Source: a virus. Taken from it: DNA of 64,000 nt. Location: the IMG/VR virus record IMGVR_UViG_3300028654_000018, positions 4,508-68,507 of that record. One strand, given 5' to 3'. A model generated the notes under the pieces. That model was not told the origin of the DNA and ran no database searches. It saw only the letters and a list, made by a program, of their open reading frames with translations. This document shows, one piece after another, positions 1 to 64,000 of the stretch (within the stretch, counting starts at the first letter, position 1; each line of letters starts with the position of its first letter). A program made the translations under genes and the position numbers.

Positions 1-468
1 TTGAATCATCTTCATCAACTTTGCATTGACATTGAAGCGACGAATTGGATTTTCCGGAGTTACATCATCTTTCACGCCATTGTTACGAACGAAACCATGA
101 AGAATAAATGACTTCTTTTTGTAATAGACCCGAGCAGTATCTTCGTCGGTCTTCCAAAGAGGCTTGATTTCTTCCTGAATTGGACATTTTTCGCCGTACA
201 TTTGCATACATGGCACATTAACGATTGTTTGATTTGTATTCTTACCACGAATTCCAGCGAATGGTAGCTTAATCATTAGCTTTTCTACCCAGAAGAAACC
301 ATCACCTGATTCGGCGCCGTTTGGCAAGAAGCGAATAGTCGAGCTTCCACCGTCTGCTAAATCCCAAAAAGGATAATTGGCGCCGTCTTGTGTTTTCTTT
401 CCTGAGAATGTGGCCTTCTCTTGTTGTGCATGGATCTTAGCGCGGAGTTCGGATAATTTATTTGACAT
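1..468 (-). CDS. Single-stranded DNA-binding protein, T4 gp32-like (5' part; runs off window start)
   Basis: Not in ORF track. Hand translation from ATG at 468: MSNKLSELRAKIHAQQEK...NYPFW...STIRFLP...FFWVEK...VPCMQMYGEKCPI; the IRFLP and C-x6-CP pattern match gp32-type SSBs. Confidence 0.8.
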   Translation of the reverse strand, partial: MSNKLSELRAKIHAQQEKATFSGKKTQDGANYPFWDLADGGSSTIRFLPNGAESGDGFFWVEKLMIKLPFAGIRGKNTNQTIVNVPCMQMYGEKCPIQEEIKPLWKTDEDTARVYYKKKSFILHGFVRNNGVKDDVTPENPIRRFNVNAKLMKMIQ

Positions 469-618
469 GGGTTTTCCCTTTTTCTATTGAGTTAATTTAA
501 GAATGTTTTATAGAACATACAAACTATAATATTGAGACTATAATACTTCTCAGATAGCATAGTCAAATTTATTTAATGCGGATATTTGAATGGTTATGAA
601 ACTATTTTAGGTAAGAAA

Positions 619-996
619 TTATCTTAATAATTCTGCGATTTGCGCGGATAGTTTTTCATCTCTAGGAGCATCTGGTAAATCAGCATCTGTTAATGCTCGA
701 ATGTTTGTAATAGATACACCTTCATTATTTTTAAAACGATCAATAACATCTTCTGCTGAACCTTTTCCATCGGCATCTATAAGATCGCCACCACTAAGAT
801 GTAATGCAGCATGATGAGCAATATTTCTATTACATAGAACAATAATATCTCCGCCAAACTTGATTTGCAATGCTCTAGCAAAAATAACGCAACCACCGTC
901 AAATGGCCCAATACTATAAGCATCATTCAGCAATTTATAAATTTTATTTGAATTTGGTCCGAGGAAACTTTCATTTAAGAGTTCTGAGATTTTCAT
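619..996 (-). CDS. Hypothetical protein with MKISELLNE leader (putative head-packaged protein)
   Basis: ORF track; N-terminal motif shared with several ORFs here; GGC...H...DADG could be a papain/transglutaminase-like triad (weak). Confidence 0.6.
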   Translation of the reverse strand: MKISELLNESFLGPNSNKIYKLLNDAYSIGPFDGGCVIFARALQIKFGGDIIVLCNRNIAHHAALHLSGGDLIDADGKGSAEDVIDRFKNNEGVSITNIRALTDADLPDAPRDEKLSAQIAELLR

Positions 997-1347
997 TTAA
1001 ACATCCTGTAAAACAGAAATATACTGTGTGGGGATAGTTTTATCAGTGATATATTCCCAAGCTGCGTGTGGATGTTGATGTATCCCTGTAAATGTGCTAG
1101 GCACTATGATTTTTAAAATAGCAAGAAGATCATCTTCAAATTCATCTTCCATCCAGTTCATAATTGCTTCTTCTACATCATCGAGCGTTTTAAACAAATA
1201 TATATTTTCTTTTATCTCTCCCAACTTCGATGATCTTCTACCAATTCCTGGAACAAGACCGTCTCTCAGGATGTAGGGAATATTCTTCTTTGGAGTTACG
1301 TGATAATAAACTTGCTCGTGATTTTCTAGTAGGTCCGAAATCTTCAT
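997..1347 (-). CDS. ADP-ribosyltransferase/RNA 2'-phosphotransferase-fold protein with MKISDLLE leader
   Basis: YYHVT-x3-NI-x2-IL-x2-GL-x-P, IYLF and WEY motifs typical of ART-fold phage proteins. Confidence 0.55.
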   Translation of the reverse strand: MKISDLLENHEQVYYHVTPKKNIPYILRDGLVPGIGRRSSKLGEIKENIYLFKTLDDVEEAIMNWMEDEFEDDLLAILKIIVPSTFTGIHQHPHAAWEYITDKTIPTQYISVLQDV

Positions 1348-1352
1348 AACAG

Positions 1353-3716
1353 TTATCTCGGCAAGAATTTTCTAGATTTCGTATAAAGTACCGATCCACG
1401 TGCCAATGATTCTGCAAAATCTTGATAGCTCTCACCCAACTTTTCGCTATAAAATGTCTTGGCAAATACCACGTTTGGTTCCGAAAGATTTAATGCTTCT
1501 GCGAGTGTGCTTGCGCGTGAAGTATTAAGTTCTTTCATAAAATCTGACAAACCTTCTAAAATACTGTTAAATGAAGTATGTAGTTTTACATTAGATTCAT
1601 CTTCAGAGATTGGATACTTCTTTTTAAGACCACGAATCTTTTTGATATCTTCTGAAAGGGTAAGAATTTTGTTAGATGTATCGTCGAATAATGACCCACC
1701 GGAATTAACATGGTTCGCAATAGCTCTGGCGCACATAAGGCTCTTTGTTTCGATTAGTCTACGTTCTCCATTTAAACTTTCGACATATAATGACTTAACA
1801 TTACGTGAACGTGCGCCATGTCCTTCATCAACTACTTTCTTAGAGTGACGAATGATTACGCGAGCATTTTTTGCCTTCGGATTTACATGATATGAAGAGC
1901 GCGATGTACCGTATCTTTGATATTTTGCGGCTTCTGTAATTGATTTAGAATCCTGTTCCCATTGAAATGCTTTGCCTAGTAGCATATCTTCATTTCCTAG
2001 GCGTCTCCATCTAGATATACCCATGCCGCGATTTAAATTTTCTACTTCTATATCGCCGTCTCTTGACCGAATATCTATTTCTTCGCGTGAGTATGGATAT
2101 TCTGCCGGTCTAGTATATTTTTCGGCAAAACGATAGAGCAAATCTTGTTCATCTTCTGGCAATGTACTACCAGGAATTTTTTTAAGTGCAACCGTATTCT
2201 CATCAATGGACTCCGCATAATCACCAGATGTAACACGATCAGAAATATCTCCACATGCAACCCACAATAGACGAACTTTATTCATATTTTCATCTAGTAG
2301 TTCTACCGCATCCCAAGCGCCGTATTCTTTTAATTCCTGTGCAATTGTTTCAGGATTTAATTTTGATATCTGCTCATTAATATATGGCTTTTTAAGAAGA
2401 GCAGCAATCTCATCGTAACAATCACCTGCATGATGTACACTTTCGGCATCACTAAGTCTAATTTGCATTTCGATGCGTCCCGAACTTGTCGAAAACCATT
2501 TTAAATCATTTTCTGGCTTACCTTTGAACGGAACTACATCTTCTTTCAAATCATCTTCTACTTTTTTGTTACGACGAGTTTTCTTTTTCATTAATTTACT
2601 GTCTTCTTCGGGTTCATGTGACTTATATGGACGTTCCCATTGTAGTTTGTAATTGATACTTCCTGGATTTTCAGTAGCAGAAACATTTGCTAAAGTTTTT
2701 GGTTTAACTTTGTGTGACGGAAATGGAACAACATCTTCCATAACAGTTTCATATTGTGATACATAATGATCGAAGATTTCATCAGATGCATTCTCTAATT
2801 GTGCTAGTTCATGATCCATCATTGTTGCATCATCGCCTTGAAGAAATACATTTTTTCCAGTATGTTTATTTTGAAGAACAATACCAAATCTAACGTTGGC
2901 TGCAACATAATTTTCTGTTTCTCTGATTGTATTTTTGTACCAAGGTTGTGTAACTACGGGATCGTGCCCTTCTGATTTATCGCTGGCATCTTCGACCATA
3001 TCATTAATCCAACCGTAATCTTTATTAAATGTATCTCGATTAACAAGGGCTACATTCGGATGAGCATGTTTAAAATGTTCTGCTGATTTTTTATCAGAGA
3101 ATTTTTTGACTAGTTCGCCAGTTTCTGGATTGACTGCGAATAAAGCCGAGTCAAACATAGGACTTTCATTTACGTCAGTTCCCTGTGCTAATTCTATAGA
3201 ATGAATTTTTGAATATGGATATTTTTTAATCACTCTCTTTCTTGCGCCCGCTTCAGAATCAGCATCGATTAAGCGACTTGTTTGTTTTGCATCGGGTCTG
3301 TGACCGCCGCTAATCCAAACTATGTATTTGTTTTTATAGCTTTCATTCATAGAGCTAATTTCCATCTCTTGTTTAGCTTTAGGAAGATATGCTAGGTCTT
3401 TTGGCTCGATATTTTTGCCGAATTCACGAATAGTTACTGTGCTACCATATGAAATAGTGATACTTTTGATAGTTTTGAGAAGTTTTTCTAGCTTATCGTC
3501 GATCCCTTCAGACTTATAGACTACGACTTGTGAATATTCATTGGATTCATTTTCCGGCAATCTAAGCATAACGGAATCTTGTGATGCTTTGTCTTTAGCA
3601 TAGATATAAGCAGCCAATTCAGGATTAGCGATAGGACCGTTACCATCTTCGGTATAGAGTTCGATCAAATAACCGAATCCTTTTAATGAATTAAAGAGTT
3701 CTGTGCCGAGTTTCAT
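1353..3716 (-). CDS. Large hypothetical, probably virion/head-associated protein (787 aa)
   Basis: Long ORF downstream of terminase; upstream TAAATA late-promoter motif; modular acidic middle region. Confidence 0.6.
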   Translation of the reverse strand: MKLGTELFNSLKGFGYLIELYTEDGNGPIANPELAAYIYAKDKASQDSVMLRLPENESNEYSQVVVYKSEGIDDKLEKLLKTIKSITISYGSTVTIREFGKNIEPKDLAYLPKAKQEMEISSMNESYKNKYIVWISGGHRPDAKQTSRLIDADSEAGARKRVIKKYPYSKIHSIELAQGTDVNESPMFDSALFAVNPETGELVKKFSDKKSAEHFKHAHPNVALVNRDTFNKDYGWINDMVEDASDKSEGHDPVVTQPWYKNTIRETENYVAANVRFGIVLQNKHTGKNVFLQGDDATMMDHELAQLENASDEIFDHYVSQYETVMEDVVPFPSHKVKPKTLANVSATENPGSINYKLQWERPYKSHEPEEDSKLMKKKTRRNKKVEDDLKEDVVPFKGKPENDLKWFSTSSGRIEMQIRLSDAESVHHAGDCYDEIAALLKKPYINEQISKLNPETIAQELKEYGAWDAVELLDENMNKVRLLWVACGDISDRVTSGDYAESIDENTVALKKIPGSTLPEDEQDLLYRFAEKYTRPAEYPYSREEIDIRSRDGDIEVENLNRGMGISRWRRLGNEDMLLGKAFQWEQDSKSITEAAKYQRYGTSRSSYHVNPKAKNARVIIRHSKKVVDEGHGARSRNVKSLYVESLNGERRLIETKSLMCARAIANHVNSGGSLFDDTSNKILTLSEDIKKIRGLKKKYPISEDESNVKLHTSFNSILEGLSDFMKELNTSRASTLAEALNLSEPNVVFAKTFYSEKLGESYQDFAESLARGSVLYTKSRKFLPR

Positions 3717-3754
3717 TAGATAATCCTATTAAGCATTGTGTTATATTCTATTTA

Positions 3755-5341
3755 TTAAGATATGAAAATCATAGGCATTGGGGGTTCATCATCATCCTCA
3801 TCCAGTGTTTCTCTGAGAACATCCGGGTCAAATCCGCCCCACTCCTTGCAAATTTCAGCAATTCGTAGTGCTATGATAGTCGCCATAACCAAGTCATCTT
3901 TAACGCCAGGTTTACCGGCGAATCCGACGCCGGACGCGACGAAATTTTTAAGCTGATATATCAAACCCGGCGAGTTAATAAGCATTCTATCGGTATCGAT
4001 AAATGTTTTCATCTTTAAACATGCCGTGACTTTATTTCGATTGGTTGTATTAAGTCCTCTACGGAACTTTTTGATATGACCCATGCGAATTGGCTCATTT
4101 ATGAGAGTTCCGGGGAAATATTCTTCGCCAATTTCTAAAATGAGCGATATAATAGCTTCTCCCACGCCGTTATTTTCAAACGACCAAAAAATATTCGGCT
4201 CAACATCCGAATCGTCGGTTCTACTAACATTAGACATTTTTTGTCTGATGAACTTTAAGATATTTTGTAAAGTGCGAATCTGTTCTCTCGGCGGAGAATT
4301 ATTAGACATATACTCGCCCACCTGAATCATTGACGGCATCTCAAATATTTGTATAGTAGAAAAATCTTTGCCAGAACCAGAAGATGGATCCAAAGAAACG
4401 ATATATGTTTTAGCGGGATCAATGTCTTTATAAAAACGAACAGTTCCTAATGTGAATACTGGCTGTGCGGATTTGAGGCGATTGAGAGCATACGGACTTA
4501 TTAAAGAATCTTCGAGACCGATGAATTCGCAGCAGTGTTCGCGTAGGAATTTTTCTTCTCCAAGTTTTGCTCGCTCTGCTGCTGCCCATTCTTCGTCACG
4601 ATCTGGATGATCGGACCATATTGCTTTGAATGCTTTATAACCATTGCTGCCAATTTCTCGTTCATTTCCATTCGCATCGATTGTGTCTATTGCTCCTAGC
4701 CATATCTGTGCAAATATATCAGTATCAACATTTGGCGTTGATGATATAATAGCTTTACCACCAGTTGATAATACTGGTTGAATAGAAGTATAAAATGCTT
4801 CTGCCATAGTTTCTCTAACAAATGCGGCTTCATCCCAATATAATAATGATATAGAGAGACCACGACCAGCATCAGGGGTAGTTGCTCTACAAACAATTCG
4901 GGAGCCATTAGAAAAAACAATGGAAGTTTTGTTAAATTCGGTAGCGGAATCTCGAATAGTGTCCGGCAATTCCTGATATGAGTATCTAATACGATCCATA
5001 ATTTCTATAGCTTGCTTTAATTTATTTGCAACTATCAAAATTGTCTTGTCGCTATGAAATGTAGCAAACCATAAAATGTACGCCGCAACAGTCTGAGTTT
5101 TTCCGGCTTGACGCCCAAGTAGTAGCGCGTTATCTTTAAATGTTTGAATATTATTTACCATAGTTCGCTGATAATCATAAAGAATAAATGGAACTGATCC
5201 CTTAATGGGATGCTGTACTTTAACAAAGTTCTCAATAAAGAAGATTGGATCCGTGGCGCATTTCGCCAATTCGGTTATCTCTTTTTTGGAGTATTTTGTT
5301 TTAGTACCAGGACGTTTAAAGGGAACGTATGTATCAGACAT
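3755..5341 (-). CDS. terL: Terminase large subunit (T4 gp17-like)
   Basis: LYDYQ adenine-binding motif, GRQAGKT Walker A, LLYWDEAAF Walker B, SSTPN coupling motif, nuclease SLDPS...DFS and DDLVMA; start reassigned to MSDTY. Confidence 0.95.
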   Translation of the reverse strand: MSDTYVPFKRPGTKTKYSKKEITELAKCATDPIFFIENFVKVQHPIKGSVPFILYDYQRTMVNNIQTFKDNALLLGRQAGKTQTVAAYILWFATFHSDKTILIVANKLKQAIEIMDRIRYSYQELPDTIRDSATEFNKTSIVFSNGSRIVCRATTPDAGRGLSISLLYWDEAAFVRETMAEAFYTSIQPVLSTGGKAIISSTPNVDTDIFAQIWLGAIDTIDANGNEREIGSNGYKAFKAIWSDHPDRDEEWAAAERAKLGEEKFLREHCCEFIGLEDSLISPYALNRLKSAQPVFTLGTVRFYKDIDPAKTYIVSLDPSSGSGKDFSTIQIFEMPSMIQVGEYMSNNSPPREQIRTLQNILKFIRQKMSNVSRTDDSDVEPNIFWSFENNGVGEAIISLILEIGEEYFPGTLINEPIRMGHIKKFRRGLNTTNRNKVTACLKMKTFIDTDRMLINSPGLIYQLKNFVASGVGFAGKPGVKDDLVMATIIALRIAEICKEWGGFDPDVLRETLDEDDDEPPMPMIFIS

Positions 5342-5343
5342 TT

Positions 5344-6372
5344 TTATTTTCCTCTTAAAAAATCTATACATGTGTTTATAGTTTTTTCTCTAGATTTACA
5401 AAAATCATTTTCCCAAACTATGAGAACTCGATGTCCAACATTTTCCAATGCTTCTATTCGTTGTCTGTCTTCTTCCCATATTTCAGCAACAGAGATCGAT
5501 GATTTGTTGTTAGTTACACGATCACTAGCAGAATATTTTTTTGGATTTCCATGCCAATAATCTCCGAAAAATTCGATGACTGCCTTATTATCGGCATAGT
5601 AACAATCTACCCAGATTTTTTTATTAATCGTTTGGATGCCTTCTTCATTAGTACCATATAATAAATCTAAGGATGTCTGTAATTTTAATTCCTCAAAAAG
5701 CTCTTGCGAAATTTTTGAATATCCCGCTTTCATTCCACTAGCCGATAAAGATTTTTTCCATTTATCTTGTCGTTTTTGCCATCTTTTTGTTCCCTCTTCT
5801 ATTCCATGCTTTTCAATACATTTTTCTAAAGAAAATGTTGCTTGCCTATCATGCAATGCAATAGCTGCCCCTTCTTCAGTATATCCTCTACTCGTAAAAT
5901 ATTCAATGCTCGTTGATCGACCATTATTATCTAATGCAGCAACTGCTATTTTTTGTATATCTTCGATTTTTTTATCTTTTTCATCTTCACTTAACTTGGC
6001 ATATTTTACAAAATTTCTGCTAAATGGCGATAATTTGCCACCATGACCAATGGCCGGGTTTTTATCTCCCTTGAGAACATCGCACAGGCGTTGACATTTT
6101 CCGGTTCTCATACTATTCTTCACTAAAAACTCGTTGATTGTATTGTATCCATGATTTTGCGCATGTGCGAGTGTTATTTCGCCAACTTTTCGTTTACATT
6201 CGGGGCACACTACATAATCATATCCTTCTAGTTTATCGGCATATTTCTGTTCTATTTCTAGAATGCCTTGTTTATACCAATACTCATCGCCGCATTCATT
6301 AGAGCAGTATTTTTGCCTACCAGAACGATATACTTCCCCACAATTCTTACAATTTTTCTCTATATATGTCAT
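5344..6372 (-). CDS. Putative homing endonuclease (Zn-finger N-terminus, Vsr/DUF559-like PD-(D/E)XK C-terminus)
   Basis: CxxC clusters; WVD...VIEFFGDYWHGNP...VLIVWEND nuclease motif; free-standing beside terL; start reassigned to MTYIEK, 5 nt after TAAATA. Confidence 0.7.
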   Translation of the reverse strand: MTYIEKNCKNCGEVYRSGRQKYCSNECGDEYWYKQGILEIEQKYADKLEGYDYVVCPECKRKVGEITLAHAQNHGYNTINEFLVKNSMRTGKCQRLCDVLKGDKNPAIGHGGKLSPFSRNFVKYAKLSEDEKDKKIEDIQKIAVAALDNNGRSTSIEYFTSRGYTEEGAAIALHDRQATFSLEKCIEKHGIEEGTKRWQKRQDKWKKSLSASGMKAGYSKISQELFEELKLQTSLDLLYGTNEEGIQTINKKIWVDCYYADNKAVIEFFGDYWHGNPKKYSASDRVTNNKSSISVAEIWEEDRQRIEALENVGHRVLIVWENDFCKSREKTINTCIDFLRGK

Positions 6373-6481
6373 ACTTGTATTTATCTCGCAAATTCTCACT
6401 ATAACTATTTCAACTGCTTGAAACCGTTAATCTATTTTTCGTAATAATATGTTTAAATACTAACAGTCAATGGAGTTTACG

Positions 6482-6955
6482 ATGAAGTTATCAGAATTAT
6501 TCAATGAGGGTGAAGTTATACCGTTTAAAGGTAAAGATAAACCTAAGTCATTGAATTGGTCAGATGAGTTTAAAAAACATCTCAATTCAAAACAAAATAT
6601 GCCGCCGCCAGATCCGCATAGTGTTGCTCTAGGCTCATTAACTGGTATGGCTTTTGCTGACACCAACAACGACGGTATGGGAGACATTAATTGGGATGAA
6701 GTTCTGAAAGATGACCCCGATTGCAAGCCAAACTCACCCACGAGAATGTCACAAGATGAAATAGACGATCTTATGTATGACTATAGAAATTTGAGTGTAG
6801 GCAGTCAACTTTTGTATAATAATAGACTAGCACAGATTATTAAGACACCCGACGCAGATCGTTATGTCATTAAATTTGACGATACTGGCGAAAAGAAAAT
6901 AATAGGTCGTAAAGACGGAAATATTAAACTAATTCCAGAAGATCATCTTAACTAA
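6482..6955 (+). CDS. Hypothetical protein with MKLSELFNE leader
   Basis: GGAG SD at ~6472 and TAAATA at 6454-6459. Confidence 0.65.
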   Translation: MKLSELFNEGEVIPFKGKDKPKSLNWSDEFKKHLNSKQNMPPPDPHSVALGSLTGMAFADTNNDGMGDINWDEVLKDDPDCKPNSPTRMSQDEIDDLMYDYRNLSVGSQLLYNNRLAQIIKTPDADRYVIKFDDTGEKKIIGRKDGNIKLIPEDHLN

Positions 6956-7193
6956 AATTTCCGCCGTCTGTTGCTTCTTGACTCAAATCTTTCAGTTCTA
7001 ACAATAAAGTTTTCAAAAGATTTTTCAATTCTGTTTGATCGTCGATTTTTGATGACACCGATGCCATAAGGTTATGTATATCGTGAACCGTAGCATTCAA
7101 TTCCTCGATAGTAAATCTTACGTCTTTCGAATTGTTGGTCTGAGCAAGGCGATGCTTGTCTAAAAACAAACTTAAATTTGGATAGTCTAACAT
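6948..7193 (-). CDS. Hypothetical protein
   Basis: ORF track; GGAG SD. Confidence 0.6.
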   Translation of the reverse strand: MLDYPNLSLFLDKHRLAQTNNSKDVRFTIEELNATVHDIHNLMASVSSKIDDQTELKNLLKTLLLELKDLSQEATDGGNFS

Positions 7194-7489
7194 AATATCT
7201 CCTTAAAATAATTTACATGCAAAATATATCATGACCAATAATATAAGTGTTACTAATGGCCAGTTGGGTCGATCTTGTTCACGTGAATCGAGTGTTGTAA
7301 CCGTACTTATAACAAAAAATATCCAACATAAAACTAAAAGAACAGCTTTAACATATTCAATCACTTTAATCCCAATACAATAGCTACAATCATCAAAATA
7401 ATTCCGATGCATACAATAACTATGCCGAAGAGTCTAGCTCCCCAACCGATATCATATTTGTCATAACCTTCTGGATCAAATAGATACAT

Positions 7490-8254
7490 TTAAAAAGCCC
7501 CGAAACTATCTTCATCTACAATATGCCAATTACTATTATGACTTTTTAGCAAGTAATAAAAATTTGGAAAATGTGCCGCACCATAATTGATATAAATCTT
7601 GTCGGCATGACTATTAACAATTGCATCATATAGAACTTTATTGCGATTTACAAGAATTACTTGATCTGCCGGAGAATATGAATCGGTTAGTTCAGCAAAC
7701 TCGACTTTAAGATGCCCTACTCTTGCTGCGACACGCGACAATGGAACGCCAATAGCAGCATACAGCCTATGATGCTTTTTAATGTTATTAATAAGATTTG
7801 TTAACTCTTCTTTAGACATCGGAGTTTGTTTTTTAACGACTATACCATGTGTTGCATACTGTGCTAAAATCCAATCGACATCAACATCTGCATCTGCGCT
7901 GTTTGGAATAGATCGAACGAATGAAAAATATTGATTGCTCGACTGACTTGTTAATCCGAGCATGTAACTTGAAATATCGTATGACGGAATGTCCGCTTCA
8001 TTATGTGAATTGTCTACTTTACCTGCTCTAATACCCTCGTACAAAAAAGTATATCCATTATCAGCATATGATTTAGCATCGGTTTCGACACTTTTGTAAA
8101 AATCTGGACGTGCTATATGAATCATAGACTGAAAAACGATTGTATGCTCTCCATCCGAAAGAGTATATTTTGTCATAGGTAATGGCATGAACAAAGCATA
8201 AAAAAATGTTACGATAAATGCCGCTGCGATTGATTCTCTAATTAATTTTCCCAC
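7490..8254 (-). CDS. Membrane-anchored TraB/TIKI-like hypothetical protein
   Basis: N-terminal hydrophobic helix; MIHIA, LYEGI, RN and YGAAHF motifs. Confidence 0.45.
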   Translation of the reverse strand: MGKLIRESIAAAFIVTFFYALFMPLPMTKYTLSDGEHTIVFQSMIHIARPDFYKSVETDAKSYADNGYTFLYEGIRAGKVDNSHNEADIPSYDISSYMLGLTSQSSNQYFSFVRSIPNSADADVDVDWILAQYATHGIVVKKQTPMSKEELTNLINNIKKHHRLYAAIGVPLSRVAARVGHLKVEFAELTDSYSPADQVILVNRNKVLYDAIVNSHADKIYINYGAAHFPNFYYLLKSHNSNWHIVDEDSFGAF

Positions 8255-8256
8255 GG

Positions 8257-8742
8257 TTAATCCTCTTTATGTTCTGTTAAAATTTCTTCTGATGCTTTAC
8301 GCTTGATTAATTGATTTAAAGAAACATTTGCGGAAAATTTATCTAAGAATGGTCCTTGGCATTGTTCATCGAGCGTTGAAACTTTTGGCGATAAACCCAC
8401 TCTGTACGCGCCATTATAATGAATGACCCAAAATCCGGCGGCGAATACAACTTTAGATCCTTCTTTAGAAGAATATGTTGGATATGGATTTTCTGATATA
8501 TCAAATTGGGTATCATGCTTGACGGGATAGTTGAAAAGCTTATTCGAGCCTTCTTCTTTTTCGATGACTTTTTCGGTTAAGTTTTCTGCGAATTCAGTTG
8601 CAATTTCTTGTAGACTTTCATATGTTCGATCTGATTTGTGACTCGAAATAAATGAGTTGTCTCGTTTCCAGACTAAGGCAACATGATGACCTAATTGAGA
8701 TGTAAGAAGATATGTATTATTTGTGAGTTTTTTAGAGATCAT
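8257..8742 (-). CDS. Hypothetical protein
   Basis: ORF track. Confidence 0.6.
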   Translation of the reverse strand: MISKKLTNNTYLLTSQLGHHVALVWKRDNSFISSHKSDRTYESLQEIATEFAENLTEKVIEKEEGSNKLFNYPVKHDTQFDISENPYPTYSSKEGSKVVFAAGFWVIHYNGAYRVGLSPKVSTLDEQCQGPFLDKFSANVSLNQLIKRKASEEILTEHKED

Positions 8743-8781
8743 CTAATGATAGTAGCAATTTATTCTACTAGAAGTCAATTT

Positions 8782-8815
8782 AAAAAACTGTAGCCGCACT
8801 GAGGCGGCCACAGTT
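8782..8815 (-). terminator. Intrinsic terminator
   Basis: Minus strand AACTGTGGCCGC-CTCAGT-GCGGCTACAGTT followed by a T run. Confidence 0.75.
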
Positions 8816-8840
8816 ATTACTGTATTACTTTATACTTGAA

Positions 8841-8924
8841 TTACATAACTCCGAGTTTCTTCAATACGACGATCCCTAGCAATACTCCGCCAACGATCAA
8901 AAGAAGTGTTCCGATGGTACCCAT
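8841..8924 (-). CDS. 27-aa hydrophobic peptide MGTIGTLLLIVGGVLLGIVVLKKLGVM
   Basis: Below ORF-track cutoff; AAAGGAGA SD, upstream TATAAATA and downstream terminator. Confidence 0.65.
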   Translation of the reverse strand: MGTIGTLLLIVGGVLLGIVVLKKLGVM

Positions 8925-9154
8925 TATAATCTCCTTTAAAGTTAAGAGAGTGTCTATAACAACTTTACGGTCATCACTCACTCTCATATAATATTTATAT
9001 GAAATCGTAGTCTATAGCAATAAGAAAATGGAGTATGTCATTGTTTTATATACACTTTTTTATCGCAGCGCAATATATTTCTTAATATTCTTTTGATCTA
9101 TAATGGTTTGTAAATATTGCATTGCAACTATACTGCGGAACTATTTGAGGTATA

Positions 9155-10129
9155 TTAGTCTGGAAGTATTCGTTTTGACAAAATATCTACGATCTCTTTT
9201 GAATTTTCTGCCAAGGAATTTAGCTCATATTTTCCACATAGCTTGAGCAAACTGAAACCAATATTTTTCACGCTCTTATTTTCTTGATATACCGATAGAA
9301 CAGTTTGCTCCATATATTCGCGTATAACTTGTGGCTGTGCCGTAAGATCAATAAGCGTTTTATTATGTTCAAAACGATCTTTCACTTGAATTTCCTGCTG
9401 ATTATGATCGGTCCATCTGCTCATGAAAAAATTATTCCACGCATATCCTTTTTTATCTCTGTCTTGATATGCTTCTAAAATTTTTGTCTCACGAACTCCT
9501 GGAAATGCCGAAAATACATTGTCCGACGTGTCTCCGCGAATTATTTTTTTAAACAAAGAATATTCTGGATTGACCACCAACGGTTGCTTTGTCTTCTTAT
9601 TGATAACAGGTTTTCCTTTTTCATCTGTAACATCAGATAAAGTATATGTACGCTTATTGACGCCATCATATATCGTAACATTTGCCGCTAGTAATTGATG
9701 AAAATCTGTATCACCAGAAACTAGCACGTGATTATCATCTGGATGTAATGAAATCCAAGCTTGTACTAAATCATCTGCTTCTAATTCGGGATGATGTAAA
9801 ACTGTTGCGTTCGTTTTATCTTTTATGAATACCATGAAATCACTGAATGCTGAAAAGAAAAGTGTTTCTTCTTCGCGTTGTGATTCTGTTAACTTTGCCC
9901 TAGCATCAACACGATTACGTTTATAATTTTCGTCGAATGCTTTTCGCCATGAATGACCATCTTGACAAAAAACTATGTGATCTGCGTTGTATTTTTTGGC
10001 AGCAGATTTAATCGAATTAAAAATAATGTGCAGGGACATGCCAAGTTTTGACCATGTGTCTGCGCCGGTAATATAACGTGCGCGATAGAATAAATTACTT
10101 GCGTCTATGATGAGGAAGGTTTTTGACAT
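9155..10129 (-). CDS. rnh: RNase H / 5'-3' exonuclease (T4 Rnh, FEN-like)
   Basis: LIIDASN, SWRK, YKRNR, EADD, SGDTDFHQL and GDTSDNV motifs; start MSKTFL. Confidence 0.9.
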   Translation of the reverse strand: MSKTFLIIDASNLFYRARYITGADTWSKLGMSLHIIFNSIKSAAKKYNADHIVFCQDGHSWRKAFDENYKRNRVDARAKLTESQREEETLFFSAFSDFMVFIKDKTNATVLHHPELEADDLVQAWISLHPDDNHVLVSGDTDFHQLLAANVTIYDGVNKRTYTLSDVTDEKGKPVINKKTKQPLVVNPEYSLFKKIIRGDTSDNVFSAFPGVRETKILEAYQDRDKKGYAWNNFFMSRWTDHNQQEIQVKDRFEHNKTLIDLTAQPQVIREYMEQTVLSVYQENKSVKNIGFSLLKLCGKYELNSLAENSKEIVDILSKRILPD

Positions 10130-10167
10130 GTGTTCATTATAGACGCTAGTAATGATATATACAAGTT

Positions 10168-11190
10168 TTATTCCCAACCTTCTGGTGGTTCACAGAACTT
10201 AATCTTCGATGCAGGAAATGGATTAGGTTCTGTCTTTTCAATTTTTTTCTTGTCGAATACAATACCTAATTTTTCCAAATTGCGACGACAATCATAAAAG
10301 ATAACAAAACTTTTAATAATCTCACCTATTTCGAATGTTTTCTCAAAGCCAGAAGCAGCTAGTGTAGTTTTATCTCCGAAGCCAGTCCCTAATGGCGAAT
10401 CAGATGCTTTTGCAAACGTAGCTTCTCCTGTAATATGATTACATGGTATACTCGAAGAAGCGTATGATATATTCGTTAAACTGCCTGTCCCACCAGTTAC
10501 CCAAGTATTGGTTATAGCATTCCCGTCCGGACCAATGCTTAATGAATCGCTTCCGAAACCATTATTACCTATATTGCCACCACCAGTTACGGTCGAACAT
10601 CCACCAATGCCAGTTCCATATACAATATACGGATCATAATATGGTCGTGATTTATAGTAAGGTTCGATCCATACAATTTTTTGTGCCGGATAATAAGGAT
10701 AGTATGGCACTGGATATTTGTTAGAATCCTGTTTTTCTTTTAGTTTTTCAACTGCTTCTTTAAGTTCTTCAATCTCTGATTCCTTTTCATCTACTTTTTC
10801 AGCGATCACTATGCAACCGATCACTCCAAGATTATTTGTATTGTTCGTATCTAAAGTTTCGGAATATGAATTCTTTACTTCAGAAAATTTAAATTTAGCT
10901 GCGGCTTTTTCTGATACTATCCATCCAGGAACTGTGATAAAAGATTTCTTTTCTACCAAAAAGCCGATTGAATTTTCAGATGCCGGCAATCCATCGATTA
11001 CAGAAATTCCATCTACACTTATGATAGCGTAAACAGATACATTATTATCGTTTTTTATTTTGATTGAATATTCGGAACCGGATCGTCCTTCGATATAGAT
11101 ACGTTTATTATGATTGTGCTGTGTGATAGGACGATTATTAACAAGTATTTCTAGAGATATATTTTTAGATAGATTGATAGTGTTGGTCAT
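10168..11190 (-). CDS. Conserved hypothetical protein
   Basis: YIEGRSGSEYSI...ISVDGISVIDG...LGVIG domain, low-complexity middle, PNPFP C-terminus; start MTNTI. Confidence 0.65.
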   Translation of the reverse strand: MTNTINLSKNISLEILVNNRPITQHNHNKRIYIEGRSGSEYSIKIKNDNNVSVYAIISVDGISVIDGLPASENSIGFLVEKKSFITVPGWIVSEKAAAKFKFSEVKNSYSETLDTNNTNNLGVIGCIVIAEKVDEKESEIEELKEAVEKLKEKQDSNKYPVPYYPYYPAQKIVWIEPYYKSRPYYDPYIVYGTGIGGCSTVTGGGNIGNNGFGSDSLSIGPDGNAITNTWVTGGTGSLTNISYASSSIPCNHITGEATFAKASDSPLGTGFGDKTTLAASGFEKTFEIGEIIKSFVIFYDCRRNLEKLGIVFDKKKIEKTEPNPFPASKIKFCEPPEGWE

Positions 11191-11366
11191 TTTAGTCTCT
11201 TTCTGCCGACTCACAGTCGGACTTTTAAGTTAAGTGAATGGAGCTTGGCGCTCCACTCGAAGACCTCTCAGTTTGAGCAATTATCGCAACGATACTATGC
11301 TTGACAGGTTCTATTACTTTTATTTATACTATCGCACGTAAAACAATTCAAATTAATATGAGGTCA

Positions 11367-11660
11367 TTATCCAATCACACCAAAAACATCACGTTCTTTA
11401 ACAACTCCGTACTTTTTATTGTTAATCGTAACTTCTTGCAGTGCTGACTTAGGAAATAGAATTACGCTTCCGACAGTTACAGTCATAGGAATAAGAATTC
11501 CTTCTTCTGTTCTGGCTCCTGTGCCAACCGCAAGAACTTTTGCTTCTACTTCGGTCTTGTTTCTTTCCATGAGAACGATTCCTGATGCGGTAGTTGTTTC
11601 ACTGTTATCTACCTCCACTAAAATACGATCTCCGATTGGGCTTAAATTTACTGGCAACAT
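11367..11660 (-). CDS. groES: Co-chaperonin GroES
   Basis: LSPIGDRILVE, TASGIVL mobile loop, VLAVGTG, ERDVFGVI. Confidence 0.92.
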   Translation of the reverse strand: MLPVNLSPIGDRILVEVDNSETTTASGIVLMERNKTEVEAKVLAVGTGARTEEGILIPMTVTVGSVILFPKSALQEVTINNKKYGVVKERDVFGVIG

Positions 11661-11705
11661 ATTATCCTCCTATTTTTAATTTTTCTATTTGTAGTATGCA
11701 CTTAT

Positions 11706-12270
11706 CTATTTTTATTGCTTTAATCCAATTTAATCCATATTTAAATCTATACGTTGTAATGTATGATGCAATAAATGACATCGGTCCTCCGATAGACATC
11801 AACAAACTAAAAAGTAATTCATCCTTAACAGAAGACACACAATGATACTTTGTTATGAAATATGTAGCTATTCCAGCAAAAGAAAGATATGAACACATTA
11901 GCCAAAATATAATGAATAGAATTGTCATGATCTACTCATCAAATTTGCATTTTTTTATTTGCATTCTTGCTCTTGCTATTTTTATTGCTTTAATCCAATT
12001 TAATCCATATTTAAATCTATACGTTGTAATGTATGATGCAATAAATGACATCGGTCCTCCGATAGACATCAACAAACTAAAAAGTAATTCATCCTTAACA
12101 GAAGACACGCAATGATACTTTGTTATGAAATATGTAACTATTCCAGCAAAAGAAAGATATGAACACATTAGCCAAAATATAATGAATAGAATTGTCATGA
12201 TCTACTCATCAAATTTGCATTTTTTTATTTGCATTCTTGCTCTTGCTATTTTTATTGCTTTAATCCAATT
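11706..12270. repeat. Tandem duplication with 270-bp period spanning three paralogous small membrane-protein genes (11662-11928, 11932-12198, 12202-12465)
   Basis: 11706-11975 and 11976-12245 are near-identical (two substitutions seen); CTATTTTTATTGCTTTAATCCAATT recurs at 11706, 11976 and 12246. Confidence 0.92.
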
Positions 12271-12461
12271 AAAACCATGCTTAAATCTATTGAAAAAGAA
12301 AAATGCAATAATAACAGACAAAGGTCCACCAATAGATATTAAACATAAAACAAAAATATCACAAGCATCAGATAAAAGTTCTGGACAGTCTGTTAATGTA
12401 TCTGTAATCACGGCAGAAGCAGTCAAATAAAAACAAATAGCATAAATGATCAGCATTGTTA

Positions 12462-13091
12462 TCATAGAATTAATTCATTAACTTTCTTTCGCAAATCATC
12501 AATTGAACCGTCATTCTCAATAGTATAATCTAACTCGCTAGACACCCAAGACCATTCACTTGCATGAACTTCTGGATGTAACTCAGTCATGCGTTCTGGC
12601 GTATTTCTTGCTATCTCAAACCATTCTGGATTCGGTCCGCGCTTAATTCTAATAATTTTTCCACCTATACTACGCACAAGATTAATTTCATTCTTAAAAC
12701 GCGCATCAGTAATCACATAACTAGAAGTCAAATCACTTTCGATCTTCTTCATCGCACTTAAAACCCAGATATCTGTATGAAAGTGATCGCGCATTACTTC
12801 TGTGCCCATTAACTGCAGAATTAATCTAGGAGTTACTGATCTTCCTGCAATAAGAGGCAAGTCGCCAATTCTGTTCTGCCATGTAGTATCTACTGCTTCT
12901 CTGAATTCTCTTGATTCAACTGTATCGCCTTCTAATAAATGTCTGGGCCATGAAAATATAGCCGCGACGGCATCTTTTAATGCTCCTGCAAATGCTACTG
13001 ACTTATATTCTTTATCTTGAACTAGAACGTTTGCCGCAGTAGACTTTCCTGCCGAGATTAATCCTACGAAACCTATTACTTGACGTGTCAT
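12462..13091 (-). CDS. Deoxynucleoside monophosphate kinase (T4 gp1-like)
   Basis: GLISAGKST P-loop, FAGALKD, TPRLILQLMGTE, ITDARFKNE and HASE motifs. Confidence 0.9.
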   Translation of the reverse strand: MTRQVIGFVGLISAGKSTAANVLVQDKEYKSVAFAGALKDAVAAIFSWPRHLLEGDTVESREFREAVDTTWQNRIGDLPLIAGRSVTPRLILQLMGTEVMRDHFHTDIWVLSAMKKIESDLTSSYVITDARFKNEINLVRSIGGKIIRIKRGPNPEWFEIARNTPERMTELHPEVHASEWSWVSSELDYTIENDGSIDDLRKKVNELIL

Positions 13092-13112
13092 TTTATTCCT
13101 TTATATTATTAA

Positions 13113-13625
13113 TTACATCAATTCCACTTTGCCATCTTCCGATTTAACTTTTCTTGCACTCTTATGCTTAAATTCTTCAATTTCATTTGGAAATACTGCG
13201 CCATTTTCTCTTGCAACGTTAGCACATACTTCATCAAACCACAAATTAACAACTCGTTCTTGTGTTTCTGCTATATAGCCAGATTCTACCAACTGTTTAA
13301 CAAATACTTCATTCCAATCAAGCTCAAAATACCCATCCGATGGCTTTTCTGGATTCATATGAACTTTAACAACTGTGATATATGGCTCACTATTAAATGT
13401 TGCTTTCTTCTTTTCATATTCCGATTCAGTGACGCGATTAAACTTTTTATCAATTTCTAGATGCGCCAAATTTTTACCATTTTCGTCATTGACTCCGCTA
13501 AAGTCGATATCGACAAGCGCACGTTCTAAGTTTTCGCCGTAGAAAGTTCTCTTGGCTTTAAAACGAGCTTTATCCTTGCCCGTCAACATCCAATTTTTTG
13601 GGTTCATGATAGATTCTTTAAACAT
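13113..13625 (-). CDS. Hypothetical protein
   Basis: ORF track; FELDWN...LWF motif. Confidence 0.6.
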   Translation of the reverse strand: MFKESIMNPKNWMLTGKDKARFKAKRTFYGENLERALVDIDFSGVNDENGKNLAHLEIDKKFNRVTESEYEKKKATFNSEPYITVVKVHMNPEKPSDGYFELDWNEVFVKQLVESGYIAETQERVVNLWFDEVCANVARENGAVFPNEIEEFKHKSARKVKSEDGKVELM

Positions 13626-14926
13626 AACCTAACTCCTTTGCTCTTTCTAAGACATAAATCGGAGACAATAATGAAACAATTCCGTTTATGTTATTTTTTA
13701 AAATCACACTATTCACATTTTCAATACAGAACACACCATTTGATGTGAGTGTAAATTTTTTTCCTTGTTCGAGACTATTATACAAGTTCATGAATGAAAA
13801 AACAAATTCTTCTTCTGAAAAAAACCTTAGTCTTGTGTTGCTTCTGTAAGTTTCTGATCTTTTTGGTTCTAACTCTATGATAAATGTAGATTCTATTAAT
13901 TGTGCTTCAACCATATCGTAATTAATTGGATAGTTGACAACATAAGAATTACCAACAACAGAAGGAGAAATCCCAGAACTTGAAGTATTGGTAATCGCCG
14001 GACCCGCTTGCACACCCTGTTGCATTGCCGCATCAGCATTTATTTTTGATGTTGGCATTATTCCACTACTTCTTCAATTTCGGGATCAGGCAAATGTAAT
14101 CTTCCACATTCTTGATAAAAATCCCATAATTCTTTGCTAATTTTCGTTGCTCTATCATATAAATCTTTATTGTGATACACCGACGGATGCTCAAGTATAT
14201 TACGTTCAATATTATCGTGCGCTAAAAATGCACTATGAAGAATTTCGTGAAAAGAAAATGAACCTGGTCCAATATCAATATCTTCACGGTCAAACTCTTT
14301 TGCGTCATCTGCCCATTCTTTAATACGGTCAATGCGCAGTTGCTCATTTTCATCAATGTCAGACATGATATCTCCTATTTCTTTGTGATATTAACACAAA
14401 TTATCGATAAAAACAAAAATTAAATCTTCTTACTCTTGAAAAAGTCAGATCCGTTGAATAGGATGATTTCTTCGTCATATTTTTCTTCGGCATCATTCCA
14501 ATGATTTACGCTGATCGTAGCGCAATTTTCCGGATCAGTTATACCAAAACCTAGATATTCTATAATGCCATAACAGTCAAATAGCGCATCTTGATATGTT
14601 TTATATGTCTGTTGACTATGAATATCGATTAATTTACCTGAATCTGTAAAAACTTCTAATGCATAATACCATTTATCCTCTTCTGGATCCTGATATGCCG
14701 ACATAGAGCAATTATAATCCGTGACGAGAATATAATTATCTTCGGTTATAACAATTTCACCAGAATTATCCAGAACATCATCGTTTATTTCAGAATCAAT
14801 TTCCGATGCGGTCAACAAAATCTCGGTCATTTTATCCGAAGTTTTCTTTACCTTTTTAACACTAGATTTGATTTTCTTTTTTTGATTACCCTTAGTTTTC
14901 GTCGTTGTTTTCTTTTTAATAGCCAT
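13618..14926 (-). CDS. Three hypothetical proteins (13618-14058, 14058-14366, 14420-14926)
   Basis: Closely packed co-directional ORFs. Confidence 0.55.
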
Positions 14927-14927
14927 G

Positions 14928-15863
14928 TTAAATCCTTTCGGGGTAATCTTTGGGTAACGTATAAATTTTCATACCATAATCATTAATGCCGTCGGGAATA
15001 ATGACTCCTGGCTTTCTTTTTAATTTAGTATCTTTAAATGGAAGATAATTTACGTGATGATGCTCTCTGCCATATTTCCAAACTAATTCAGTATATTTCG
15101 GATAGACTTCAGCCAGCATTCTACTTTTTGGCGCAGTTCCCTCATTAGAATAAAACTCAGCACTATTCCCACCGCCGATTGTTTGCGTTCGCATTTTGTC
15201 TTGGAGAAATGCATTAAACTGTACTGTACAAAAGCCCTCGGTAAGTATATCAAGACTTAAAATAGTATCTTCATTATAACGACCACGCCAACGAAATGGA
15301 CGACCATCGCGCCACTTGGCATCATTTCTGATAAGATTACACGAATAAATGCGAGTATTCATAACGTATGGCGGCATTGCTGCATTCTGTGATGCGAATC
15401 CACGATAATTTGGTCCAGCCATCATTACATTTTCATATCGATCACAAAAATCTTCCATTGCACGAAAACCCGTGGAATCTCCCAGTTTTACTTTAAGATT
15501 ATTATTCAATCGAAGAAAATTACTAATGTTGTCATCGGCAACCCAATGCCAGTCAAATCCATTTTTAATTGAATGATCCCATATAAAATTACGTGCGGGA
15601 CCAGGACCAGTTGATTTTGTTAGACCCAAATTATCGCATAATTCATAGGTAGATTTGTACGTTTCATCCAGCACCAGCAATGAAGCGTACCTTTTTGCGC
15701 CAGTTTCAATCTCGTGCTGTTTTAACGCACTATCATACGTGTCATACTCTTGGTCTTCGATAACAAGAAAATGCGGCATCCTCATAAAAGTAAGTGCTTT
15801 ACTTGTCAAACGGGTATCTGCTCTCCCCTTAGTAGGGATATAAAACGGGTATTTATTTTCCAT
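14928..15863 (-). CDS. TET-associated/GREB1-like (TAGT) glycosyltransferase, probable DNA base modification
   Basis: IPTKGRA, ARNFIWD, WVADDNI (DxD-like), YSCNL, WRGRYNEDT and GGN motifs. Confidence 0.7.
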   Translation of the reverse strand: MENKYPFYIPTKGRADTRLTSKALTFMRMPHFLVIEDQEYDTYDSALKQHEIETGAKRYASLLVLDETYKSTYELCDNLGLTKSTGPGPARNFIWDHSIKNGFDWHWVADDNISNFLRLNNNLKVKLGDSTGFRAMEDFCDRYENVMMAGPNYRGFASQNAAMPPYVMNTRIYSCNLIRNDAKWRDGRPFRWRGRYNEDTILSLDILTEGFCTVQFNAFLQDKMRTQTIGGGNSAEFYSNEGTAPKSRMLAEVYPKYTELVWKYGREHHHVNYLPFKDTKLKRKPGVIIPDGINDYGMKIYTLPKDYPERI

Positions 15864-15882
15864 CTGATTCCTCGTCGAGAAT

Positions 15883-16191
15883 TTATTCTAAATTTTCGTT
15901 CTTAATATCTTCGGACACAGTTTCCGAATCATAAATGAATAAGTCACTCAGTTTATTTTTTTCACGTTCTGGGAACCAGACAGACTTGGTCTTATTCGTA
16001 TACGTTTGATTAATCAGTTTAAAAAATTCTTTCATGCCAGCTTCGTCTTCAAACGATACAATGACTTGATGATATGCTTCGTTGCATGGCTGATTGAATT
16101 CCGGCATTCCTCGCCATTCTTCGTCAACGTCTCCAGAATAGTCAAAATCAAAAATGTCAGGCAATCTACTTTTCTTTTTGCTCATGTTCAT
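15883..16191 (-). CDS. Small conserved protein accompanying the glycosyltransferase
   Basis: EWRGMPEF and KTKSVWFP motifs; directly upstream of the glycosyltransferase. Confidence 0.55.
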   Translation of the reverse strand: MNMSKKKSRLPDIFDFDYSGDVDEEWRGMPEFNQPCNEAYHQVIVSFEDEAGMKEFFKLINQTYTNKTKSVWFPEREKNKLSDLFIYDSETVSEDIKNENLE

Positions 16192-16270
16192 GTCCTATTA
16201 ACTATGTTTACTGTAATCAGTATACTGCGTCAGATGATAAAAAGCAAAAATTATTTTGTGGAAGAAAAGA

Positions 16271-16300
16271 AAAAGAGAGGACGCTTATGTCCTCTCTTTT
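16271..16300. terminator. Bidirectional-type intrinsic terminator
   Basis: AAAAGAGAGGAC-GCTTAT-GTCCTCTCTTTT perfect inverted repeat. Confidence 0.8.
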
Positions 16301-16320
16301 TAATCAGTTATACTTCGATC

Positions 16321-16650
16321 TTATACGTTAGTCTTCTGCGTCTGTGTATTCTTGACATCAACGAGAACCAGAGCGGAACCGATGCCAACTGCATTTGCAG
16401 CAGCTACAACACTATTGAGCCATGCTTCTGCATCTGCCATCGAACCAAGCTTTGTCCTGAACAATGTCTTGCTCGAACGACCTTCGATGAGCGTCAACGA
16501 CTGAAACAATGGGCTTGTCTTCAACGTTTCAAGTTCTGCAACTCGCTTCTTCGACAAATAAACTTGGGCTTCTGCACCACCACGCTTACGAAGTTCTACA
16601 CTAGCATGAACTCCACGCGAAATCTTCCTATGAACATATCTCTCCGACAT
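16321..16650 (-). CDS. Hypothetical basic protein, stand-alone unit
   Basis: AGGAG SD, TTGACA promoter upstream, terminator downstream. Confidence 0.7.
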   Translation of the reverse strand: MSERYVHRKISRGVHASVELRKRGGAEAQVYLSKKRVAELETLKTSPLFQSLTLIEGRSSKTLFRTKLGSMADAEAWLNSVVAAANAVGIGSALVLVDVKNTQTQKTNV

Positions 16651-16779
16651 AACTTTTTCTCCTGTTTAATTATTAAGTAACAGCATTGTGCTATTACCAT
16701 CTACAATTAATATATCAGGTAATTATATAATGTCAAGGACTATTTTGAGGTTATTTGAATAATAAAAATTAACTATTTG

Positions 16780-17214
16780 TTAACTAGATTTATCTAATTC
16801 TTTAATCAAATCAGCAACATCAAAGAATACGCCCGAGGCGAACTGGTACATAACATCCCAACGATCTGGCATAGTTCCATTTGTGTCGAACAAAATATAT
16901 CCGGGCTTGCCAGTGCCAATGCAATAACCCAATTCTAAATGTCCGGATTTACCTGCTGGCAATAACAATACCGCCATTTCATTTCTATCAAGATGACTTT
17001 TATCAAATGAGTAAACATTCTTAGCCGCATAACCTGCAAGAGCTTCTTTATAATTATGTCCCTTATTAAGTTCATATTTTTGCCAATAATCATCTGCTTC
17101 TGGACCCGCAGCAAACCAATCGTCGAACACTTCATGTCCTGCATCTCTTAATTTTGCTGCTACTTCTGGGATCGACGGATTTCTTAGAGAACCAATTAGA
17201 TATATTTTTGACAT
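16780..17214 (-). CDS. Nucleoside 2-deoxyribosyltransferase-like protein
   Basis: KIYLIGS, FD-x2-HLD and GKSGHLELGY motifs. Confidence 0.7.
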   Translation of the reverse strand: MSKIYLIGSLRNPSIPEVAAKLRDAGHEVFDDWFAAGPEADDYWQKYELNKGHNYKEALAGYAAKNVYSFDKSHLDRNEMAVLLLPAGKSGHLELGYCIGTGKPGYILFDTNGTMPDRWDVMYQFASGVFFDVADLIKELDKSS

Positions 17215-17260
17215 TATTATTTCCTAGTAAGCGTTAAAAGATAAAAATAATATTACTACG

Positions 17261-17473
17261 TTAGAAGAATGAATGCAAGAAATTCTTCAGCGGATCAAGA
17301 TTATTATGAACATAGAAATAATAAATCACATACAACCAGCCAAATATATAATGCAATATTGCCCATAGTACAGAATGATTTGCACTCCACGATAATATGA
17401 TAGCAAATAATCCACCGATAAATCTAATTATACTGTATATGATGCTTGCTGTTGATTTTTCTTCTTCTTCCAT
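17261..17473 (-). CDS. Small membrane protein
   Basis: SW-x2-NHSVLWAILH...GWLYVIYY; two hydrophobic segments. Confidence 0.6.
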   Translation of the reverse strand: MEEEEKSTASIIYSIIRFIGGLFAIILSWSANHSVLWAILHYIFGWLYVIYYFYVHNNLDPLKNFLHSFF

Positions 17474-17482
17474 TTGTTTCTC

Positions 17483-17974
17483 CTATACTTTAATAATTTC
17501 GTCAAAGCCTTCTGATAAATCGGGCGCGACATAAAAGCCTATCATCTCATCTACTATATTCTGCGGAATATGTTTGCCCGTCTCTTGTTCACGCTTCAAT
17601 AAGCGTCGATTGAGTTCTTCTCGGGAAATATCAAATACAATAGCCGTCTTTTTATATGTTTTAGGCAATCGCGCTAGAACCTTGCGTCTTGCTTTGAGCG
17701 TTTGATTTGTTCTATCGACGATGATGTTTAACTTTTTGTTAATAGATTCTCCGACTTGCTGCTTATACTCTGCTTCGGCCGCATCACGAAACATATTAAA
17801 TGCATCATCATTATAAATCATTCCGGCTTCTTTTGCTAAACGTTCGATGATGTTGTCGGATGATAGAACAACGTAATCGGGATTAGATGTTAAGAAAGTG
17901 TTAACATACGTGGTTTTACCACTGCCGGGCAAACCGATCAGTAAAATAGCATGATTTGCATGTGTCTGTGTCAT
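17483..17974 (-). CDS. P-loop kinase (AAA_33 / polynucleotide kinase-like)
   Basis: GLPGSGKTT, LSSD, IIVDRTN...RRK and EGFD motifs. Confidence 0.85.
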   Translation of the reverse strand: MTQTHANHAILLIGLPGSGKTTYVNTFLTSNPDYVVLSSDNIIERLAKEAGMIYNDDAFNMFRDAAEAEYKQQVGESINKKLNIIVDRTNQTLKARRKVLARLPKTYKKTAIVFDISREELNRRLLKREQETGKHIPQNIVDEMIGFYVAPDLSEGFDEIIKV

Positions 17975-18006
17975 TTTGAATTTATAGCACGAAAATGTTA
18001 AATTGT

Positions 18007-18652
18007 CTACTGATTTTTCAAAGAGCTAATCAGCATAATAAAAGCTGCTTCATCGGCGGCAGTTTTTAAGATTAATGATGAATATACTAATGATCCGGGA
18101 AGATTTCTATATACATCACATTCGATACCAGCAGAATTTAAGTAATTAGTAATAGCATCAAAAGTTTCGTCAGGTAGCCAGTATGCACATTCCCATGTTT
18201 GATTGTATACTTTTCTAAAACTTAACGTATTCGAAAGCATATATTCACAGTCGGCGCTATTCATCATATGGTGGTCTTCCAACTATCATAATTGCCTGTG
18301 CCTCATCGCCATCTGTTTCGAAGCAAATAAAAATATCATCGTCTTTTCTTATCCACGTGAATTTTATATCTCGCTCTTGCAATTCGATCAATTCATCAAA
18401 TGTTAAATGTATGACTTTCCATTTTTTATCTTCGATTTTTTCTAAAGAATGTGCGCCGGAAGGACGCGATTTTATTAATGTAACTAACGGAGATGTACTA
18501 GGATATGCTATCCATGATGCGCTGCCATTAGCAGTTACTGTTAATACACTACCAGACATGGCAGAATTGGATACTGTTAATACGCTACCAGGCATGACAG
18601 AATTTGGTAGTGTAAATGTACTCGATACTGGTGGGAGAATATTAACTGTCAT
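18007..18652 (-). CDS. Two small hypothetical proteins with DEAxF-type C-terminal motif (18007-18282, 18257-18652)
   Basis: ADEAAFIML and GDEAQAIMI. Confidence 0.55.
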
Positions 18653-19233
18653 TTATCCTCGTACCATATTCCGCGTGAGCGAAATAGAAATTCTTGCCAC
18701 TGTTCTATATTTCCATTTTCGTTTAGAAAACCCCAATCTTGTTCTTTTTCTCCCATGAAAAAGAGTGTCCATACATCGCCAACAGACGGGTCTATTTCTA
18801 AACGATGCAATGATGATGCCGAGTTAGTTCTAAAAGAACCAGGACCCCACCACTTTCTTCCGTCTGGAGTATTTTCCCAATATCCACCAGCAAGTATTAA
18901 ACTGGCATACGGCCACGGATGATTATGTACGGGACCTTCATCTGATAGTAATGCATTGTGGAGAGTAACACGCAATTTTGGACGTTCATTGATTAGATAA
19001 TATCTAATTAAATAATCTTCTTTACCGTCGCGTGTTTTGATGACTTTCTTTTCTAGACTTCCTGATTTTGCAGAACCAATCAAATCTTCGACTATACGAT
19101 TCCACTTTTCATTATTTTCTACATTAAGTTGATATGCATCTTTATTATAGAAGTCATCGACTAAAGACCAGACAAAATCCATTGTTTCTGTTTGTAATAC
19201 AGTTGATGCGGATTCTGTGATATTTTGAGACAT
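18649..19233 (-). CDS. Cupin-fold protein
   Basis: HNHPW-x2-ASLILAGGYWE, HRLE, WTLFF and WGF motifs. Confidence 0.7.
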   Translation of the reverse strand: MSQNITESASTVLQTETMDFVWSLVDDFYNKDAYQLNVENNEKWNRIVEDLIGSAKSGSLEKKVIKTRDGKEDYLIRYYLINERPKLRVTLHNALLSDEGPVHNHPWPYASLILAGGYWENTPDGRKWWGPGSFRTNSASSLHRLEIDPSVGDVWTLFFMGEKEQDWGFLNENGNIEQWQEFLFRSRGIWYEDK

Positions 19234-19258
19234 CTATCCTCCAAATATAGCGCAGGTT

Positions 19259-20026
19259 TTATGCTCTTGCGCCGGGCAACTTAAAGTCATATGTAATAAC
19301 GCCAGTATCTACTACAATTTGAATAACGCCGAGATTTGAAAATCTAACGGTGGTATTCGCATTAGCAGCTAGATTCATGATCGTTAAGAAATCAGAGCAG
19401 CGCCAGTGCAACTGCGGATCAACTTTAGATTTAACGCCATCAGAAAATACAAAATTTACCTTCGATGTAGAACCAGACTCATCACCGATATAAAACTTCA
19501 GCAATGATCCGACGGTCTTAATAGAAAAATTCTTTTCTCCGACTTCTGATAAAATAGAAGCAAATGAACTAAATTCATTGATCTTGCTTCGTGCCGGTTG
19601 AATAACTTCTGCATCCCAAATCGGCTCATTCTTCATAGAAACTTGATTTGGGGCTTCACGCTGCAAACGATATACCGCAGTCGATGTTGGCACGCCAAAC
19701 TGAATGTCTGTTGGGACAAGTGGATCAGCTTTAAAATTATTTTGAACTGCGATCTTTAAATTGGAACCAGTCTTTTCATCAATCTGCTCAAGACTAGAAA
19801 ATACATCCACATATCCCTTTAGTACCTTTAAATTTGGCATACCGAATCTACCTTTAAATTCTGGGATAGCTCCTGCCGAAACAGTGGCCTTCATAATAAC
19901 GCGACGTTCTTCATCGATTGCTTCGAATAATGTTGCTTCGTCCGTTCCAGTAACACGAACAATGTTAAAACTTAATGGAACTGAATATGAAACCAAATCC
20001 TTTAGGATATCTTTAATCTGCGTCAT
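19259..20026 (-). CDS. Probable DNA polymerase sliding clamp (gp45-like)
   Basis: 255 aa, alternating beta/alpha pattern, FGMPNL motif, near the DNA polymerase; family call by recollection only. Confidence 0.5.
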   Translation of the reverse strand: MTQIKDILKDLVSYSVPLSFNIVRVTGTDEATLFEAIDEERRVIMKATVSAGAIPEFKGRFGMPNLKVLKGYVDVFSSLEQIDEKTGSNLKIAVQNNFKADPLVPTDIQFGVPTSTAVYRLQREAPNQVSMKNEPIWDAEVIQPARSKINEFSSFASILSEVGEKNFSIKTVGSLLKFYIGDESGSTSKVNFVFSDGVKSKVDPQLHWRCSDFLTIMNLAANANTTVRFSNLGVIQIVVDTGVITYDFKLPGARA

Positions 20027-20096
20027 GGTTATTCTCCTATGTTATTATGTTTTGAGTATATGTTATTGCGACGACTTAAATCAAATTATTATCTGG

Positions 20097-21008
20097 TTAA
20101 TCTAGCAAAAGCTTTTTCTTAACCTCTGTCCACTCACGCTTACTTAGGTCAAAGAAATTCATGACTGCATCTTCCGAACCATGATTTTTAATCATATGCG
20201 CCATTTTATCTTTTGCTGTCATATCAGAACTCAATAATTCCAATACAAGAGATTTTTCCATGCGGGATAGATGCATTCCGTTACGAGAATAATCTTCGAA
20301 TGCTTCTACCGCAATTGGTACTATGGGTTTAATTAAATCATAGATAGCCTGAGCATATTGCTGTATCTCCCATTGGGCGTGGGAGTCTATGCGTAAATTA
20401 ATAAAATGTAATAGATTCTTTAAATCCATCTTCCATACTAATTTTGAATATAGATTTGCCGGTAAAACAATTCTCGATAATTCTCTCGATACTCCTTGTC
20501 GATCTTCTACAGATCCCGTATAATAAACATCAGAAGTAGTTTTTGATACGCTATATTCATTGAGCAATAATTTATAGCTATCGAGTGCTTCTGCTGAAAT
20601 ATCACGCATAATAGATTGCGCAAATTCTGCTTCTGCTTCTGACAATACTCCTTCAGAACCTTGATTATTTGATTTTGACTGTGGTTGTAGTCTATCTAAG
20701 TCCGGAATATAAAATTCATCGGTTGCTTCAGAATATCGTAAACTAGCCTGATTAATACTGGCAGTCCGATGGCGAAGTTGCTGCTGAATAATAAAAAGCG
20801 GCATCTTCAATTCAAAAATAAATTCTACCATCTCGATTGGACTAGTATGTTGATTCCTAATCAAATATCTAATTAATGCACGATCATCAGAAACTTTTGT
20901 AGTTCCTTTATCGTATGATACTCTGGCGGCATTTGCAATAGATGCATCATTGCCCATCGAATCTATTAGGCGAACATATCCGTGATCCAAAACTTTAATC
21001 TCGTTCAT
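20097..21008 (-). CDS. thyX: Flavin-dependent thymidylate synthase
   Basis: AARVSY, HTSPIE, RHRTASINQASLRY signature, LRIDSHAQWEIQQYA; start MNEIKV. Confidence 0.95.
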   Translation of the reverse strand: MNEIKVLDHGYVRLIDSMGNDASIANAARVSYDKGTTKVSDDRALIRYLIRNQHTSPIEMVEFIFELKMPLFIIQQQLRHRTASINQASLRYSEATDEFYIPDLDRLQPQSKSNNQGSEGVLSEAEAEFAQSIMRDISAEALDSYKLLLNEYSVSKTTSDVYYTGSVEDRQGVSRELSRIVLPANLYSKLVWKMDLKNLLHFINLRIDSHAQWEIQQYAQAIYDLIKPIVPIAVEAFEDYSRNGMHLSRMEKSLVLELLSSDMTAKDKMAHMIKNHGSEDAVMNFFDLSKREWTEVKKKLLLD

Positions 21009-22225
21009 TATTTTTCCTTTTCTTAGTTGGTAATCCATGTAATTTAGCAAATCCCACCGGCACATTTTTTGTTATATCATCATAAAAATATAATGAGAAA
21101 AATGCATAATCAGCGGGGCATTTTGGGTATATTCTAAATGTGATTCTATTATAAAGACGACTACGATTTTTGATCTTTCTTATCTTTCTTATATTAACTT
21201 CTATGCCAATTTCTTTCAATAATATTTTGAGGCCACAAATAGAAACATCGTGGTGGCCTGGCGCAGCGATAAAGCCATAATCGGCATACATATCAATCAT
21301 CTTAAATGGTTCTTGCGCAACACCTAAAGCAGACTTTGAATATAAAATAGGATATTTTGCCACGGCATAATCATCGCCACCATTTAATTTAAATCGAAGA
21401 GTGAGATTCACCGTATATTTTTCTCTATCATAGAAAATGTCACGTGCTGTACTACACCAATTATCTCTAATCCATTTATCTGCTCGTTTGCTTTTTATCT
21501 TCACCAAATTCATATAATAAACTCGCTAAAATAAACCTGAAACATTGCTAATTCATCGACTGATGTAAACTCAATATAAAATCGTGATATATTGATTTTG
21601 TTTGGATCTTCATGCAAAATATAATCTTTGAATCCATATAATTCCATTTTCTTTTTTAACACTGCAATATCAAAATCATTATGCTGCGTGATGTGAACAG
21701 TTCCTTGATCATCAATTGTCATTTCCAGTGGAATACCGCCTCGACCAAATTCGCCCAATGGTATAAGATTTCTTATTTTAGCATCTATCTCACGATATAA
21801 AATATAGTCAGATTTTTGATGCCAAAATACTTCTATATGTTCCCATGGACCTTCTAATTTGATTTTATTTTTTGTCGTGATTTTCTTCATTTATATCCAG
21901 AAATCATTTCATTAAAGTATAGTTTAAAGACTGCGGCTTCTCCAGAATCTTCTATTGTATAAAGATACGTGCCCATCGATCTGCTTTTTTTAATAGATAC
22001 TAAGCCAAGTTCTTTTATTTTGCTTTCGACCATCATACAAAATGATTCTCCGCGGCAAGTAAAAGAATTATCGGTATAACTGGCAAGAGGTAAAGAATTT
22101 GATAGATATGTATTGACCCAATTTCCCGCTAGATAAACAAAAATTTGTCCAGTATTAGAATCGATATAATACTCTCCGTTTTTTGGATTTGGGGATTTTG
22201 AATAAATGCTCAACATTAACCCCAC
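20995..22225 (-). CDS. Three small hypothetical proteins with D/E-x-A-x-F-x-L-Y-F C-terminal motif (20995-21513, 21510-21890, 21887-22225)
   Basis: Overlapping start/stop codons; shared C-terminal motif. Confidence 0.6.
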
Positions 22226-24936
22226 TCGAACAGATTTTCTAAAACTGCGCCTTCTTTAGAACGTGACAAATCCCAATTTAAAACTCCGATAATATTTTCA
22301 ACTTTTTGATCAATGATTCCTTCTACCATAAGTTCTGTATCAAATGGAAGTGATGTAAACCATTCGGGCAAATTCATTTGATCGATTGGATATGCGATTG
22401 AAGTCATTCCAAATGGATTATTTTTAAGCTTGCAAACAATTATCTTGGAACCATCTATGATTCGGATAGAATTAACATCCGTGTTCACTTCGCGCAACTT
22501 GTTCCAATTAAGTGATGCTCTAACATGCCCAGGAACAGTAATTGTCTTTCCATTTTCATCTTTGCCATTTTTAAATACGACAACATCATGATAGTGCTTT
22601 AAATTATTAACTCGCTTTGGCGAACCTTGCTCCCATGCTTTTAATTCTGCAAATTCTTTACGCATTTCTTTGATAAAGTCAACAGTTGCATCTTCATTGT
22701 ATTTGTCAAGCACCATAATTAACATTTCTTCGAGTTTAGATTGCACCCATTCTGGCGTATCTGATCGCTCAGTTTCCATTCCCATGATCTTAATTTCGCC
22801 TGGGCTTCCATTCGTATCTTTACGTTTACCTTCTTTATCATATACTAATGCCGCATAACGTTTTTTCTTAACGAACATTGCTCTCGTAGCGCAAATTTCT
22901 CTGCCGCATTTAATAACTTCGCCGTTTTCTAATGGAACATTATAATTTTTATGTAAAAAATCCGCAAATGTTGTGTTAACTTCATCTGTAACAGAGTCCG
23001 CCAATTCCACAAAAGATTCTTTAGTAATTTCAAATCCATTTTGCTTCAACACATCAATAACGGGTTTTAATGTAATGAAGGCTGAGTCTGTGTCACCATA
23101 TGCTATGACATTTCCAAATTCATAATTTCCTGTTAGAATTTCATTTAGTTTGGACATCATGTGCCGTGTAATGCAACGTCCAGTTAAAGTGCAAGATTGA
23201 CCCATGCGCTGATCAAAAAATCTTGATCCAGCATTCGTGACTGCGCCATATAATGAATTTAGCATGATCTTAACCACATATTGTCGCTTATCCCAATAAT
23301 CTATTTCTTGTTTAACTTTGACAAGATCATGCGTCGTTGTCAATGATTCCTGTAGCTCTTTCTTCTTTGCTTGATACTCCTTACGTTCCGCATACCATCT
23401 CGCTAGAAGTCCTGGAATAATACCATCTATATCTGTTCTAAAAATAGTACCGTTAGCACTTATAAGCCAATTATTAGCTTTTATCTTCGACCATATCTGT
23501 GCCGCAGTTAAATTTTGTTTTGTTCCATCATCTAAATCCAACGTTAATTCTACGGAAGACTGTTTTTGTATCTCTACTATCTCTGCTACTTGAAATACTC
23601 CGGCCCACTTATCTGTATTAGTTAAACCTTTGTTTCCTTTACTCTTTTTATGCGAAGTTTGACTTTCTGTTAAATCTTGACGAACTTGTCCAATGATAGT
23701 TTCGGGACTCATATTCAATGCACGAAAAGTAGAAGGATATAGACTGTTAATATCTACCGATGCAACCCAGTCGTACATCCCAGGAACTGGAGTTAAAACA
23801 AACGCGCCGGCAATTTGTGTATCTTTGGCTTCTTCTTCATTATCAAATGATCTAATTCTACTTGGTACTACCATATTACGATTGTGCGCCTCAAGAATAA
23901 TAGCATTGTCGGATAATGCTACTGCTCCCATCACAATAGGAAGTGGTACTAAATTTTCATGCGCGATAAAGTTTACCAAGTCGATGAACTTATTTTTTTC
24001 ATCAATCTTACGTAAAAGCTCAACGTCCTGACGAGAATATTCTATAAACTTTTCAAAATCATCATTATATAGTTGATCTAATGTACCCGAGTATTGTGTT
24101 TTTGTTTCACCTACTTCAATTTGCCCGACATAATCTAAACGATAGCTCGGCAATTCATGATACGTATATTTTCGGTATAGTTCGAGATAATCTAGATGCA
24201 AACGTCCAGAAAATTCATATGAGTGAACAATTTCACCATACTTTTCGAATTCTTTTTGTCGTGGATATTGTTTCCATAATGACATACGTGCGGTATCTGC
24301 TTTGCCGCGAACTTTTTGAATACGATGCACAGTATATGGAACGTCGAATGCCGTTGAATTCCAGCCAGAAAATACATCGGCATCTTCTATGAGATTTAAA
24401 AATATGTCTAGAAGTTGTGATTCAGACTCACACAGAATAGTATTTTCAAATTTGTTTGCGATTTGTCTAGCGTCGATTTCTTTCATTAACTTTGGTTTTA
24501 AAACAACTGTGTGTAACTGTTTAGTCCAAGATTGATAAACTGAAATTGCAGTAATCGGCATAAATGCTTCATCAGTAGATGAATATCCACGCAATGGATC
24601 AAAATCTACTTCGATATCCCAGAGAGCTACATTAAGTGTGGGTTCTGCCGTACCTTTATAAAATTGTTCTAGGGATTTCATAATAGGCTTAACATCTGCT
24701 TCGAATGTTTTTCTTCCGGTACTTTGTATCGACGCAACTTCTTGCTTATATGCGGAGAAATTCCCCGTCTCATATTTTGAACATTTTATGCCAGATGTAG
24801 ATTTATAAACGCCCGCTGGATCCTCAAAATAAAAGAAAAAATCCGGTTGGTGGCGCTTAATAACACGCTGGCCATTAACTCGTTCTGAAACAAGCATAAC
24901 ATTATTCTTTGAATCGTGATAGATATCTACGAACAC
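22216..24936 (-). CDS. DNA polymerase family B
   Basis: Exonuclease DIEVD, GWNSTAFDVPY, YSRQDV; polymerase DINSLYPS, KIMLNSLYG, YGDTDS, KKRYA; no intein or intron seen. Confidence 0.97.
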   Translation of the reverse strand: MFVDIYHDSKNNVMLVSERVNGQRVIKRHQPDFFFYFEDPAGVYKSTSGIKCSKYETGNFSAYKQEVASIQSTGRKTFEADVKPIMKSLEQFYKGTAEPTLNVALWDIEVDFDPLRGYSSTDEAFMPITAISVYQSWTKQLHTVVLKPKLMKEIDARQIANKFENTILCESESQLLDIFLNLIEDADVFSGWNSTAFDVPYTVHRIQKVRGKADTARMSLWKQYPRQKEFEKYGEIVHSYEFSGRLHLDYLELYRKYTYHELPSYRLDYVGQIEVGETKTQYSGTLDQLYNDDFEKFIEYSRQDVELLRKIDEKNKFIDLVNFIAHENLVPLPIVMGAVALSDNAIILEAHNRNMVVPSRIRSFDNEEEAKDTQIAGAFVLTPVPGMYDWVASVDINSLYPSTFRALNMSPETIIGQVRQDLTESQTSHKKSKGNKGLTNTDKWAGVFQVAEIVEIQKQSSVELTLDLDDGTKQNLTAAQIWSKIKANNWLISANGTIFRTDIDGIIPGLLARWYAERKEYQAKKKELQESLTTTHDLVKVKQEIDYWDKRQYVVKIMLNSLYGAVTNAGSRFFDQRMGQSCTLTGRCITRHMMSKLNEILTGNYEFGNVIAYGDTDSAFITLKPVIDVLKQNGFEITKESFVELADSVTDEVNTTFADFLHKNYNVPLENGEVIKCGREICATRAMFVKKKRYAALVYDKEGKRKDTNGSPGEIKIMGMETERSDTPEWVQSKLEEMLIMVLDKYNEDATVDFIKEMRKEFAELKAWEQGSPKRVNNLKHYHDVVVFKNGKDENGKTITVPGHVRASLNWNKLREVNTDVNSIRIIDGSKIIVCKLKNNPFGMTSIAYPIDQMNLPEWFTSLPFDTELMVEGIIDQKVENIIGVLNWDLSRSKEGAVLENLFEWG

Positions 24937-25126
24937 CGTGAATCCTTTTTGAAATTTATATATTATTATAGCAAAGAGATACTAAGAAGAGCAAATTTTT
25001 AATTGAAAATTAACTGTGGTATGTGAGAAATACCTACGGCAACAAATACGAAGAAACCGATGATAGTAACAATTATTGCTGCTCCTACTATAGTTGCTTC
25101 TGTATCTGATATTTCTTTAAAATTTT

Positions 25127-26308
25127 TCATAGCAATTCATAGTCGTGTAGTTTGATAACTTCTTTCATTGCCCAATCAAGCCATGTAGTCAATATAGCAA
25201 TATCGTTACTTTCGACTGTTGGCCCGCACCAAATGCGAAATCCTGGTGGAGAACGCGCATAAGCATTGACATCAAAACCTACGCCTTCAATTTCTAATAC
25301 CAATGATACCTTTTTACAAAATTCATGCTGCTCATCTACTGTTAACTTCTGCGTTAGCGGTCCTATCAATTTTAAACACACCGAAGTTGGCGATCTAATA
25401 CTTTTATCTTGGCAAAGAAAATCTAACCATGTAGAACTTTCTACCCACGCACTCAATATATTAAAATTTGACATGGTTCTATCATGAAGACCGCCAACAC
25501 CACCAATACTTCTTGCCCACTCCATTGCATAAAGAACGTCTTCGACGCATAGCATAGACGGAGTATTAAGTGTTATACCGTCGAATATACCGAAATTAAC
25601 AACACAGTTATCAGCTAAACGAAACACTTTTGGTATCGGCCACGTGGGTTTATGTGTTTCTAAGCGTTCGATTGCCCTCGGAGATAAAACTAAAATTCCA
25701 TGCGCTGCTTCGCCTCCTAAAACTTTCTGCCAACTAAATGTAGTTGCATCTAGTTTGTTCCATGGCATTTTTATTGCGCCTGCTGATGATACAGCATCAC
25801 ATATGACTAATCCTGTGCGATCATCAGAAATCCAGTCGGCATTCGGTACCATAACACCGGATGATGTTCCATTCCATGTAAACACAATGTCGTTATTTGG
25901 ATTTGCTTTAGACAAATCTGATATTTTACCGCGATTTTCTAATTCTAATTCATAACTGTTAACTTTTAGTGATGATAATTGATTAACACAATCTTGCCTC
26001 CAAATATGACCGAAAGCTTCCCATGCAAACACATCAACTTCTCTAGGGCCAAGCAATGACCAAAGAGCAGCTTCTACCGTTCCTGTATCTGATCCAGGTA
26101 TAATTCCGATATGATAGTTGCTCGGAATATCTAGCAATTCACGTGTCTCATCGATAACTTGTTTTAATTTATCTCTACCTAATTTTGAACGATGCGAGCG
26201 TCCGAGTGCAGCCGTCTTTAAAATTTCATCTGAAAATCCAGGATGTTTGTTACACGGCCCACAAGAAAAATTCGGAGATGATGGTTTAATAGTTGGTTTA
26301 GTTGTCAT
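25127..26308 (-). CDS. serC: Phosphoserine aminotransferase (Methanosarcina/alphaproteobacterial type)
   Basis: PNFSCGP, GRSHRS, GSDTG, FTWNGTSSGV, FSWQKVLGGEAAHG (PLP lysine), NTPSML, RIWCGPTVE. Confidence 0.93.
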   Translation of the reverse strand: MTTKPTIKPSSPNFSCGPCNKHPGFSDEILKTAALGRSHRSKLGRDKLKQVIDETRELLDIPSNYHIGIIPGSDTGTVEAALWSLLGPREVDVFAWEAFGHIWRQDCVNQLSSLKVNSYELELENRGKISDLSKANPNNDIVFTWNGTSSGVMVPNADWISDDRTGLVICDAVSSAGAIKMPWNKLDATTFSWQKVLGGEAAHGILVLSPRAIERLETHKPTWPIPKVFRLADNCVVNFGIFDGITLNTPSMLCVEDVLYAMEWARSIGGVGGLHDRTMSNFNILSAWVESSTWLDFLCQDKSIRSPTSVCLKLIGPLTQKLTVDEQHEFCKKVSLVLEIEGVGFDVNAYARSPPGFRIWCGPTVESNDIAILTTWLDWAMKEVIKLHDYELL

Positions 26309-26810
26309 TTTTCAAACTCTCCCAATAAAATTGAAATGTTGCTTTATCTTCTACGCTGTCAAAAATTAGTTTCACCTCATCAGAATCAATATTTGGGATT
26401 ACACGGCGCTTTGATGGGAATATGTGCCACTTAACTGTTGGCTGTGCATCAACTGATATATTATGTTCCGTCAATATACTATAGATTAGTAATCCTTCAT
26501 TAAAAGATACAGATTTTATTATCATTTCATTGTCCGTACAAATGAGATGATTTTTATTTTCAATCTCATAGAATGGTATATCTTCTCTTATTCCATCTAA
26601 AATATCTACTATAATAGTATAGAACATAGTCAAGATAGAAATGCCAATTCCCAAAACTGTAATAGGGAAAAAAACTATCAATGCTACGCCATTCAATATT
26701 CCCCGATCCGTAACAGCAGTAAAAAGATACGCCATAATAAGAATAATTACGGCAGATGCGGCGGCACCATAATAAAACATCGCGGGAATATTGCTAAAAA
26801 ATTCAAACAT
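26298..26810 (-). CDS. Membrane protein with C-terminal DxAxF motif
   Basis: Two hydrophobic helices; FDSVEDKATFQFYW. Confidence 0.55.
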   Translation of the reverse strand: MFEFFSNIPAMFYYGAAASAVIILIMAYLFTAVTDRGILNGVALIVFFPITVLGIGISILTMFYTIIVDILDGIREDIPFYEIENKNHLICTDNEMIIKSVSFNEGLLIYSILTEHNISVDAQPTVKWHIFPSKRRVIPNIDSDEVKLIFDSVEDKATFQFYWESLKNDN

Positions 26811-27144
26811 CGTCGGATTTCCTCACTTCACTATTTTGAACAGTGAAACCAGTCGGATATCTTGCAGTAAGCTTATCTATATTACACTGAATAACTTCTT
26901 CGAGTGTAACATCAAGAGCAATAGCTGCCACTGCCGCATAGAATAAAACATCGCCTAATTCTTTTTTAAGATGTTCTTTGTCTAGTGTCTTGCCCTGATA
27001 CAAAACTTTTTTATTATGTTCTGAGAATTCTGCGGCTTCACCATTGAGACCATAGCAGGCAGTTCCCAGCGGATCTTTTATTGATGCTGGAGATAAACGT
27101 GATCTTACAAATTCGACGTAATCTACTAGAAAATTATCAGTCAC
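26803..27144 (-). CDS. MazG-like NTP pyrophosphohydrolase
   Basis: GLNGEAAE, KELGDVLFY, NIDKLTARYP. Confidence 0.9.
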   Translation of the reverse strand: MTDNFLVDYVEFVRSRLSPASIKDPLGTACYGLNGEAAEFSEHNKKVLYQGKTLDKEHLKKELGDVLFYAAVAAIALDVTLEEVIQCNIDKLTARYPTGFTVQNSEVRKSDDV

Positions 27145-27154
27145 GATTATCCTT

Positions 27155-27523
27155 CTATTTTTGTGTTTTCAAAAAAGCAATAATATCTGCACGTTTTTGT
27201 GCATCACTAATACTAAAGTTCATTCTTTGTCCTGGTATAAAACTAGCAGGACTTGTCAACCACTTATCTAAATTTTCTTCGGTCCAAATAACAGTAGAAT
27301 TTTTCAAAGCATTAGAATAGGTAAATCCTTGCGCTGATCCTACTTTACGTCCATACACTCCGGCTAAATTCGGCCCAACTCTATTTGACGTTAGTGAATG
27401 ACATGCCGTACAATGATGCTCAAATAGCGACTCACCATTACTCGCATCTCCGACCAAATTATCCGCAAATGCTGCATTGCTAAAAAGAAAAAGACATGCA
27501 GTTGCAAAGATAATTTTTTTCAT
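27155..27523 (-). CDS. Class I cytochrome c (c2-like), secreted
   Basis: Signal peptide ending AFA, CTACH haem motif, VGPNL-x-GV-x-GR, PGQRM axial Met, RADIIAFL. Confidence 0.93.
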   Translation of the reverse strand: MKKIIFATACLFLFSNAAFADNLVGDASNGESLFEHHCTACHSLTSNRVGPNLAGVYGRKVGSAQGFTYSNALKNSTVIWTEENLDKWLTSPASFIPGQRMNFSISDAQKRADIIAFLKTQK

Positions 27524-27798
27524 ATCGTCCCACGTGTTGGCTGATCCGAATAATTAGCAATGAAATCTTTTAGAATTTCAACGATAAATGCGTTTAATGT
27601 TATATCGCGTTTATGAGCTTCTAATGCCAGAAACAAAATTTCGTCAGTTGATAGATCGAGTTCTATTGTTGACATAGTTTCTGTTTCATGAAGCATAGAT
27701 TTCGGAGATTCAGGACGTTCTGTAATTTGCGACTCATGCGGATTTTGTCCACCCTTATTGACATAGCCGCCTAGTTGATCATTAGTTGATATAGTCAT
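27520..27798 (-). CDS. Ribbon-helix-helix (HicB-like) small protein
   Basis: LALEAHKRDITLNAFIVEIL. Confidence 0.45.
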   Translation of the reverse strand: MTISTNDQLGGYVNKGGQNPHESQITERPESPKSMLHETETMSTIELDLSTDEILFLALEAHKRDITLNAFIVEILKDFIANYSDQPTRGTI

Positions 27799-27972
27799 AT
27801 TTTCTCTCTTAGATTTTTTTATTAATAACAAAAAGACTTATGGTAATAACACCAATACTGCCAAGAATTCCAGCGGCATCGTGTGCATAAACACTTAGTA
27901 CTCCGGCAACTATGCCCAAAACTAAAGCCAAATTTAAGATTTTATTTTTCATGTTTTCTCTCCTGTTGATTA

Positions 27973-28227
27973 TTACGATTTCTTCCCACCTGCAACCAAA
28001 ACTTCTTCAACTTCGGTCATGCTGTTCTGCATTTCTGGCAAATTTCTCTTATGTGCTACTTTGATAGCGCGATTGATGACAGAAGGCTTGACTTCAATCT
28101 GTTCTGAAAGTGCCTTCACATCTTCCTTTAGACTTTCCTTAAGTTCTTGAATTTGTTGAAGAACATTGACGCCCTCTTCGAGAACATGTTTGATCATTGC
28201 CTTTTCTTCTGCTGATAAATTACGCAT
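27973..28227 (-). CDS. Small dsDNA-binding protein (T4 DsbA/GapR-like)
   Basis: Coiled coil followed by VKPSVINRAIKVAHK; GAGG SD. Confidence 0.5.
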   Translation of the reverse strand: MRNLSAEEKAMIKHVLEEGVNVLQQIQELKESLKEDVKALSEQIEVKPSVINRAIKVAHKRNLPEMQNSMTEVEEVLVAGGKKS

Positions 28228-28575
28228 AGATTATACCTCAGTTAAGTTTATGAAATGTTAATAATTTTATTATAGACGGATGAATTTAAAAACTCAAATT
28301 ATTTTTCTTGGCGGGCGTCAAATACTTCATATGCCAAATATAAAATAATGCCAATTGCCGCAACAAATATAGTGCAAATACCGACATCTTTTAAAAAATC
28401 ATAGATTACTTGCATTGTCATCTCCTCTGGTAACAAAAACAAATGTTATAATAGCTAAAATCATTACATCAACAGAAAGAAGTGGATATTTTGCGATCAT
28501 ATCAAAATAAATCCAAGCCCATAATGATGCTGCTACCATCAATACGATAAATGTTTTTCTGGTAAAATTGAACAT

Positions 28576-29817
28576 TTACAACCACAAATTACGATAGTGT
28601 TTTATGAAAGAATCCATGCCCTCTTCGATCATACGTTCTGCTCTGTGACTTCTATTATCTAATTTATAATATTTTTCATCATCTGCGATTAGTTCAAACG
28701 CCGCTATCATTTTGGCGACTTCTCTTTCCCATTGCTTTGCTGTAAGCTGCGATGGATGACTATTCATCTTAGTTTTAAAATATTTTAGACGGGGAAGCAT
28801 ATATTTTGCGAAACTTTGGTCTAAAGCCCACGTATCAGACGGATTAAATCCTAGACGCGCACGATGCACAGTACAATTCATGCATGAACGATAGAACATT
28901 CGCACATTACTGCGATAATATCTTACATCCCAACAAAATTCTTCCCATCTATACAAGAGATATTCGAGTACAATTTTCTTTTTTTCTGAGAAATTAATCA
29001 TAGTAATACTATAATCCTAAATGATTTGGAAGTCAATAATTAGTACGAAGTCGATATTTAAATGAACTTGGTCAGAAGTGTAATGAACGTCAAAAGTTGA
29101 ATCACCATAATAATGACCGGCATTATTGGGAACAATCTAAAAACGATATAAAAATCTGTCCAGGAACAGACTTGAAAAAAGTTAATCAATGCCTCGATTT
29201 GTTCAGGTTTAATATCATAGCTGTTATTAGAGATACCGGCAAACTTCATCCCCGATAATATAATGCGTATAAATTCTTTATCATATTTGGCATTATTCGG
29301 ATTACAAAAAGAAGCAATAGGAACTGTCTTTTTACGTGTTGATGCATCTCTACCAAAAACGGTATTAATTTTATGCTTCAATAAACGAATATGTTGCTGA
29401 CGTGTGAAGATCATATTATTATTTTACACAATGCTGTGAATAATGTAAAATAAAAAATGCATAATCTGCATCAGAATTAAATGTAATTTTATATGCTCGT
29501 TTGGTCTCAATATGTACGGCATCGGTTATTTTATTATACTCGATTTTTTTAGCCTTCACTTTCATACCGAGAACATTAAATCTACGACGAAGACACCGCA
29601 TAAAAGAATATGAATCTATCATAGCTAATTCATCGTTCGTTGATGCAAAAATTAATGTATTTTCTTCTTTTGTAAAATGAAAGCACTTATCATCTTCTAA
29701 TACCAACGTTCCATCATGACGAAATATTCCGTTGGTAACTTCATATAGAATATCATTATTGGGATCGTATTGCCAATTGACTCCACTTTTAGCCGTAAAA
29801 AGAATATGTTCCATCAA
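28576..29817 (-). CDS. Three hypothetical proteins (28576-29001, 29058-29414, 29419-29817)
   Basis: ORF track; the last has the DADYAFF motif. Confidence 0.55.
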
Positions 29818-30989
29818 TTAAACTCCGTTGCTTCGCCTTTTCTGAGCAAATATGCCGGAGAAACGAACTTTAGCTGTACACGACCAATCCATTTATTTTC
29901 GCGTTCTACCGCAGTTCTAATTACAATACCCTCACGAATTTGCTTTACGTCATTGATCATTGTATTGCCATCACGAAGTTCAATCATTTTTTCCATAGAG
30001 AATGGCCCATGATAAAGAACAGGAACACGTTTTAATCCAACCGCAGTGATAGCTGTTTCTAATTCAGCATCATTTAAGTAACGTCCAGTAGACGGAGTGC
30101 CAATGAATATATCGAATACTCTGAATTCGGTTCCTTTGACGCCATACTTCAAATCTTGAACATCTCCAAAAATTTCGCCAAGAACATAAACAGATTCTCC
30201 GCTATGCATTTTGCTAATCTCTTTCAATGCCGCCGTCATTGTAAACGTATCATTAAGTTTTGCGAGAAGCTGTTTGTGATATAGATTATTAGCATTAGCA
30301 TCATTATTTTTGAAAAATCTTCCAGCACCAGACATTCCCTTTGACGTGGCAAAAAATTCTCCATCTAAGATTTCAGAATTGTTAAGTCCAGGAACATATG
30401 CCATACATGCCCATGTTCCGTGAAGTTTTTCTGTGACAACTACTTCTTCGCCTTCTTCAAGAACTTTGTCATACTTTTGAATATTTTGAATATCATAATT
30501 TAATGTGATCGCAGGAGCAGAAGCTACCTCGCCTGCCATGTGAACTGGTACTGGCGGATCATATTTTGTGATGCCTAAAAAACCCGCAACATCGATCCCT
30601 TCATCAATGATAAGACGCTGACCAATAAATTCAGCAACAGTGAGGCAAGGGGCACCTGTTTCTGGATGTGTTTCTACTGGATACAAAACCCCTTGTGAAA
30701 AAATCCCGCGCAACCGAATGGCCTTAACACGATCACCTTTGCTACCAGCAAGAGTGCCTTTATTTTCTGCATCTTTCCAAAATCCCATTTTCTTCAACAT
30801 CCATTCCGACAGTACTGCGGCTTCTGGAATATAGACGACCAAATCTCCGGCAGCATAACGATGTGAACCATCTTCTAACTTTGCAGAAATACAGTTATAT
30901 CCACCAATTTTGATAATAGAAAGTCTATCGGCATCAGGATGATGCTCGACCGAGTCGATTTTAACAACTTGAACAGAAAAAGTACTCAT
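29814..30989 (-). CDS. RNA ligase, DRB0094/Rnl2-like family
   Basis: N-terminal HPDADRL OB domain, RLRGIFSQG, motif I EKLHGT, GEIFG, FDI, REGIVIR, LKFVSPAYL. Confidence 0.9.
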   Translation of the reverse strand: MSTFSVQVVKIDSVEHHPDADRLSIIKIGGYNCISAKLEDGSHRYAAGDLVVYIPEAAVLSEWMLKKMGFWKDAENKGTLAGSKGDRVKAIRLRGIFSQGVLYPVETHPETGAPCLTVAEFIGQRLIIDEGIDVAGFLGITKYDPPVPVHMAGEVASAPAITLNYDIQNIQKYDKVLEEGEEVVVTEKLHGTWACMAYVPGLNNSEILDGEFFATSKGMSGAGRFFKNNDANANNLYHKQLLAKLNDTFTMTAALKEISKMHSGESVYVLGEIFGDVQDLKYGVKGTEFRVFDIFIGTPSTGRYLNDAELETAITAVGLKRVPVLYHGPFSMEKMIELRDGNTMINDVKQIREGIVIRTAVERENKWIGRVQLKFVSPAYLLRKGEATEFN

Positions 30990-30998
30990 TATTTTCTC

Positions 30999-33900
30999 CT
31001 ACAAGTCCAATGCTAGTTCAGCGCAATACAACGCAAATTTATGCGTGTAGTCAGAATGACCCATAGCATTAACTTCAACTTTGCGAACATCAAGAAGCGT
31101 GACTGCTTCTTTATTTTTTGCAGCACGAACTGAATTAATCAAGTCGGTCATAAAATTTAGTTCGTGAAGATTCCATTCGAGGATAGTTACGATTTGCTTA
31201 GGACGATATACATGCGGCACTTCAACCGTTCCTAGACGCTGTCCGCGTTCTTTTTGCACAGTTATGAGTTTACTTTCGAAATCTTTGATTGTATTGATGA
31301 AAGTGAACCCAGAATACACGTCTGTAGAATTTTTAGTAAGCATTGTATATCCTCTATATAAATTAAACAATATACATAGCATAACACAGAATAGCATCCG
31401 GTCAAGAAAAAAATAGCACGATTTCTCGTGCTATTTTAACTAATTATTAATTATTACTGAACTATACGCCAATTACCGAAAACATCAAGACATTCAACAT
31501 GATATTCATTAACGATAACTTCTTGACCATATTGATCGTAGCCTAAAATACGGGCAACGTTAAAATCTCTGCAGTATGGTTCGCCAATAATCCAAGCTGG
31601 TGGTGGGAATGCAAAAATCCATGCATGATATTCGCGTCCTTCATGCCTATCTCCGTAGTGACGATCACCATCGTGTCTATCATGTCCGTAATCATGTCCT
31701 CGTCCGCGATCACCGTCAGCAAGAACAGGAGTTGCGATCAAAGCTAGTGCTGCTACGATAATTAAAAGCATCTTTTTCATTTTGGCCTACCTTTCAATAT
31801 TTTTTTGAATGTACTCATACTACAATAATCTACTTGCTTTGTCAATTCTATCAAACTATGATGCAACCTTTTGGCCTGGCTTCCTTGACCATTTCGCATA
31901 AGATCACGCTCTAAATCCATATTACGCTCTAATACGAATTCAACTTCGCCACATACTGTTTCGTGACCTTTTTGATATGTTGTTAACAAAAATGATCCTA
32001 GAAACATCATCATCAAAGATAGGAATAATAGTTTGGCTGATCCTGAACCTAAAAAATCATGTGTGCGTTCTAAAAAAGTTTTCATATCACGTGCAATCAG
32101 ATTGATCCCAAAAATCTTTCAAGTGTTTAGCAACATTATGACGAAGATACGATAACAAATCCATATCTCCATTTAACATATCTTTTGCGCCTGCTGCTCC
32201 GTCAATAGTATAATCAATTGCTGCTTCTGTTAAATCACATTTCTTATCCAATGGTAAAGCACCAATATATATTATGCACATAGCAAAAATAATAATCGTG
32301 GCTTCTTTTATCGGACTCATTTTTTGTTGTTGATCCCAAAAATAACACGGTCAACAAAGAAAAATACACATCCACCGCAAATATTTGAAAATAGCAAAGC
32401 CGCAAAAAATGGAAAATTTAAAACATGCAGCGCAAATTGCATCGCAGGATAATAAACTATAATGCCAGATTGCCAACGAATATGATATACGAAAAACTGT
32501 TTCAAAACCGATTTTGTAAAAAAGCCCGTGAATGGATTAATCATATCTGATATCTTCTCCTGATTCGTACCAACGATCCTCATCATAGTTCCAATGTCTG
32601 TGATCATATATCATAACATTAAGCCAAAATAACTTCAATAGAGATAATCTAAACAAAGGGCCGGCGTGATCTTGTTTTCTAGTCCAGCTTAATTTAAATT
32701 CAAAAAAATCTTCTGATAGACCGCTACTATTGCCAAGTTCTAATTGTATCTCGAAGCTTTTATGTTTTGAAAGCTGCACAGTTTTACAAAAAGATGTCAT
32801 TTCTTTTTCTTTCTTTTAACTTTTTTATTTTTCATCTTATAATTAAGAAATTTAAATAAATTTACCAAACTCAATATAAATGATGAAAAAATTACAAATT
32901 CACAAATTGGTCGAAGTGCTTCATAATGATTTCCGATATAACAACTACCGAGTAGTAATATAATTGTCAAATAGTTAATACCGTAGGTATGTTTTATAAA
33001 AAAATCTTTTTTCATTTGTTCCTAATCCGGAATTACTTCGCCACTAAACACGACATTATTGCCGTTGACTTCTTTAGTGCAACCCATGAGCTTCAAATCA
33101 GGAAACATCTTATGATGAATTGAACGAGTTGACAACGCGAGTTGCAAATCATCAGGATCATAAAAGCCAACATCATGATAGACTTCGATTGTCAATGGAA
33201 CATCGCCAGGACTACCAATTGTAGCGAGAGCATGATCAAGAATATCTTGTTTTTGAACATTAGAAAGTTTTAGATCGACATTTTTTACATGGCGTGTTCC
33301 ATCAACAACCGTGTCAACTTTTTCTTTCTTTTTACCGACAACTTTTTTCTTTGGCTTGGCGAAAGGAACCCAACTTTTCTTTTCGATGACATCATCAACT
33401 TCTTCTTCTTTTTGAAAATGAACTTTTACTGAACGTTCGCCTTCATATTTGTCCCAGTCAACATCCACGTTATCGATTAACAATCCGATATCAACGGTTT
33501 CGATCTGTTCTTTTTCATCGTCTGGATTTTTCGCAGGAAGTTCGCGTGATACGCAAATATAAGTCTTGCCGACAAGTTTATTTTCTTCTGACATTTGTAT
33601 CTCCGTTTAAGCAGTTAATAAATTACACTTAATACTAACATATTGGCACTACAAGTCAACTCTTTAATTATTAACTAAAATTTAACGATAAACTGGTATA
33701 TTAGGTCAGATTTATCATAAACACAGTTATATTGTGTTTCGAACGAAATTTTACTCATCACACAATGATCGTTCGCAAAGTCTGGATACGGACTTTTGTG
33801 AACTGCGCGAACATTTAACGCCATTTCGAAGTCGTCGGGATCGAAGGAGTCTATATCCAAATATACTCGTATCTTAAATCTAGACATAGCCAATGATTCT

Positions 33901-34308
33901 GTAAAAAGAGTTATTATATCTGGATTCATTACACAATTTATTTTAATTTCGCCGCGTATTCGAGACGGCGGTAAGGAGATCGGATAATTCCCATAACCAA
34001 ATACTATATTTGGTTCAGCCATTTCTTCTATAGACAACATGCTACTAGGAATAGCAAACAGTTCGACTTGTTCGGTATCTGTGTGAATGATCTTTATTAG
34101 TGTGCGATTCGCCACGTTATTTCGGAGTTTTAATTGCTTGAATGACTTCTACGAGAACCCAGCGTGCTGGAGTATAGTCGATGCGCTTGCAAACTTCTAG
34201 TTCTTCTGCAGTGAGAGTAGGATCAGCCATAAATTGATATACGTTTGTGTTACCGTCTGCACGAACTACATGTTCTCTTTTGCCTAGCTTACTTTGATGA
34301 TTTGCCAT
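30999..34308 (-). CDS. Run of about ten small hypothetical/membrane proteins
   Basis: ORF track; 33022-33594 and 33675-34115 share (F/Y)DPDD-x-(Q/E)-x-AL-x2-R-x2-H...PD and look paralogous. Confidence 0.55.
31410..31437. terminator. Intrinsic terminator
   Basis: AAAATAGCACG-ATTTCT-CGTGCTATTTT inverted repeat. Confidence 0.75.
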
Positions 34309-34425
34309 TTTATACTCCGGAGTATTGTTTCAGGGACTTGACAACATTCACTATAGTTGTTTCTGTGTGCCAATACAAATTTATTTTTGACCTAGAATAT
34401 TTGCCCAGATATTATTAAATAGATT

Positions 34426-35091
34426 ATGATGAAATTTTTCAAAGCTCTTTTGGTCTGTTTAATAGTAACCTCGTTCATATCAGTTCCGAATCCTGTCGCG
34501 GCAGAAACTATATATCAACCAGAACATGTAGCAAAATTTAGAATAGAAAAAAATGAAGGCATCATCAATATTCAAGGTACAATCGACGAAGATTCCGCGA
34601 CACAAACAGACAACGCATTTATATTTTTTAAACTTCATAATATACACAATGTAATCATTCATTTGCATAGTTTGGGCGGTTCTGTAAAAGCCGGCATAAA
34701 AATTATCGATGATATGAATGCCGCAAAAGATTTAAAAGTTGACGTTATCACAATGGTAGATCACAAAGAATATTGCGCCAGTATGTGTACCGCCATTTTT
34801 GCAGCAGGATCAAGTAGAATTGCCGCAGCAGACACAATTTGGATGTTTCATTCACCCTTTGTAAAATTAACAGACGAAGAAAAAAATGATCCGATGATTG
34901 TTTTGGCTGCTAAGTTACAAACAGCAACAGCTAGAAGAATAATGCTAGCCGTCTATCGTTCTGCTGATCCCATGTTTACTGATACTGTTTTAGTTAAATA
35001 TGTGAATGATGATACCGGCAAACAACTTATTTTATACGGTAGCGATCTTATTAAACATACCAACTTTATTACATTCGGAATCATTAACTAA
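34426..35091 (+). CDS. Secreted ClpP/crotonase-fold serine protease-like protein
   Basis: Signal peptide; LHSLGGSV, CASMC and MFHSP motifs. Confidence 0.7.
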   Translation: MMKFFKALLVCLIVTSFISVPNPVAAETIYQPEHVAKFRIEKNEGIINIQGTIDEDSATQTDNAFIFFKLHNIHNVIIHLHSLGGSVKAGIKIIDDMNAAKDLKVDVITMVDHKEYCASMCTAIFAAGSSRIAAADTIWMFHSPFVKLTDEEKNDPMIVLAAKLQTATARRIMLAVYRSADPMFTDTVLVKYVNDDTGKQLILYGSDLIKHTNFITFGIIN

Positions 35092-35549
35092 ATCTTTTTA
35101 AGAGTAATGCCAGCTTCTTTTAACTTTATTTCACCAATAATAATACTCTTGCGCCATTTTTCTTTTAAATGAACATAAGAATCAACATCATCATATGGGA
35201 TATTGACCGTTTTGATCTCGGCGTAAATTAAGTCGTCAGCACAAGTAGTGCAAGGCGCTAAAGTAGAATAAACATGACATCCTTTTAGAGACTCTAAATC
35301 ATGATCTTTTAAATTCTTTCTTGCTTCGGCAATAGCGCGTTTTTCCGCACACATTAGCCATAGTGATTTTTCTCCGGCTTTTAATCTCTTCGGTTTGTTC
35401 TTTACGCCGTCTGCAAAGTTATTATTTGCTTTTGCTATAACTGTTTTACCATCGGGCGCGACGATTACTGCGCCAACTTTAACTGTTGGATGTGGGCTTC
35501 CTTTGGCTTCTTCAAAAGCTAACTCTATGAAATCTTTTTTCTTTGTCAT
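35088..35549 (-). CDS. dCMP/cytidine deaminase family protein
   Basis: KVGAVIV, CAE (in place of HAE), PCTTC. Confidence 0.8.
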   Translation of the reverse strand: MTKKKDFIELAFEEAKGSPHPTVKVGAVIVAPDGKTVIAKANNNFADGVKNKPKRLKAGEKSLWLMCAEKRAIAEARKNLKDHDLESLKGCHVYSTLAPCTTCADDLIYAEIKTVNIPYDDVDSYVHLKEKWRKSIIIGEIKLKEAGITLKKI

Positions 35550-37338
35550 TGTGACATTCTCATCATGAATTCCGCTTCATCTTCTTCATTGTTAAAAGCT
35601 ATTGATACTCTTGCAAAAGTTATGAGTGGCGTTTCTGCTATTTCATATGCCATGTTATAATTGTTGGGATATATCAATTTTAGATTATTATAGACTTCAG
35701 AAATATTAGGAATATCAGTATCATACTCAGTCGCCCAGATAAACTCCATCTTGCCTCCACCTGCTGCAAGTGCGCCATCAGATATTCTTTTAAAAATTAC
35801 ATGTCTTCCATCTATAATCATATTTCTATTCCGCCCGATGCCCAAAGCATAAATGCTGCCTCATCTGAATCATTTTTAAATTCTACGATCATCTGATATG
35901 CCGTAGGAAAAATTATTGCTTCTTTTAATACTCTACATTTCGGATTATGCGTGAAAAGTGTTGTTTCTAAAGCATCGCACGATTCTTTGCTAAACCACGA
36001 TAAACTAGACAGAGCATGAATACCACGCCAGCGACGTTTTTTCTTTGATGTTTGTTCGAATGTTATTTTCATTTACCACCAATCGAACCAGTCATCATCG
36101 ACATCGATTTGAACGCCATCTGCACCATTTGATGTTAGTAATATAAATGCTGCCTCATCTGCTTCGTTACTGAAAGAAACAGATATTTGATTACATGATC
36201 TATATTTTATTTTGATGTACTGAATATTCAAAAGAATTGGTATTTTTTTAAATTCTGCGAGAATTTTTTTAAAATTTTGCTTATCGAACTGTCTATGCGT
36301 CTGCCACGTGGATATATACCCTTTGAATGGTATATCACGCTTACGAAATGTAATATATGCTTTAGTAACTGCCATTTTTACCTCGAATTGCATTAAGATA
36401 GTTTAACACAATGTCTAATGAATAATCAATATTCTATAAATTTGATGTCTCTTCCAGTAAAATATAACTTAAACAATGCCGATACAGTCTCGGCTTCTTC
36501 TCCTGGCAAATGTATCAGACCATAATATACATAATACTCATTTACAAAATCCGCAGTGCAAAATGAGTGCGGCGACGCATAATTGCGATTAGATCGATCA
36601 AGATCATCTACTGTGAGATTTGATATTGCTTCATTAACCATATTTGCAACATATTTGTTAAGATCGAGTGTAGCCACATCTTGTTTTGTTTCTGCATCAT
36701 AACAATCATAGTTGAATTGTTCACATAAAAAATTATGAACTTCTTTCATTAATTTTTTGTCAGAATCCTGTGTTATACGTGTAGATGATGTACCACTAGT
36801 AACAATGGTAATAGGACATACGTCATTTAGCCGTTGTTGTGAAAATAATGTCACGGTAATGGTCATATTTCTATCCTTTTTTCATTTGATAACCACCAAA
36901 ACATGAACACTGCTGCTTCTTCATCTGTAGTAAGCTTTATTAGCATTTGATGTTGATTTTCTCCGTAAGATCCACTATCTATACAAGTTTCTATATCTGA
37001 AAATCGTTCTTTTAAAAAACTCGAAATTTGTTCGCATGTTTCTCGGGGACAAAAAGTAAGAGTAAACCAAGTACGAATATTTGTATGTTTATTAATTCTT
37101 ACGATCATAGATCAAATGCTCCAGCACTCGCAAGCATTACGAATTCTGCATCATCTTCTTCTGTTGATAATATCACTGCAACAGTATCGTTATATTCTCC
37201 TACATATGCATTAGGTAATTTTTCTTGAATTTTAAGTCGTACTGCTGCTCTATCAATCCAACTATCAAAATCGCAACTTTTCCAAACAAAAGTATCGGTA
37301 GTAGTTTCTGATCTATCTCTTTTAAATGTTACTTTCAT
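35546..37338 (-). CDS. Array of six small paralogous proteins with DEAxF motif
   Basis: EDEAEFMM, SDEAAFML, ADEAAFIL, VSALFKLYF, DEEAAVFMF, EDDAEFVML. Confidence 0.65.
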
Positions 37339-38156
37339 AGTTTGAAAAACTCTAATTTACCATGAAATTCTTCGATACAATTCAGCAACAGTTCTTTGAT
37401 AGCTTTTTCATCCGGACGATCTTGTAGTGTAGAGTTTTCATATGCTGTTAGCATTACTTTATCTAACCGATTGAATTCTATCTCTAATTCTGATAATGAA
37501 TATTTTCCTTGTCTAACTTCTAACAAATAATCTCCGTCGCGCTTAATGTTAAAATCACCGGTATTTAAAATTTGTTCAGCTTCAAGCATAAGTCGCAACA
37601 TATGTCCGGCATATTTTGTATCATATCCAAATGTTGCTATAGATGCAGCACGGCTTTGATTTAAATGTCCATTTTTATTTTTAATTTTGTGGAATTGGCT
37701 ATGTGCAAATCCCGTATATTTGTAATATGCTCCTCTATGGATAAATATCTTACGATTGTCGCGTACCATCTTAGAAATTTTCGTTTGTGTAATTACATCT
37801 ACATCACATGTAAAGATACTATCGAGCATATTGGGGTTGTTACCCATCATCAATTGAAAATATTTTACAATTGAATAAATTGAAATATCATATTCGGCTG
37901 TATTATCTACAAGATGATGCTCTTGATATTGCTCAAAGCGTTGCTGTTGCGTTCCAAAACCGTCAATTTCTCCTCGCAAATGTGGGAAGATCATATCGAG
38001 CGGCGGGATACAAAAACCATAAACATCTTTATCAGAACTATCTTGTGAACAACCATATGCCTGAGAACCCATCACAGTTTCATACACAGTATTTGTAATC
38101 ACAAAATCTGGCGGATGTGCTAAACCTTTAGCTGTGAGTTCTGAAATAAGTGTCAC
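37335..38156 (-). CDS. Pol-beta superfamily nucleotidyltransferase (YcgL/RlaP-like)
   Basis: GSQAYG-x5-SDKD, NNPNMLD, YDTKYAGHMLRL. Confidence 0.8.
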   Translation of the reverse strand: MTLISELTAKGLAHPPDFVITNTVYETVMGSQAYGCSQDSSDKDVYGFCIPPLDMIFPHLRGEIDGFGTQQQRFEQYQEHHLVDNTAEYDISIYSIVKYFQLMMGNNPNMLDSIFTCDVDVITQTKISKMVRDNRKIFIHRGAYYKYTGFAHSQFHKIKNKNGHLNQSRAASIATFGYDTKYAGHMLRLMLEAEQILNTGDFNIKRDGDYLLEVRQGKYSLSELEIEFNRLDKVMLTAYENSTLQDRPDEKAIKELLLNCIEEFHGKLEFFKL

Positions 38157-38281
38157 AAATTTCCTTCATGCAAAATTCTTATTGAAGTAATAATATTGTC
38201 TTCGATATCCACTGGACCCTCAACGTAAATGTATTTGTCATCAGTCGGAATTATCTTTTCCATTTTCATTTTTTGATCCCC

Positions 38282-41200
38282 CTATTCCTCGCTAAACAAT
38301 TTTATGTTTACGAAATAACATTCTTCACAGTATGGACCAGCATCATTTATATCATACATACTGTCTTCTGCTTTGCCTGCCCTTCCTGTCTCACATTCAC
38401 ACATAAAACAGTGTTCTCGTGTTAAACCCGGATATTTGGCATTAATTCTAGTATGAGCGTCTTGAGTCAATGCGCCGGATATTCCCATCTGTTTACGAAT
38501 TTCTTTGTTTCGTTGGTCAATTTTACTAGTCATCGCTAAACAATCCTTCTTGTTTAAAGAAATTCCACAAATCGCACTTATTCTTAATTGTATTTTTCTG
38601 AATCATTTCATAATATGATCTATTCTTAATAGCCATCGGAATTTCTTTATTCATTGCCTTTCCAATTTTATCAAGCATAGTGAAAATCTGCTTCTGTGTT
38701 TTATTCTCTGGCGTCCAAGCTCCCCATGAATAACTATCCCATTTTGTTTTTTCTGGTCCCTTGGTTTTATATGCACGAATGTTGCTAAAACCCCTTGATT
38801 CCATACGATATGCTAGACGCTTTTCGATTGCGGAGACATCTTTTAATTCTAGCCGACGTTTCATTCTACGTTCTTGCCAATCATCAAGATTAGATGCCTC
38901 GAACGCCCAAAGCAACCCGGCGTCAAAGTTGTGAAGTACGCTTGGCGATTGTGACAGAGGAACAGTACCCGCGTGAATTTCTGCGGCGCGTTTCTTTGTC
39001 CATTTATAATTTCCTTTTGGTCGTATAAGACCTTTTGATTTAGCATCAAAATTATTGAAAGTCACAAAGAATTGATTTGTGATTTTATTAAAAATTACCG
39101 TAGCAATTTGTGGTTTATCGCTATTTCTTATCATGTGTATCTCCGCTAGATATTACTCATGATGTCAGTATAGCATACTGCGGCACAAAGTCAACTAAAT
39201 GAGGTCAGAGATAGTTAAAATTTTATCTATTATTAGGTATCGAGTTCTTCTCGATATCCCCATTGCCCATGCAAATAATGCAATGGTTTTGGCTTCTTAG
39301 GAATCATACTCCAAAACAGTTTTGTCAATGGAAGCGAGGCAGCATTACAACCACTCTTAGTCATAGCATCCATAATATCTTCATCGCTATAATTCATATC
39401 TAACATTTTTTGTGGGATTACCGTACACATTTTAGTATATGGTTTTAATTCTATATTTGTCGAATCCGCGATATTTTTTTGATTGTATGAGATGTTTCCG
39501 AATAGTGCTAACGCAAATAATATGATAAGCGTTGATTTATTCTTACGAAAAATATCAGAAGTTTTAACAGATACTTTTTTGTTTATGTTAGAAACTGTTC
39601 GCACTAACAAATATGGTAGTCCAAATGAAAACAGTAGCATAATAATAATTGCGGTTGGAGAGAAAACAATCGAAAGAGTCATCAACATCATAATCTTTGC
39701 TATTACAAAGTCTGAAACGGCCGGAGCCCACATATCTGGATTGACCGTAATGTGCGTGACTGGGACTACAGCGGATGCGAGAATACTAAGCATGAATTTC
39801 CTTTTAAATGGTTAATATAGCATTGTACTATATAACCGCTTTAAAAGTCAAAATTTATATAGTTTGGGTCGATTTCTGTTCGGGATACAAGCGTCAGATT
39901 GGCTTTAGGTCTATCGGATTCTATTGGAGCGTCATTTACTGAGGCTAATCTAGGTTTTGGTCTAGCCGGTACAAATTTAGGAAACAATTCATTGAACAAT
40001 GCACTACATAGCATATCAAATTCTTTTTTCTTCGTTTCTGGATCGACCATTTGTTCATAAGAATATGTGACGTTATTTTCGTATGGATCCTGTTTAAACG
40101 GAACTACTGGATCAGAGAAGCCATTATTGAGCGCATTTTGCGTCATGGCTTCGAGAATTTGTTCTACCTGCTGTGTTGATCGACGCTTCATAAACGAGTA
40201 ATCAATGTTATCTTCCGACATCTTTCATGCTCCGATAAGTTGTTTAAGCACAATTAATATTTCCTATACAACGACCAATTTAACTATCTTCCAAATTTTT
40301 TCATCACAGTCGAACGTTATAATTTGCTCTTTTTGCAGCAAAATATACATCTCACAAATGGATGTAAAATTATCACCCCATGTTGCTAGATTTCCGTGTT
40401 CTTTAATGTGCTTTATAGCATCAAATTTTAGTTCGTCATTTGTCATACTTTTATAATAGCACACTGCGGTCAAGTGTCAACTAAAAAGTGACCTAAAAAA
40501 TATGATTAACTTTTAGTTAATTTACATCCACTTCATTAAGAAAAAGTTCATATCATCTTCGCTTTCAAAGACCCAGACTTCATTATACATGCCCATTAGA
40601 AGAAATCTTTTTTCTAATGTTGTTCTACACCAGGCACAGACTTCTTTTAATTTTTCAAGATATGCTAAATCATATTTTGACATATTTACAGTAGAAGTAG
40701 AAAAAATATTAAGAGTTCCCCACGCAGATTTATTTACCGCATCCGCAATACCAGTGCATAGTTCTCCGGGCAATGTATACACATTATCCCATTCGCGTGT
40801 AATATGTTTTAAATTTTTGCCATATAATATATATCGAACTGCATTTTTAAGTTCGACTACATTAGTGGTTTCACTAAATTCAAATGCATCTTCCGGCGAT
40901 ACTTTATCGATGATATGTTCTTTAAAAAATGCATCAAAAGCAGCTAGTGATCTAAAATATAAATCATACATATTTGTTTCATATGATATTTCGCATAATT
41001 TTATCGAAGAATATTCATTCGATGATAAATTATTAAGAGCTTTTTTCGACTTTGCGTACTGTTCCATGGACATTTGTAGTGTTAGTCTAAAAGGAAACTC
41101 AGTTAATAATTTTTCTCGTTTATTTTGAATGGTTATAATCGACAATGCTTTTTTCTCATTATATGGTTTAGTAAGATAGAGTAATGAAGATGATCGATTT

Positions 41201-41424
41201 TTATGATATTTTATAAATGCTCTTTTTCTAGTAAAAAGCATATTAATAAATGGATCATAATCATCATTTTCTTTATCTACAAGATGCTCTATTACTTTAT
41301 TGAATTCTTTTTCACCCTTAGACAAATTAGCATGACTAAGCGGCGTAATATTACCATATCCGCGTAGCATTGCAATCAGACAATTGCTATAACTAGAATT
41401 TTGAGATGGCTCGAATGTTATCAT
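38282..41424 (-). CDS. Six hypothetical proteins (38282-38533, 38526-39134, 39233-39793, 39841-40221, 40264-40473, 40522-41424)
   Basis: ORF track; several follow TTGAC-type promoters. Confidence 0.55.
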
Positions 41425-43139
41425 TTTTCTTTTAACTTTTTATTCTTCAATATTAATTTATGTGTGTGAAATTTATCTATAGTCTTTCTATGACCAACAC
41501 TTATTATAGTAGTCTTAGGTAGTTTTGCCAAAAGTAATTTATAACTAACTTGCTCACTTTCTTCGTCCATCGAACTAGTGGATTCATCGAGAAATAGAAA
41601 GTCGGGCTTCTGTAATATAGCGCGAATGAATGCAATTTTTTGTTTTTGGCCGCCCGATAATATTTTGTTCCAGTCAGCTTCCTTAAGAATATCATCTCGG
41701 AGATCATGTAAACCAATTTCATACATCAACTGTTGTATTTCTGCCCGATCAAAAAGTATTTGCAAAACTGTTTTTCCTTTAGTATCTGGAGAATTTCCCG
41801 GATAACATATAACATCCAGTAATGTTCCCAATGGCATATAGGAATTCTGACTAATGAACATTTGCGTCTTATTTGTTGGCATATTGATTGTTCCCAACGC
41901 ATATGGCCAAATATTCGCAATACATCTTAATAGTGTACTTTTGCCTGTGCCATTTGCGCCAGAGATAACATATCTTCCTGTAGTTTTGAAGTTAAACGTA
42001 GCATTATCAAGTAATACGCCATTGTTAGGCAATGAAATTGTGAAGTTCTTGATACCAAATATTTTTTTATTAATGAATTTCACTTTTTTATTATGATCTA
42101 ATTCTTGCCAATCATTGACTGCCGTTTCAAAACCATTTAAACGATTTATCACGGCGCGATAATTTGCTAAATTTGTAAAGCTATCGACAAACCATGCCAA
42201 AGAACTTTGAACACTGTCGAATGCACTTGCTGTTTGCATTAATCCACCAAGTTTAATAGCTCCAGAGAAAAACCTCGGCGCACTTACGAGATAGGGAAAT
42301 ATCACGGCTATTTGTGAAAAATAACTCGACCACCAATTCAAATGCTTTTGTTTTGTATTAATTTTGTTGAAGTTATCGAAGACAAAAGAAAATCGTTTCA
42401 TAAATCCTTTCTTCTCAAATTTTTCTCCCTTATACAGAACAATGCTTTCACTATTCTCTCTTGTTCGCATCAAACTATAACGAAAGTTGGCTTCGAATTG
42501 CTCTTGAATGAAACTAAGACCAGGAAGTTTTTTACCGATCTTTCTCGTTACGAACGTTCCAAATACTGAATAAACTAATACTCCCCACACAAGATAATGT
42601 CCGATGAATATTTCATGCCCCATCAAAGTGAAAGTTATGCTGTCACTTAATCCCCACAATATAAAAATGAAGCTAAAGAACGTTACAACAGAACTTAATA
42701 GTCCGAGACTTAACGACAAGCTTAAAACAACGAATGAGTTGATATCTTCACTTATACGTTGGTCTACGTTATCGGCACTTGATGAAAGAAATTGGGAACC
42801 GTAAAATGTTTTTGTTTTAAGCCACGTTTCTAGATTTTTCTCTGTGAGCCAATTTCTCCACGTAATCTGTAATTTTTGAAAAAAGTAAGATTTATACCCG
42901 TATATACCAACAAATATTAATGCTAGTATCATAAATTTCTTAATATAGTACAAGAAAGCTGGTTGGTCTAAATTTTGTAAACTATCATAAAAGCCATTGC
43001 GCCAGCTATTAAACTGCACATTTAAATATACGAGTGTCATTTCCATTGCAATGATCGAAACTAATAAAAATATAGGTTTCCATCTATTTGGATTCGTAAC
43101 AAAAAAAGCTTTCCAGTATTTTACGATTGATTTAAACAT
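41421..43139 (-). CDS. ABC transporter, fused permease/ATPase (YddA/BclA/ExsE, SbmA-BacA related)
   Basis: DNVDQRISED, EANFRYSL, GANGTGKST Walker A, LSGGQKQ signature, FLDESTS, SVGHR. Confidence 0.92.
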   Translation of the reverse strand: MFKSIVKYWKAFFVTNPNRWKPIFLLVSIIAMEMTLVYLNVQFNSWRNGFYDSLQNLDQPAFLYYIKKFMILALIFVGIYGYKSYFFQKLQITWRNWLTEKNLETWLKTKTFYGSQFLSSSADNVDQRISEDINSFVVLSLSLSLGLLSSVVTFFSFIFILWGLSDSITFTLMGHEIFIGHYLVWGVLVYSVFGTFVTRKIGKKLPGLSFIQEQFEANFRYSLMRTRENSESIVLYKGEKFEKKGFMKRFSFVFDNFNKINTKQKHLNWWSSYFSQIAVIFPYLVSAPRFFSGAIKLGGLMQTASAFDSVQSSLAWFVDSFTNLANYRAVINRLNGFETAVNDWQELDHNKKVKFINKKIFGIKNFTISLPNNGVLLDNATFNFKTTGRYVISGANGTGKSTLLRCIANIWPYALGTINMPTNKTQMFISQNSYMPLGTLLDVICYPGNSPDTKGKTVLQILFDRAEIQQLMYEIGLHDLRDDILKEADWNKILSGGQKQKIAFIRAILQKPDFLFLDESTSSMDEESEQVSYKLLLAKLPKTTIISVGHRKTIDKFHTHKLILKNKKLKEK

Positions 43140-43144
43140 AATTT

Positions 43145-43585
43145 TTATTTTTCATCTGAGGGGGAATATGACTGTGTATATGATATATTATTTTTAATCT
43201 CAGAAGCAAGAGATATTTTTTCTATAAGTTTCTTAAAACACTTCTTTCTATTGATTTGCCAGTTCTTACTATTTCTTGGCATATCTAAATGCCACATATA
43301 TTCAATCTTCGCTGATATCACTGCACTATCAGTCTCATTATCATTCGTAAAAATCATATCAATTGCATTGATTGCCTTTATAAAGTCCACAGTGACTGTA
43401 TCGAAATTATTTTCTAACAAAATTCTTAGTATTTTTTTACCTTCATCATTGTGGCGTTTTATTTTGGAAAAATAATCTTTTAACGCATCGTACAGCAACT
43501 TAATTAAAAACCCAGATAAGAGCGTTATCGTGTGTGCCGTGGGCTTATGATTTTCTAAAATATCAGAAATAAAATCTATATTCAT
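43145..43585 (-). CDS. Hypothetical protein
   Basis: ORF track. Confidence 0.5.
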   Translation of the reverse strand: MNIDFISDILENHKPTAHTITLLSGFLIKLLYDALKDYFSKIKRHNDEGKKILRILLENNFDTVTVDFIKAINAIDMIFTNDNETDSAVISAKIEYMWHLDMPRNSKNWQINRKKCFKKLIEKISLASEIKNNISYTQSYSPSDEK

Positions 43586-44475
43586 TTAACATCCATCAGT
43601 GAGATCATATTCCACATTATAGTAGCGCCAGCCAATGCAGTAATCTGCGATACATCGTATGCCGGACATACTTCGACAAGATCAGCGCCGATCAATTTCT
43701 TATTTTTAGAATGAAGTTGTTTCATAATTTCCATAATCTGCCATGTGAACAAACCGCCGACTTCTGGCGTTCCTGTTCCTGGCGCTTGTGATGCATCGAG
43801 ACAGTCAATATCAAATGTCATATACGTTGGCAAACCATCCGTAGATTGAATAATATCGTCGGCCAGATCATCCAAATTCATTTTATGAACCGTTGATGCG
43901 TTATATTGAATGATTCCTCTATCTATTAGCCAGTCATTGTTGCTTTTTGGAGAAGATGAACGAATTCCAATTTGAACTATGCGTTCTGGATCTACTAATC
44001 CATCTTCAATTGCCAATCTTAAAAAATTTCCGTGATTGGGCGTTTTACCTTCGTCCCAAGCATCAATGTGCGCATCGAAATGAACGAGCGACATTTTCCC
44101 ATATTTTTTATAATGCGCTTTAAGAATCGGATAGGTAATTGTGTGGTCGCCACCCATAGAAATAAGTTTTGTTTTATCGACTAGCTTTGTAAAATCTGAT
44201 TCCAGCATTGCTATTGGTACTACTCGGTCGATTTCAACGTCTCCGATGTCTCCTACATTTTTTAAAATGTCGTCATATGACATATCTGTATATGGATTGC
44301 GGCCGTCGCATAGCATTGCGCTTGCATCACGAATAGCAGTTGGTCCCAATCTCGCGCCGGGTCTATTTGACGTTCCGAGATCATAACAAACTCCGACGGT
44401 TGATATAGGTTTATGACCGACAGGACCTACTGAAGTTTTCATAAAAGAACGTATGCCAGTGTAAGTATTCGTCAT
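43582..44475 (-). CDS. speB: Agmatinase / ureohydrolase
   Basis: RPGARLGP, GGDHT, DAHID, DIDCLD, APGTGTPEVGG, DLVEV. Confidence 0.92.
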   Translation of the reverse strand: MTNTYTGIRSFMKTSVGPVGHKPISTVGVCYDLGTSNRPGARLGPTAIRDASAMLCDGRNPYTDMSYDDILKNVGDIGDVEIDRVVPIAMLESDFTKLVDKTKLISMGGDHTITYPILKAHYKKYGKMSLVHFDAHIDAWDEGKTPNHGNFLRLAIEDGLVDPERIVQIGIRSSSPKSNNDWLIDRGIIQYNASTVHKMNLDDLADDIIQSTDGLPTYMTFDIDCLDASQAPGTGTPEVGGLFTWQIMEIMKQLHSKNKKLIGADLVEVCPAYDVSQITALAGATIMWNMISLMDVK

Positions 44476-44713
44476 TATGCGTCCTTTAGACGTATTAACA
44501 CATGCTCTGCGATAAGCCCTTGATCTGATTGATCTAATTTTTGATATTTCTTCGAATATTCGTCGTGTCTCTCTTTAAAAATCTTTGCATCGAAGCCTTC
44601 TTTAGCTTCGCAATAAGCTAAAAGATCAAAATATAGGGCAATAAGCTCCATCGGATCTATCATCCGTCTAGAATACTATGAAATGCTTGATATGTCAAAG
44701 ATTAAATAATATC

Positions 44714-45049
44714 ATGAAGTTAAAAGAACTCCTTAATGAAGCGATGTCTAAAGATCAAGCCGTGGCTACTTTTGCTCGATTTGGCGTGCGCGATGCCCTG
44801 AAATATGCCGCGCCACAATTGAAAACGTTATATCTTGCATTAGCAAAGAAAAACCATCCTGATGCGGGTGGGTCGGTAGAGCGCATGACTGAAATCAATG
44901 CCGCATACGATGTTTTGAAGAAAGTTAAAGCTGGCTTGGAAGCGTTTGGGTTTAATCGTGACGATTTTCCGTATACAGGAACTAAGCATACAGACGCCCT
45001 AAATCAGTTTTGGGCGGCTGCTGAACGCGCACGAAACAATAAGAAATAA
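44714..45049 (+). CDS. J-domain (DnaJ-like) protein with MKLKELLNE leader
   Basis: LAKKNHPDAGG...EINAAYDVL; TAAATA 5 nt before the ATG at 44714. Confidence 0.8.
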   Translation: MKLKELLNEAMSKDQAVATFARFGVRDALKYAAPQLKTLYLALAKKNHPDAGGSVERMTEINAAYDVLKKVKAGLEAFGFNRDDFPYTGTKHTDALNQFWAAAERARNNKK

Positions 45050-45095
45050 TTTGACATAAATAACTATGAACTGTTAAAGTTCTATTTTAGAGAAT

Positions 45096-45170
45096 GTTCC
45101 TGTAGCTTAACGGTTAAAGCAGTAATCTCTAAAATTATCAATGTCGATTCGATTTCGACCAGGAACACCA
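45096..45170 (+). tRNA. Amber suppressor tRNA (anticodon CUA)
   Basis: Acceptor GTTCCTG/CAGGAAC-A-CCA; anticodon arm GTAAT-CTCTAAA-ATTAT; T arm GTCGA-TTCGATT-TCGAC; TTGACA at 45051. Confidence 0.9.
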
Positions 45171-45193
45171 ACAACTAACAAAAAGGATATACT

Positions 45194-45283
45194 ATGACTA
45201 TGTAGGTTTATAATTCTCGCGCTTCTCCTTGTAAGGTAATTAAACGATTAATTACACATCTTACAATCTCAAAGGAGAACAAC
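45194..45283 (+). promoter_or_regulatory. Amber-interrupted leader (MTM*VYNSRASP...) with SD-sequestering hairpin
   Basis: AAAGGA SD, ATG 45194, TAG 45203-45205, then open and in frame to ATG 45284; TTCTCCTT 45223-45230 pairs with AAGGAGAA 45272-45279. Confidence 0.75.
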
Positions 45284-45676
45284 ATGACTAACACGACACA
45301 TACACCAAAAACTAATTTTTTCAATACCAAAGAAGACTATATTAAATTTATTACTCACTGGAAAGCTTTAGCTAACAGCAAAAAAGCTACGTGCGAAGAA
45401 CATATACTTTACACAATTCTAAAAGGTAATGATTTTAATAAAGCATTTACTCCCGTTACAAATAAAACTAAAATAATACATAATTTAAGCGGAAATAAAT
45501 ATGGTAACATTGCTACTGCATATCATAGAGTTAGCTATGCACTTACAACTATCCAAGGACCGCTGCATCTAATTATTAAGTCAAGTTGGTATACGACACT
45601 AAATGATGATACTAAGGAAAAATTAAAATTTTTCTTCACTAATACAACATTTAAGAAAATAATCGGAGAAGAATAA
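45284..45676 (+). CDS. Hypothetical protein
   Basis: AAGGAG SD; HILYTILKG...KAFTPVTN; TAATG coupling to the next gene. Confidence 0.75.
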   Translation: MTNTTHTPKTNFFNTKEDYIKFITHWKALANSKKATCEEHILYTILKGNDFNKAFTPVTNKTKIIHNLSGNKYGNIATAYHRVSYALTTIQGPLHLIIKSSWYTTLNDDTKEKLKFFFTNTTFKKIIGEE

Positions 45677-46008
45677 TGAAAACAGAAACACAATATATCT
45701 ATGTCTTTGTTCGCAAAGATATGCTTGTTGAGTTTCAGATTGTTCAAGCTTGTCACGCATCGTGCGTGGCAGGCGAACAGTTTGGTGGTAGTAATTCACA
45801 TATGGTATTGCTAGGACTCTCTGGGCCAGATGAACTTGAATCTCTTACAGCATGGTTACAAGTTTATAAAATTCCATTTGTTACATTTTTTGAATCAGAT
45901 GATAATATGGGTAATTCTGCCGTAGCTACTTCTCCTATATCTGGAGAATCACGTAAAAATATTAAAAAAATAATCGATGATATGAAACTCGTTCTATGGA
46001 AATTATAA
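45676..46008 (+). CDS. Peptidyl-tRNA hydrolase, Pth2-like
   Basis: YVFVRKDM...VQACHA...MVLL...FFESD...SAVATSP, the PTH2-family pattern. Confidence 0.78.
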   Translation: MKTETQYIYVFVRKDMLVEFQIVQACHASCVAGEQFGGSNSHMVLLGLSGPDELESLTAWLQVYKIPFVTFFESDDNMGNSAVATSPISGESRKNIKKIIDDMKLVLWKL

Positions 46009-46440
46009 CATCTTTATCATGTGAATCGCCGGAGATTTGTCATGATAGTAAGACGGCAACTCTCCGGTTTTTGTAAATCCTAATTTTTGATATAATCCGA
46101 TAGCAGTAGTATTATCCGGGCGAACTTCTAACGTCAACGCAATTTTTCCTTTGCTCTTTGCAATAGATTCAACATGTGTAATTAGCTGTTGTGCTAATCC
46201 TCTACCACGAAATTCTTGAGATACGGTCAAAGAATATACTCTATCATTTTTACATTTTATTCTATGTAAAACAATTATAGATGCCGCAAGTTTATTATTT
46301 TCTTCATAGACAAAAATATCAGTCGTATTACTAGATAATAATCTAGCGAGTTGCGATTTTTTAAAGGCATCAGCACCAAATGCGCTTTGTTCTAGCGTCA
46401 AGAGTTCTGAAATATCATTTATTGTTGCTTGGCGAATCAT
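46003..46440 (-). CDS. GNAT acetyltransferase, RimI-like
   Basis: V-x3-FRGRGLA, LEVRPDN-x2-AIGLYQKLGF, YYHD. Confidence 0.88.
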   Translation of the reverse strand: MIRQATINDISELLTLEQSAFGADAFKKSQLARLLSSNTTDIFVYEENNKLAASIIVLHRIKCKNDRVYSLTVSQEFRGRGLAQQLITHVESIAKSKGKIALTLEVRPDNTTAIGLYQKLGFTKTGELPSYYHDKSPAIHMIKML

Positions 46441-47130
46441 TTAAATGTCCATATCGATATCATCTAGTTCTGCTATTGTTACTAGATCGCTGTCACGCTC
46501 ACATAACTTGATATATTTTTCTTTATCGGTTGACCATTCACTGCCTGTCCACCATTCAAATCCAGGAATCGATGCTTTATATATGCAACCACGTTCGCTT
46601 CCTTCGCCAATATATAAATGCGTTAAGCCAAGCGATTTGGCATACTCAACTTCTTTATCTTGAATTATTTTACCGATTGATAATTTTGGATTGTGATAAT
46701 TCCAACAAAACATATAACTTTCTAACGTGCCATTAAATTTAGAAAATTTAGTAAATGCTACAGGAATAGAATTTTCAAATACAACACCATAAACAGGGGG
46801 ATATAACAAATCATTAGTAATGGGATTGTAGCAGTCAGAAAAATTTTTATATGCGATGTAATCTTTATATATTTGCGTCAAACTGTCTTTGTCAAAATCA
46901 TCCAACGTGCCTATTTTAAACTCTAACTTTTTCGGCCATTTGTTCTTTACGACATGTTTCGCCAGATCAATTCTTACCGTTCGTGCTTGATACCATCCAC
47001 CATCAAGATAAATCCAACCATTTTCCATAGCATGTTTTTCTTCATCTGGCGCTACTTCAGCACGAACTAAGTTATATGTTATTTTTTCTTTTGATTGTTT
47101 GCTGAAAACTGTTGTAAACGTTATCTTCAT
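46441..47130 (-). CDS. Aminoacyl-tRNA--protein transferase-like (ATE1/Bpt fold)
   Basis: GW...RTVRIDL, LSIG, E-x2-YAK-x2-G-x2-HLYIG...YKA. Confidence 0.55.
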   Translation of the reverse strand: MKITFTTVFSKQSKEKITYNLVRAEVAPDEEKHAMENGWIYLDGGWYQARTVRIDLAKHVVKNKWPKKLEFKIGTLDDFDKDSLTQIYKDYIAYKNFSDCYNPITNDLLYPPVYGVVFENSIPVAFTKFSKFNGTLESYMFCWNYHNPKLSIGKIIQDKEVEYAKSLGLTHLYIGEGSERGCIYKASIPGFEWWTGSEWSTDKEKYIKLCERDSDLVTIAELDDIDMDI

Positions 47131-47235
47131 ATGTGTGCCAGAGCTACACTTCCTGTATTGTTAGTCTATACTGTATTTATTGTACTGACCCTGTTCGTAG
47201 ATTTACTATTGTATAACAATGCATTAAATATTGAT

Positions 47236-47880
47236 ATGAAGATTATAGGAACATACAAAGATTTTAAAGTGAGAGAAGTAGACGGTAAAGCTGTCCGCGA
47301 TGAACTTGCTACGGAATTTAGCGAATGGGGTTCACATCTTACATATAAGTTTATCCCTAAAAATGAACTGTGGATCGAAAAGCAAGATCATTTCGAGGCA
47401 GATGACAGAAAGCCACTTATAGCAGCGGCATATACCGAACATAATGCATTAAAACATGGCAAATCTAAAAACGAAGCTTATGATGATGCTTTGAATGCCG
47501 AAGAACAAATCAGAAAAAGACAAAAGCACTTAGAATTTCCGATCAAAGTAAAAAAATTAACGACAATAGGAAATTTAAACTTGTGGTTAGTAAACGGCGA
47601 GTTAGTACGCGATAATCTTGATGCTGACTTTGCCGAAGGCGGACATGGCATGGTATATCCCTATATTCCAAAAAATGAAATATGGTTAGATGATGCAGTA
47701 ATGAATGATTTAGAAAATATATTTGTGCATGAAGTTACCGAGTATAATTTGATGTCTGACGGAATGAAATATGAAGACGCACATAATATCGCCAACAAAA
47801 CAGAACATGATGCTCGAAAAAGTGCCGCGAATAAACAAAAAATTCTTAAAGAACAAATTGCAAAATTATTGAAAATCTAA
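47236..47880 (+). CDS. Hypothetical protein with two internal repeats and HExxE motif
   Basis: VDGKAVRD...IPKNELW and VNGELVRD...IPKNEIW; VHEVTE; TAAATA 5 nt before the ATG at 47236. Confidence 0.7.
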   Translation: MKIIGTYKDFKVREVDGKAVRDELATEFSEWGSHLTYKFIPKNELWIEKQDHFEADDRKPLIAAAYTEHNALKHGKSKNEAYDDALNAEEQIRKRQKHLEFPIKVKKLTTIGNLNLWLVNGELVRDNLDADFAEGGHGMVYPYIPKNEIWLDDAVMNDLENIFVHEVTEYNLMSDGMKYEDAHNIANKTEHDARKSAANKQKILKEQIAKLLKI

Positions 47881-47882
47881 AA

Positions 47883-47966
47883 TGGTGCCCCGTGAGAGAT
47901 TTGAACTCTCATCCTTTCGGACCAGATCCTAAGTCTGGCGCGTATATCCAGTTCCGCCAACGGGGC
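47883..47966 (-). tRNA. tRNA-Leu(UAG)
   Basis: CCAGA-CTTAGGA-TCTGG; long variable arm; CCA. Confidence 0.92.
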
Positions 47967-48013
47967 ATATACTTATATATTAACTCTATGCATAATCTTT
48001 TACAATATTAAAA

Positions 48014-48088
48014 TGGCACCGCCGCTCTGGTTCTGCCCCGAGGATTTCAGTTTTGGAGACTGATATGATACTATTTCATCACAGCGAT
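48014..48088 (-). tRNA. tRNA-Trp(CCA)
   Basis: TCAGT-CTCCAAA-ACTGA; G73; atypical T loop. Confidence 0.85.
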
Positions 48089-48093
48089 ATAAA

Positions 48094-48168
48094 TGGTCTA
48101 ACGTTCGGAATTTGCATCCGATTCTCCGGCTTCACGGGCCAGGGGTTTACTTCATAACCTAACGTCAG
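48094..48168 (-). tRNA. tRNA-His(GUG)
   Basis: CTGGC-CCGTGAA-GCCGG; A73; C33. Confidence 0.85.
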
Positions 48169-48201
48169 CATAATAGTGAACTTTCGTTCACGTTCTAAAA
48201 A

Positions 48202-48277
48202 TGGTGGGTAGTCTCCGAATCGAACGGAGTTTTTTGGTTCTTCAAACCAACGCTATTACCAAATCAGCTAACTGCCC
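48202..48277 (-). tRNA. tRNA-Phe(GAA)
   Basis: TTGGT-TTGAAGA-ACCAA; CCA. Confidence 0.9.
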
Positions 48278-48278
48278 G

Positions 48279-48350
48279 TCGCCCATGCAGGCGTCGCACC
48301 TGCCGCTGCATGATTCCAAATCATACCGATCACTCCGATCTTTATGGGCG
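48279..48350 (-). tRNA. tRNA-Pro(UGG)
   Basis: TATGA-TTTGGAA-TCATG; acceptor CGCCCAT/ATGGGCG-A; no encoded CCA. Confidence 0.82.
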
Positions 48351-48390
48351 TAACTCTTTTATACTCCTTTCAAAAGTATATTTTAAACTT

Positions 48391-48467
48391 TGGTGAATCT
48401 GGTGAGATTTTAACTCACGATATCTCGATTAAGAGTCGAGTGCTTTAAACGACTAAGCTACAGATTC
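48391..48467 (-). tRNA. tRNA-Lys(CUU)
   Basis: CTCGA-CTCTTAA-TCGAG; CCA. Confidence 0.9.
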
Positions 48468-48478
48468 ATGCACTAACT

Positions 48479-48555
48479 TGGTAGGAGTAGAGGGATTTGA
48501 ACCCATCCTAATCCGGTTTAAAAGACCGGCCCACAAACCACTATGACATACTCCC
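48479..48555 (-). tRNA. tRNA-Lys(UUU)
   Basis: CCGGT-CTTTTAA-ACCGG; CCA. Confidence 0.88.
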
Positions 48556-48560
48556 GTAAT

Positions 48561-48638
48561 TGGCGCGTCTGGCGGGATTTGAACTCGCACTATGTTGGGT
48601 TCGAAGCCCAATGCCCTATCCAGTTGGGCGACAGACGC
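48561..48638 (-). tRNA. tRNA-Arg(UCG)
   Basis: TTGGG-CTTCGAA-CCCAA; CCA. Confidence 0.9.
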
Positions 48639-48646
48639 ATAAAAAA

Positions 48647-48734
48647 TGGCTCGCTAGGTTCGACTCGAACGAACAGTGCCTATTAAGGACGGAAGATTAA
48701 CAGTCTTCTGGGGTTACCATTTTCCTACTAGCAA
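48647..48734 (-). tRNA. tRNA-Asn(GUU) with long variable arm
   Basis: GAAGA-CTGTTAA-TCTTC; 17-nt variable region; G73-CCA. Confidence 0.82.
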
Positions 48735-48741
48735 ATAAACT

Positions 48742-48828
48742 TGGTCCGTAGTGTGGGATGTGCGCCCACTCACTCCTGCGAGAACTGGGTTACAGCCGGT
48801 TGCAACTCTCTCACTTTGCCGCCTACGG
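48742..48828 (-). tRNA. tRNA-Tyr(GUA), atypical
   Basis: ACCGG-CTGTAAC-CCAGT; long variable arm; T loop CGCACAT; apparent C1:G72, A73. Confidence 0.75.
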
Positions 48829-48867
48829 ATAATAAATTCTTTTTCTCCTTCTCAAAAATTTACATAA

Positions 48868-48900
48868 CAAAAAAGCCCGAAACTTTCGTTTTCGAGCTTG
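48868..48900 (-). terminator. Attenuator-type intrinsic terminator in front of the tRNA operon
   Basis: Minus strand AAGCTCGAAAAC-GAAA-GTTTCGGGCTT followed by TTTTGTT. Confidence 0.85.
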
Positions 48901-48926
48901 GTATTCTGAAAAATGTTTTCTAAGTT

Positions 48927-49034
48927 TTACATTTTTTGCACGCAGAATAGCAAGCCCGATTGTGGATAATTGGGTTTATGAAACGGACGGAAGAGTTGCC
49001 AGTTCAAGTTGCTATATGTTTGCTGCGTAATCAT
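48927..49034 (-). CDS. Putative leader peptide, 35 aa: MITQQTYSNLNWQLFRPFHKPNYPQSGLLFCVQKM
   Basis: Hand translation; ATG lies 5 nt after TAAATA; 3' part overlaps an antiterminator strand. Confidence 0.75.
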   Translation of the reverse strand: MITQQTYSNLNWQLFRPFHKPNYPQSGLLFCVQKM

Positions 49035-49039
49035 AATAT

Positions 49040-49103
49040 TATTTATCTTTCATATGTAATAAGTCATTTAAACGACTATATCGTATAATCTTCTATCTGT
49101 CAA
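49040..49103 (-). promoter_or_regulatory. Tandem promoters for the leader/tRNA operon: sigma70-type TTGACA-N17-TATAGT and late-type TAAATA
   Basis: -35 at 49098-49103, -10 at 49075-49080, TAAATA at 49040-49045. Confidence 0.7.
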
Positions 49104-49116
49104 GCAAATAGTGTAA

Positions 49117-49192
49117 TGGTGGACCTGGCCAGGATTGAACTGGCGACCTCAGAATTGCAAATCCTGCGCTCTCCCAACTGAGCTACAGGCCC
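49117..49192 (-). tRNA. tRNA-Ala(UGC)
   Basis: CAGGA-TTTGCAA-TTCTG; G3:U70; TATAAATA just upstream. Confidence 0.95.
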
Positions 49193-49233
49193 ATGTAATT
49201 ATTTATACACTCTATCAGACACATGCTTAACTG

Positions 49234-49587
49234 TCAATTATAATTATGAAAATAGCAATAGCCAGCAAGTCGAACTGTATCAGCGCCAACATCCATAATA
49301 AACGATGAATTATCTAGGTCATTTGTAAATGTTATCTGGATGAAATAATATTTTATCGGAATATATGTTCCTAAATTTCCTATACCAGTTTGAAATGCTT
49401 GTTCTATCGCGTTCTTCATATTATTAATCGGTTCTTCTATCTGAACATCTTCTAAAATTTGAATTATCGCATCAGGATACATGCACTTGACACAGCAACG
49501 TAAGCTATGTAATGCTGGAAATTGTTGAGTAACATGTGTGATCCATGTTCTCTCGCCAGTTCTGAAAAAATATTTCTGTTCTGTCAT
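49234..49587 (-). CDS. Hypothetical protein
   Basis: ORF track. Confidence 0.55.
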   Translation of the reverse strand: MTEQKYFFRTGERTWITHVTQQFPALHSLRCCVKCMYPDAIIQILEDVQIEEPINNMKNAIEQAFQTGIGNLGTYIPIKYYFIQITFTNDLDNSSFIMDVGADTVRLAGYCYFHNYN

Positions 49588-50090
49588 TTTTGCATCTCCG
49601 CAATTTTTTCTCTAAGTTGTTCTAAAGAAATCGGCGTATAATTAATCTGTTCTACAGAAACATTATAATATTTCGGATCGTTCATTGAACCGCCGTGTAA
49701 ATGTCCGTGAACATTAACGCCGAATCTATCTAAACATTCTTTAGCAATAGGAACGTGACTAAGAATCATATCTTTAAAATTGTGTGTCCCGTAAATTTCT
49801 TCGAAGTATTGCATCAATTCTGTTGTCGGCGCCGTATCATGATTTCCGCGAATGAGAATTTTCTTTCCCTTTAATCTATATACGATGGGCAAGCATCTAC
49901 GGTTCATTACAACATCGCCCATATGATATACTGTATCTTCATCTCGTACTACGCTATTCCATCGTTCTACGAGATGTTCATCATGTTCTTCAATTGATGG
50001 GAAATTTCTTAGCGGAGTTCCGTCTTCACGCAAAAACGTCAGGATGTTACGGTGGCCAAAATGTGTATCCCCAATGAAAAATATTGTCAT
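49584..50090 (-). CDS. Calcineurin-like metallophosphoesterase
   Basis: GDTHFGH, HMGDV, RGNHD, LSHVP, VHGHLH. Confidence 0.92.
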   Translation of the reverse strand: MTIFFIGDTHFGHRNILTFLREDGTPLRNFPSIEEHDEHLVERWNSVVRDEDTVYHMGDVVMNRRCLPIVYRLKGKKILIRGNHDTAPTTELMQYFEEIYGTHNFKDMILSHVPIAKECLDRFGVNVHGHLHGGSMNDPKYYNVSVEQINYTPISLEQLREKIAEMQK

Positions 50091-50572
50091 TTCAGCATAC
50101 CATTCTTTTTGAGTAATTCAATTTCTTCTTTTGTAAGATCATGATTAAACAACGTTTGAAAATAAAATTCAAACATTGCTACATCCGAAACATCTTCAAA
50201 AATTATTTCGTGATACTGCCATTCTTCTAAATCTTTTACAGGCGGTAATTTATTTATTTTATAATTTGTTATGCCACGCTGTTCAAGTATATGACGCAAT
50301 ATAATAAATTCATCTTCTGTCCAGTCATCACACAATAATCTATTTTCTGTTTGTGTTTTCAAAATTTTTGAAGCATGTTCAAAAAATCTATATCTATGAA
50401 TTGAAATATTATCATATTTAAATGACACTTCGGCCACTTCATCTGTCAATGAATTTAGGAAAAGATATTCGGAATCTACTCCGTCAAAACGAACACACGA
50501 ATCAAGATTATGAATCTTGTATAGAATTCGTTGTTCTATATTTTTTGTAAGAAGTTCGGTATTTGTGGTCAT
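50087..50572 (-). CDS. Hypothetical protein (DxAxF family)
   Basis: FEDVSDVAMFEFYF; start reassigned to MTTNT because the longer ORF overlaps a tRNA. Confidence 0.6.
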   Translation of the reverse strand: MTTNTELLTKNIEQRILYKIHNLDSCVRFDGVDSEYLFLNSLTDEVAEVSFKYDNISIHRYRFFEHASKILKTQTENRLLCDDWTEDEFIILRHILEQRGITNYKINKLPPVKDLEEWQYHEIIFEDVSDVAMFEFYFQTLFNHDLTKEEIELLKKNGMLK

Positions 50573-50620
50573 TGTGTTATAGTAACATATGAAGTGAGAT
50601 AATAAAAGATTTATTGAGGT

Positions 50621-50694
50621 TGGAACGAGTGACCAGAATCGAACTGGCGTGGTCAGATTGGAAATCTGAGGTTCTACCACTGAACTACACTCGC
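50621..50694 (-). tRNA. tRNA-Gly(UCC)
   Basis: TCAGA-TTTCCAA-TCTGA; U73-CCA; TATAAATA upstream. Confidence 0.95.
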
Positions 50695-50730
50695 ACTATA
50701 ACTATTTATATTAGTACAATATTTGATTGT

Positions 50731-51421
50731 TCACAAGTTATTTTTTATCTGATTATAAAATCTAAGTTTGAAAAAAGAATAATCCGCATCGTCCGTAAAA
50801 GTTAACGTAATTCGATCAGGTCGTAATGGATGATATCCATATCTCAACCAGGTATAATTCTCGATTCCCATATGTTTAAGAATATGATGCAAGACTTCTA
50901 TATTAGGAACAAATGATATTTCGAATATCATATCATGTTCTTCGAGAAATGCGACACTTCCAATCGAGAAATAAGACGTAGACGTTACCGTAGATCCGTC
51001 ATAATCAGATGCATACACGTCAACAATAGTCGCAAATCTATTCTCATCATCGATATAGATTTTTCTTTCTGGCGTGTCGAGAATTAACTGATTATCTGAC
51101 ATAAATTTATCAACAAGTTTGAGTTAGTGTTATTTGATCGCTCAAAGCGCGTATAATAAATTCTGCTTCATCAATATCTGACTTAAAACGCACAGATATA
51201 TTATAGTATTGTTCTCCAATCTCTTCGGATTTTATTTCGGCGTTTAATTTGAATCTAGATAGTCTTCGAATGGCTCTGTCGGATGACTTTTTGGTGTAGA
51301 ACTTCCATCTATACTGCTGGCAATCGTCAGCAAAAGATTCATAGCCGGTCAAAACTTGATGAACGTACCATTTTCTCTTGTGTGTTTTTGATCGAGTAAA
51401 TCGTGTTATATATTGCGGCAT
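50731..51421 (-). CDS. Two hypothetical proteins (DxAxF family; 50731-51102, 51110-51421)
   Basis: FTDDADYSFFKLRF and FKSDIDEAEFII. Confidence 0.6.
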
Positions 51422-51792
51422 GAGATTAGAGAAGTGAACGAAAAATATATGTCAATAAAACTACGATGTCAACTGTTGCAACCACAATAGATGCGTATGC
51501 CGCACGTAGTCTAACATTTACTAAATCTGGATTCTTTGCTACTTTATAACACATCAACAGTGATGCGAAGAAAAGTAAAGTTAGCAATGAAATAGTAAGC
51601 CACATGTTTATTCCTTAAAGGATAAAATATCCGACATACATTAAACTTACTCCCACGATAAAGCACAGTAATTCAATCTTGTGCTGCTCATTTTCAGAAT
51701 GAACACCAAGAATGCAAGCAATTATAATCAAAAATATCGCAGAAAATAAAATCATAGTTTGATTATACACTAGATTGAAGATAAGTCAAGTA

Positions 51793-54165
51793 TTAAAAGG
51801 TAGATACAGCAGTTCTAACCCAGGAGTCTGAGGCTATACAGAAATATGCAAATAAACCATCAACAAAACAATCGCCAGTCGTACCTGAAGAAGAAGAACT
51901 TGCTGGGGCAGATGCTACAAATCGAATAACTGTAAACCCACCAGTTGTTAATGTACTTAAAATATCTACTTCGCCGGTCGATAAATTACCGGTCAAAATA
52001 TTACCGATATTTAGATAGTTGCTCGTAGATGTAGTAGGAGTCGTTACGATATTTCCGGTTGCGCCAGGACCAATTAAAATATTATATGAACCAGTTGTTA
52101 GTGTGATACCAGATGTATTATACCCGGTTTTATATCCGAGCAACGTATTAATCTGACCACTTGTTACTCCTGCGCCTGATAATTGTCCTAATGCGGAGTT
52201 CGCGCTACCGCCTTGAATGCTTGTTAATGATGAAATACCCACCGCTGTATTCGACGTGGTGCCATTTGAACTGCCAGAAACTCCTTGTAGTGCTGAATTT
52301 CCTACTGCGACATTACCATTGCTTGATGTTCCGAGATACTGCGCTGCTTGATAGCCAATAATAGTATTACTACTGACATTTCCTGCAGTGTTTGCCATAG
52401 CTTGTGCGCCAATAACAGTATTTGATCCGCCACTTGCATTGTTGAGTAATGCACTATGTCCGATTGCGGTATTTCCCGTTCCAGTATTGCTTGCAGGCGT
52501 AGAACTTCCTTGTAGTGCATATGCTCCTACTGCAGTGTTGTACGTAATAAAACTTGTGGCAGAACTATTAGCATATAGCATTGATGAAAATCCTATCGCA
52601 GTACTCTCACTTCCCGCGAAGTTACGCTGTAGTGCAAATGTTCCGACCGTTGTATTATTAATACCCGATGCATTAAAACTATTTGAAGCCGCGCCGACGG
52701 CAGTGTTTTGATATCCAGTTGTATTGCCGATAAGGGAGCCATCGCCAATCGCAGTATTGTTATCTCCCGTATTTGATAACAATGTATTTGTCCCGACTGC
52801 AGTATTGGATGCGCTAGTAGTAACTGCACTAAGTGCTGAATTTCCTACGGCAGTATTATGTTGACCCGTTGTAAGGGCGTGTAATGATAGGCCACCAATG
52901 GCTGTATTGTTGGATCCTGCAAAACCAGCTCCACTTATTGCAAAGTTTCCGGAATTTATTCCTACAAAGGTATTAATGCCGCCCAATGTTCCTGACGGTG
53001 TAAAATTATGAATGAATGGCAATCCACCAAAATCAATTACGCCGACTGTACTGCTCGTTGTATTAGGCAATTTTAGAGTCGCGCTCAAATTAATATCGCC
53101 TGTAACATCTAACGCATATGACGGAGTATTATTATCGATACCCAAACGATGATTTGTATCATCCCAGAAAAATTTAGTATTATCTTGTGATATTGCGCCG
53201 GATGCTCCTGCAAATAAAACACTGCCGGTAGTTAAACTTGTGAGATTAATATTTGGAACTGATAAAATTCCAGTCAATGTTGGAGAAGCTGAGAATACAA
53301 CATTGCCACTTCCAGTAACTCCTGATACAACGGTTCCTTGAATTTTTGCAATGGTTGGATTCGGCAATGTTCCTGTTAAGTCGCCACCTAAAGATCCAAC
53401 ATTTGCTGCTGCTGCTCCAGACGCTATCATTGCTGCTGTGATGCCTGCCGTAGCAACCGAAATTGTTCCGGATGTCGTAATCGGATTCGGCATTGCTGTT
53501 AAACCAGAACCTGCGGTAATCGACGTGACTGTTCCAGAACTGCCACCAGAAGTTGTTAAATCAATTGTGGTTCCTGACGGAGTTATCGTGATACTAGAAT
53601 TAGATGATGTTAATGTTAAATTTCCAAATAATGAGTTTAATGTTGATACGCCTGCACTAGCTCCTCCAAGTGACCATGACGTTATTCCAGTTCCATCTGT
53701 TGTTAATACATAACCATTTGCTCCAGCATTTGACGGCAATGTTAATGACCAACTAGAAAATGATGCCGGCGTTTTTAGTGTAATTGTGTCGAGGAGTGGG
53801 GCAGTGCCTATATTGTTACTCGAACTACTTAAATTCATATTTCCGATTACATCTAAACTCTGTAATGGATTTGGATTGTTGATGCCGACAAAATGATTTG
53901 TTCCGCTAATGATAAACGGAGTGGATGTTAAATCTGCGGTCGAAACGCCAAATGATCCTCTGGCAACCGCAGGATAATTGATATTGGTCCCTAATAACCA
54001 TTGATGATGATCGCCATCTAAAATACCAGCAGAGCGAAAGCTTATAGATGCTTCTAGCGTTGTTGAGGCTCCATTAGGATCGTTTACAGGATCGTAGCCT
54101 ATAAGTTTTAAGATACCATTTGTTGGTAATCCCGAAAGAGTTAAAACACTTTTATATATTGTCAT
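51793..54165 (-). CDS. Gly/Ser/Thr/Asn-rich fibre or beta-solenoid virion protein (tail fibre/adhesin-like)
   Basis: Many N-T-A-(V/I)-G-x2-(A/S)-L repeats of about 14 residues; LGI-x3-P-x3-LDV-x-G fibre motifs; late promoter. Confidence 0.7.
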   Translation of the reverse strand: MTIYKSVLTLSGLPTNGILKLIGYDPVNDPNGASTTLEASISFRSAGILDGDHHQWLLGTNINYPAVARGSFGVSTADLTSTPFIISGTNHFVGINNPNPLQSLDVIGNMNLSSSSNNIGTAPLLDTITLKTPASFSSWSLTLPSNAGANGYVLTTDGTGITSWSLGGASAGVSTLNSLFGNLTLTSSNSSITITPSGTTIDLTTSGGSSGTVTSITAGSGLTAMPNPITTSGTISVATAGITAAMIASGAAAANVGSLGGDLTGTLPNPTIAKIQGTVVSGVTGSGNVVFSASPTLTGILSVPNINLTSLTTGSVLFAGASGAISQDNTKFFWDDTNHRLGIDNNTPSYALDVTGDINLSATLKLPNTTSSTVGVIDFGGLPFIHNFTPSGTLGGINTFVGINSGNFAISGAGFAGSNNTAIGGLSLHALTTGQHNTAVGNSALSAVTTSASNTAVGTNTLLSNTGDNNTAIGDGSLIGNTTGYQNTAVGAASNSFNASGINNTTVGTFALQRNFAGSESTAIGFSSMLYANSSATSFITYNTAVGAYALQGSSTPASNTGTGNTAIGHSALLNNASGGSNTVIGAQAMANTAGNVSSNTIIGYQAAQYLGTSSNGNVAVGNSALQGVSGSSNGTTSNTAVGISSLTSIQGGSANSALGQLSGAGVTSGQINTLLGYKTGYNTSGITLTTGSYNILIGPGATGNIVTTPTTSTSNYLNIGNILTGNLSTGEVDILSTLTTGGFTVIRFVASAPASSSSSGTTGDCFVDGLFAYFCIASDSWVRTAVSTF

Positions 54166-54195
54166 ACTGTATTTATTTGATTGTAAAGGAGAAGT

Positions 54196-54573
54196 TTATT
54201 GGATAGGTTCAACTACATATGCCCAAATCTCTTTTAGACCGAGCGCACTTGCTGTTCTAAGGCGATGATTCCCGTCAATAACTATCCCATTTTCTACGAT
54301 AATCGGCGGAATAGTTTTCGGATCCATTTTTAAATATCGCTTTTGCTTTTTAGGATTGATCGCATTGGCAAACGCCGGACCAGCTTTTAAAGAAGAAATA
54401 GGCACTAATTTTAACACGGCTTTACAATCTCGAAAATATTCCTCGACTCGTTCTTCGTCGATATCATCCGCAAAAGACGCCATGTATGTCATAATATCAG
54501 CCGCGTTCGATAATACAGGTTCATAATCGCACGATGCTTTTAAAGCAGATTCAAATAATTCATTGATTTTCAT
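54196..54573 (-). CDS. ParB/Srx-like domain protein with MKINELFE leader
   Basis: PPIIV...VIDGNHRL; TAAATA 5 nt before the ATG. Confidence 0.75.
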   Translation of the reverse strand: MKINELFESALKASCDYEPVLSNAADIMTYMASFADDIDEERVEEYFRDCKAVLKLVPISSLKAGPAFANAINPKKQKRYLKMDPKTIPPIIVENGIVIDGNHRLRTASALGLKEIWAYVVEPIQ

Positions 54574-54597
54574 ACAATTATTTATTATAATGGCCGA

Positions 54598-55071
54598 ATG
54601 ACAATTATCCTCATAGGTATGCCAGGTAGCGGAAAAACTACGATTGGTAAAGAGCTATCAAAGAATCTCGGCATTCCTGCAATCGACACGGACGATTTAA
54701 TAGTTAAGAGAACTGGAAAATCTATCAAAGATTTATTAAATGAGAATTTTAATCAAGTAGAAGCAGATGTAGTAAAATCTATTTCTCTGAAATATGAAGG
54801 TATTGTATCTACTGGCGGAAGTGTGGTTTACAGTGACGAAGCTATGATACATTTAAGAGAAATCGGACGAGTTATCTATCTCCAAGTTCCAATAGAAGAA
54901 TTAATCACACGAATAAAAAATTTTGATGCGCGTGGCATTGTAATTCGGCCAGATCAGACATTTGAAGATTTGTATAATGAACGTCGAGTATTATATGAAA
55001 GATGGGCAGATACAACAATTCACAATGATAATCTTGCAGATACGATTTCGATTATTAGTAAAAATATTTAA
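54598..55071 (+). CDS. aroK: Shikimate kinase
   Basis: LIGMPGSGKTTIG, DTD, STGGSVV, R-x2-LYERWAD. Confidence 0.88.
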   Translation: MTIILIGMPGSGKTTIGKELSKNLGIPAIDTDDLIVKRTGKSIKDLLNENFNQVEADVVKSISLKYEGIVSTGGSVVYSDEAMIHLREIGRVIYLQVPIEELITRIKNFDARGIVIRPDQTFEDLYNERRVLYERWADTTIHNDNLADTISIISKNI

Positions 55072-55074
55072 AGC

Positions 55075-55150
55075 TGGTATCGCTACGGAGAATTGAACTC
55101 CGATTGTTCGGGTGAAAACCGAATTTCCTAGACCATTAGAAGATAGCGAC
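55075..55150 (-). tRNA. tRNA-Glu(UUC)
   Basis: TTCGG-TTTTCAC-CCGAA; CCA. Confidence 0.9.
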
Positions 55151-55151
55151 A

Positions 55152-55225
55152 TGGCGCTCAATAGGAGAATCGAACTCCTGTATAGAAATAGACAATTTCT
55201 CGTCCTACAATTGAACGAATTGAGC
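55152..55225 (-). tRNA. tRNA-Asp(GUC)
   Basis: AGAAA-TTGTCTA-TTTCT; G73-CCA. Confidence 0.88.
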
Positions 55226-55267
55226 GAGTGATAAATGTAACAAATTACGTTACAAATGTCAATATAT

Positions 55268-55636
55268 TTAGAAGTGAACTTTGAAGAGTACAAATGCTTC
55301 ATGTGTTGAAACAACCGGCAACGATCCAGTTATATCATTGCGTTGATACATGACAACTTCTACACGAAAACGTTTATCGAAACCAGGAATCGGACGTTCA
55401 TATTTTAAAACCGATTCTTGTTCTGCTGGCGATCTCATAAGTCCAACTTGAATTTCATCGTCAATTGGTTTTGTTATTCTGTCAACTACCCAACCCGGCG
55501 CCGGAGTATGAATAGTCCACGATGCAACATCATTGTCTATTACTACATTTTTTTGTGTGATAGAAATTGCGGATGATGCTATAGCGGTAGAAGATGATAA
55601 AATAATAAAAAGTAATGTTAAGAAAATATGTTTCAT
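55268..55636 (-). CDS. Secreted hypothetical protein
   Basis: Signal peptide MKHIFLTLLFIILSSSTAIA. Confidence 0.6.
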   Translation of the reverse strand: MKHIFLTLLFIILSSSTAIASSAISITQKNVVIDNDVASWTIHTPAPGWVVDRITKPIDDEIQVGLMRSPAEQESVLKYERPIPGFDKRFRVEVVMYQRNDITGSLPVVSTHEAFVLFKVHF

Positions 55637-55702
55637 ACATTAACGTTAACACTATTTTTTAATATCGTCAAGAAATAAGCATACTGCACTGCATCAATTA
55701 AA

Positions 55703-55776
55703 TGGTATCGCCAAGTGGTACCTCCCCACTTTTCCCGCCTTATGAAAGCAGTACATTAATTTTATGTTTTGGCGAC
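55703..55776 (-). tRNA. tRNA with CAU anticodon (elongator Met or Ile2), atypical
   Basis: CTGCT-TTCATAA-GGCGG; acceptor GTCGCCA/TGGCGAT-A-CCA; deviant T loop. Confidence 0.72.
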
Positions 55777-55781
55777 ATAAA

Positions 55782-55855
55782 TGGAACAAGATATGAGAAT
55801 TGAACTCATGCCCCCGACTTGGCGAGCCGGAATACTACCACTGTACTAATCTTGC
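55782..55855 (-). tRNA. tRNA-Gly(GCC)
   Basis: CCGGC-TCGCCAA-GTCGG; U73-CCA. Confidence 0.88.
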
Positions 55856-55864
55856 ACTAAAAAC

Positions 55865-55939
55865 TGGTTGACCCGGGGAATTCTGCCATCCCAACCTTTC
55901 GGTTATCGACCGAATGCTCTGCTTTTGAGCTACGGGTCA
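55865..55939 (-). tRNA. tRNA-Ile(GAU)
   Basis: TTCGG-TCGATAA-CCGAA; CCA; deviant T loop. Confidence 0.85.
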
Positions 55940-55964
55940 ATTATATTATACTATCAAATATTTA

Positions 55965-56519
55965 TCAAACAAAATTCAGCAATGCAGTTGCAAGAGCGCC
56001 ACCAAATACAACTCCGGTCAAAAACTCACCCCATTCGCCGCCACTGATAGCAAAATGACCTGCCTCAAATGTAAATCCAAACACAGTAAATCCAGATGTA
56101 GAAATTTTGCTATCTACGCCATTTAAGAAAGTCCAGCCAATATAATATGCTAATCCTTGAAGCATTGCAAGTGGCAACACAATCAAAACAGACGGAATAA
56201 AATATGCAATTGGCGCGAGAATTAATAGCATACGAGCAAGTCCAACTCCTGCCATTCCAACAACAGAGAATAGTGAATTATTACTTTGAAAAATTGAGTG
56301 TGGAATTAACAATCCCACATATGCCATAACGCCGCATAACAATCCAACTTGCCAATCCGCACATAATCCCCATACGGCAACTGGAATCGCCCAAAATAAA
56401 AGTCTCGCTAAAAATGTACTTCCAGTTCCTAGAAAACCACCACGACAACGATAGAAAAATCCGCCAAGCAAGGCCACAAATAGAATAACGAGAATGTTTA
56501 ACATAATATATCCTTTCAA
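55965..56519 (-). CDS. Multi-pass membrane protein
   Basis: Several hydrophobic helices; YRCRGG and EWGEFLTG motifs. Confidence 0.65.
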   Translation of the reverse strand: MKGYIMLNILVILFVALLGGFFYRCRGGFLGTGSTFLARLLFWAIPVAVWGLCADWQVGLLCGVMAYVGLLIPHSIFQSNNSLFSVVGMAGVGLARMLLILAPIAYFIPSVLIVLPLAMLQGLAYYIGWTFLNGVDSKISTSGFTVFGFTFEAGHFAISGGEWGEFLTGVVFGGALATALLNFV

Positions 56520-56531
56520 AAAATTAAAAAC

Positions 56532-56888
56532 GATTTCAGATCATCTATAAGCGGGATTCTGTATCTCTTTCGAGACGACTATCATTCATCTGGGACTCAC
56601 ATTACTGTAAGCCTCAAGCCATCAACCCGACAGCAACGGAAGAATTCGTTATTACTGCCCTATTCGATGTTGCTTCTAGCAAGGTTTCCAGTGCCTAAAT
56701 TATTACTAATTTAGCGGTAGTCTCTTACACTACCTTTTTCACCCTTACCAGTTGACTTAAACTGGCGGTTTGTTTCTGTGTACTATCTCTTAGATCACTC
56801 TAGCTGGACGTTATCCAGTGCTATTTTCTTCTGAAGGCCCGACTTTCCTCTATGTTTTCACACAGCGATAGTCCAACGATCTGAAATC
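56532..56888 (-). ncRNA. rnpB: RNase P RNA (bacterial type)
   Basis: GAGGAAAGTCGGGC near the 5' end, ACAGAATCCCGCTTA near the 3' end (P4), terminal P1 GATTTCAGATC/GATCTGAAATC; about 357 nt; TTGACT promoter upstream. Confidence 0.93.
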
Positions 56889-56927
56889 TTGTATAGTATA
56901 GTAGATATAGTTAATGAAGTCAAGAAA

Positions 56928-57260
56928 CTATTTTGTCATGATACTATTAATTGAAACTTCCAGACGTTCTTTCATCTCTTCGATAACATCAAGAATTTCA
57001 GATTTAAAAATGTTTACAGCCGAAGTATCAGACTTTAACGCCCACATTCCGCCAGTAATTCTTCCGTCATTAATGGCAACACTTCTCGCATCAAATAATC
57101 TAGTTTTACGTAAGTGCATCGGCAATCCCTTAACCGTGATAAAATATCCTGGCGCTCCCGCTTCATCTTTATCGAGACCCGCATAATGTTCTTCTGTGAT
57201 TTTTATTGTTTCGCCAACTAGTGCATTGACTTTGAACCAAACTAATGCAACATTTGTCAT
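56928..57260 (-). CDS. Hypothetical protein
   Basis: ORF track. Confidence 0.55.
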   Translation of the reverse strand: MTNVALVWFKVNALVGETIKITEEHYAGLDKDEAGAPGYFITVKGLPMHLRKTRLFDARSVAINDGRITGGMWALKSDTSAVNIFKSEILDVIEEMKERLEVSINSIMTK

Positions 57261-57321
57261 GATTATATACCTATGTTAAATTATGAAGCAGTGTAACACG
57301 TATTTGAATACAGTCAAGCGT

Positions 57322-57933
57322 TTATATGAACGCAGACTTCTTTAGCAAAACAGGAACAGTTTTCAACAAAATCGTAACATCAGTTTTTAAGCTAATGTTT
57401 TCTACATATATTCTATCTAAAATGGTCCTATCTTTAAATGATAATTCGTTGCCGCCAGAGACTTGCCAGAGACCAGTTATTCCGGGTCTGACACTAATAT
57501 AATGCTCGAATGCATATTCATAGTGATGTATTTGTTCTGGCAGACATGGACGTGGGCCAATAAGACTCATATCGCCTTTAATCACGTTTAACAACTGTGG
57601 CAATTCATCAATTTTAGTTTTTCTAATTATATAGCCGATGCGTGTTATTCTTTTATCATTGCGTAATTTTTGATGTTGTTGCCACTCTTGCTGTGCGTCT
57701 TTATCATTGGCTAAATGTTCTTTCAATAATTCATCGGCATTATCATGCATCGATTTAAATTTATAACAAGAAAACTTTTTCCCATTTTTGCCTACTCTGT
57801 GTTGAACAAAAAATGGCGATGATCCCGTCATCAAAATGGTAAGTGTCACTACTAAAAACAGCGGCGATAAAAAAATCAAACCGACTGATGATAGTGATAC
57901 GTCTAAAAATCGTTTAACGTGTAGGTAACACAT
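57322..57933 (-). CDS. Priming polyprenyl-phosphate sugar-1-phosphate transferase (WbaP/WcaJ/ExoY family)
   Basis: KRFLD, YKFKSM, DELPQLLNVIKGDMSLIGPRP, RPGITGLWQVSG. Confidence 0.92.
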   Translation of the reverse strand: MCYLHVKRFLDVSLSSVGLIFLSPLFLVVTLTILMTGSSPFFVQHRVGKNGKKFSCYKFKSMHDNADELLKEHLANDKDAQQEWQQHQKLRNDKRITRIGYIIRKTKIDELPQLLNVIKGDMSLIGPRPCLPEQIHHYEYAFEHYISVRPGITGLWQVSGGNELSFKDRTILDRIYVENISLKTDVTILLKTVPVLLKKSAFI

Positions 57934-58262
57934 AATAAATCCATAACAGTTTTACTATGCAATAATAACATATTGCGGCGCAATGTCAAGGTCATATTTT
58001 ATTAATGATTTATTAACTATTTGAAAATTATAACTGTTGAATTTGCAGTTTGTTGAATATCTGCTGATTGATCTTTTGGTTGAGCAAAGTTGCTATTTTT
58101 AATAGATGCCGTTACTGGCGTTTCAAATCGTATTGAAGCGGTCATTGTTGATTTAGCTGCATATACGTTGCTAGGCAGTACGAGTGTACAAAATAATATT
58201 TTGATTATTGTGTTCATGTGCTGATTATAACATAATGAGGTTAGATGTCAAGTGTTAAGAAA

Positions 58263-58336
58263 TGGTCGGAAACCAGTGAATCGAACACTGACCAAGGCCA
58301 TGTAAAAGCCCCGCACTGCCATTATGCTAGTCTCCG
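58263..58336 (-). tRNA. tRNA-Val(UAC)
   Basis: GGGCT-TTTACAT-GGCCT; A73-CCA. Confidence 0.82.
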
Positions 58337-58338
58337 AA

Positions 58339-58414
58339 TGGTGGCAGGTGAAAGATTTGCACTTCCGACCTTCTGGTTATGAGCCAGACGAGCTAACTAC
58401 TGCTCCAACCTGCT
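58339..58414 (-). tRNA. tRNA-fMet-like (CAU)
   Basis: TCTGG-CTCATAA-CCAGA; 1:72 mismatch and TGGAGCAG D-arm start typical of initiator tRNAs. Confidence 0.85.
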
Positions 58415-58438
58415 ATAATATTTACGCACTTAAATTAG

Positions 58439-58530
58439 TGGCGGAAGAAGTAGGATTCGAACCCACGGAACCCTTGCGGGTTCTCCAGATTTCAAATCTG
58501 GCGCATTAAACCAAGCTCTGCCATTCTTCC
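58439..58530 (-). tRNA. tRNA-Ser(UGA)
   Basis: CCAGA-TTTGAAA-TCTGG; long variable arm; G73-CCA. Confidence 0.95.
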
Positions 58531-58543
58531 AATATTTTATTTA

Positions 58544-59144
58544 TTAATCATTCAATCTATCAGAATGACCAGCGACTGTCAAGAAATTAGCATAGTAGTA
58601 ATCTTTTAATAGTCTTGCACGAGTGAATGCTGCGTTTTTAGCAATAACATCTTGTGCTGCAAGAAACATAGCATGTTCTTCTGTAGTATTCCAACCAGCA
58701 TTAAGCAAAAGCAAAGCTTCATGTAGTGAAATATTTTTAACAAAAAATTCACGCATATTATTTTCGAGAGTTTTATCTTCTGTCATAATCAAACTCCTTT
58801 ATAGATTGCTAATTTAATTCAGCTAATGTATCTACTGTTACAGTAATTTCATGTATGGCATCTGTGATGTACTCATCTGACTCTGTATTTGTAATAATCT
58901 GCGTCTTTAGAGTAGTAAGTTTTAGTCGAGCCTGTCTCGCTAGCAATAATCGATCAAATAACTTTTGTATTGCTTTTTCTTCATTTACGTCAGAAATAAT
59001 CTCGCTAGTTACTGCACTTCTCAACTTTACTCCTGTTAAAATATCTGATACAAATTTTAAATTTCTGATGATTATATCATTGATATGATTTTCTGCTGCT
59101 GGCAGCAGCTTTGTGAGTATTAATTTTTTTGAAAATTCATCCAT
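58544..59144 (-). CDS. Two hypothetical proteins (58544-58792, 58809-59144)
   Basis: ORF track; AGGAG SDs. Confidence 0.6.
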
Positions 59145-59153
59145 AATAATCTC

Positions 59154-59819
59154 CTATTGAATTGTAAATGGCACATATTGCTGTAAATCAGAAATCGCAA
59201 CTTGCTGCACTCTAGGAGCAGTATTATCATTAATAGCATAAAAGCATTCTATATTTTTGTCAAGATATACTATCTTATAATATGCTACTGGCACTTGAAT
59301 TTGATGATACCCAATATAATGAACTACTCCCTTACCATATATCGCGCCAGTTATAATAATAGTTGCCCGACCACTAGCAGTAACTTGTTTATGAACTGTT
59401 TCTTCTAACATTCTCCAAGCAATTCTGTTTAATCTTGGCTCTTGGGGAGTCATGTTCGACAATAAAAATGTATCGTGCATTTCTTGTGGAGTAGATGCAT
59501 CTTCTGCCGGAACGAGATGGCCTTTGTCGTAACCCGTTGTTTCATAATCAGAATTCTCTGCACGAACATTTTTATCTAAACGTGTATCGGGATGGAAATC
59601 ATTAGATCGTTCTACACTTGGCTGACTTGGATTCAATAATTCTGATGAAAATAACGGAACATTATGAACTGTGTCAAAGCGTGTTACGAAAAATGAATTA
59701 CAGAGTTCTAGAGAAGATCCAGACAGTTGAAAATTGTTCGGATATAGATTTGGACAACTTGATGCACTTGCTGCATGTGATATTATTAAAAATGCTAATG
59801 TTAAGAAAAGTTTTTTCAT
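59154..59819 (-). CDS. Secreted DNA/RNA non-specific endonuclease (NucA/EndA, beta-beta-alpha-Me)
   Basis: Signal peptide; GYDKGHLVPA, TFLLSNMTPQ, LNRIAWRMLEE. Confidence 0.92.
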   Translation of the reverse strand: MKKLFLTLAFLIISHAASASSCPNLYPNNFQLSGSSLELCNSFFVTRFDTVHNVPLFSSELLNPSQPSVERSNDFHPDTRLDKNVRAENSDYETTGYDKGHLVPAEDASTPQEMHDTFLLSNMTPQEPRLNRIAWRMLEETVHKQVTASGRATIIITGAIYGKGVVHYIGYHQIQVPVAYYKIVYLDKNIECFYAINDNTAPRVQQVAISDLQQYVPFTIQ

Positions 59820-60618
59820 TATTTGCATCCGTCAATACGTGAATTTTCTTCTGCGAATCGTTCACAATAACTAACCGCATCATGACTTAATTGTAAACTC
59901 TCTATACTATAGCCACCAGGTACATGACTAGAAACACACTCTTGTAATAGATGCACTTGTTTTTCGGGATCATGTTTTACTTCATGGCATCCTACGAACA
60001 AAAATAAGCTAGAAAGTATAATAATATTTTTCATTTAATTCATCCATCTTTCTACATTGATTCTAACATATTCATAAAATGTCATTGCGGGTATCACATA
60101 TAAACAAAACAGCAATCCAATTATAAATGCGTTATTCACATAAAATATACAAAAAGTAATAAGCAAACAATACGGCAGTACTAATGCTAGAAACTGAACA
60201 AACAATGATAAAATTAATCTAAGCATAATCATATTTTAACTTTTTCTACGGTTGGCATAAAGATCATATGTCTCCATCCGCCATGTTCATGCCCGCCATA
60301 CCAGCAACATCCTGCTAAAATTAAACTCAATGCTGTTAAAATCAAAAAATTCTTCATAGATTATCTCCTAATATTTTAATGAGTTGATATGACAGAAAGT
60401 ATTCCAAATATCTTTTAATTTCCAAAAACAATTCTTACGCAAGAAATATACATCGGCGCCGTTGTCTGATAACATATATGATTTCTTAAAAATATGCGAG
60501 TTATTTTCAAGACATGCCAACACATGTTTTTTAGAAATTTTAGTAGCTCTTACGATAAATGTAACTGTCAAATATTCGTGTGATGTGAACAGTTTGCTTA
60601 TTTCTTTTGACAACGTTT

Positions 60619-61152
60619 TCATGATACTCTCTCGATAACTTTTTGATAAATCGTATTCAAAACTTCTTCATCATTACTTTCTAAATGCTGCAAATCAATT
60701 CGTTCTGATTCTGGCAAATACGCAATACTATCAAAGATTTTCTTATCAAGTTCTACTGCTTCATCACGTGTTTGCGATCTGCCGTATTGCATATAATTTT
60801 CTTTTCTCGGAACGATAAAGCCAATGTTGTTATAGCGAGAATAAAGTTCTCTTGCTAAATTCTTTTCAAGCTCTTGATCTTCTGAGCAGTAAGCCAGACA
60901 ATTTAATAGAGAACCATCCGTTACGATTATATCAACTTGATTATCTAAAACTCGTAGGTCATGATTATGCTTGGCAATAAGATATACTTGATCTTGTAAT
61001 TTATGTTTGGCATTTTCCCATGCGGCATTTTTCGCCGATTCAATTACAATTTCTGCCTTCATATGATTTGCTTTGAGCATACCAATCAACTTATATGCGG
61101 TCGTCGATTTGCCTCGGCCTGGGCCGCCAATTAATGAAACTACGAGTGCCAT
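60619..61152 (-). CDS. P-loop NTPase/kinase (NadR-like AAA_28)
   Basis: GGPGRGKST, IVTDGSLL, GRSQT. Confidence 0.8.
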   Translation of the reverse strand: MALVVSLIGGPGRGKSTTAYKLIGMLKANHMKAEIVIESAKNAAWENAKHKLQDQVYLIAKHNHDLRVLDNQVDIIVTDGSLLNCLAYCSEDQELEKNLARELYSRYNNIGFIVPRKENYMQYGRSQTRDEAVELDKKIFDSIAYLPESERIDLQHLESNDEEVLNTIYQKVIERVS

Positions 61153-61213
61153 TATAATCTCCTATTTGAGAATTTATAATAGCTGTTTATGATATGGTTT
61201 GTCAAAAGAAAAA

Positions 61214-61305
61214 TGGCGGAATGTGTAGGATTTGAACCCACGGAACCCTTTCGAGTTCGACGATTTAGTAAATCGCTGCCATAAACCGGGCTCGGCCAAC
61301 ATTCC
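61214..61305 (-). tRNA. tRNA-Ser with ACU anticodon
   Basis: GCGAT-TTACTAA-ATCGT; Ser-type long arm; G73-CCA. Confidence 0.88.
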
Positions 61306-61317
61306 GTAGTATAAAAA

Positions 61318-61393
61318 TGGATACCTAGGTGGATTTTGCAACCACATTAATTCAGCTTTGCAGGCTGACCCATAACTTTTCTGGCACTAGGTA
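61318..61393 (-). tRNA. tRNA-Cys(GCA)
   Basis: TCAGC-CTGCAAA-GCTGA; U73-CCA. Confidence 0.85.
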
Positions 61394-61399
61394 ACATGA

Positions 61400-61470
61400 A
61401 TTGGGGAGCTGAAATCGCATCAGCATCATGAGTTTCAAAGACTCAGGTTCTACTATTAAACTATCCCCAA
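61400..61470 (-). tRNA. tRNA-Gln(UUG)
   Basis: TGAGT-CTTTGAA-ACTCA; acceptor TTGGGGA/TCCCCAA; no encoded CCA. Confidence 0.8.
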
Positions 61471-61488
61471 ATAAAACATATACTCTAT

Positions 61489-61839
61489 TTAAATATCAAA
61501 AATCATTCCGTCTAATGCTGCTACTTTTGCAATAAATTCTGCTTCATCCGCATCAGACTTCGGACGGTATATCAGATATTCATGTTCTGCTGAATTCTGA
61601 CGCGGATCGAATGCATCTTTTTGATTTATAAAATTCATAACAATATCATCAACGATAATAGACACTGCTTTTTCAAAATTTACACGTTCCACTCCATGTT
61701 CTAGAAATCCTGTGGGCAAATCGTACTGATAGTACTCATCACATTCTTTGCCACGAACATTTATCGTTGTGTGATGCAGTTTGAATATCCAAAAATTGGA
61801 AAATTTATGTGCCGTCGATGCTGAAATTTTTACTTGCAC
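61489..61839 (-). CDS. Hypothetical protein (DEAxF family)
   Basis: GGAG SD, GTG start, KSDADEAEFI. Confidence 0.6.
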   Translation of the reverse strand: MQVKISASTAHKFSNFWIFKLHHTTINVRGKECDEYYQYDLPTGFLEHGVERVNFEKAVSIIVDDIVMNFINQKDAFDPRQNSAEHEYLIYRPKSDADEAEFIAKVAALDGMIFDI

Positions 61840-62088
61840 TAGACATCTCCGAACACATAATGAAAAGTAAGAGGACGACGGATGCCCACAACCACGGCTT
61901 TAATTCAACTACCGTAAGCGGGTCCACCCTCTTCATGTCTTTGGTAATAACTATGCATCGCTTGCAATCGACACATAATACGGTGCCAGTTGAATAGCCC
62001 AACCCAGTTTCATGGTTCCCAAGATAACGCTTTTTAACGCGCTATGAAATAAGCATATATGATTTTAAAATTGTAGTCAAGAAATTAG

Positions 62089-62162
62089 TGGCTGATTTCC
62101 TTGGAATCGAACCAAGATTGGCGGATTAACAGTCCGACCTCTTACCATTAGAGGAGAAATCA
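62089..62162 (-). tRNA. tRNA-Asn(GUU)
   Basis: TCGGA-CTGTTAA-TCCGC; G73-CCA. Confidence 0.85.
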
Positions 62163-62167
62163 ATAAA

Positions 62168-62398
62168 TTATTTGTTCTGTTCTGCTTTACTATTTTCGAT
62201 ATTCTTTATGTGCGACCGAATCCAGCGCATCAGGTAGATCGCTTTATCTTCTGCATTAAACGTTGCGCCGACGGCATCACTAATTGGCACAGGAAATTCG
62301 AATCCGGTTTGTGTCACATACCAAAGTTCACTATCTTTGTAATACAAAAATTTCACCTTCTTGTCTCCGCCGACCATATCTTTAATATCTAAAGTCAT
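62168..62398 (-). CDS. Conserved small phage protein
   Basis: LWY...FEFPVPISD...ATF...KAIYLMRWIR. Confidence 0.7.
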   Translation of the reverse strand: MTLDIKDMVGGDKKVKFLYYKDSELWYVTQTGFEFPVPISDAVGATFNAEDKAIYLMRWIRSHIKNIENSKAEQNK

Positions 62399-62535
62399 GT
62401 TTGCTCCCAGATTTATTTCTCAACATTATTTAACTGCATAAAAACAATACATTAAAAACTAGCAAACGTCAAGGTAGGTTTTGAGGTCATTTTTAATAAA
62501 TATATGTAGATATTCTTTACCTAGGAGAGAAAAAC

Positions 62536-63297
62536 ATGTCATTTAAATTGGGCAGATTGCCACGCTTATTCAACCCGAAAATTATGCACATGTCTGCTTT
62601 GATGTGTGCGAAAAATATTCCTACGCCACCAGATTCGGTTGATTGGACTAAAGGAATTACTGATTGGGGCATGATGAACAACGATACCTTAGGATGTTGC
62701 ACTTGTGCTGCAGTCGGCCATGCGCGACAAGTTTGGAGCGTAAACGTGCTAACCGAACAAACTATTCCCGACGATTGCGTTTTAAAATTATATGAAGCTG
62801 CCTGCGGATATAAACCCGGCGATCCATCGACAGATCAAGGCGGCATTGAACAAAATGTGTTGTCATATATCATGCATACTGGAATACCATTAGCTGACGG
62901 TACCGTTGATAAAATTATTGGCTTTATCGAAGTCGATCCGCGGAACAGTCAAGACGTAAAAGTTACCATTAATGATTTTGGCGTGGCATATATTGGATTT
63001 CAAGTTCCGAATAGTATATATGATGAAACAGGAATGCCAAAAGCTATTTGGGAATATGATGCAAATCACACGCAAGTAGAAGGTGGCCATGCAATTATAT
63101 GCGTGGGCTATGATAATGAATATGTTACTGTAATTTCATGGGGCAGCATTTATAAAATGTCATGGCAATTTTTTTCGGCATACACGGACGAAGTCTATGC
63201 AATTATTTCTCCGGATTGGATTGCATCGACAGGAAAAGATCCACTCGGCATGTCAGTCGATGATTTAAAACAATTAATGGTAGCAATTAAGGAATAA
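62536..63297 (+). CDS. Papain-like (C1) cysteine peptidase
   Basis: VDW, ND-x2-GCCT, GGHAIICVGYD, SWG; AGGAG SD; TAAATA upstream. Confidence 0.8.
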   Translation: MSFKLGRLPRLFNPKIMHMSALMCAKNIPTPPDSVDWTKGITDWGMMNNDTLGCCTCAAVGHARQVWSVNVLTEQTIPDDCVLKLYEAACGYKPGDPSTDQGGIEQNVLSYIMHTGIPLADGTVDKIIGFIEVDPRNSQDVKVTINDFGVAYIGFQVPNSIYDETGMPKAIWEYDANHTQVEGGHAIICVGYDNEYVTVISWGSIYKMSWQFFSAYTDEVYAIISPDWIASTGKDPLGMSVDDLKQLMVAIKE

Positions 63298-63330
63298 AAA
63301 AAGCCCCGCTAAAGTTGCGAGGCTCTTTTC
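63298..63330. terminator. Bidirectional terminator between convergent genes
   Basis: AAAAAGCCCCGC...GCGAGGCTCTTTT hairpin. Confidence 0.6.
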
Positions 63331-63347
63331 ATTTTATTTTTTATTAA

Positions 63348-63539
63348 TTAGAGGCTGTAACGTGCAGCCGAGCCGCCATTACGTGTCGTAAAGCGTGTAG
63401 TACGAACCTTCACGCCCGATTGACGCAATTCGTCGATACGTGCGGTAAGATTTAGAATTCCACGTGTGCGGGCTTGAGCAACCGTGAGAGTTTTGCCTGA
63501 ACGAAGAGTTGTAAGAATCTTCTGTGTCTGAGTAACCAT
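63348..63539 (-). CDS. Small winged-helix DNA-binding protein
   Basis: TQKILTTLRSGKTLT...LTARIDELRQSG...ARYSL; AGGAG SD; start MVTQT. Confidence 0.75.
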   Translation of the reverse strand: MVTQTQKILTTLRSGKTLTVAQARTRGILNLTARIDELRQSGVKVRTTRFTTRNGGSAARYSL

Positions 63540-63657
63540 TTTATTCTCCTGGATTAAAGTTAGTTGTTTGTTTTTAAAAACAAACGGCGCATAATACGCC
63601 GTTTCATTAAAGACAACATAACAAACATGAGGATCATAGTCAATCGAATAATGAGGT

Positions 63658-63990
63658 CTATAAAGAAATCGGAGATAGATCGGCGAATGGATAAAATTCT
63701 TTAACTTTTGCATCGCTAACTCGAAGAGATTCCAATGCGTAGTCGAGCGTAACTTTGTTTAACAAATAATGATCGATTACTGGTCCAGATAATTTACGAT
63801 TTTTTGAAAATGTAAGAATTTCTTTTTCGAAGTACTCAATTTCCGCAGTGAGTTTTTTCATAGAGGCAATTTGAATTTCTCTTGACTGCACATATTCTAC
63901 GTATTGCGGCGGCAAGTTTTTTAAGGACGCTTGCCGTTCCTTTTCTTTCTTTTGCTCACGCGCTTGCGCTAGATCAATAATATCATTCAT
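63658..63990 (-). CDS. Hypothetical protein
   Basis: ORF track. Confidence 0.55.
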   Translation of the reverse strand: MNDIIDLAQAREQKKEKERQASLKNLPPQYVEYVQSREIQIASMKKLTAEIEYFEKEILTFSKNRKLSGPVIDHYLLNKVTLDYALESLRVSDAKVKEFYPFADLSPISL

Positions 63991-64000
63991 TATGGTAGTA

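What the first reader, a model, noticed from the sequence alone, without database searches (positions are those of the whole stretch)
45051..46008. Amber-suppressor tRNA, UAG-interrupted RASP leader and SD-hiding hairpin controlling a Pth2 operon: a stop-codon read-through switch
Seen: a TTGACA promoter precedes a CUA-anticodon tRNA (45096-45170). An SD-led ORF ATG-ACT-ATG-TAG starts 23 nt later and continues without stops (VYNSRASPCKVIKRLITHLTISKENN), exactly in frame with the ATG at 45284. The post-UAG segment folds into a long hairpin (TTCTCCTT/AAGGAGAA, GTAAG/CTTAC, GTAATTAA/TTAATTAC, ACGA loop) that buries the SD of 45284. That gene is coupled by TAATG to a Pth2-like peptidyl-tRNA hydrolase. 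Other genes here end normally at TAG, so the genome is not amber-recoded. Established: RAPP/RAGP motifs (ApdA, ApdP, SecM) arrest ribosomes and expose downstream SDs. Inference: only when UAG is read through (suppressor outcompeting RF1, or RF1 impaired) does the ribosome reach RASP, whose codons overlap the anti-SD strand, and open the hairpin. This would induce a hydrolase that recycles peptidyl-tRNA, making the module a sensor of termination efficiency.
Basis: partly seen in the sequence, partly recalled or inferred. Interest (0 to 1): 0.88.

Follow-up and report, generated by a model that had tools for sequence, protein, structure and literature searches.

The report
Stop-readthrough switch before phage Pth2-like operon
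A fragment of a giant phage carries a tRNA that reads the UAG stop codon next to a tiny leader gene with an early UAG, so two downstream genes are probably translated only when that stop is read through; the same design recurs in many distant phages and I found no paper describing it.

Summary
This includes the tRNA(CUA) at 45096-45170, the SD-led ATG-ACT-ATG-TAG, and an open post-amber frame running in frame into the ATG at 45284. It also includes an anti-SD/SD hairpin, a TAATG junction and a Pth2-fold protein (AF2 pLDDT 94, TM 0.72-0.76 to solved Pth2).

On its own the hairpin is weak (z -1.85). The support comes from other phages. Homologues of the 110-aa protein have a same-strand suppressor tRNA in 31 of 50 metagenome loci. 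The 130-aa gene lies directly upstream in 24 of 50. I found 24 short leaders with an early stop followed by an anti-SD/SD hairpin. The gate codon matches the local suppressor anticodon in 18 of 18 cases, including one UGA/UCA and one UAA/UUA. In 20 of 50 loci, and in cultured phages GAP32, ME3 and RsoM2USA, the Pth2-like gene itself starts M-x(1-4)-TAG.

My reading is a translational attenuator gated by stop-codon read-through (about 0.72). Arrest at RASP, the enzyme's activity and the physiological role remain untested.

This scan has reported the same design before on other genomes. Six literature searches found no published description.

The parts
45051..45080 (+). Sigma-70-like promoter match (TTGACA, 18 nt, TAAAGT, TG before the second hexamer) ahead of the tRNA
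   Evidence: 10 of 12 matches. This is a consensus match only; the AT-rich region gives 18 such sites against 8.4 expected.
45096..45170 (+). Amber-suppressor tRNA (anticodon CUA) with encoded CCA. It is the only tRNA of the window on the + strand.
   Evidence: ARAGORN; Rfam RF00005 at 66.8 bits. The other 19 tRNAs lie on the - strand at 47883-62162.
45184..45187 (+). Shine-Dalgarno (AGGA) of the leader, 6 nt before the ATG at 45194
   Evidence: Read.
45194..45205 (+). Leader mini-ORF ATG ACT ATG TAG. The gate codon UAG is at 45203-45205 and is followed by G.
   Evidence: It aligns with the ATG ATG TAG of leaders in L031, L041, L043, L047 and L050. The base after the gate is a purine in 45 of 46 gates.
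45206..45283 (+). Post-amber frame (VYNSRASPCKVIKRLITHLTISKENN), open and in frame with ORF130. The RASP codons are at 45218-45229.
45223..45279 (+). Hairpin. The anti-SD arm 45223-45229 pairs with 45273-45279. Inner helices are 45230-45235/45260-45265 and 45236-45243/45248-45255, with loop ACGA.
   Evidence: MFE and centroid folds (about -16 kcal/mol for the hairpin; z -1.85). The SD region has a pairing probability of 0.68, against a control mean of 0.56.
45272..45277 (+). Shine-Dalgarno (AAGGAG) of ORF130, buried in the 3' arm
45284..45676 (+). ORF130: an all-helical protein of a phage family of unknown function, the usual upstream partner of the Pth2-like gene
   Evidence: 188 representatives at E <= 1e-3, with N-termini aligned from residue 1. 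phrog_22448, E 1e-6. AF2 pLDDT 85.9 with no PDB fold match. A family member lies upstream of the ORF110 homologue in 24 of 50 loci.
45676..46008 (+). ORF110: a divergent Pth2-fold protein whose start overlaps the ORF130 stop (TAATG)
   Evidence: AF2 pLDDT 94.4. Foldseek top hits are all Pth2 (3erj, 1q7s, 2zv3, 1xty, 1wn2), TM 0.72-0.76. The family profile hits PDB 24bt_A (peptidyl-tRNA hydrolase) at E 2e-4. 26 of 39 members hit Pfam PTH2 weakly; the window's own protein does not.

Best explanation
The locus is a translational attenuator whose input is read-through of a stop codon.

Proposed mechanism (inferred):
1. One transcript carries the suppressor tRNA, a three-codon leader ending in UAG, and the ORF130 and Pth2-like genes.
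2. The SD of ORF130 is locked in a hairpin whose 5' arm lies 20 nt beyond the UAG.
3. A ribosome released by RF1 at the UAG does not reach that arm, so the operon stays closed.
4. If the phage's tRNA(CUA) decodes the UAG, the ribosome runs into the arm. It may pause at R-A-S-P, whose Ser and Pro codons are the anti-SD.
5. The freed SD, or in this phage direct in-frame continuation, gives ORF130. The TAATG overlap then gives the Pth2-fold protein.

Shown here: the sequence anatomy, the fold of ORF110, the conservation of the design, and the matching of gate codon to anticodon.

Inferred: read-through, the pause, hairpin opening, and what the two proteins do.

My best guess for the role is that the two proteins are made in proportion to suppressor activity, to deal with its consequences for translation.
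For: 1. Linkage to a suppressor tRNA. A protein-pattern scan that ignores tRNAs found 50 loci with ORF110 homologues.
- 31 of the 50 hold a suppressor tRNA, always on the gene's strand; in 26 it lies within 1 kb.
- Of the 19 loci without one, only 2 have 6 kb on both sides.
- In IMG/VR, 10 of 13 new loci hold one.

2. Gene pair. An ORF130 relative lies directly upstream in 24 of 50 loci.

3. Leaders. I listed 24 leaders with an ATG, 0-6 further codons, then a stop and a short post-stop ORF; most have a recognisable SD before the ATG.
- In 17 of the 18 folded, the MFE pairs a 5' arm starting 13-40 nt after the gate with the SD of the next gene.
- The 18th (L010) shows this pairing in its centroid fold.
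- Sources.

4. Gate matches anticodon in 18 of 18 leaders that have a suppressor in the same locus.
- 16 are TAG with CUA.
- L034 has TGA with UCA, and L007 has TAA with UUA.
- L011 has TGA both in its leader and inside its Pth2-like gene.

5. A second placement of the gate. In 20 of 50 loci (16 different sequences) the Pth2-like gene itself begins M-x(1-4)-TAG, right before the conserved YxYxFxRxD N-terminus. In several there is no alternative start after the TAG. The same holds in cultured GAP32 (MAQ-TAG), RsoM2USA (ML-TAG) and ME3 (MT-TAG). All three encode a tRNA(CUA).

6. Context of the gate. The base after the gate is a purine in 45 of 46 gates.

7. SD pairing probability. ORF130-type starts average 0.75 (10 of 19 at 0.8 or more). 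73 control SD-led ORFs of the same loci average 0.56 (12% at 0.8 or more). Mann-Whitney p = 1.2e-4.

8. Stall-type endings after the gate: RGPP (L007, L010/L022), RAPP (L024), RSPP (L003), and xPP-stop in L016, L027, L039, L037, L044, L026/L038, L105, L112 and L120. In L037 and L026/L038 the PP codons lie outside the anti-SD arm.

9. Literature. RAPP and RGPP are robust arrest cores, and RSPP is partially permissive in mutants (PMC12992588, abstract and passages).

10. Within the contig this is the only early-stop mini-ORF followed by a long open frame.
Against: - The window's hairpin alone is not significant (z -1.85). Its SD pairing probability (0.68) is only moderately above the controls.
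- RASP has not been shown to arrest ribosomes, and the nascent chain there would be only 11-12 residues.
- The post-amber frame runs through the SD and the ATG. Ribosomes that do not pause would therefore mask the start and make an extended ORF130 that no homologue shows.
The window-type leader itself therefore has no close comparison.
- The loci are not phylogenetically independent: several are near-duplicates. The p-value and the counts are optimistic.
- Formal covariation within the one alignable leader group is small: 3 of 22 pairs with compensatory changes, covariation term +0.17.
- L004 and L018 have full flanks and no suppressor. RaK2 has neither a gate nor a nearby suppressor.
- The amino acid carried by the tRNA is unknown.
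- No experiment supports any step.
Confidence: 0.72

Rival explanations
1. The TAG is a sense codon here. The unseen four fifths of the genome would be amber-recoded, and leader plus ORF130 would be one protein with an N-terminal extension. On this view there is no switch.
For: The leader is in frame with ORF130 and no stop lies between them. CheckV puts the contig at 21% complete, so late genes are unseen. Eight ORF110 homologues carry internal in-frame TAG or TGA, so some relatives probably are recoded.
Against: - In one search, the closest full-length relatives (P0006, P0008) align from residue 1 of both query and subject, all 45 aligned ORF130 sequences begin at the same Met column.
- 17 of 111 ORFs of the contig end in TAG, and TAG-as-sense gives no special gain.
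- In 10 of 18 leaders the post-gate ORF is out of frame with the next gene, and most end at a second, different stop.
- Cultured standard-code phages carry the same gates.
Confidence: 0.08
2. The mini-ORF works without read-through, as a minigene or ordinary uORF. Very short peptidyl-tRNAs would drop off or terminate slowly at the stop, and that event, not suppression, would control or justify the Pth2-like gene.
For: The pre-gate peptides are 1-7 residues long. From memory, not tested here: lambda bar minigenes of this size cause peptidyl-tRNA drop-off that is toxic when Pth is limiting. The output gene has a Pth2 fold.
Against: - This reading does not explain why the stop codon follows the anticodon of the linked suppressor (18 of 18).
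- It does not explain why codons after the stop keep stall-type endings at the anti-SD.
- It does not explain genes that cannot be translated at all without read-through.
Confidence: 0.07
3. Coincidence in this window. The hairpin would be a tRNA 3'-processing or stability element, the ATG-ACT-ATG-TAG would be noise in AT-rich DNA, and ORF130 would be translated constitutively.
For: Hairpin z is -1.85, with 8 of 200 shuffles as good. Promoter-like matches are common here. No terminator-like site and no expression data are available.
Against: The leader aligns base for base with leaders of loci whose proteins are only 30-40% identical. The design recurs with unrelated sequences. The early-stop-plus-long-frame pattern is unique in the contig.
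Confidence: 0.06

Closest known systems
Leader-peptide translational attenuation with an SD-sequestering hairpin (ermCL/ermC, cat and cmlA leaders; recalled, not looked up here)
   Same: A short SD-led leader ORF. The position of the ribosome in the leader decides whether a hairpin hides the SD of the next gene.
   Different: There the signal is an antibiotic that stalls the ribosome. Here the signal would be whether a stop codon is read through by a dedicated tRNA.
RAPP/RGPP/RAGP arrest peptides (ApdA, ApdP, ApcA, SecM) and N-S-P-stop or N-A-P-stop peptides. Sources: PMC12992588 and PMC10987492 (abstracts and passages).
   Same: The motif sits near the end of a uORF upstream of the regulated gene. 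Relatives of this leader carry RGPP, RAPP, RSPP or Pro-Pro-stop.
   Different: Those peptides are secretion-monitoring substrates with N-terminal signals. Here the chain is about 10 residues long, has no signal, and the motif is reached only after a stop codon. The window has RASP, which I saw only in a list of SecM-cluster motifs.
prfB (RF2) autoregulation by an early in-frame UGA (recalled, not looked up here)
   Same: An early in-frame stop codon acts as a gauge of termination versus an alternative decoding event.
   Different: prfB uses a +1 frameshift and regulates the release factor itself. Here no frameshift is needed and a suppressor tRNA is supplied in cis.
Stop-codon-recoded phages with suppressor tRNAs. 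Sources: bioRxiv 10.1101/2021.08.26.457843 (listing and abstract) and PMC13037316 (passages).
   Same: Phage-encoded tRNA(CUA), and the idea that read-through controls when genes are translated.
   Different: There TAG is scattered through many late genes. Here a standard-code contig has a single gated leader. The listing shows 0 occurrences of 'peptidyl-tRNA hydrolase' in that preprint.
Synthetic unnatural-amino-acid switch with a TAG placed in a leader peptide (Liu et al. 2011, as described in review PMC6412442; passages)
   Same: Translation of a leader beyond an inserted UAG is required to express the downstream gene.
   Different: That switch is engineered and acts on transcription through a rut site. 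This one is natural and acts on an SD hairpin.
Canonical Pth2 of jumbo phages (PMC7824862, passages; RaK2 ORF188 in PMC3622015, passage)
   Same: The same fold. RaK2, GAP32 and RsoM2USA each carry both a canonical Pth2 and this divergent family.
   Different: This family is shorter. It has Q or F where canonical sequences have the Lys before AQxxHA. It mostly scores below or near Pfam's cut-off, and it is the one tied to suppressor tRNAs.

Membership tests
Pth2 peptidyl-tRNA hydrolase (Pfam PF01981) | Pth2 alpha/beta fold | tested here: met
   AF2 pLDDT 94.4. The ten best Foldseek PDB hits are all Pth2 entries, TM 0.66-0.76, E down to 6e-6.
Pth2 peptidyl-tRNA hydrolase (Pfam PF01981) | Sequence match to the family model above the curated cut-off (23 bits) | tested here: inconclusive
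   The window's protein gives no hit at E <= 0.1. 26 of 39 family members hit weakly, best 7e-6. The RaK2 and RsoM2USA members reach 25.9 and 24.5 bits.
Pth2 peptidyl-tRNA hydrolase (Pfam PF01981) | Active-site residues. That a Lys before AQxxHA and an Asp in the D-x-G strand are catalytic is recalled from the Sulfolobus enzyme, not looked up. | tested here: inconclusive
   In the alignment with three canonical phage Pth2 proteins, QxxHA and the Asp (D75, in EPD) align. The Lys position holds Q or F in this family.
Pth2 peptidyl-tRNA hydrolase (Pfam PF01981) | Hydrolysis of peptidyl-tRNA | not testable with these tools
   Needs an enzyme assay.
Suppressor tRNA | Cloverleaf with anticodon complementary to a stop codon, U33 and a purine at 37 | tested here: met
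   ARAGORN gives anticodon cta. The Rfam alignment shows the loop C-U-C-U-A-A-A and a full acceptor stem with encoded CCA.
Suppressor tRNA | Charged and active at UAG in the host | not testable with these tools
   Its nearest paralogue in the window is Lys(CUU) at 66% identity, which is not diagnostic.
RAPP-like arrest peptides | R-A-P-P, R-G-P-P or R-A-G-P core at the stall site | tested here: not met
   The window has R-A-S-P. RASP appears only in a list of motifs from uORFs clustered with SecM (PMC10987492) and has 0 occurrences in PMC12992588. Relatives do carry RGPP, RAPP and RSPP.
RAPP-like arrest peptides | Ribosome stalls at the motif | not testable with these tools
   Needs toeprinting or peptidyl-tRNA detection.
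Leader-peptide translational attenuator | SD-led short uORF plus a hairpin that sequesters the SD of the next gene, with the uORF overlapping or abutting the 5' arm | tested here: met
   for the window. The same holds in 17 of 18 leaders by MFE.
Amber-recoded phage (genetic code 15) | In-frame TAG in many conserved genes, with coding density restored when TAG is read as sense | tested here: not met
   Coverage is 0.879 under the standard code and 0.894 with TAG as sense. 17 of 111 ORFs end in TAG. There is only one gated long frame. Only 21% of the genome is held.

The most novel reading that the evidence does not exclude
Suppressor tRNAs of standard-code giant phages are not relics of recoding. 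They would be the trans-acting key of a dedicated circuit.

- The tRNA's only essential targets would be early stop codons that gate an ORF130/Pth2-like pair.
- The leader would measure how often a given stop is read through, that is the balance between suppressor and release factor.
- The two proteins would then adjust translation accordingly. For example, they might clear peptidyl-tRNAs and ribosomes that have run past natural stops, or act on the suppressor itself as feedback.

This would answer the question left open for phage XacN1, whose authors could not find targets for its CUA tRNAs. It could also be the stepping stone from which full stop-codon recoding evolved.
Probability: 0.35. 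Interest if true: 0.92.

Novelty: new variant of a known kind. Interest (0 to 1): 0.85.

Why it matters
- **An open question becomes testable.** Many cultured giant phages that use the normal code carry suppressor tRNAs with no known purpose. The XacN1 authors state that they could not identify target genes (PMC5852040, passage). This locus and its relatives name concrete targets.
- **Annotation.** Genes starting M-x-TAG are truncated or missing in GenBank records such as GAP32_397 and the RsoM2USA gene. The gating explains why.
- **A new natural input for attenuators.** If the mechanism holds, it is a natural example of gene control by stop-codon read-through through a dedicated tRNA. That adds a new input to the leader-peptide attenuator repertoire and gives a natural counterpart of synthetic amber switches.
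- **A function for a divergent enzyme family.** It points to a role for a second, divergent Pth2-fold family and for an all-helical partner with no known fold relative.
- **Easy to test.** The parts are small and can be moved into laboratory E. coli or a cell-free system.

Tried and rejected
- **Close relatives in phage collections.** A blastn of 44600-46500 against the phage collection found nothing. Single-protein scans of IMG/VR with ORF110 and ORF130 found no relatives.
- **DNA of the four closest ORF110 homologues.** I used a profile scan of metagenome contigs instead.
- **Test for recoding in the fetched loci.** Comparing coding density under three reassignments did not discriminate, so I dropped it.
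- **CATAAATA as a recurrent promoter motif.** It occurs once in the window against 8.5 expected. Rejected.
- **Structured RNA upstream of the leaders in L031-type loci.** It has no Rfam match. Rfam found only tmRNA, RNase P-like RNA and tRNAs elsewhere in those loci.
- **ORF130 function.** There is no Pfam hit. PDB sequence hits have E >= 0.13, and Foldseek hits have E >= 3.7.
  - The ESM Atlas gave a T4 RegA-type 'translation repressor' cluster at 0.90 with 155 shared features. That is in the range of chance hits and has no Pfam support. I treat it as a lead only.
- **ORF130 relatives in IMG/VR.** A scan with a seven-sequence ORF130 alignment returned one distant locus (L092) without the module.
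- **Complex prediction of ORF130 with ORF110.** It returned no answer (score 0.00). This is no evidence either way.
- **Sequencing runs.** No RNA holder is listed. The six holders are DNA metagenome runs, and two may be the source of this DNA. The laid contigs show the leader unchanged in the two near-identical holders. One low-depth variant contig could not be followed further.
- **Formal covariation.** In the alignable leader group it is small.
- **Supplements.** I did not ask for any. The supplementary tables of PMC5852040 (tRNA list), PMC10987492 (motif lists, including RASP) and the recoding preprint may bear on the claims about targets and motifs.
- **'Not in print'.** This rests on searches. 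One search found no paper holding both 'Pth2' and 'suppressor tRNA'. Subscription journals are not covered.
Full report
**What the window is.** It covers 64 kb of a 68.5-kb linear virus contig with 36% G+C. CheckV rates the contig 21% complete. It carries 20 tRNA genes. It also carries T4-type terminase, family B DNA polymerase, ThyX and RNA ligase genes. The polymerase is 39-40% identical to those of giant phages such as Atu_ph07, RaK2 and CBB. The contig is therefore a fragment of a giant T4-superfamily phage. Runs that hold it near-identically are DNA runs labelled rhizosphere metagenome, and no RNA holder is listed.

- The tRNA(CUA) is at 45096-45170. ARAGORN calls it and Rfam scores it 66.8 bits, with a canonical anticodon loop and an encoded CCA.
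- It is the only tRNA on the + strand. The other 19 form arrays on the - strand.
- A sigma-70-like match (TTGACA, 18 nt, TAAAGT) lies at 45051-45080. Such matches are frequent in this AT-rich stretch.
- AGGA and ATG ACT ATG TAG follow 23 nt after the tRNA. The frame after the TAG is open and in frame with the ATG at 45284.
- Folding pairs UUCUCCU (45223-45229) with AGGAGAA (45273-45279), which is the SD of ORF130. Two inner helices lie between them.
- ORF130 and ORF110 overlap as TAATG.
- The contig reads well in the standard code: 17 of 111 ORFs end in TAG.
- By itself the hairpin is only marginally better than shuffles (z -1.85).
- Within the contig, this is the only SD-led mini-ORF with an early stop followed by a long open frame: 156 codons, with the next best at 47.

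**The two proteins.**

ORF110:
- It has no Pfam hit of its own and no PDB sequence hit.
- Its family profile reaches a solved peptidyl-tRNA hydrolase at E 2e-4, and 26 of 39 members hit Pfam PTH2 weakly.
- An AlphaFold model (pLDDT 94.4) matches only Pth2 structures at the top, with TM 0.72-0.76.
- Cultured phages carry this family beside a canonical Pth2.
- Aligned with three canonical phage Pth2 proteins, the family keeps QxxHA and the Asp of its EPD motif. It has Q or F where the canonical sequences have a Lys. That this Lys is catalytic is recalled, not checked.
- The fold is therefore settled but the activity is not.

ORF130:
- It belongs to a family with 188 representatives at E <= 1e-3, whose N-termini line up with the ATG at 45284.
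- Its model is all-helical (pLDDT 85.9) and has no fold relative in the PDB.

**Comparative evidence.** A scan of metagenome contigs with protein patterns of the ORF110 family returned 50 loci at 32-42% identity. This search knows nothing about tRNAs. Three observations follow.

1. *Suppressor tRNAs.*
   - 31 of the 50 loci hold a suppressor tRNA, always on the gene's strand. In 26 it lies within 1 kb, either upstream or 60-90 nt downstream.
   - Many of these loci contain no other tRNA.
   - Of the 19 loci without one, 17 are cut short on one side or both.
   - An IMG/VR scan gave 22 loci, of which 9 duplicate earlier ones. 10 of the 13 new loci hold a tRNA(CUA).
2. *The gene pair.* An ORF130 relative lies directly upstream of the Pth2-like gene in 24 of 50 loci.
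3. *Early stop codons,* which occur in two placements.
   - Placement (a): in 20 of 50 loci (16 different sequences) the Pth2-like gene itself begins M-x(1-4)-TAG, immediately before the conserved N-terminal strand. In several there is no start codon after the TAG.
   - Placement (b): a short leader lies upstream of ORF130, or upstream of the Pth2-like gene where ORF130 is absent. It has an ATG, 0-6 codons and a stop, then a short post-stop ORF; most have a recognisable SD before the ATG. I listed 24 such leaders, counting the window.
   - The window's leader aligns base for base with the ATG ATG TAG (G/A)TT TAT... leaders of L031, L041, L043, L047 and L050.

**Four features argue that these leaders are read-through switches.**
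- *The hairpin recurs.* In 17 of the 18 leaders folded, the MFE structure pairs the SD of the next gene with a 5' arm that starts 13-40 nt after the gate codon. L010 shows the pairing in its centroid fold. The sequences of these hairpins are unrelated between leader types. SD pairing probability is higher than for 73 control SD-led ORFs in the same loci: mean 0.75 against 0.56, p = 1.2e-4. The loci are not independent.
- *The gate codon follows the anticodon.* It matches in 18 of 18 leaders with a suppressor in the same locus. 16 are TAG with CUA. L034 has MRKL-TGA-VYQDTS-TAA with a tRNA(UCA). L007 has ML-TAA-...IRGPP... with a tRNA(UUA). L011 has TGA both in its leader and inside its Pth2-like gene.
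- *The base after the gate is constrained.* It is a purine in 45 of 46 gates: 28 G, 17 A, 1 C. From memory, a 3' purine favours amber suppression in E. coli. I did not check this.
- *The post-gate peptides end in stall-type sequences at or just before the 5' arm.* These are RGPP (L007, L010/L022), RAPP (L024), RSPP (L003), and NSPP-, KSPP-, NGPP-, NNPP-, CRPP- and TKPP-stop in others. The window's nearest leader type has NSS- or NST-stop. In L037 and L026/L038 the Pro-Pro codons lie outside the anti-SD arm, so they are not merely a by-product of a CU-rich arm.

*Literature on these motifs.* RAPP and RGPP are robust arrest cores, and RSPP is partially permissive in mutants (PMC12992588, abstract and passages). 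N-S-P-stop and N-A-P-stop peptides stall with the stop codon in the A site (PMC10987492, passages).

**How this window differs from its relatives.**
- The tRNA sits upstream in the same apparent transcription unit.
- The post-amber frame has no second stop and runs in frame into ORF130.
- The motif is RASP, with the Ser and Pro codons forming the anti-SD.
- The in-frame relation is not a conserved property: it holds in 8 of 18 leaders. ORF130 homologues show no N-terminal extension.
- L003, L007 and L010/L022 are the nearest in logic. Their read-through frames also cross the hairpin. They end in an ATGA or TGATG overlap with the next start, or in frame with it.
- RASP itself is unproven as an arrest core.

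**Geometry.** The pairing positions come from the folds; the ribosome footprint is recalled. With UAG in the A site, the P-site codon starts at 45200, and about 15 nt downstream are covered. The arm starting at 45223 therefore stays paired. With Ser (45224-45226) in the P site and Pro in the A site, the ribosome would cover the whole 5' half of the hairpin and free the SD.

**Cultured phages.**
- tblastn finds the family in 30 phage records, all giant phages of Klebsiella, Erwinia, Yersinia, Cronobacter, Pectobacterium, Serratia, Xanthomonas, Ralstonia and Acinetobacter, plus one uncultured phage.
- GAP32 starts its gene MAQ-TAG and the record annotates only a truncated CDS. RsoM2USA starts ML-TAG and has no CDS there. 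ME3 starts MT-TAG and has a tRNA annotated 'anticodon CTA' 440 nt upstream.
- GAP32 and RsoM2USA each encode one tRNA(CUA) elsewhere in their tRNA region.
- RaK2 has the gene without a gate and without a nearby suppressor.
- The XacN1 paper reports two CUA tRNAs whose targets the authors could not identify (PMC5852040, passage).

**Rivals.** I considered three: a recoded genome with a fused protein, a minigene acting without read-through, and coincidence. Each is set out with its evidence in the Rival explanations section. None explains the codon-anticodon matching together with genes that cannot be translated without read-through.

**Novelty.**
- Six full-text searches found no description of a suppressor-gated leader, nor of a link between Pth2 and suppressor tRNAs. 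No paper in the library holds both 'Pth2' and 'suppressor tRNA'.
- A comparative survey of jumbo phages notes PTH2 but not this link, with 0 occurrences of 'suppressor' (PMC7824862).
- This scan's own notes show the same design reported before on at least 69 other genomes. I reached my results before reading them and re-tested their main claims here.
- The kind of device, a leader-peptide attenuator possibly with an arrest motif, is known. The input, read-through of a stop codon by a tRNA encoded beside it, is not. I therefore class it as a new variant of a known kind.

**Verdict.**
- The read-through switch is the best explanation at about 0.72.
- The RASP pause (about one in three), the enzymatic activity and the physiological purpose are open.
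- Interest is high, because the hypothesis is specific, can be tested with a handful of constructs, and addresses a stated open question.

Noticed in passing
L031 462-814 and 1920-2245; L047 1496-1850 and 3577-3933; L044 1530-1853; L041 1-308: Loci that carry the module also encode a phage tmRNA (permuted type, up to 131 bits). In L031 and L047 there is also an RNase P RNA-like match below the gathering score (61-67 bits against 100). Translation-rescue RNAs therefore cluster near the module.
   Followed up: no
L047 about 5405-5500; L031 about 5470-5565; L043 and L041 equivalents: A roughly 21-bp long-range helix with compensatory changes between loci encloses a small hairpin, directly upstream of the leader's SD. 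This is the position the tRNA occupies in the window. It has no Rfam match.
   Followed up: partly
alignment A6 columns 50-64 (for example L047 about 5560-5575): An invariant CATTGCAATTTTG sits in the apical loop of the SD-hiding hairpin in all seven leaders of the MM-TAG-VYFNSS type. It is absent from the window's hairpin.
   Followed up: no
L052 (GAP32) 2501-2824; L053 (RsoM2USA) 2501-2815: GenBank annotation misses or truncates the Pth2-like gene because of the TAG at codon 3-4. GAP32_397 starts 90 nt late, and RsoM2USA has no CDS there.
   Followed up: yes
window 46003-47130, - strand: Two genes converge on the operon and overlap its last 6 nt. One is a GNAT acetyltransferase (Acetyltransf_1, E 1e-16). 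The other is a 229-aa protein with a faint match to the C-terminal domain of arginyl-tRNA-protein transferase (E 0.077, below cut-off). They may be further aminoacyl-tRNA-related enzymes.
   Followed up: no
window 45247-45384 (run X1, record 3): A low-depth 248-nt contig from the same sample lies on this stretch with 16 differences. It continues upstream with a variant 5' arm in which the Pro codon of RASP is changed synonymously. A related strain seems to co-occur there.
   Followed up: partly
46 gate codons in the window and loci: The codon after the gate is GTT in 17 of 46 gates, and the base after the gate is never T. The codon before the gate is a Leu codon in 18 of 46.
   Followed up: partly
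window 44678-45049, + strand: A small J-domain-like protein (DnaJ, E 6.5e-5, below the Pfam cut-off; phrog_13942, E 5e-12) heads the short + strand island that ends with the Pth2-like gene.
   Followed up: no

What the first reader, a model, noticed from the sequence alone, without database searches (positions are those of the whole stretch)
47883..49103. Leader-peptide transcription attenuator whose codons match the ten-tRNA operon it precedes: a candidate phage sensor of tRNA depletion
Seen (minus strand, in order): two promoters, an unannotated 35-codon ORF (49034-48927; MITQQT-YSNLNWQLFRPFHKPNYP-QSGLLFCVQKM), an intrinsic terminator (48900-48868), then tRNAs Tyr, Asn, Arg, Lys, Lys, Pro, Phe, His, Trp, Leu. 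All nine amino acids of the operon occur in codons 7-24, and 16 of those 18 codons specify them, including the rare Trp and His. The RNA has mutually exclusive helices. Segment 2 (TCGGGCTTGCTATTCTG, 48959-48943, codons 26-31) pairs with segment 3 (CAGAATACCAAGCTCGA, 48908-48892) at 16 of 17 positions, one a G:U, and segment 3 includes the terminator's 5' arm. Segment 1 (ATAGCAACTTGA, 49015-49004) can alternatively pair with segment 2. Established: this is the 1:2/2:3/3:4 layout of trp/his/ilv attenuators, and host defences such as the anticodon nucleases PrrC, RloC and PARIS AriB destroy tRNAs during infection. Inference: a ribosome stalling at one of these codons for lack of the host tRNA lets the antiterminator form, switching on replacement tRNAs on demand. 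I know of no described multi-amino-acid attenuator controlling a phage tRNA array.
Basis: partly seen in the sequence, partly recalled or inferred. Interest (0 to 1): 0.95.

Follow-up and report, generated by a model that had tools for sequence, protein, structure and literature searches.

The report
Leader-peptide attenuator gating phage tRNA operon
A 35-codon mini-gene wired to a switchable transcription stop sits in front of ten tRNA genes of an uncultured giant phage and is written in the amino acids those tRNAs carry, so the phage probably makes them only when ribosomes run short, a control I found in no paper.

Summary
A strong sigma-70-like promoter, a 35-codon ORF, a 10-bp intrinsic terminator and ten tRNA genes lie in the stated order on the minus strand.

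Evidence for an attenuator:
- The segment 2:3 antiterminator is far beyond chance (0 of 2000 shuffles).
- Ribosome-masked folds switch from antiterminator to terminator at codon 23.
- The one fetchable relative, L088, keeps the promoter position, start context, reading frame (in-frame indels), terminator and alternative helices. It has three compensatory pair changes and no disruptive one.
- The ORF is the only one of 537 in the window whose 18-residue stretch holds at least 16 residues from the operon's nine amino acids and all nine kinds.

Evidence against or missing:
- By strict wobble only 12 of 18 codons are read by the operon's tRNAs, and 45 of 536 ORFs do as well.
- Translation and regulation are unproven, and there is only one real relative.
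- The link to anti-phage tRNA nucleases is untested.

I checked an unrelated analogue in Caulobacter phage phiCbK and found the same design. This scan has already noted such elements on other phage DNA. Nine literature searches found no published case.

Verdict: probably a ribosome-mediated attenuator, a new variant of a known kind.

The parts
49075..49103 (-). sigma-70-like promoter TTGACA-17-TATAGT
   Evidence: 11 of 12. L088 has a promoter-like site (10 of 12) at the matching distance from the ATG, though the sequence around it is not conserved.
49040..49045 (-). TAAATA motif 5 nt before the ATG (candidate phage late promoter, giving a leaderless mRNA)
   Evidence: 12 TAAATA-N3-7-ATG sites in the window. 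Six head ORFs of 111-790 codons and three more are followed within a few bases by a tRNA gene. The motif and its spacing are invariant in L088.
48927..49034 (-). 35-codon leader ORF (stop codon included)
   Evidence: The frame is kept in L088 (37 codons, in-frame indels, same ATG-stop ending).
48984..49029 (-). 5' strands of hairpin P1 (anti-antiterminator, region 1): leader nt 6-12, 20-26 and 47-51. They lie in codons 2-17, which overlap the regulatory codons.
   Evidence: Two G:C-to-A:U double changes and further pair-keeping single changes against L088, none disruptive.
48943..48959 (-). Segment 2: 3' strand of P1 and 5' strand of the antiterminator. Its first 8 nt repeat the terminator's 3' arm.
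48892..48908 (-). Segment 3: 3' strand of the antiterminator, overlapping 8 nt of the terminator's 5' arm
48867..48899 (-). Intrinsic terminator (10-bp stem, 7-nt loop, T-run)
   Evidence: L088 has the homologous terminator with a G:C-to-U:A compensatory change.
48742..48828 (-). tRNA-Tyr(GTA), divergent T loop
   Evidence: relaxed ARAGORN only. At the same position L088 has a tRNA-Tyr(GTA) that default ARAGORN finds.
48647..48734 (-). tRNA-Asn(GTT) with long variable arm
48561..48638 (-). tRNA-Arg(TCG)
48479..48555 (-). tRNA-Lys(TTT)
48391..48467 (-). tRNA-Lys(CTT)
48278..48350 (-). tRNA-Pro(TGG)
48202..48277 (-). tRNA-Phe(GAA)
48094..48168 (-). tRNA-His(GTG), C at position 33
   Evidence: 41.5 bits
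48017..48088 (-). tRNA-Trp(CCA), divergent
   Evidence: 32.3 bits; cut-off 29
47883..47966 (-). tRNA-Leu(TAG), last gene of the operon

Best explanation
This is a ribosome-mediated (leader-peptide) transcription attenuator that gates a ten-tRNA operon of a giant phage.

Transcripts start at the sigma-70-like promoter, and probably also at a TAAATA late-type promoter that would make the ORF leaderless. They carry a 35-codon ORF whose RNA folds on itself into hairpin P1.

- Untranslated, or translated smoothly to the stop codon: segment 2 stays in P1 or under the ribosome, the terminator forms, and transcription stops before tRNA-Tyr.
- Ribosome lingering anywhere in codons 2-22: this stretch holds a codon for each of the nine amino acids served by the operon. 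Segment 2 is set free and pairs with segment 3. The terminator's 5' arm is sequestered and RNA polymerase reads into the tRNA genes.

The output (more tRNA) would relieve the stall, which gives homeostatic control of tRNA supply.

Shown: the parts, their order, the alternative helices, their conservation, and the amino-acid match.
Inferred: translation of the ORF, stalling as the signal, and the feedback.
For: 1. Parts and order.

2. The antiterminator is real. The 2:3 duplex is -22.3 kcal/mol, with 0 of 2000 dinucleotide shuffles as good. In L088 it is -17.1, with 4 of 2000 as good.

3. The switch behaves as the model needs. I masked the RNA from the 5' end to 13 nt past the A site. The window's minimum-energy fold then has 6-8 of the 10 terminator 5'-arm bases paired upstream for A-site codons 2-22, and the full 10-bp terminator from codon 24 on (9 of 10 pairs at codon 23). 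Transcripts cut before the terminator's 3' arm show the antiterminator in both sequences until about codon 22-24. Unmasked full-length RNA folds as P1 plus terminator.

4. Conservation in L085-level relative L088 (neighbouring phosphoesterase 85% identical; the aligned 385 columns show 81% mean column identity):
- TAAATA-N5-ATG is invariant.
- The ORF stays open, at 37 against 35 codons, through in-frame indels. The other two frames carry 2-3 stops.
- P1 has two G:C-to-A:U double changes, three of whose four substitutions are synonymous, plus further pair-keeping single changes.
- The terminator has a G:C-to-U:A double change.
- No change breaks a pair.

5. The start context is shared with six ORFs of 111-790 codons.

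6. Amino-acid match: it is the only ORF of 537, and the only one of 30,268 18-residue stretches, with at least 16 of 18 residues and all nine kinds. L088's leader again holds all nine.

7. An independent analogue in phiCbK:
- Annotated terminators precede the tRNA blocks.
- A 32-codon ORF starts about 7 nt after a TTGACA-17-TAGGGT promoter. Nine of 12 residues are F/V/I/Q before a Phe-Val-Ile-Ile-Val-Gln-Gln block, and 1 of 9075 stretches is as good.
- gp083 has 31 of 44 residues P/K/L/A/S before a Pro-Pro-Lys-Lys-Leu-Leu-Leu-Ala-Ser-Ser block, and 6 of 4280 stretches are as good.
- The same terminator-arm sequestration appears while the A site is at or before codon 14.
Against: - No expression, ribosome or termination data exist for this uncultured phage.
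- There is no Shine-Dalgarno sequence. Translation rests on the leaderless reading of TAAATA-N5-ATG, which is itself an inference.
- By strict wobble only 12 of 18 codons are read by the operon's tRNAs, and 45 of 536 ORFs match as well. Allowing four-way wobble gives 15 of 18, reached by 6 of 536. tRNA-Arg(TCG), tRNA-Lys(CTT) and tRNA-Leu(TAG) have no strictly cognate codon in codons 2-22.
- The Arg anticodon differs between the window (TCG) and L088 (ACG) without a clear matching change of the leader's Arg codons.
- There is only one real relative. The window-L088 differences fall 6/6/9 over codon positions, with 5 synonymous and 11 non-synonymous codons, which is a weak coding signal. A drift simulation does not show that membership of the amino-acid set is kept by selection (P = 0.18).
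- In L088 the full-length equilibrium fold keeps at least 6 of the 10 terminator pairs at every ribosome position (all 10 except at codons 21-23), so antitermination there must be kinetic.
- In the window the whole-leader fold is only z = -1.7.
- In 166 loci of more distant phages with the same phosphoesterase I found no further convincing leader.
Confidence: 0.55

Rival explanations
1. A conditional terminator that reports translation in general (ribosome availability, coupling, translation stress) rather than the supply of particular tRNAs. Any slowing of the leading ribosome in the first two thirds of the ORF opens the operon, and the amino-acid make-up is secondary.
For: The modelled switch depends only on ribosome position, not on which codon is read. 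The codon-level match is unremarkable (12 of 18; 45 of 536 ORFs as good). A tRNA array induced by impaired translation is in print for Anabaena (PMC8421152, abstract read). A uORF that senses general ribosome inhibition is in print (bioRxiv 10.1101/682021, search listing only).
Against: The amino-acid match with all nine kinds is 1 of 537 ORFs. In phiCbK two different leaders each mirror their own block and not the other, which a general sensor does not need.
Confidence: 0.15
2. An independent small gene or small RNA with its own promoter and a leaky terminator. The tRNAs are made by basal read-through or from an unrecognised phage promoter in the 44-nt spacer. The match to the tRNA set is chance, helped by AT-rich codons, and the long hairpin serves RNA stability.
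For: The peptide's C-terminal part and several central residues are conserved in L088. Attenuator RNAs and leader peptides can act in trans (Sinorhizobium rnTrpL/peTrpL; PMC7298713, PMC7968998, search listing only). A purine-rich motif in the spacer recurs before tRNA-Pro and could be a signal of unknown kind. The nine amino acids already make up 49% of residues in short ORFs of this DNA.
Against: The 8-nt repeat of the terminator's 3' arm inside the ORF and the 16-pair antiterminator (0 of 2000 shuffles) have no role in this reading. No sigma-70-like site lies in the spacer in the window or in L088. The conserved C-terminal residues coincide with segment 2, so RNA pairing explains them. Neither peptide is in the 15-billion-protein collection.
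Confidence: 0.15
3. The alternative helices are set by a trans-acting factor (a phage antiterminator protein, or direct binding of uncharged tRNA as in T-box leaders), and the ORF is not what is read.
For: The RNA switch alone does not prove that a ribosome is the effector. Phages often use dedicated antiterminators (general knowledge).
Against: No Rfam family, T-box included, matches 48860-49103 at E up to 1. The frame, the start context and the stop position are kept in L088 through in-frame indels, which a protein- or tRNA-binding leader would not require.
Confidence: 0.05

Closest known systems
Multivalent leader-peptide attenuators of enterobacterial amino-acid operons (ilvGMEDA: Ile/Val/Leu; thr: Thr/Ile; also trp, his, leu, pheA). 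Named from general knowledge; abstracts of PMC1183508 and PMC3082878 seen in search listings.
   Same: Promoter, short ORF with regulatory codons, region 1:2 hairpin, 2:3 antiterminator overlapping the terminator's 5' arm, intrinsic terminator, then the controlled genes. The stop codon lies so that a ribosome which finishes blocks the antiterminator.
   Different: The controlled genes are tRNA genes, not biosynthetic enzymes. Nine amino acids appear once to three times each instead of runs of one to three kinds. The start is probably leaderless. The element is in a phage. There is no sequence similarity to any Rfam leader.
Leaderless polycysteine short ORFs of mycobacteria (bioRxiv 10.1101/834739, abstract read)
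   Same: A leaderless short sensory ORF whose stalled ribosome remodels downstream RNA structure and controls an operon.
   Different: Those ORFs control translation by freeing a ribosome-binding site and sense one amino acid. Here the output is transcription termination and the genes are tRNAs.
Inducible tRNA array (trn operon) of Anabaena PCC 7120 (PMC8421152, abstract read; PMC10272220, abstract start seen in listing)
   Same: A supernumerary tRNA gene array that is kept silent and switched on when translation is impaired.
   Different: By the title and abstract start of PMC10272220, control there involves a transcriptional repressor (TrcR), not a leader peptide and terminator. It is a bacterial megaplasmid, not a phage.
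Small ORF plus terminator before the tRNA blocks of Caulobacter phage phiCbK (JX100813). The record annotates the terminators and gp083 as a hypothetical protein. I found no paper on them.
   Same: Promoter, leaderless-looking short ORF enriched in the amino acids of the block behind it, a copy of the terminator's 3' arm inside the ORF, terminator, tRNA block.
   Different: No sequence similarity to the window's leader, a different phage lineage and a GC-rich genome. There are several blocks, each with its own leader, whereas this window has one gated operon among about eight tRNA groups.

Membership tests
Leader-peptide (ribosome-mediated) transcription attenuators | Short ORF between the promoter and the controlled genes | tested here: met
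   promoter 49103-49075, ORF 49034-48927, first tRNA at 48828.
Leader-peptide (ribosome-mediated) transcription attenuators | The ORF is translated | tested here: inconclusive
   There is no Shine-Dalgarno sequence. TAAATA-N5-ATG is shared with six long ORFs and invariant in L088. The frame is kept by in-frame indels. No ribosome or peptide data exist, and the peptide is absent from the protein collection.
Leader-peptide (ribosome-mediated) transcription attenuators | Regulatory codons cognate to what the operon supplies | tested here: inconclusive
   Met for amino acids: 16 of 18 and all nine kinds, 1 of 537 ORFs. Weak for anticodons: 12 of 18 by strict wobble, with 45 of 536 ORFs as good.
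Leader-peptide (ribosome-mediated) transcription attenuators | Intrinsic terminator between the ORF and the controlled genes | tested here: met
   (10 bp plus T-run). Conserved with a compensatory change in L088.
Leader-peptide (ribosome-mediated) transcription attenuators | Antiterminator mutually exclusive with the terminator | tested here: met
   16 pairs, 8 of them on the terminator's 5' arm. 0 of 2000 shuffles as good in the window and 4 of 2000 in L088.
Leader-peptide (ribosome-mediated) transcription attenuators | Region 1 lies in the regulatory codons and holds region 2 unless a ribosome stalls there | tested here: met
   Hairpin P1 with compensatory changes. Masked folds switch between codons 22 and 24. 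This is a thermodynamic model only.
Leader-peptide (ribosome-mediated) transcription attenuators | Read-through rises when the cognate charged tRNA is scarce | not testable with these tools
   The phage is uncultured. No run on record as RNA holds the stretch.
T-box leaders | Specifier loop and T-box sequence detectable by the Rfam model | tested here: not met
   no T-box or any other cis-regulatory family at 48860-49103 at E up to 1.
Rfam amino-acid operon leaders (Trp_leader and others) | Match to a curated covariance model | tested here: not met
   none at the locus. The only Trp_leader hit (63296-63384, 28.2 bits against a cut-off of 41) is the end of an ORF plus an ordinary terminator.

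The most novel reading that the evidence does not exclude
Phages of unrelated lineages (this uncultured giant phage and phiCbK-like Caulobacter phages) have independently built multivalent tRNA-pool gauges. These are leaderless test ORFs that sample one codon or a few for each amino acid of the tRNA block behind them and open a terminator on demand. Phage tRNAs would then be an inducible, self-limiting answer to tRNA shortage, including shortage caused by host tRNA-cleaving defences, rather than constitutive cargo.
Probability: 0.3. Interest if true: 0.9.

Novelty: new variant of a known kind. Interest (0 to 1): 0.78.

Why it matters
Why phages carry tRNA genes, and when they use them, is an active question since tRNA-cleaving defences and phage tRNAs that evade them were described (PMC11464382, PMC11555353; abstracts seen in the listing).

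A cis-acting gauge that reads the ribosome's own difficulty with each amino acid and answers by transcribing the matching tRNAs would be the first attenuation control of tRNA genes. It would also be the most multivalent leader peptide known. It would give a compact natural sensor of tRNA supply.

It is directly testable with reporters, and in the cultivable phiCbK-Caulobacter pair.

Tried and rejected
Search for relatives
- GenBank phages by blastn gave only tRNA-sized hits for the locus (44 records, none covering 80% or more of the query) and no match for window 40000-47000.
- Exact or degenerate patterns of the terminator, tRNA-Tyr, the leader's peptide core and tRNA-Lys gave 0 hits each in viral contigs.
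- The phosphoesterase next door has close relatives: 88, 86, 81, 79 and 75% identity, two of them on contigs of 228 and 164 kb.
- IMG/VR holds only relatives of 55% identity or less.
- The single metagenome scan gave one close locus, L088.

Sequencing runs
- No RNA holder is listed.
- Of the four runs laid, three covered only the tRNA-Ala part, by unrelated tRNA-like contigs.
- The fourth (X9) gave one 241-nt contig over 48830-49071. It has one substitution (codon 16, CGT to CGC, synonymous) and a 1-nt deletion in the spacer. That is too little for covariation.

Survey of 166 loci around phosphoesterase relatives
- ARAGORN found 1048 tRNAs in 104 loci.
- With the window added, there were 401 clusters, 373 of them with 200 nt or more upstream.
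- 25 of the 373 have a strict terminator within 160 nt upstream. Eleven of those 25 clusters hold two or more tRNAs, among them the window's operon, a second window cluster and L088.
- The others show no convincing leader.
- In a rank test on 45 clusters, the median rank was 0.45 and 6 clusters ranked at or below 0.05, one of them the window itself.
- The most suggestive other hit (L135, L110) is an alternative frame of a real gene.
- My terminator rule allowed no mismatches, so imperfect terminators were missed.

Other checks
- A drift simulation for retention of the amino-acid set gave P = 0.18, so it adds no support.
- The Rfam Trp_leader hit at 63296-63384 was rejected as an ordinary terminator.
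- I did not run the count of structure pairs. The MAFFT alignment places gaps so that homologous pairs fall in different columns. I compared pairs by coordinates instead.
- Pfam on 20 neighbouring proteins found nothing related to tRNA repair or defence.
- Nine literature searches and look-ups by term in PMC3082878 and PMC2965389 found no leader-peptide attenuator of tRNA genes. Subscription journals are not covered, and supplements were closed and not consulted.
Full report
WHAT IS THERE

The window is bases 4508-68507 of a 68.5-kb IMG/VR virus record that CheckV rates as 21% complete, so it is a fragment of a very large phage. On the minus strand, in order, lie:
- a strong sigma-70-like promoter (TTGACA-17-TATAGT, 11 of 12) at 49103-49075;
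- a 35-codon ORF at 49034-48927;
- an intrinsic terminator at 48899-48873 with a 10-bp stem and a T-run;
- ten tRNA genes.

Default ARAGORN finds Asn, Arg, Lys, Lys, Pro, Phe and Leu. Tyr and His appear at a relaxed threshold. Rfam gives His 41.5 bits and a Trp-type tRNA 32.3 bits against a cut-off of 29. Several of these tRNAs have unusual loops, which explains the misses. This terminator-like site lies 44 nt upstream of tRNA-Tyr. The only other such site that my stricter rule found within 160 nt upstream of a window tRNA cluster is an 8-pair stem before Asp-Glu.

THE CODON CLAIM

Sixteen of codons 7-24 encode the nine amino acids of the operon, and all nine occur.
- Among 537 ORFs of 30 aa or more in the six frames of the window, 5 have an 18-residue stretch with at least 16 such residues. 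Nine have a stretch with all nine kinds. Only this ORF has both.
- Among 30,268 stretches the counts are 18, 38 and 1.
- The nine amino acids make up 42% of residues in long ORFs and 49% in short ones, so the enrichment is real but starts from a high base.
- At the level of anticodons the match is much weaker. By strict wobble 12 of 18 codons are read by the operon's tRNAs, which 45 of 536 ORFs equal. With four-way wobble in family boxes it is 15 of 18, reached by 6 of 536.
- tRNA-Arg(TCG), tRNA-Lys(CTT) and tRNA-Leu(TAG) have no strictly cognate codon in the effective part of the ORF.

THE RNA SWITCH

- Segment 2 (48959-48943) begins with an 8-nt repeat of the terminator's 3' arm. It pairs with segment 3 (48908-48892) in 16 pairs.
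- The best duplex between the upstream leader and the 22 nt that end in the terminator's 5' arm is -22.3 kcal/mol. The mean of 2000 dinucleotide shuffles is -8.2 (sd 2.0), and none is as good.
- The unmasked leader folds as a long hairpin, P1, which pairs codons 2-17 with codons 26-32, followed by the terminator.
- I modelled a ribosome by masking everything from the 5' end to 13 nt beyond the A site. The minimum-energy fold then has the terminator's 5' arm paired upstream for A-site codons 2-22, and the intact 10-bp terminator from codon 24 to the stop codon (9 of 10 pairs at codon 23).
- All nine amino acids have a codon within codons 7-21, which is inside the effective zone.
- With the first 45 nt masked, the best fold with the terminator forced and the best fold with its 3' arm blocked have equal energy in the window (-25.1 against -25.1).
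- These are thermodynamic models with an assumed footprint. They show that the layout can work, not that it does.

THE RELATIVE

The neighbouring phosphoesterase has close relatives in public assemblies, but only one locus could be fetched: L088, at 85% protein identity. It carries the same module behind a different upstream neighbourhood. A 301-codon ORF with no Pfam match sits between the homologue of the 117-aa protein and the leader's promoter. Kept in L088:
- a promoter-like site at the same distance (10 of 12);
- the invariant TAAATA-N5-ATG;
- an open frame of 37 codons that differs by in-frame indels and ends with the same Met-stop, while the other two frames carry 2-3 stops;
- an 11-bp terminator;
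- a tRNA operon that starts Tyr, Arg(ACG), Pro, Lys, Lys before the contig ends.

Helix by helix:
- The outer helix of P1 has one G:C-to-A:U double change made of two synonymous substitutions (Thr and Cys codons), and one A:U-to-G:U change.
- The middle helix is invariant.
- The inner helix has one G:C-to-A:U double change (a synonymous Pro change paired with Ser-to-Met), one U:G-to-C:G change, and one mismatch turned into a pair.
- The terminator has one G:C-to-U:A double change and one A:U-to-G:U change.
- I saw no change that breaks a pair.

The 2:3 duplex in L088 is -17.1 kcal/mol, with 4 of 2000 shuffles as good. It is extended at its other end.

Against:
- In L088 the full-length equilibrium fold keeps most of the terminator for every ribosome position. 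Only transcripts cut before the 3' arm show the antiterminator, with 5 of 10 arm bases sequestered. Kinetic control of this kind is usual for attenuators (general knowledge).
- The coding signal is weak: differences fall 6/6/9 by codon position, with 5 synonymous and 11 non-synonymous codons.
- A drift simulation does not show selection for keeping the amino-acid set (P = 0.18).
- A lake-water run holds a 241-nt contig of the leader with a single synonymous change.

START OF TRANSLATION

There is no Shine-Dalgarno sequence. The ATG lies 5 nt after TAAATA. Of the 12 TAAATA-N3-7-ATG sites in the window, six head ORFs of 111-790 codons and three more are followed within a few bases by a tRNA gene. 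This fits a phage promoter that starts transcripts a few bases downstream and so makes leaderless mRNAs. Leaderless sensory ORFs are known in mycobacteria (bioRxiv 10.1101/834739, abstract).

AN INDEPENDENT ANALOGUE

Earlier notes of this scan report the same kind of element in phiCbK-like, crAss-like, lake and giant phages. They are unchecked AI notes, so I tested one case myself. In phiCbK (JX100813):
- The record annotates rho-independent terminators directly before three tRNA blocks.
- Before the Phe-Val-Ile-Ile-Val-Gln-Gln block, a 32-codon ORF starts about 7 nt after a TTGACA-17-TAGGGT promoter. Nine of 12 consecutive residues are F, V, I or Q, and only 1 of 9075 stretches in the 6-kb locus is as good.
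- Before the Pro-Pro-Lys-Lys-Leu-Leu-Leu-Ala-Ser-Ser block, the annotated 45-aa gp083 has 31 of 44 residues P, K, L, A or S, and 6 of 4280 stretches are as good.
- The first of these leaders contains a copy of its terminator's 3' arm. In truncated transcripts, 15 of 16 bases of the terminator's 5' arm pair upstream while the A site is at or before codon 14, and 4 from codon 18 on.

Two unrelated phages therefore show the same design, and in phiCbK each leader mirrors its own block. By contrast, I found no further case in 166 loci of more distant phages that share the phosphoesterase and are rich in tRNA genes, so the design is not universal.

MECHANISM AND ODDS

Most likely (0.55) this is a ribosome-mediated attenuator.
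- Smooth translation, or none, gives termination.
- A ribosome delayed in codons 2-22 frees segment 2, the antiterminator forms, and the ten tRNAs are transcribed.
- Their accumulation ends the delay.

Shown: the parts, the alternative helices and their conservation, and the amino-acid match. Inferred: translation, stalling as the signal, and feedback.

Rivals:
- a general translation-stress gauge (0.15);
- an independent small gene or RNA with a leaky terminator and a chance match (0.15);
- a switch set by a trans-acting factor (0.05).

Nothing in this locus bears on it.

COMPARISON AND NOVELTY

It works like the multivalent leader-peptide attenuators of amino-acid operons and meets their structural criteria. 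It differs in four ways: what it controls (tRNA genes), its breadth (nine amino acids), its probably leaderless start, and its place in a phage. It matches no Rfam leader or T-box. The nearest concept in print is the Anabaena tRNA array induced under translational stress (PMC8421152, abstract), which a later paper's title ascribes to a repressor (PMC10272220, listing). Nine full-text searches and two in-paper look-ups found no attenuator of tRNA genes. The library lacks most subscription journals, and supplements were closed. I rate it a new variant of a known kind. The scan has noted such elements before on other DNA.

Noticed in passing
window 56532-56884 (-): Complete bacterial class A RNase P RNA among the tRNA clusters (276.7 bits against a cut-off of 100, model positions 1-367 of 367).
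   Followed up: partly
window 45096-45170 (+): tRNA with anticodon CTA (an amber-reading type) behind a TTGACA promoter-like site. ARAGORN labels it Pyl and Rfam scores it 66.8 bits.
   Followed up: no
window 48017-48828 (-): Several operon tRNAs are non-canonical. Tyr is found only at a relaxed threshold. His has C at position 33. Asn(GTT) has a long variable arm (88 nt). Trp barely passes Rfam.
   Followed up: partly
window, 12 sites, e.g. 54165(-), 6372(-), 34426(+), 47236(+), 54573(-), 44714(+): TAAATA followed 3-7 nt later by ATG heads six ORFs of 111-790 codons that have no visible Shine-Dalgarno sequence. Three more such sites are followed within a few bases by a tRNA gene. This looks like a late-type promoter that gives leaderless mRNAs.
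   Followed up: partly
window 48845-48856 (-) and 48364-48375 (-): A purine-rich motif (TTTGA-AAGGAG-A-rich) lies between the terminator and tRNA-Tyr and recurs just before tRNA-Pro. It is conserved in L088 before tRNA-Tyr. Its role is unknown; it could be a processing signal or an unrecognised promoter.
   Followed up: no
window 63296-63384 (-): A weak Rfam Trp_leader hit (28.2 bits, cut-off 41) is only the end of ORF 63348-63713 plus an ordinary terminator hairpin.
   Followed up: yes
L088 3476-4381 (+): In the relative, a 301-codon ORF without a Pfam match and a divergent tRNA-like gene sit between the 117-aa protein's homologue (46% identical) and the leader's promoter. The promoter-leader-terminator-tRNA unit therefore travels as a module.
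   Followed up: partly
loci L002-L167: The calcineurin-like phosphoesterase next to the operon sits in tRNA-rich DNA in many uncultured phages. ARAGORN finds 1048 tRNAs in 104 of 166 loci fetched around its relatives.
   Followed up: partly
window 41421-44475 (-): Unusual cargo near the tRNA region: a protein with SbmA/BacA-like and ABC transporter membrane-region matches plus an ABC ATPase domain (572 aa), and an arginase-family protein (297 aa).
   Followed up: no
L169 (phiCbK 47000-53000), about 4520-4605: By eye, an unannotated tRNA-Tyr(GTA)-like sequence with a long variable arm lies between the annotated terminator and tRNA-Phe. It would match the Tyr codon in that block's leader. No tool confirmed it.
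   Followed up: no
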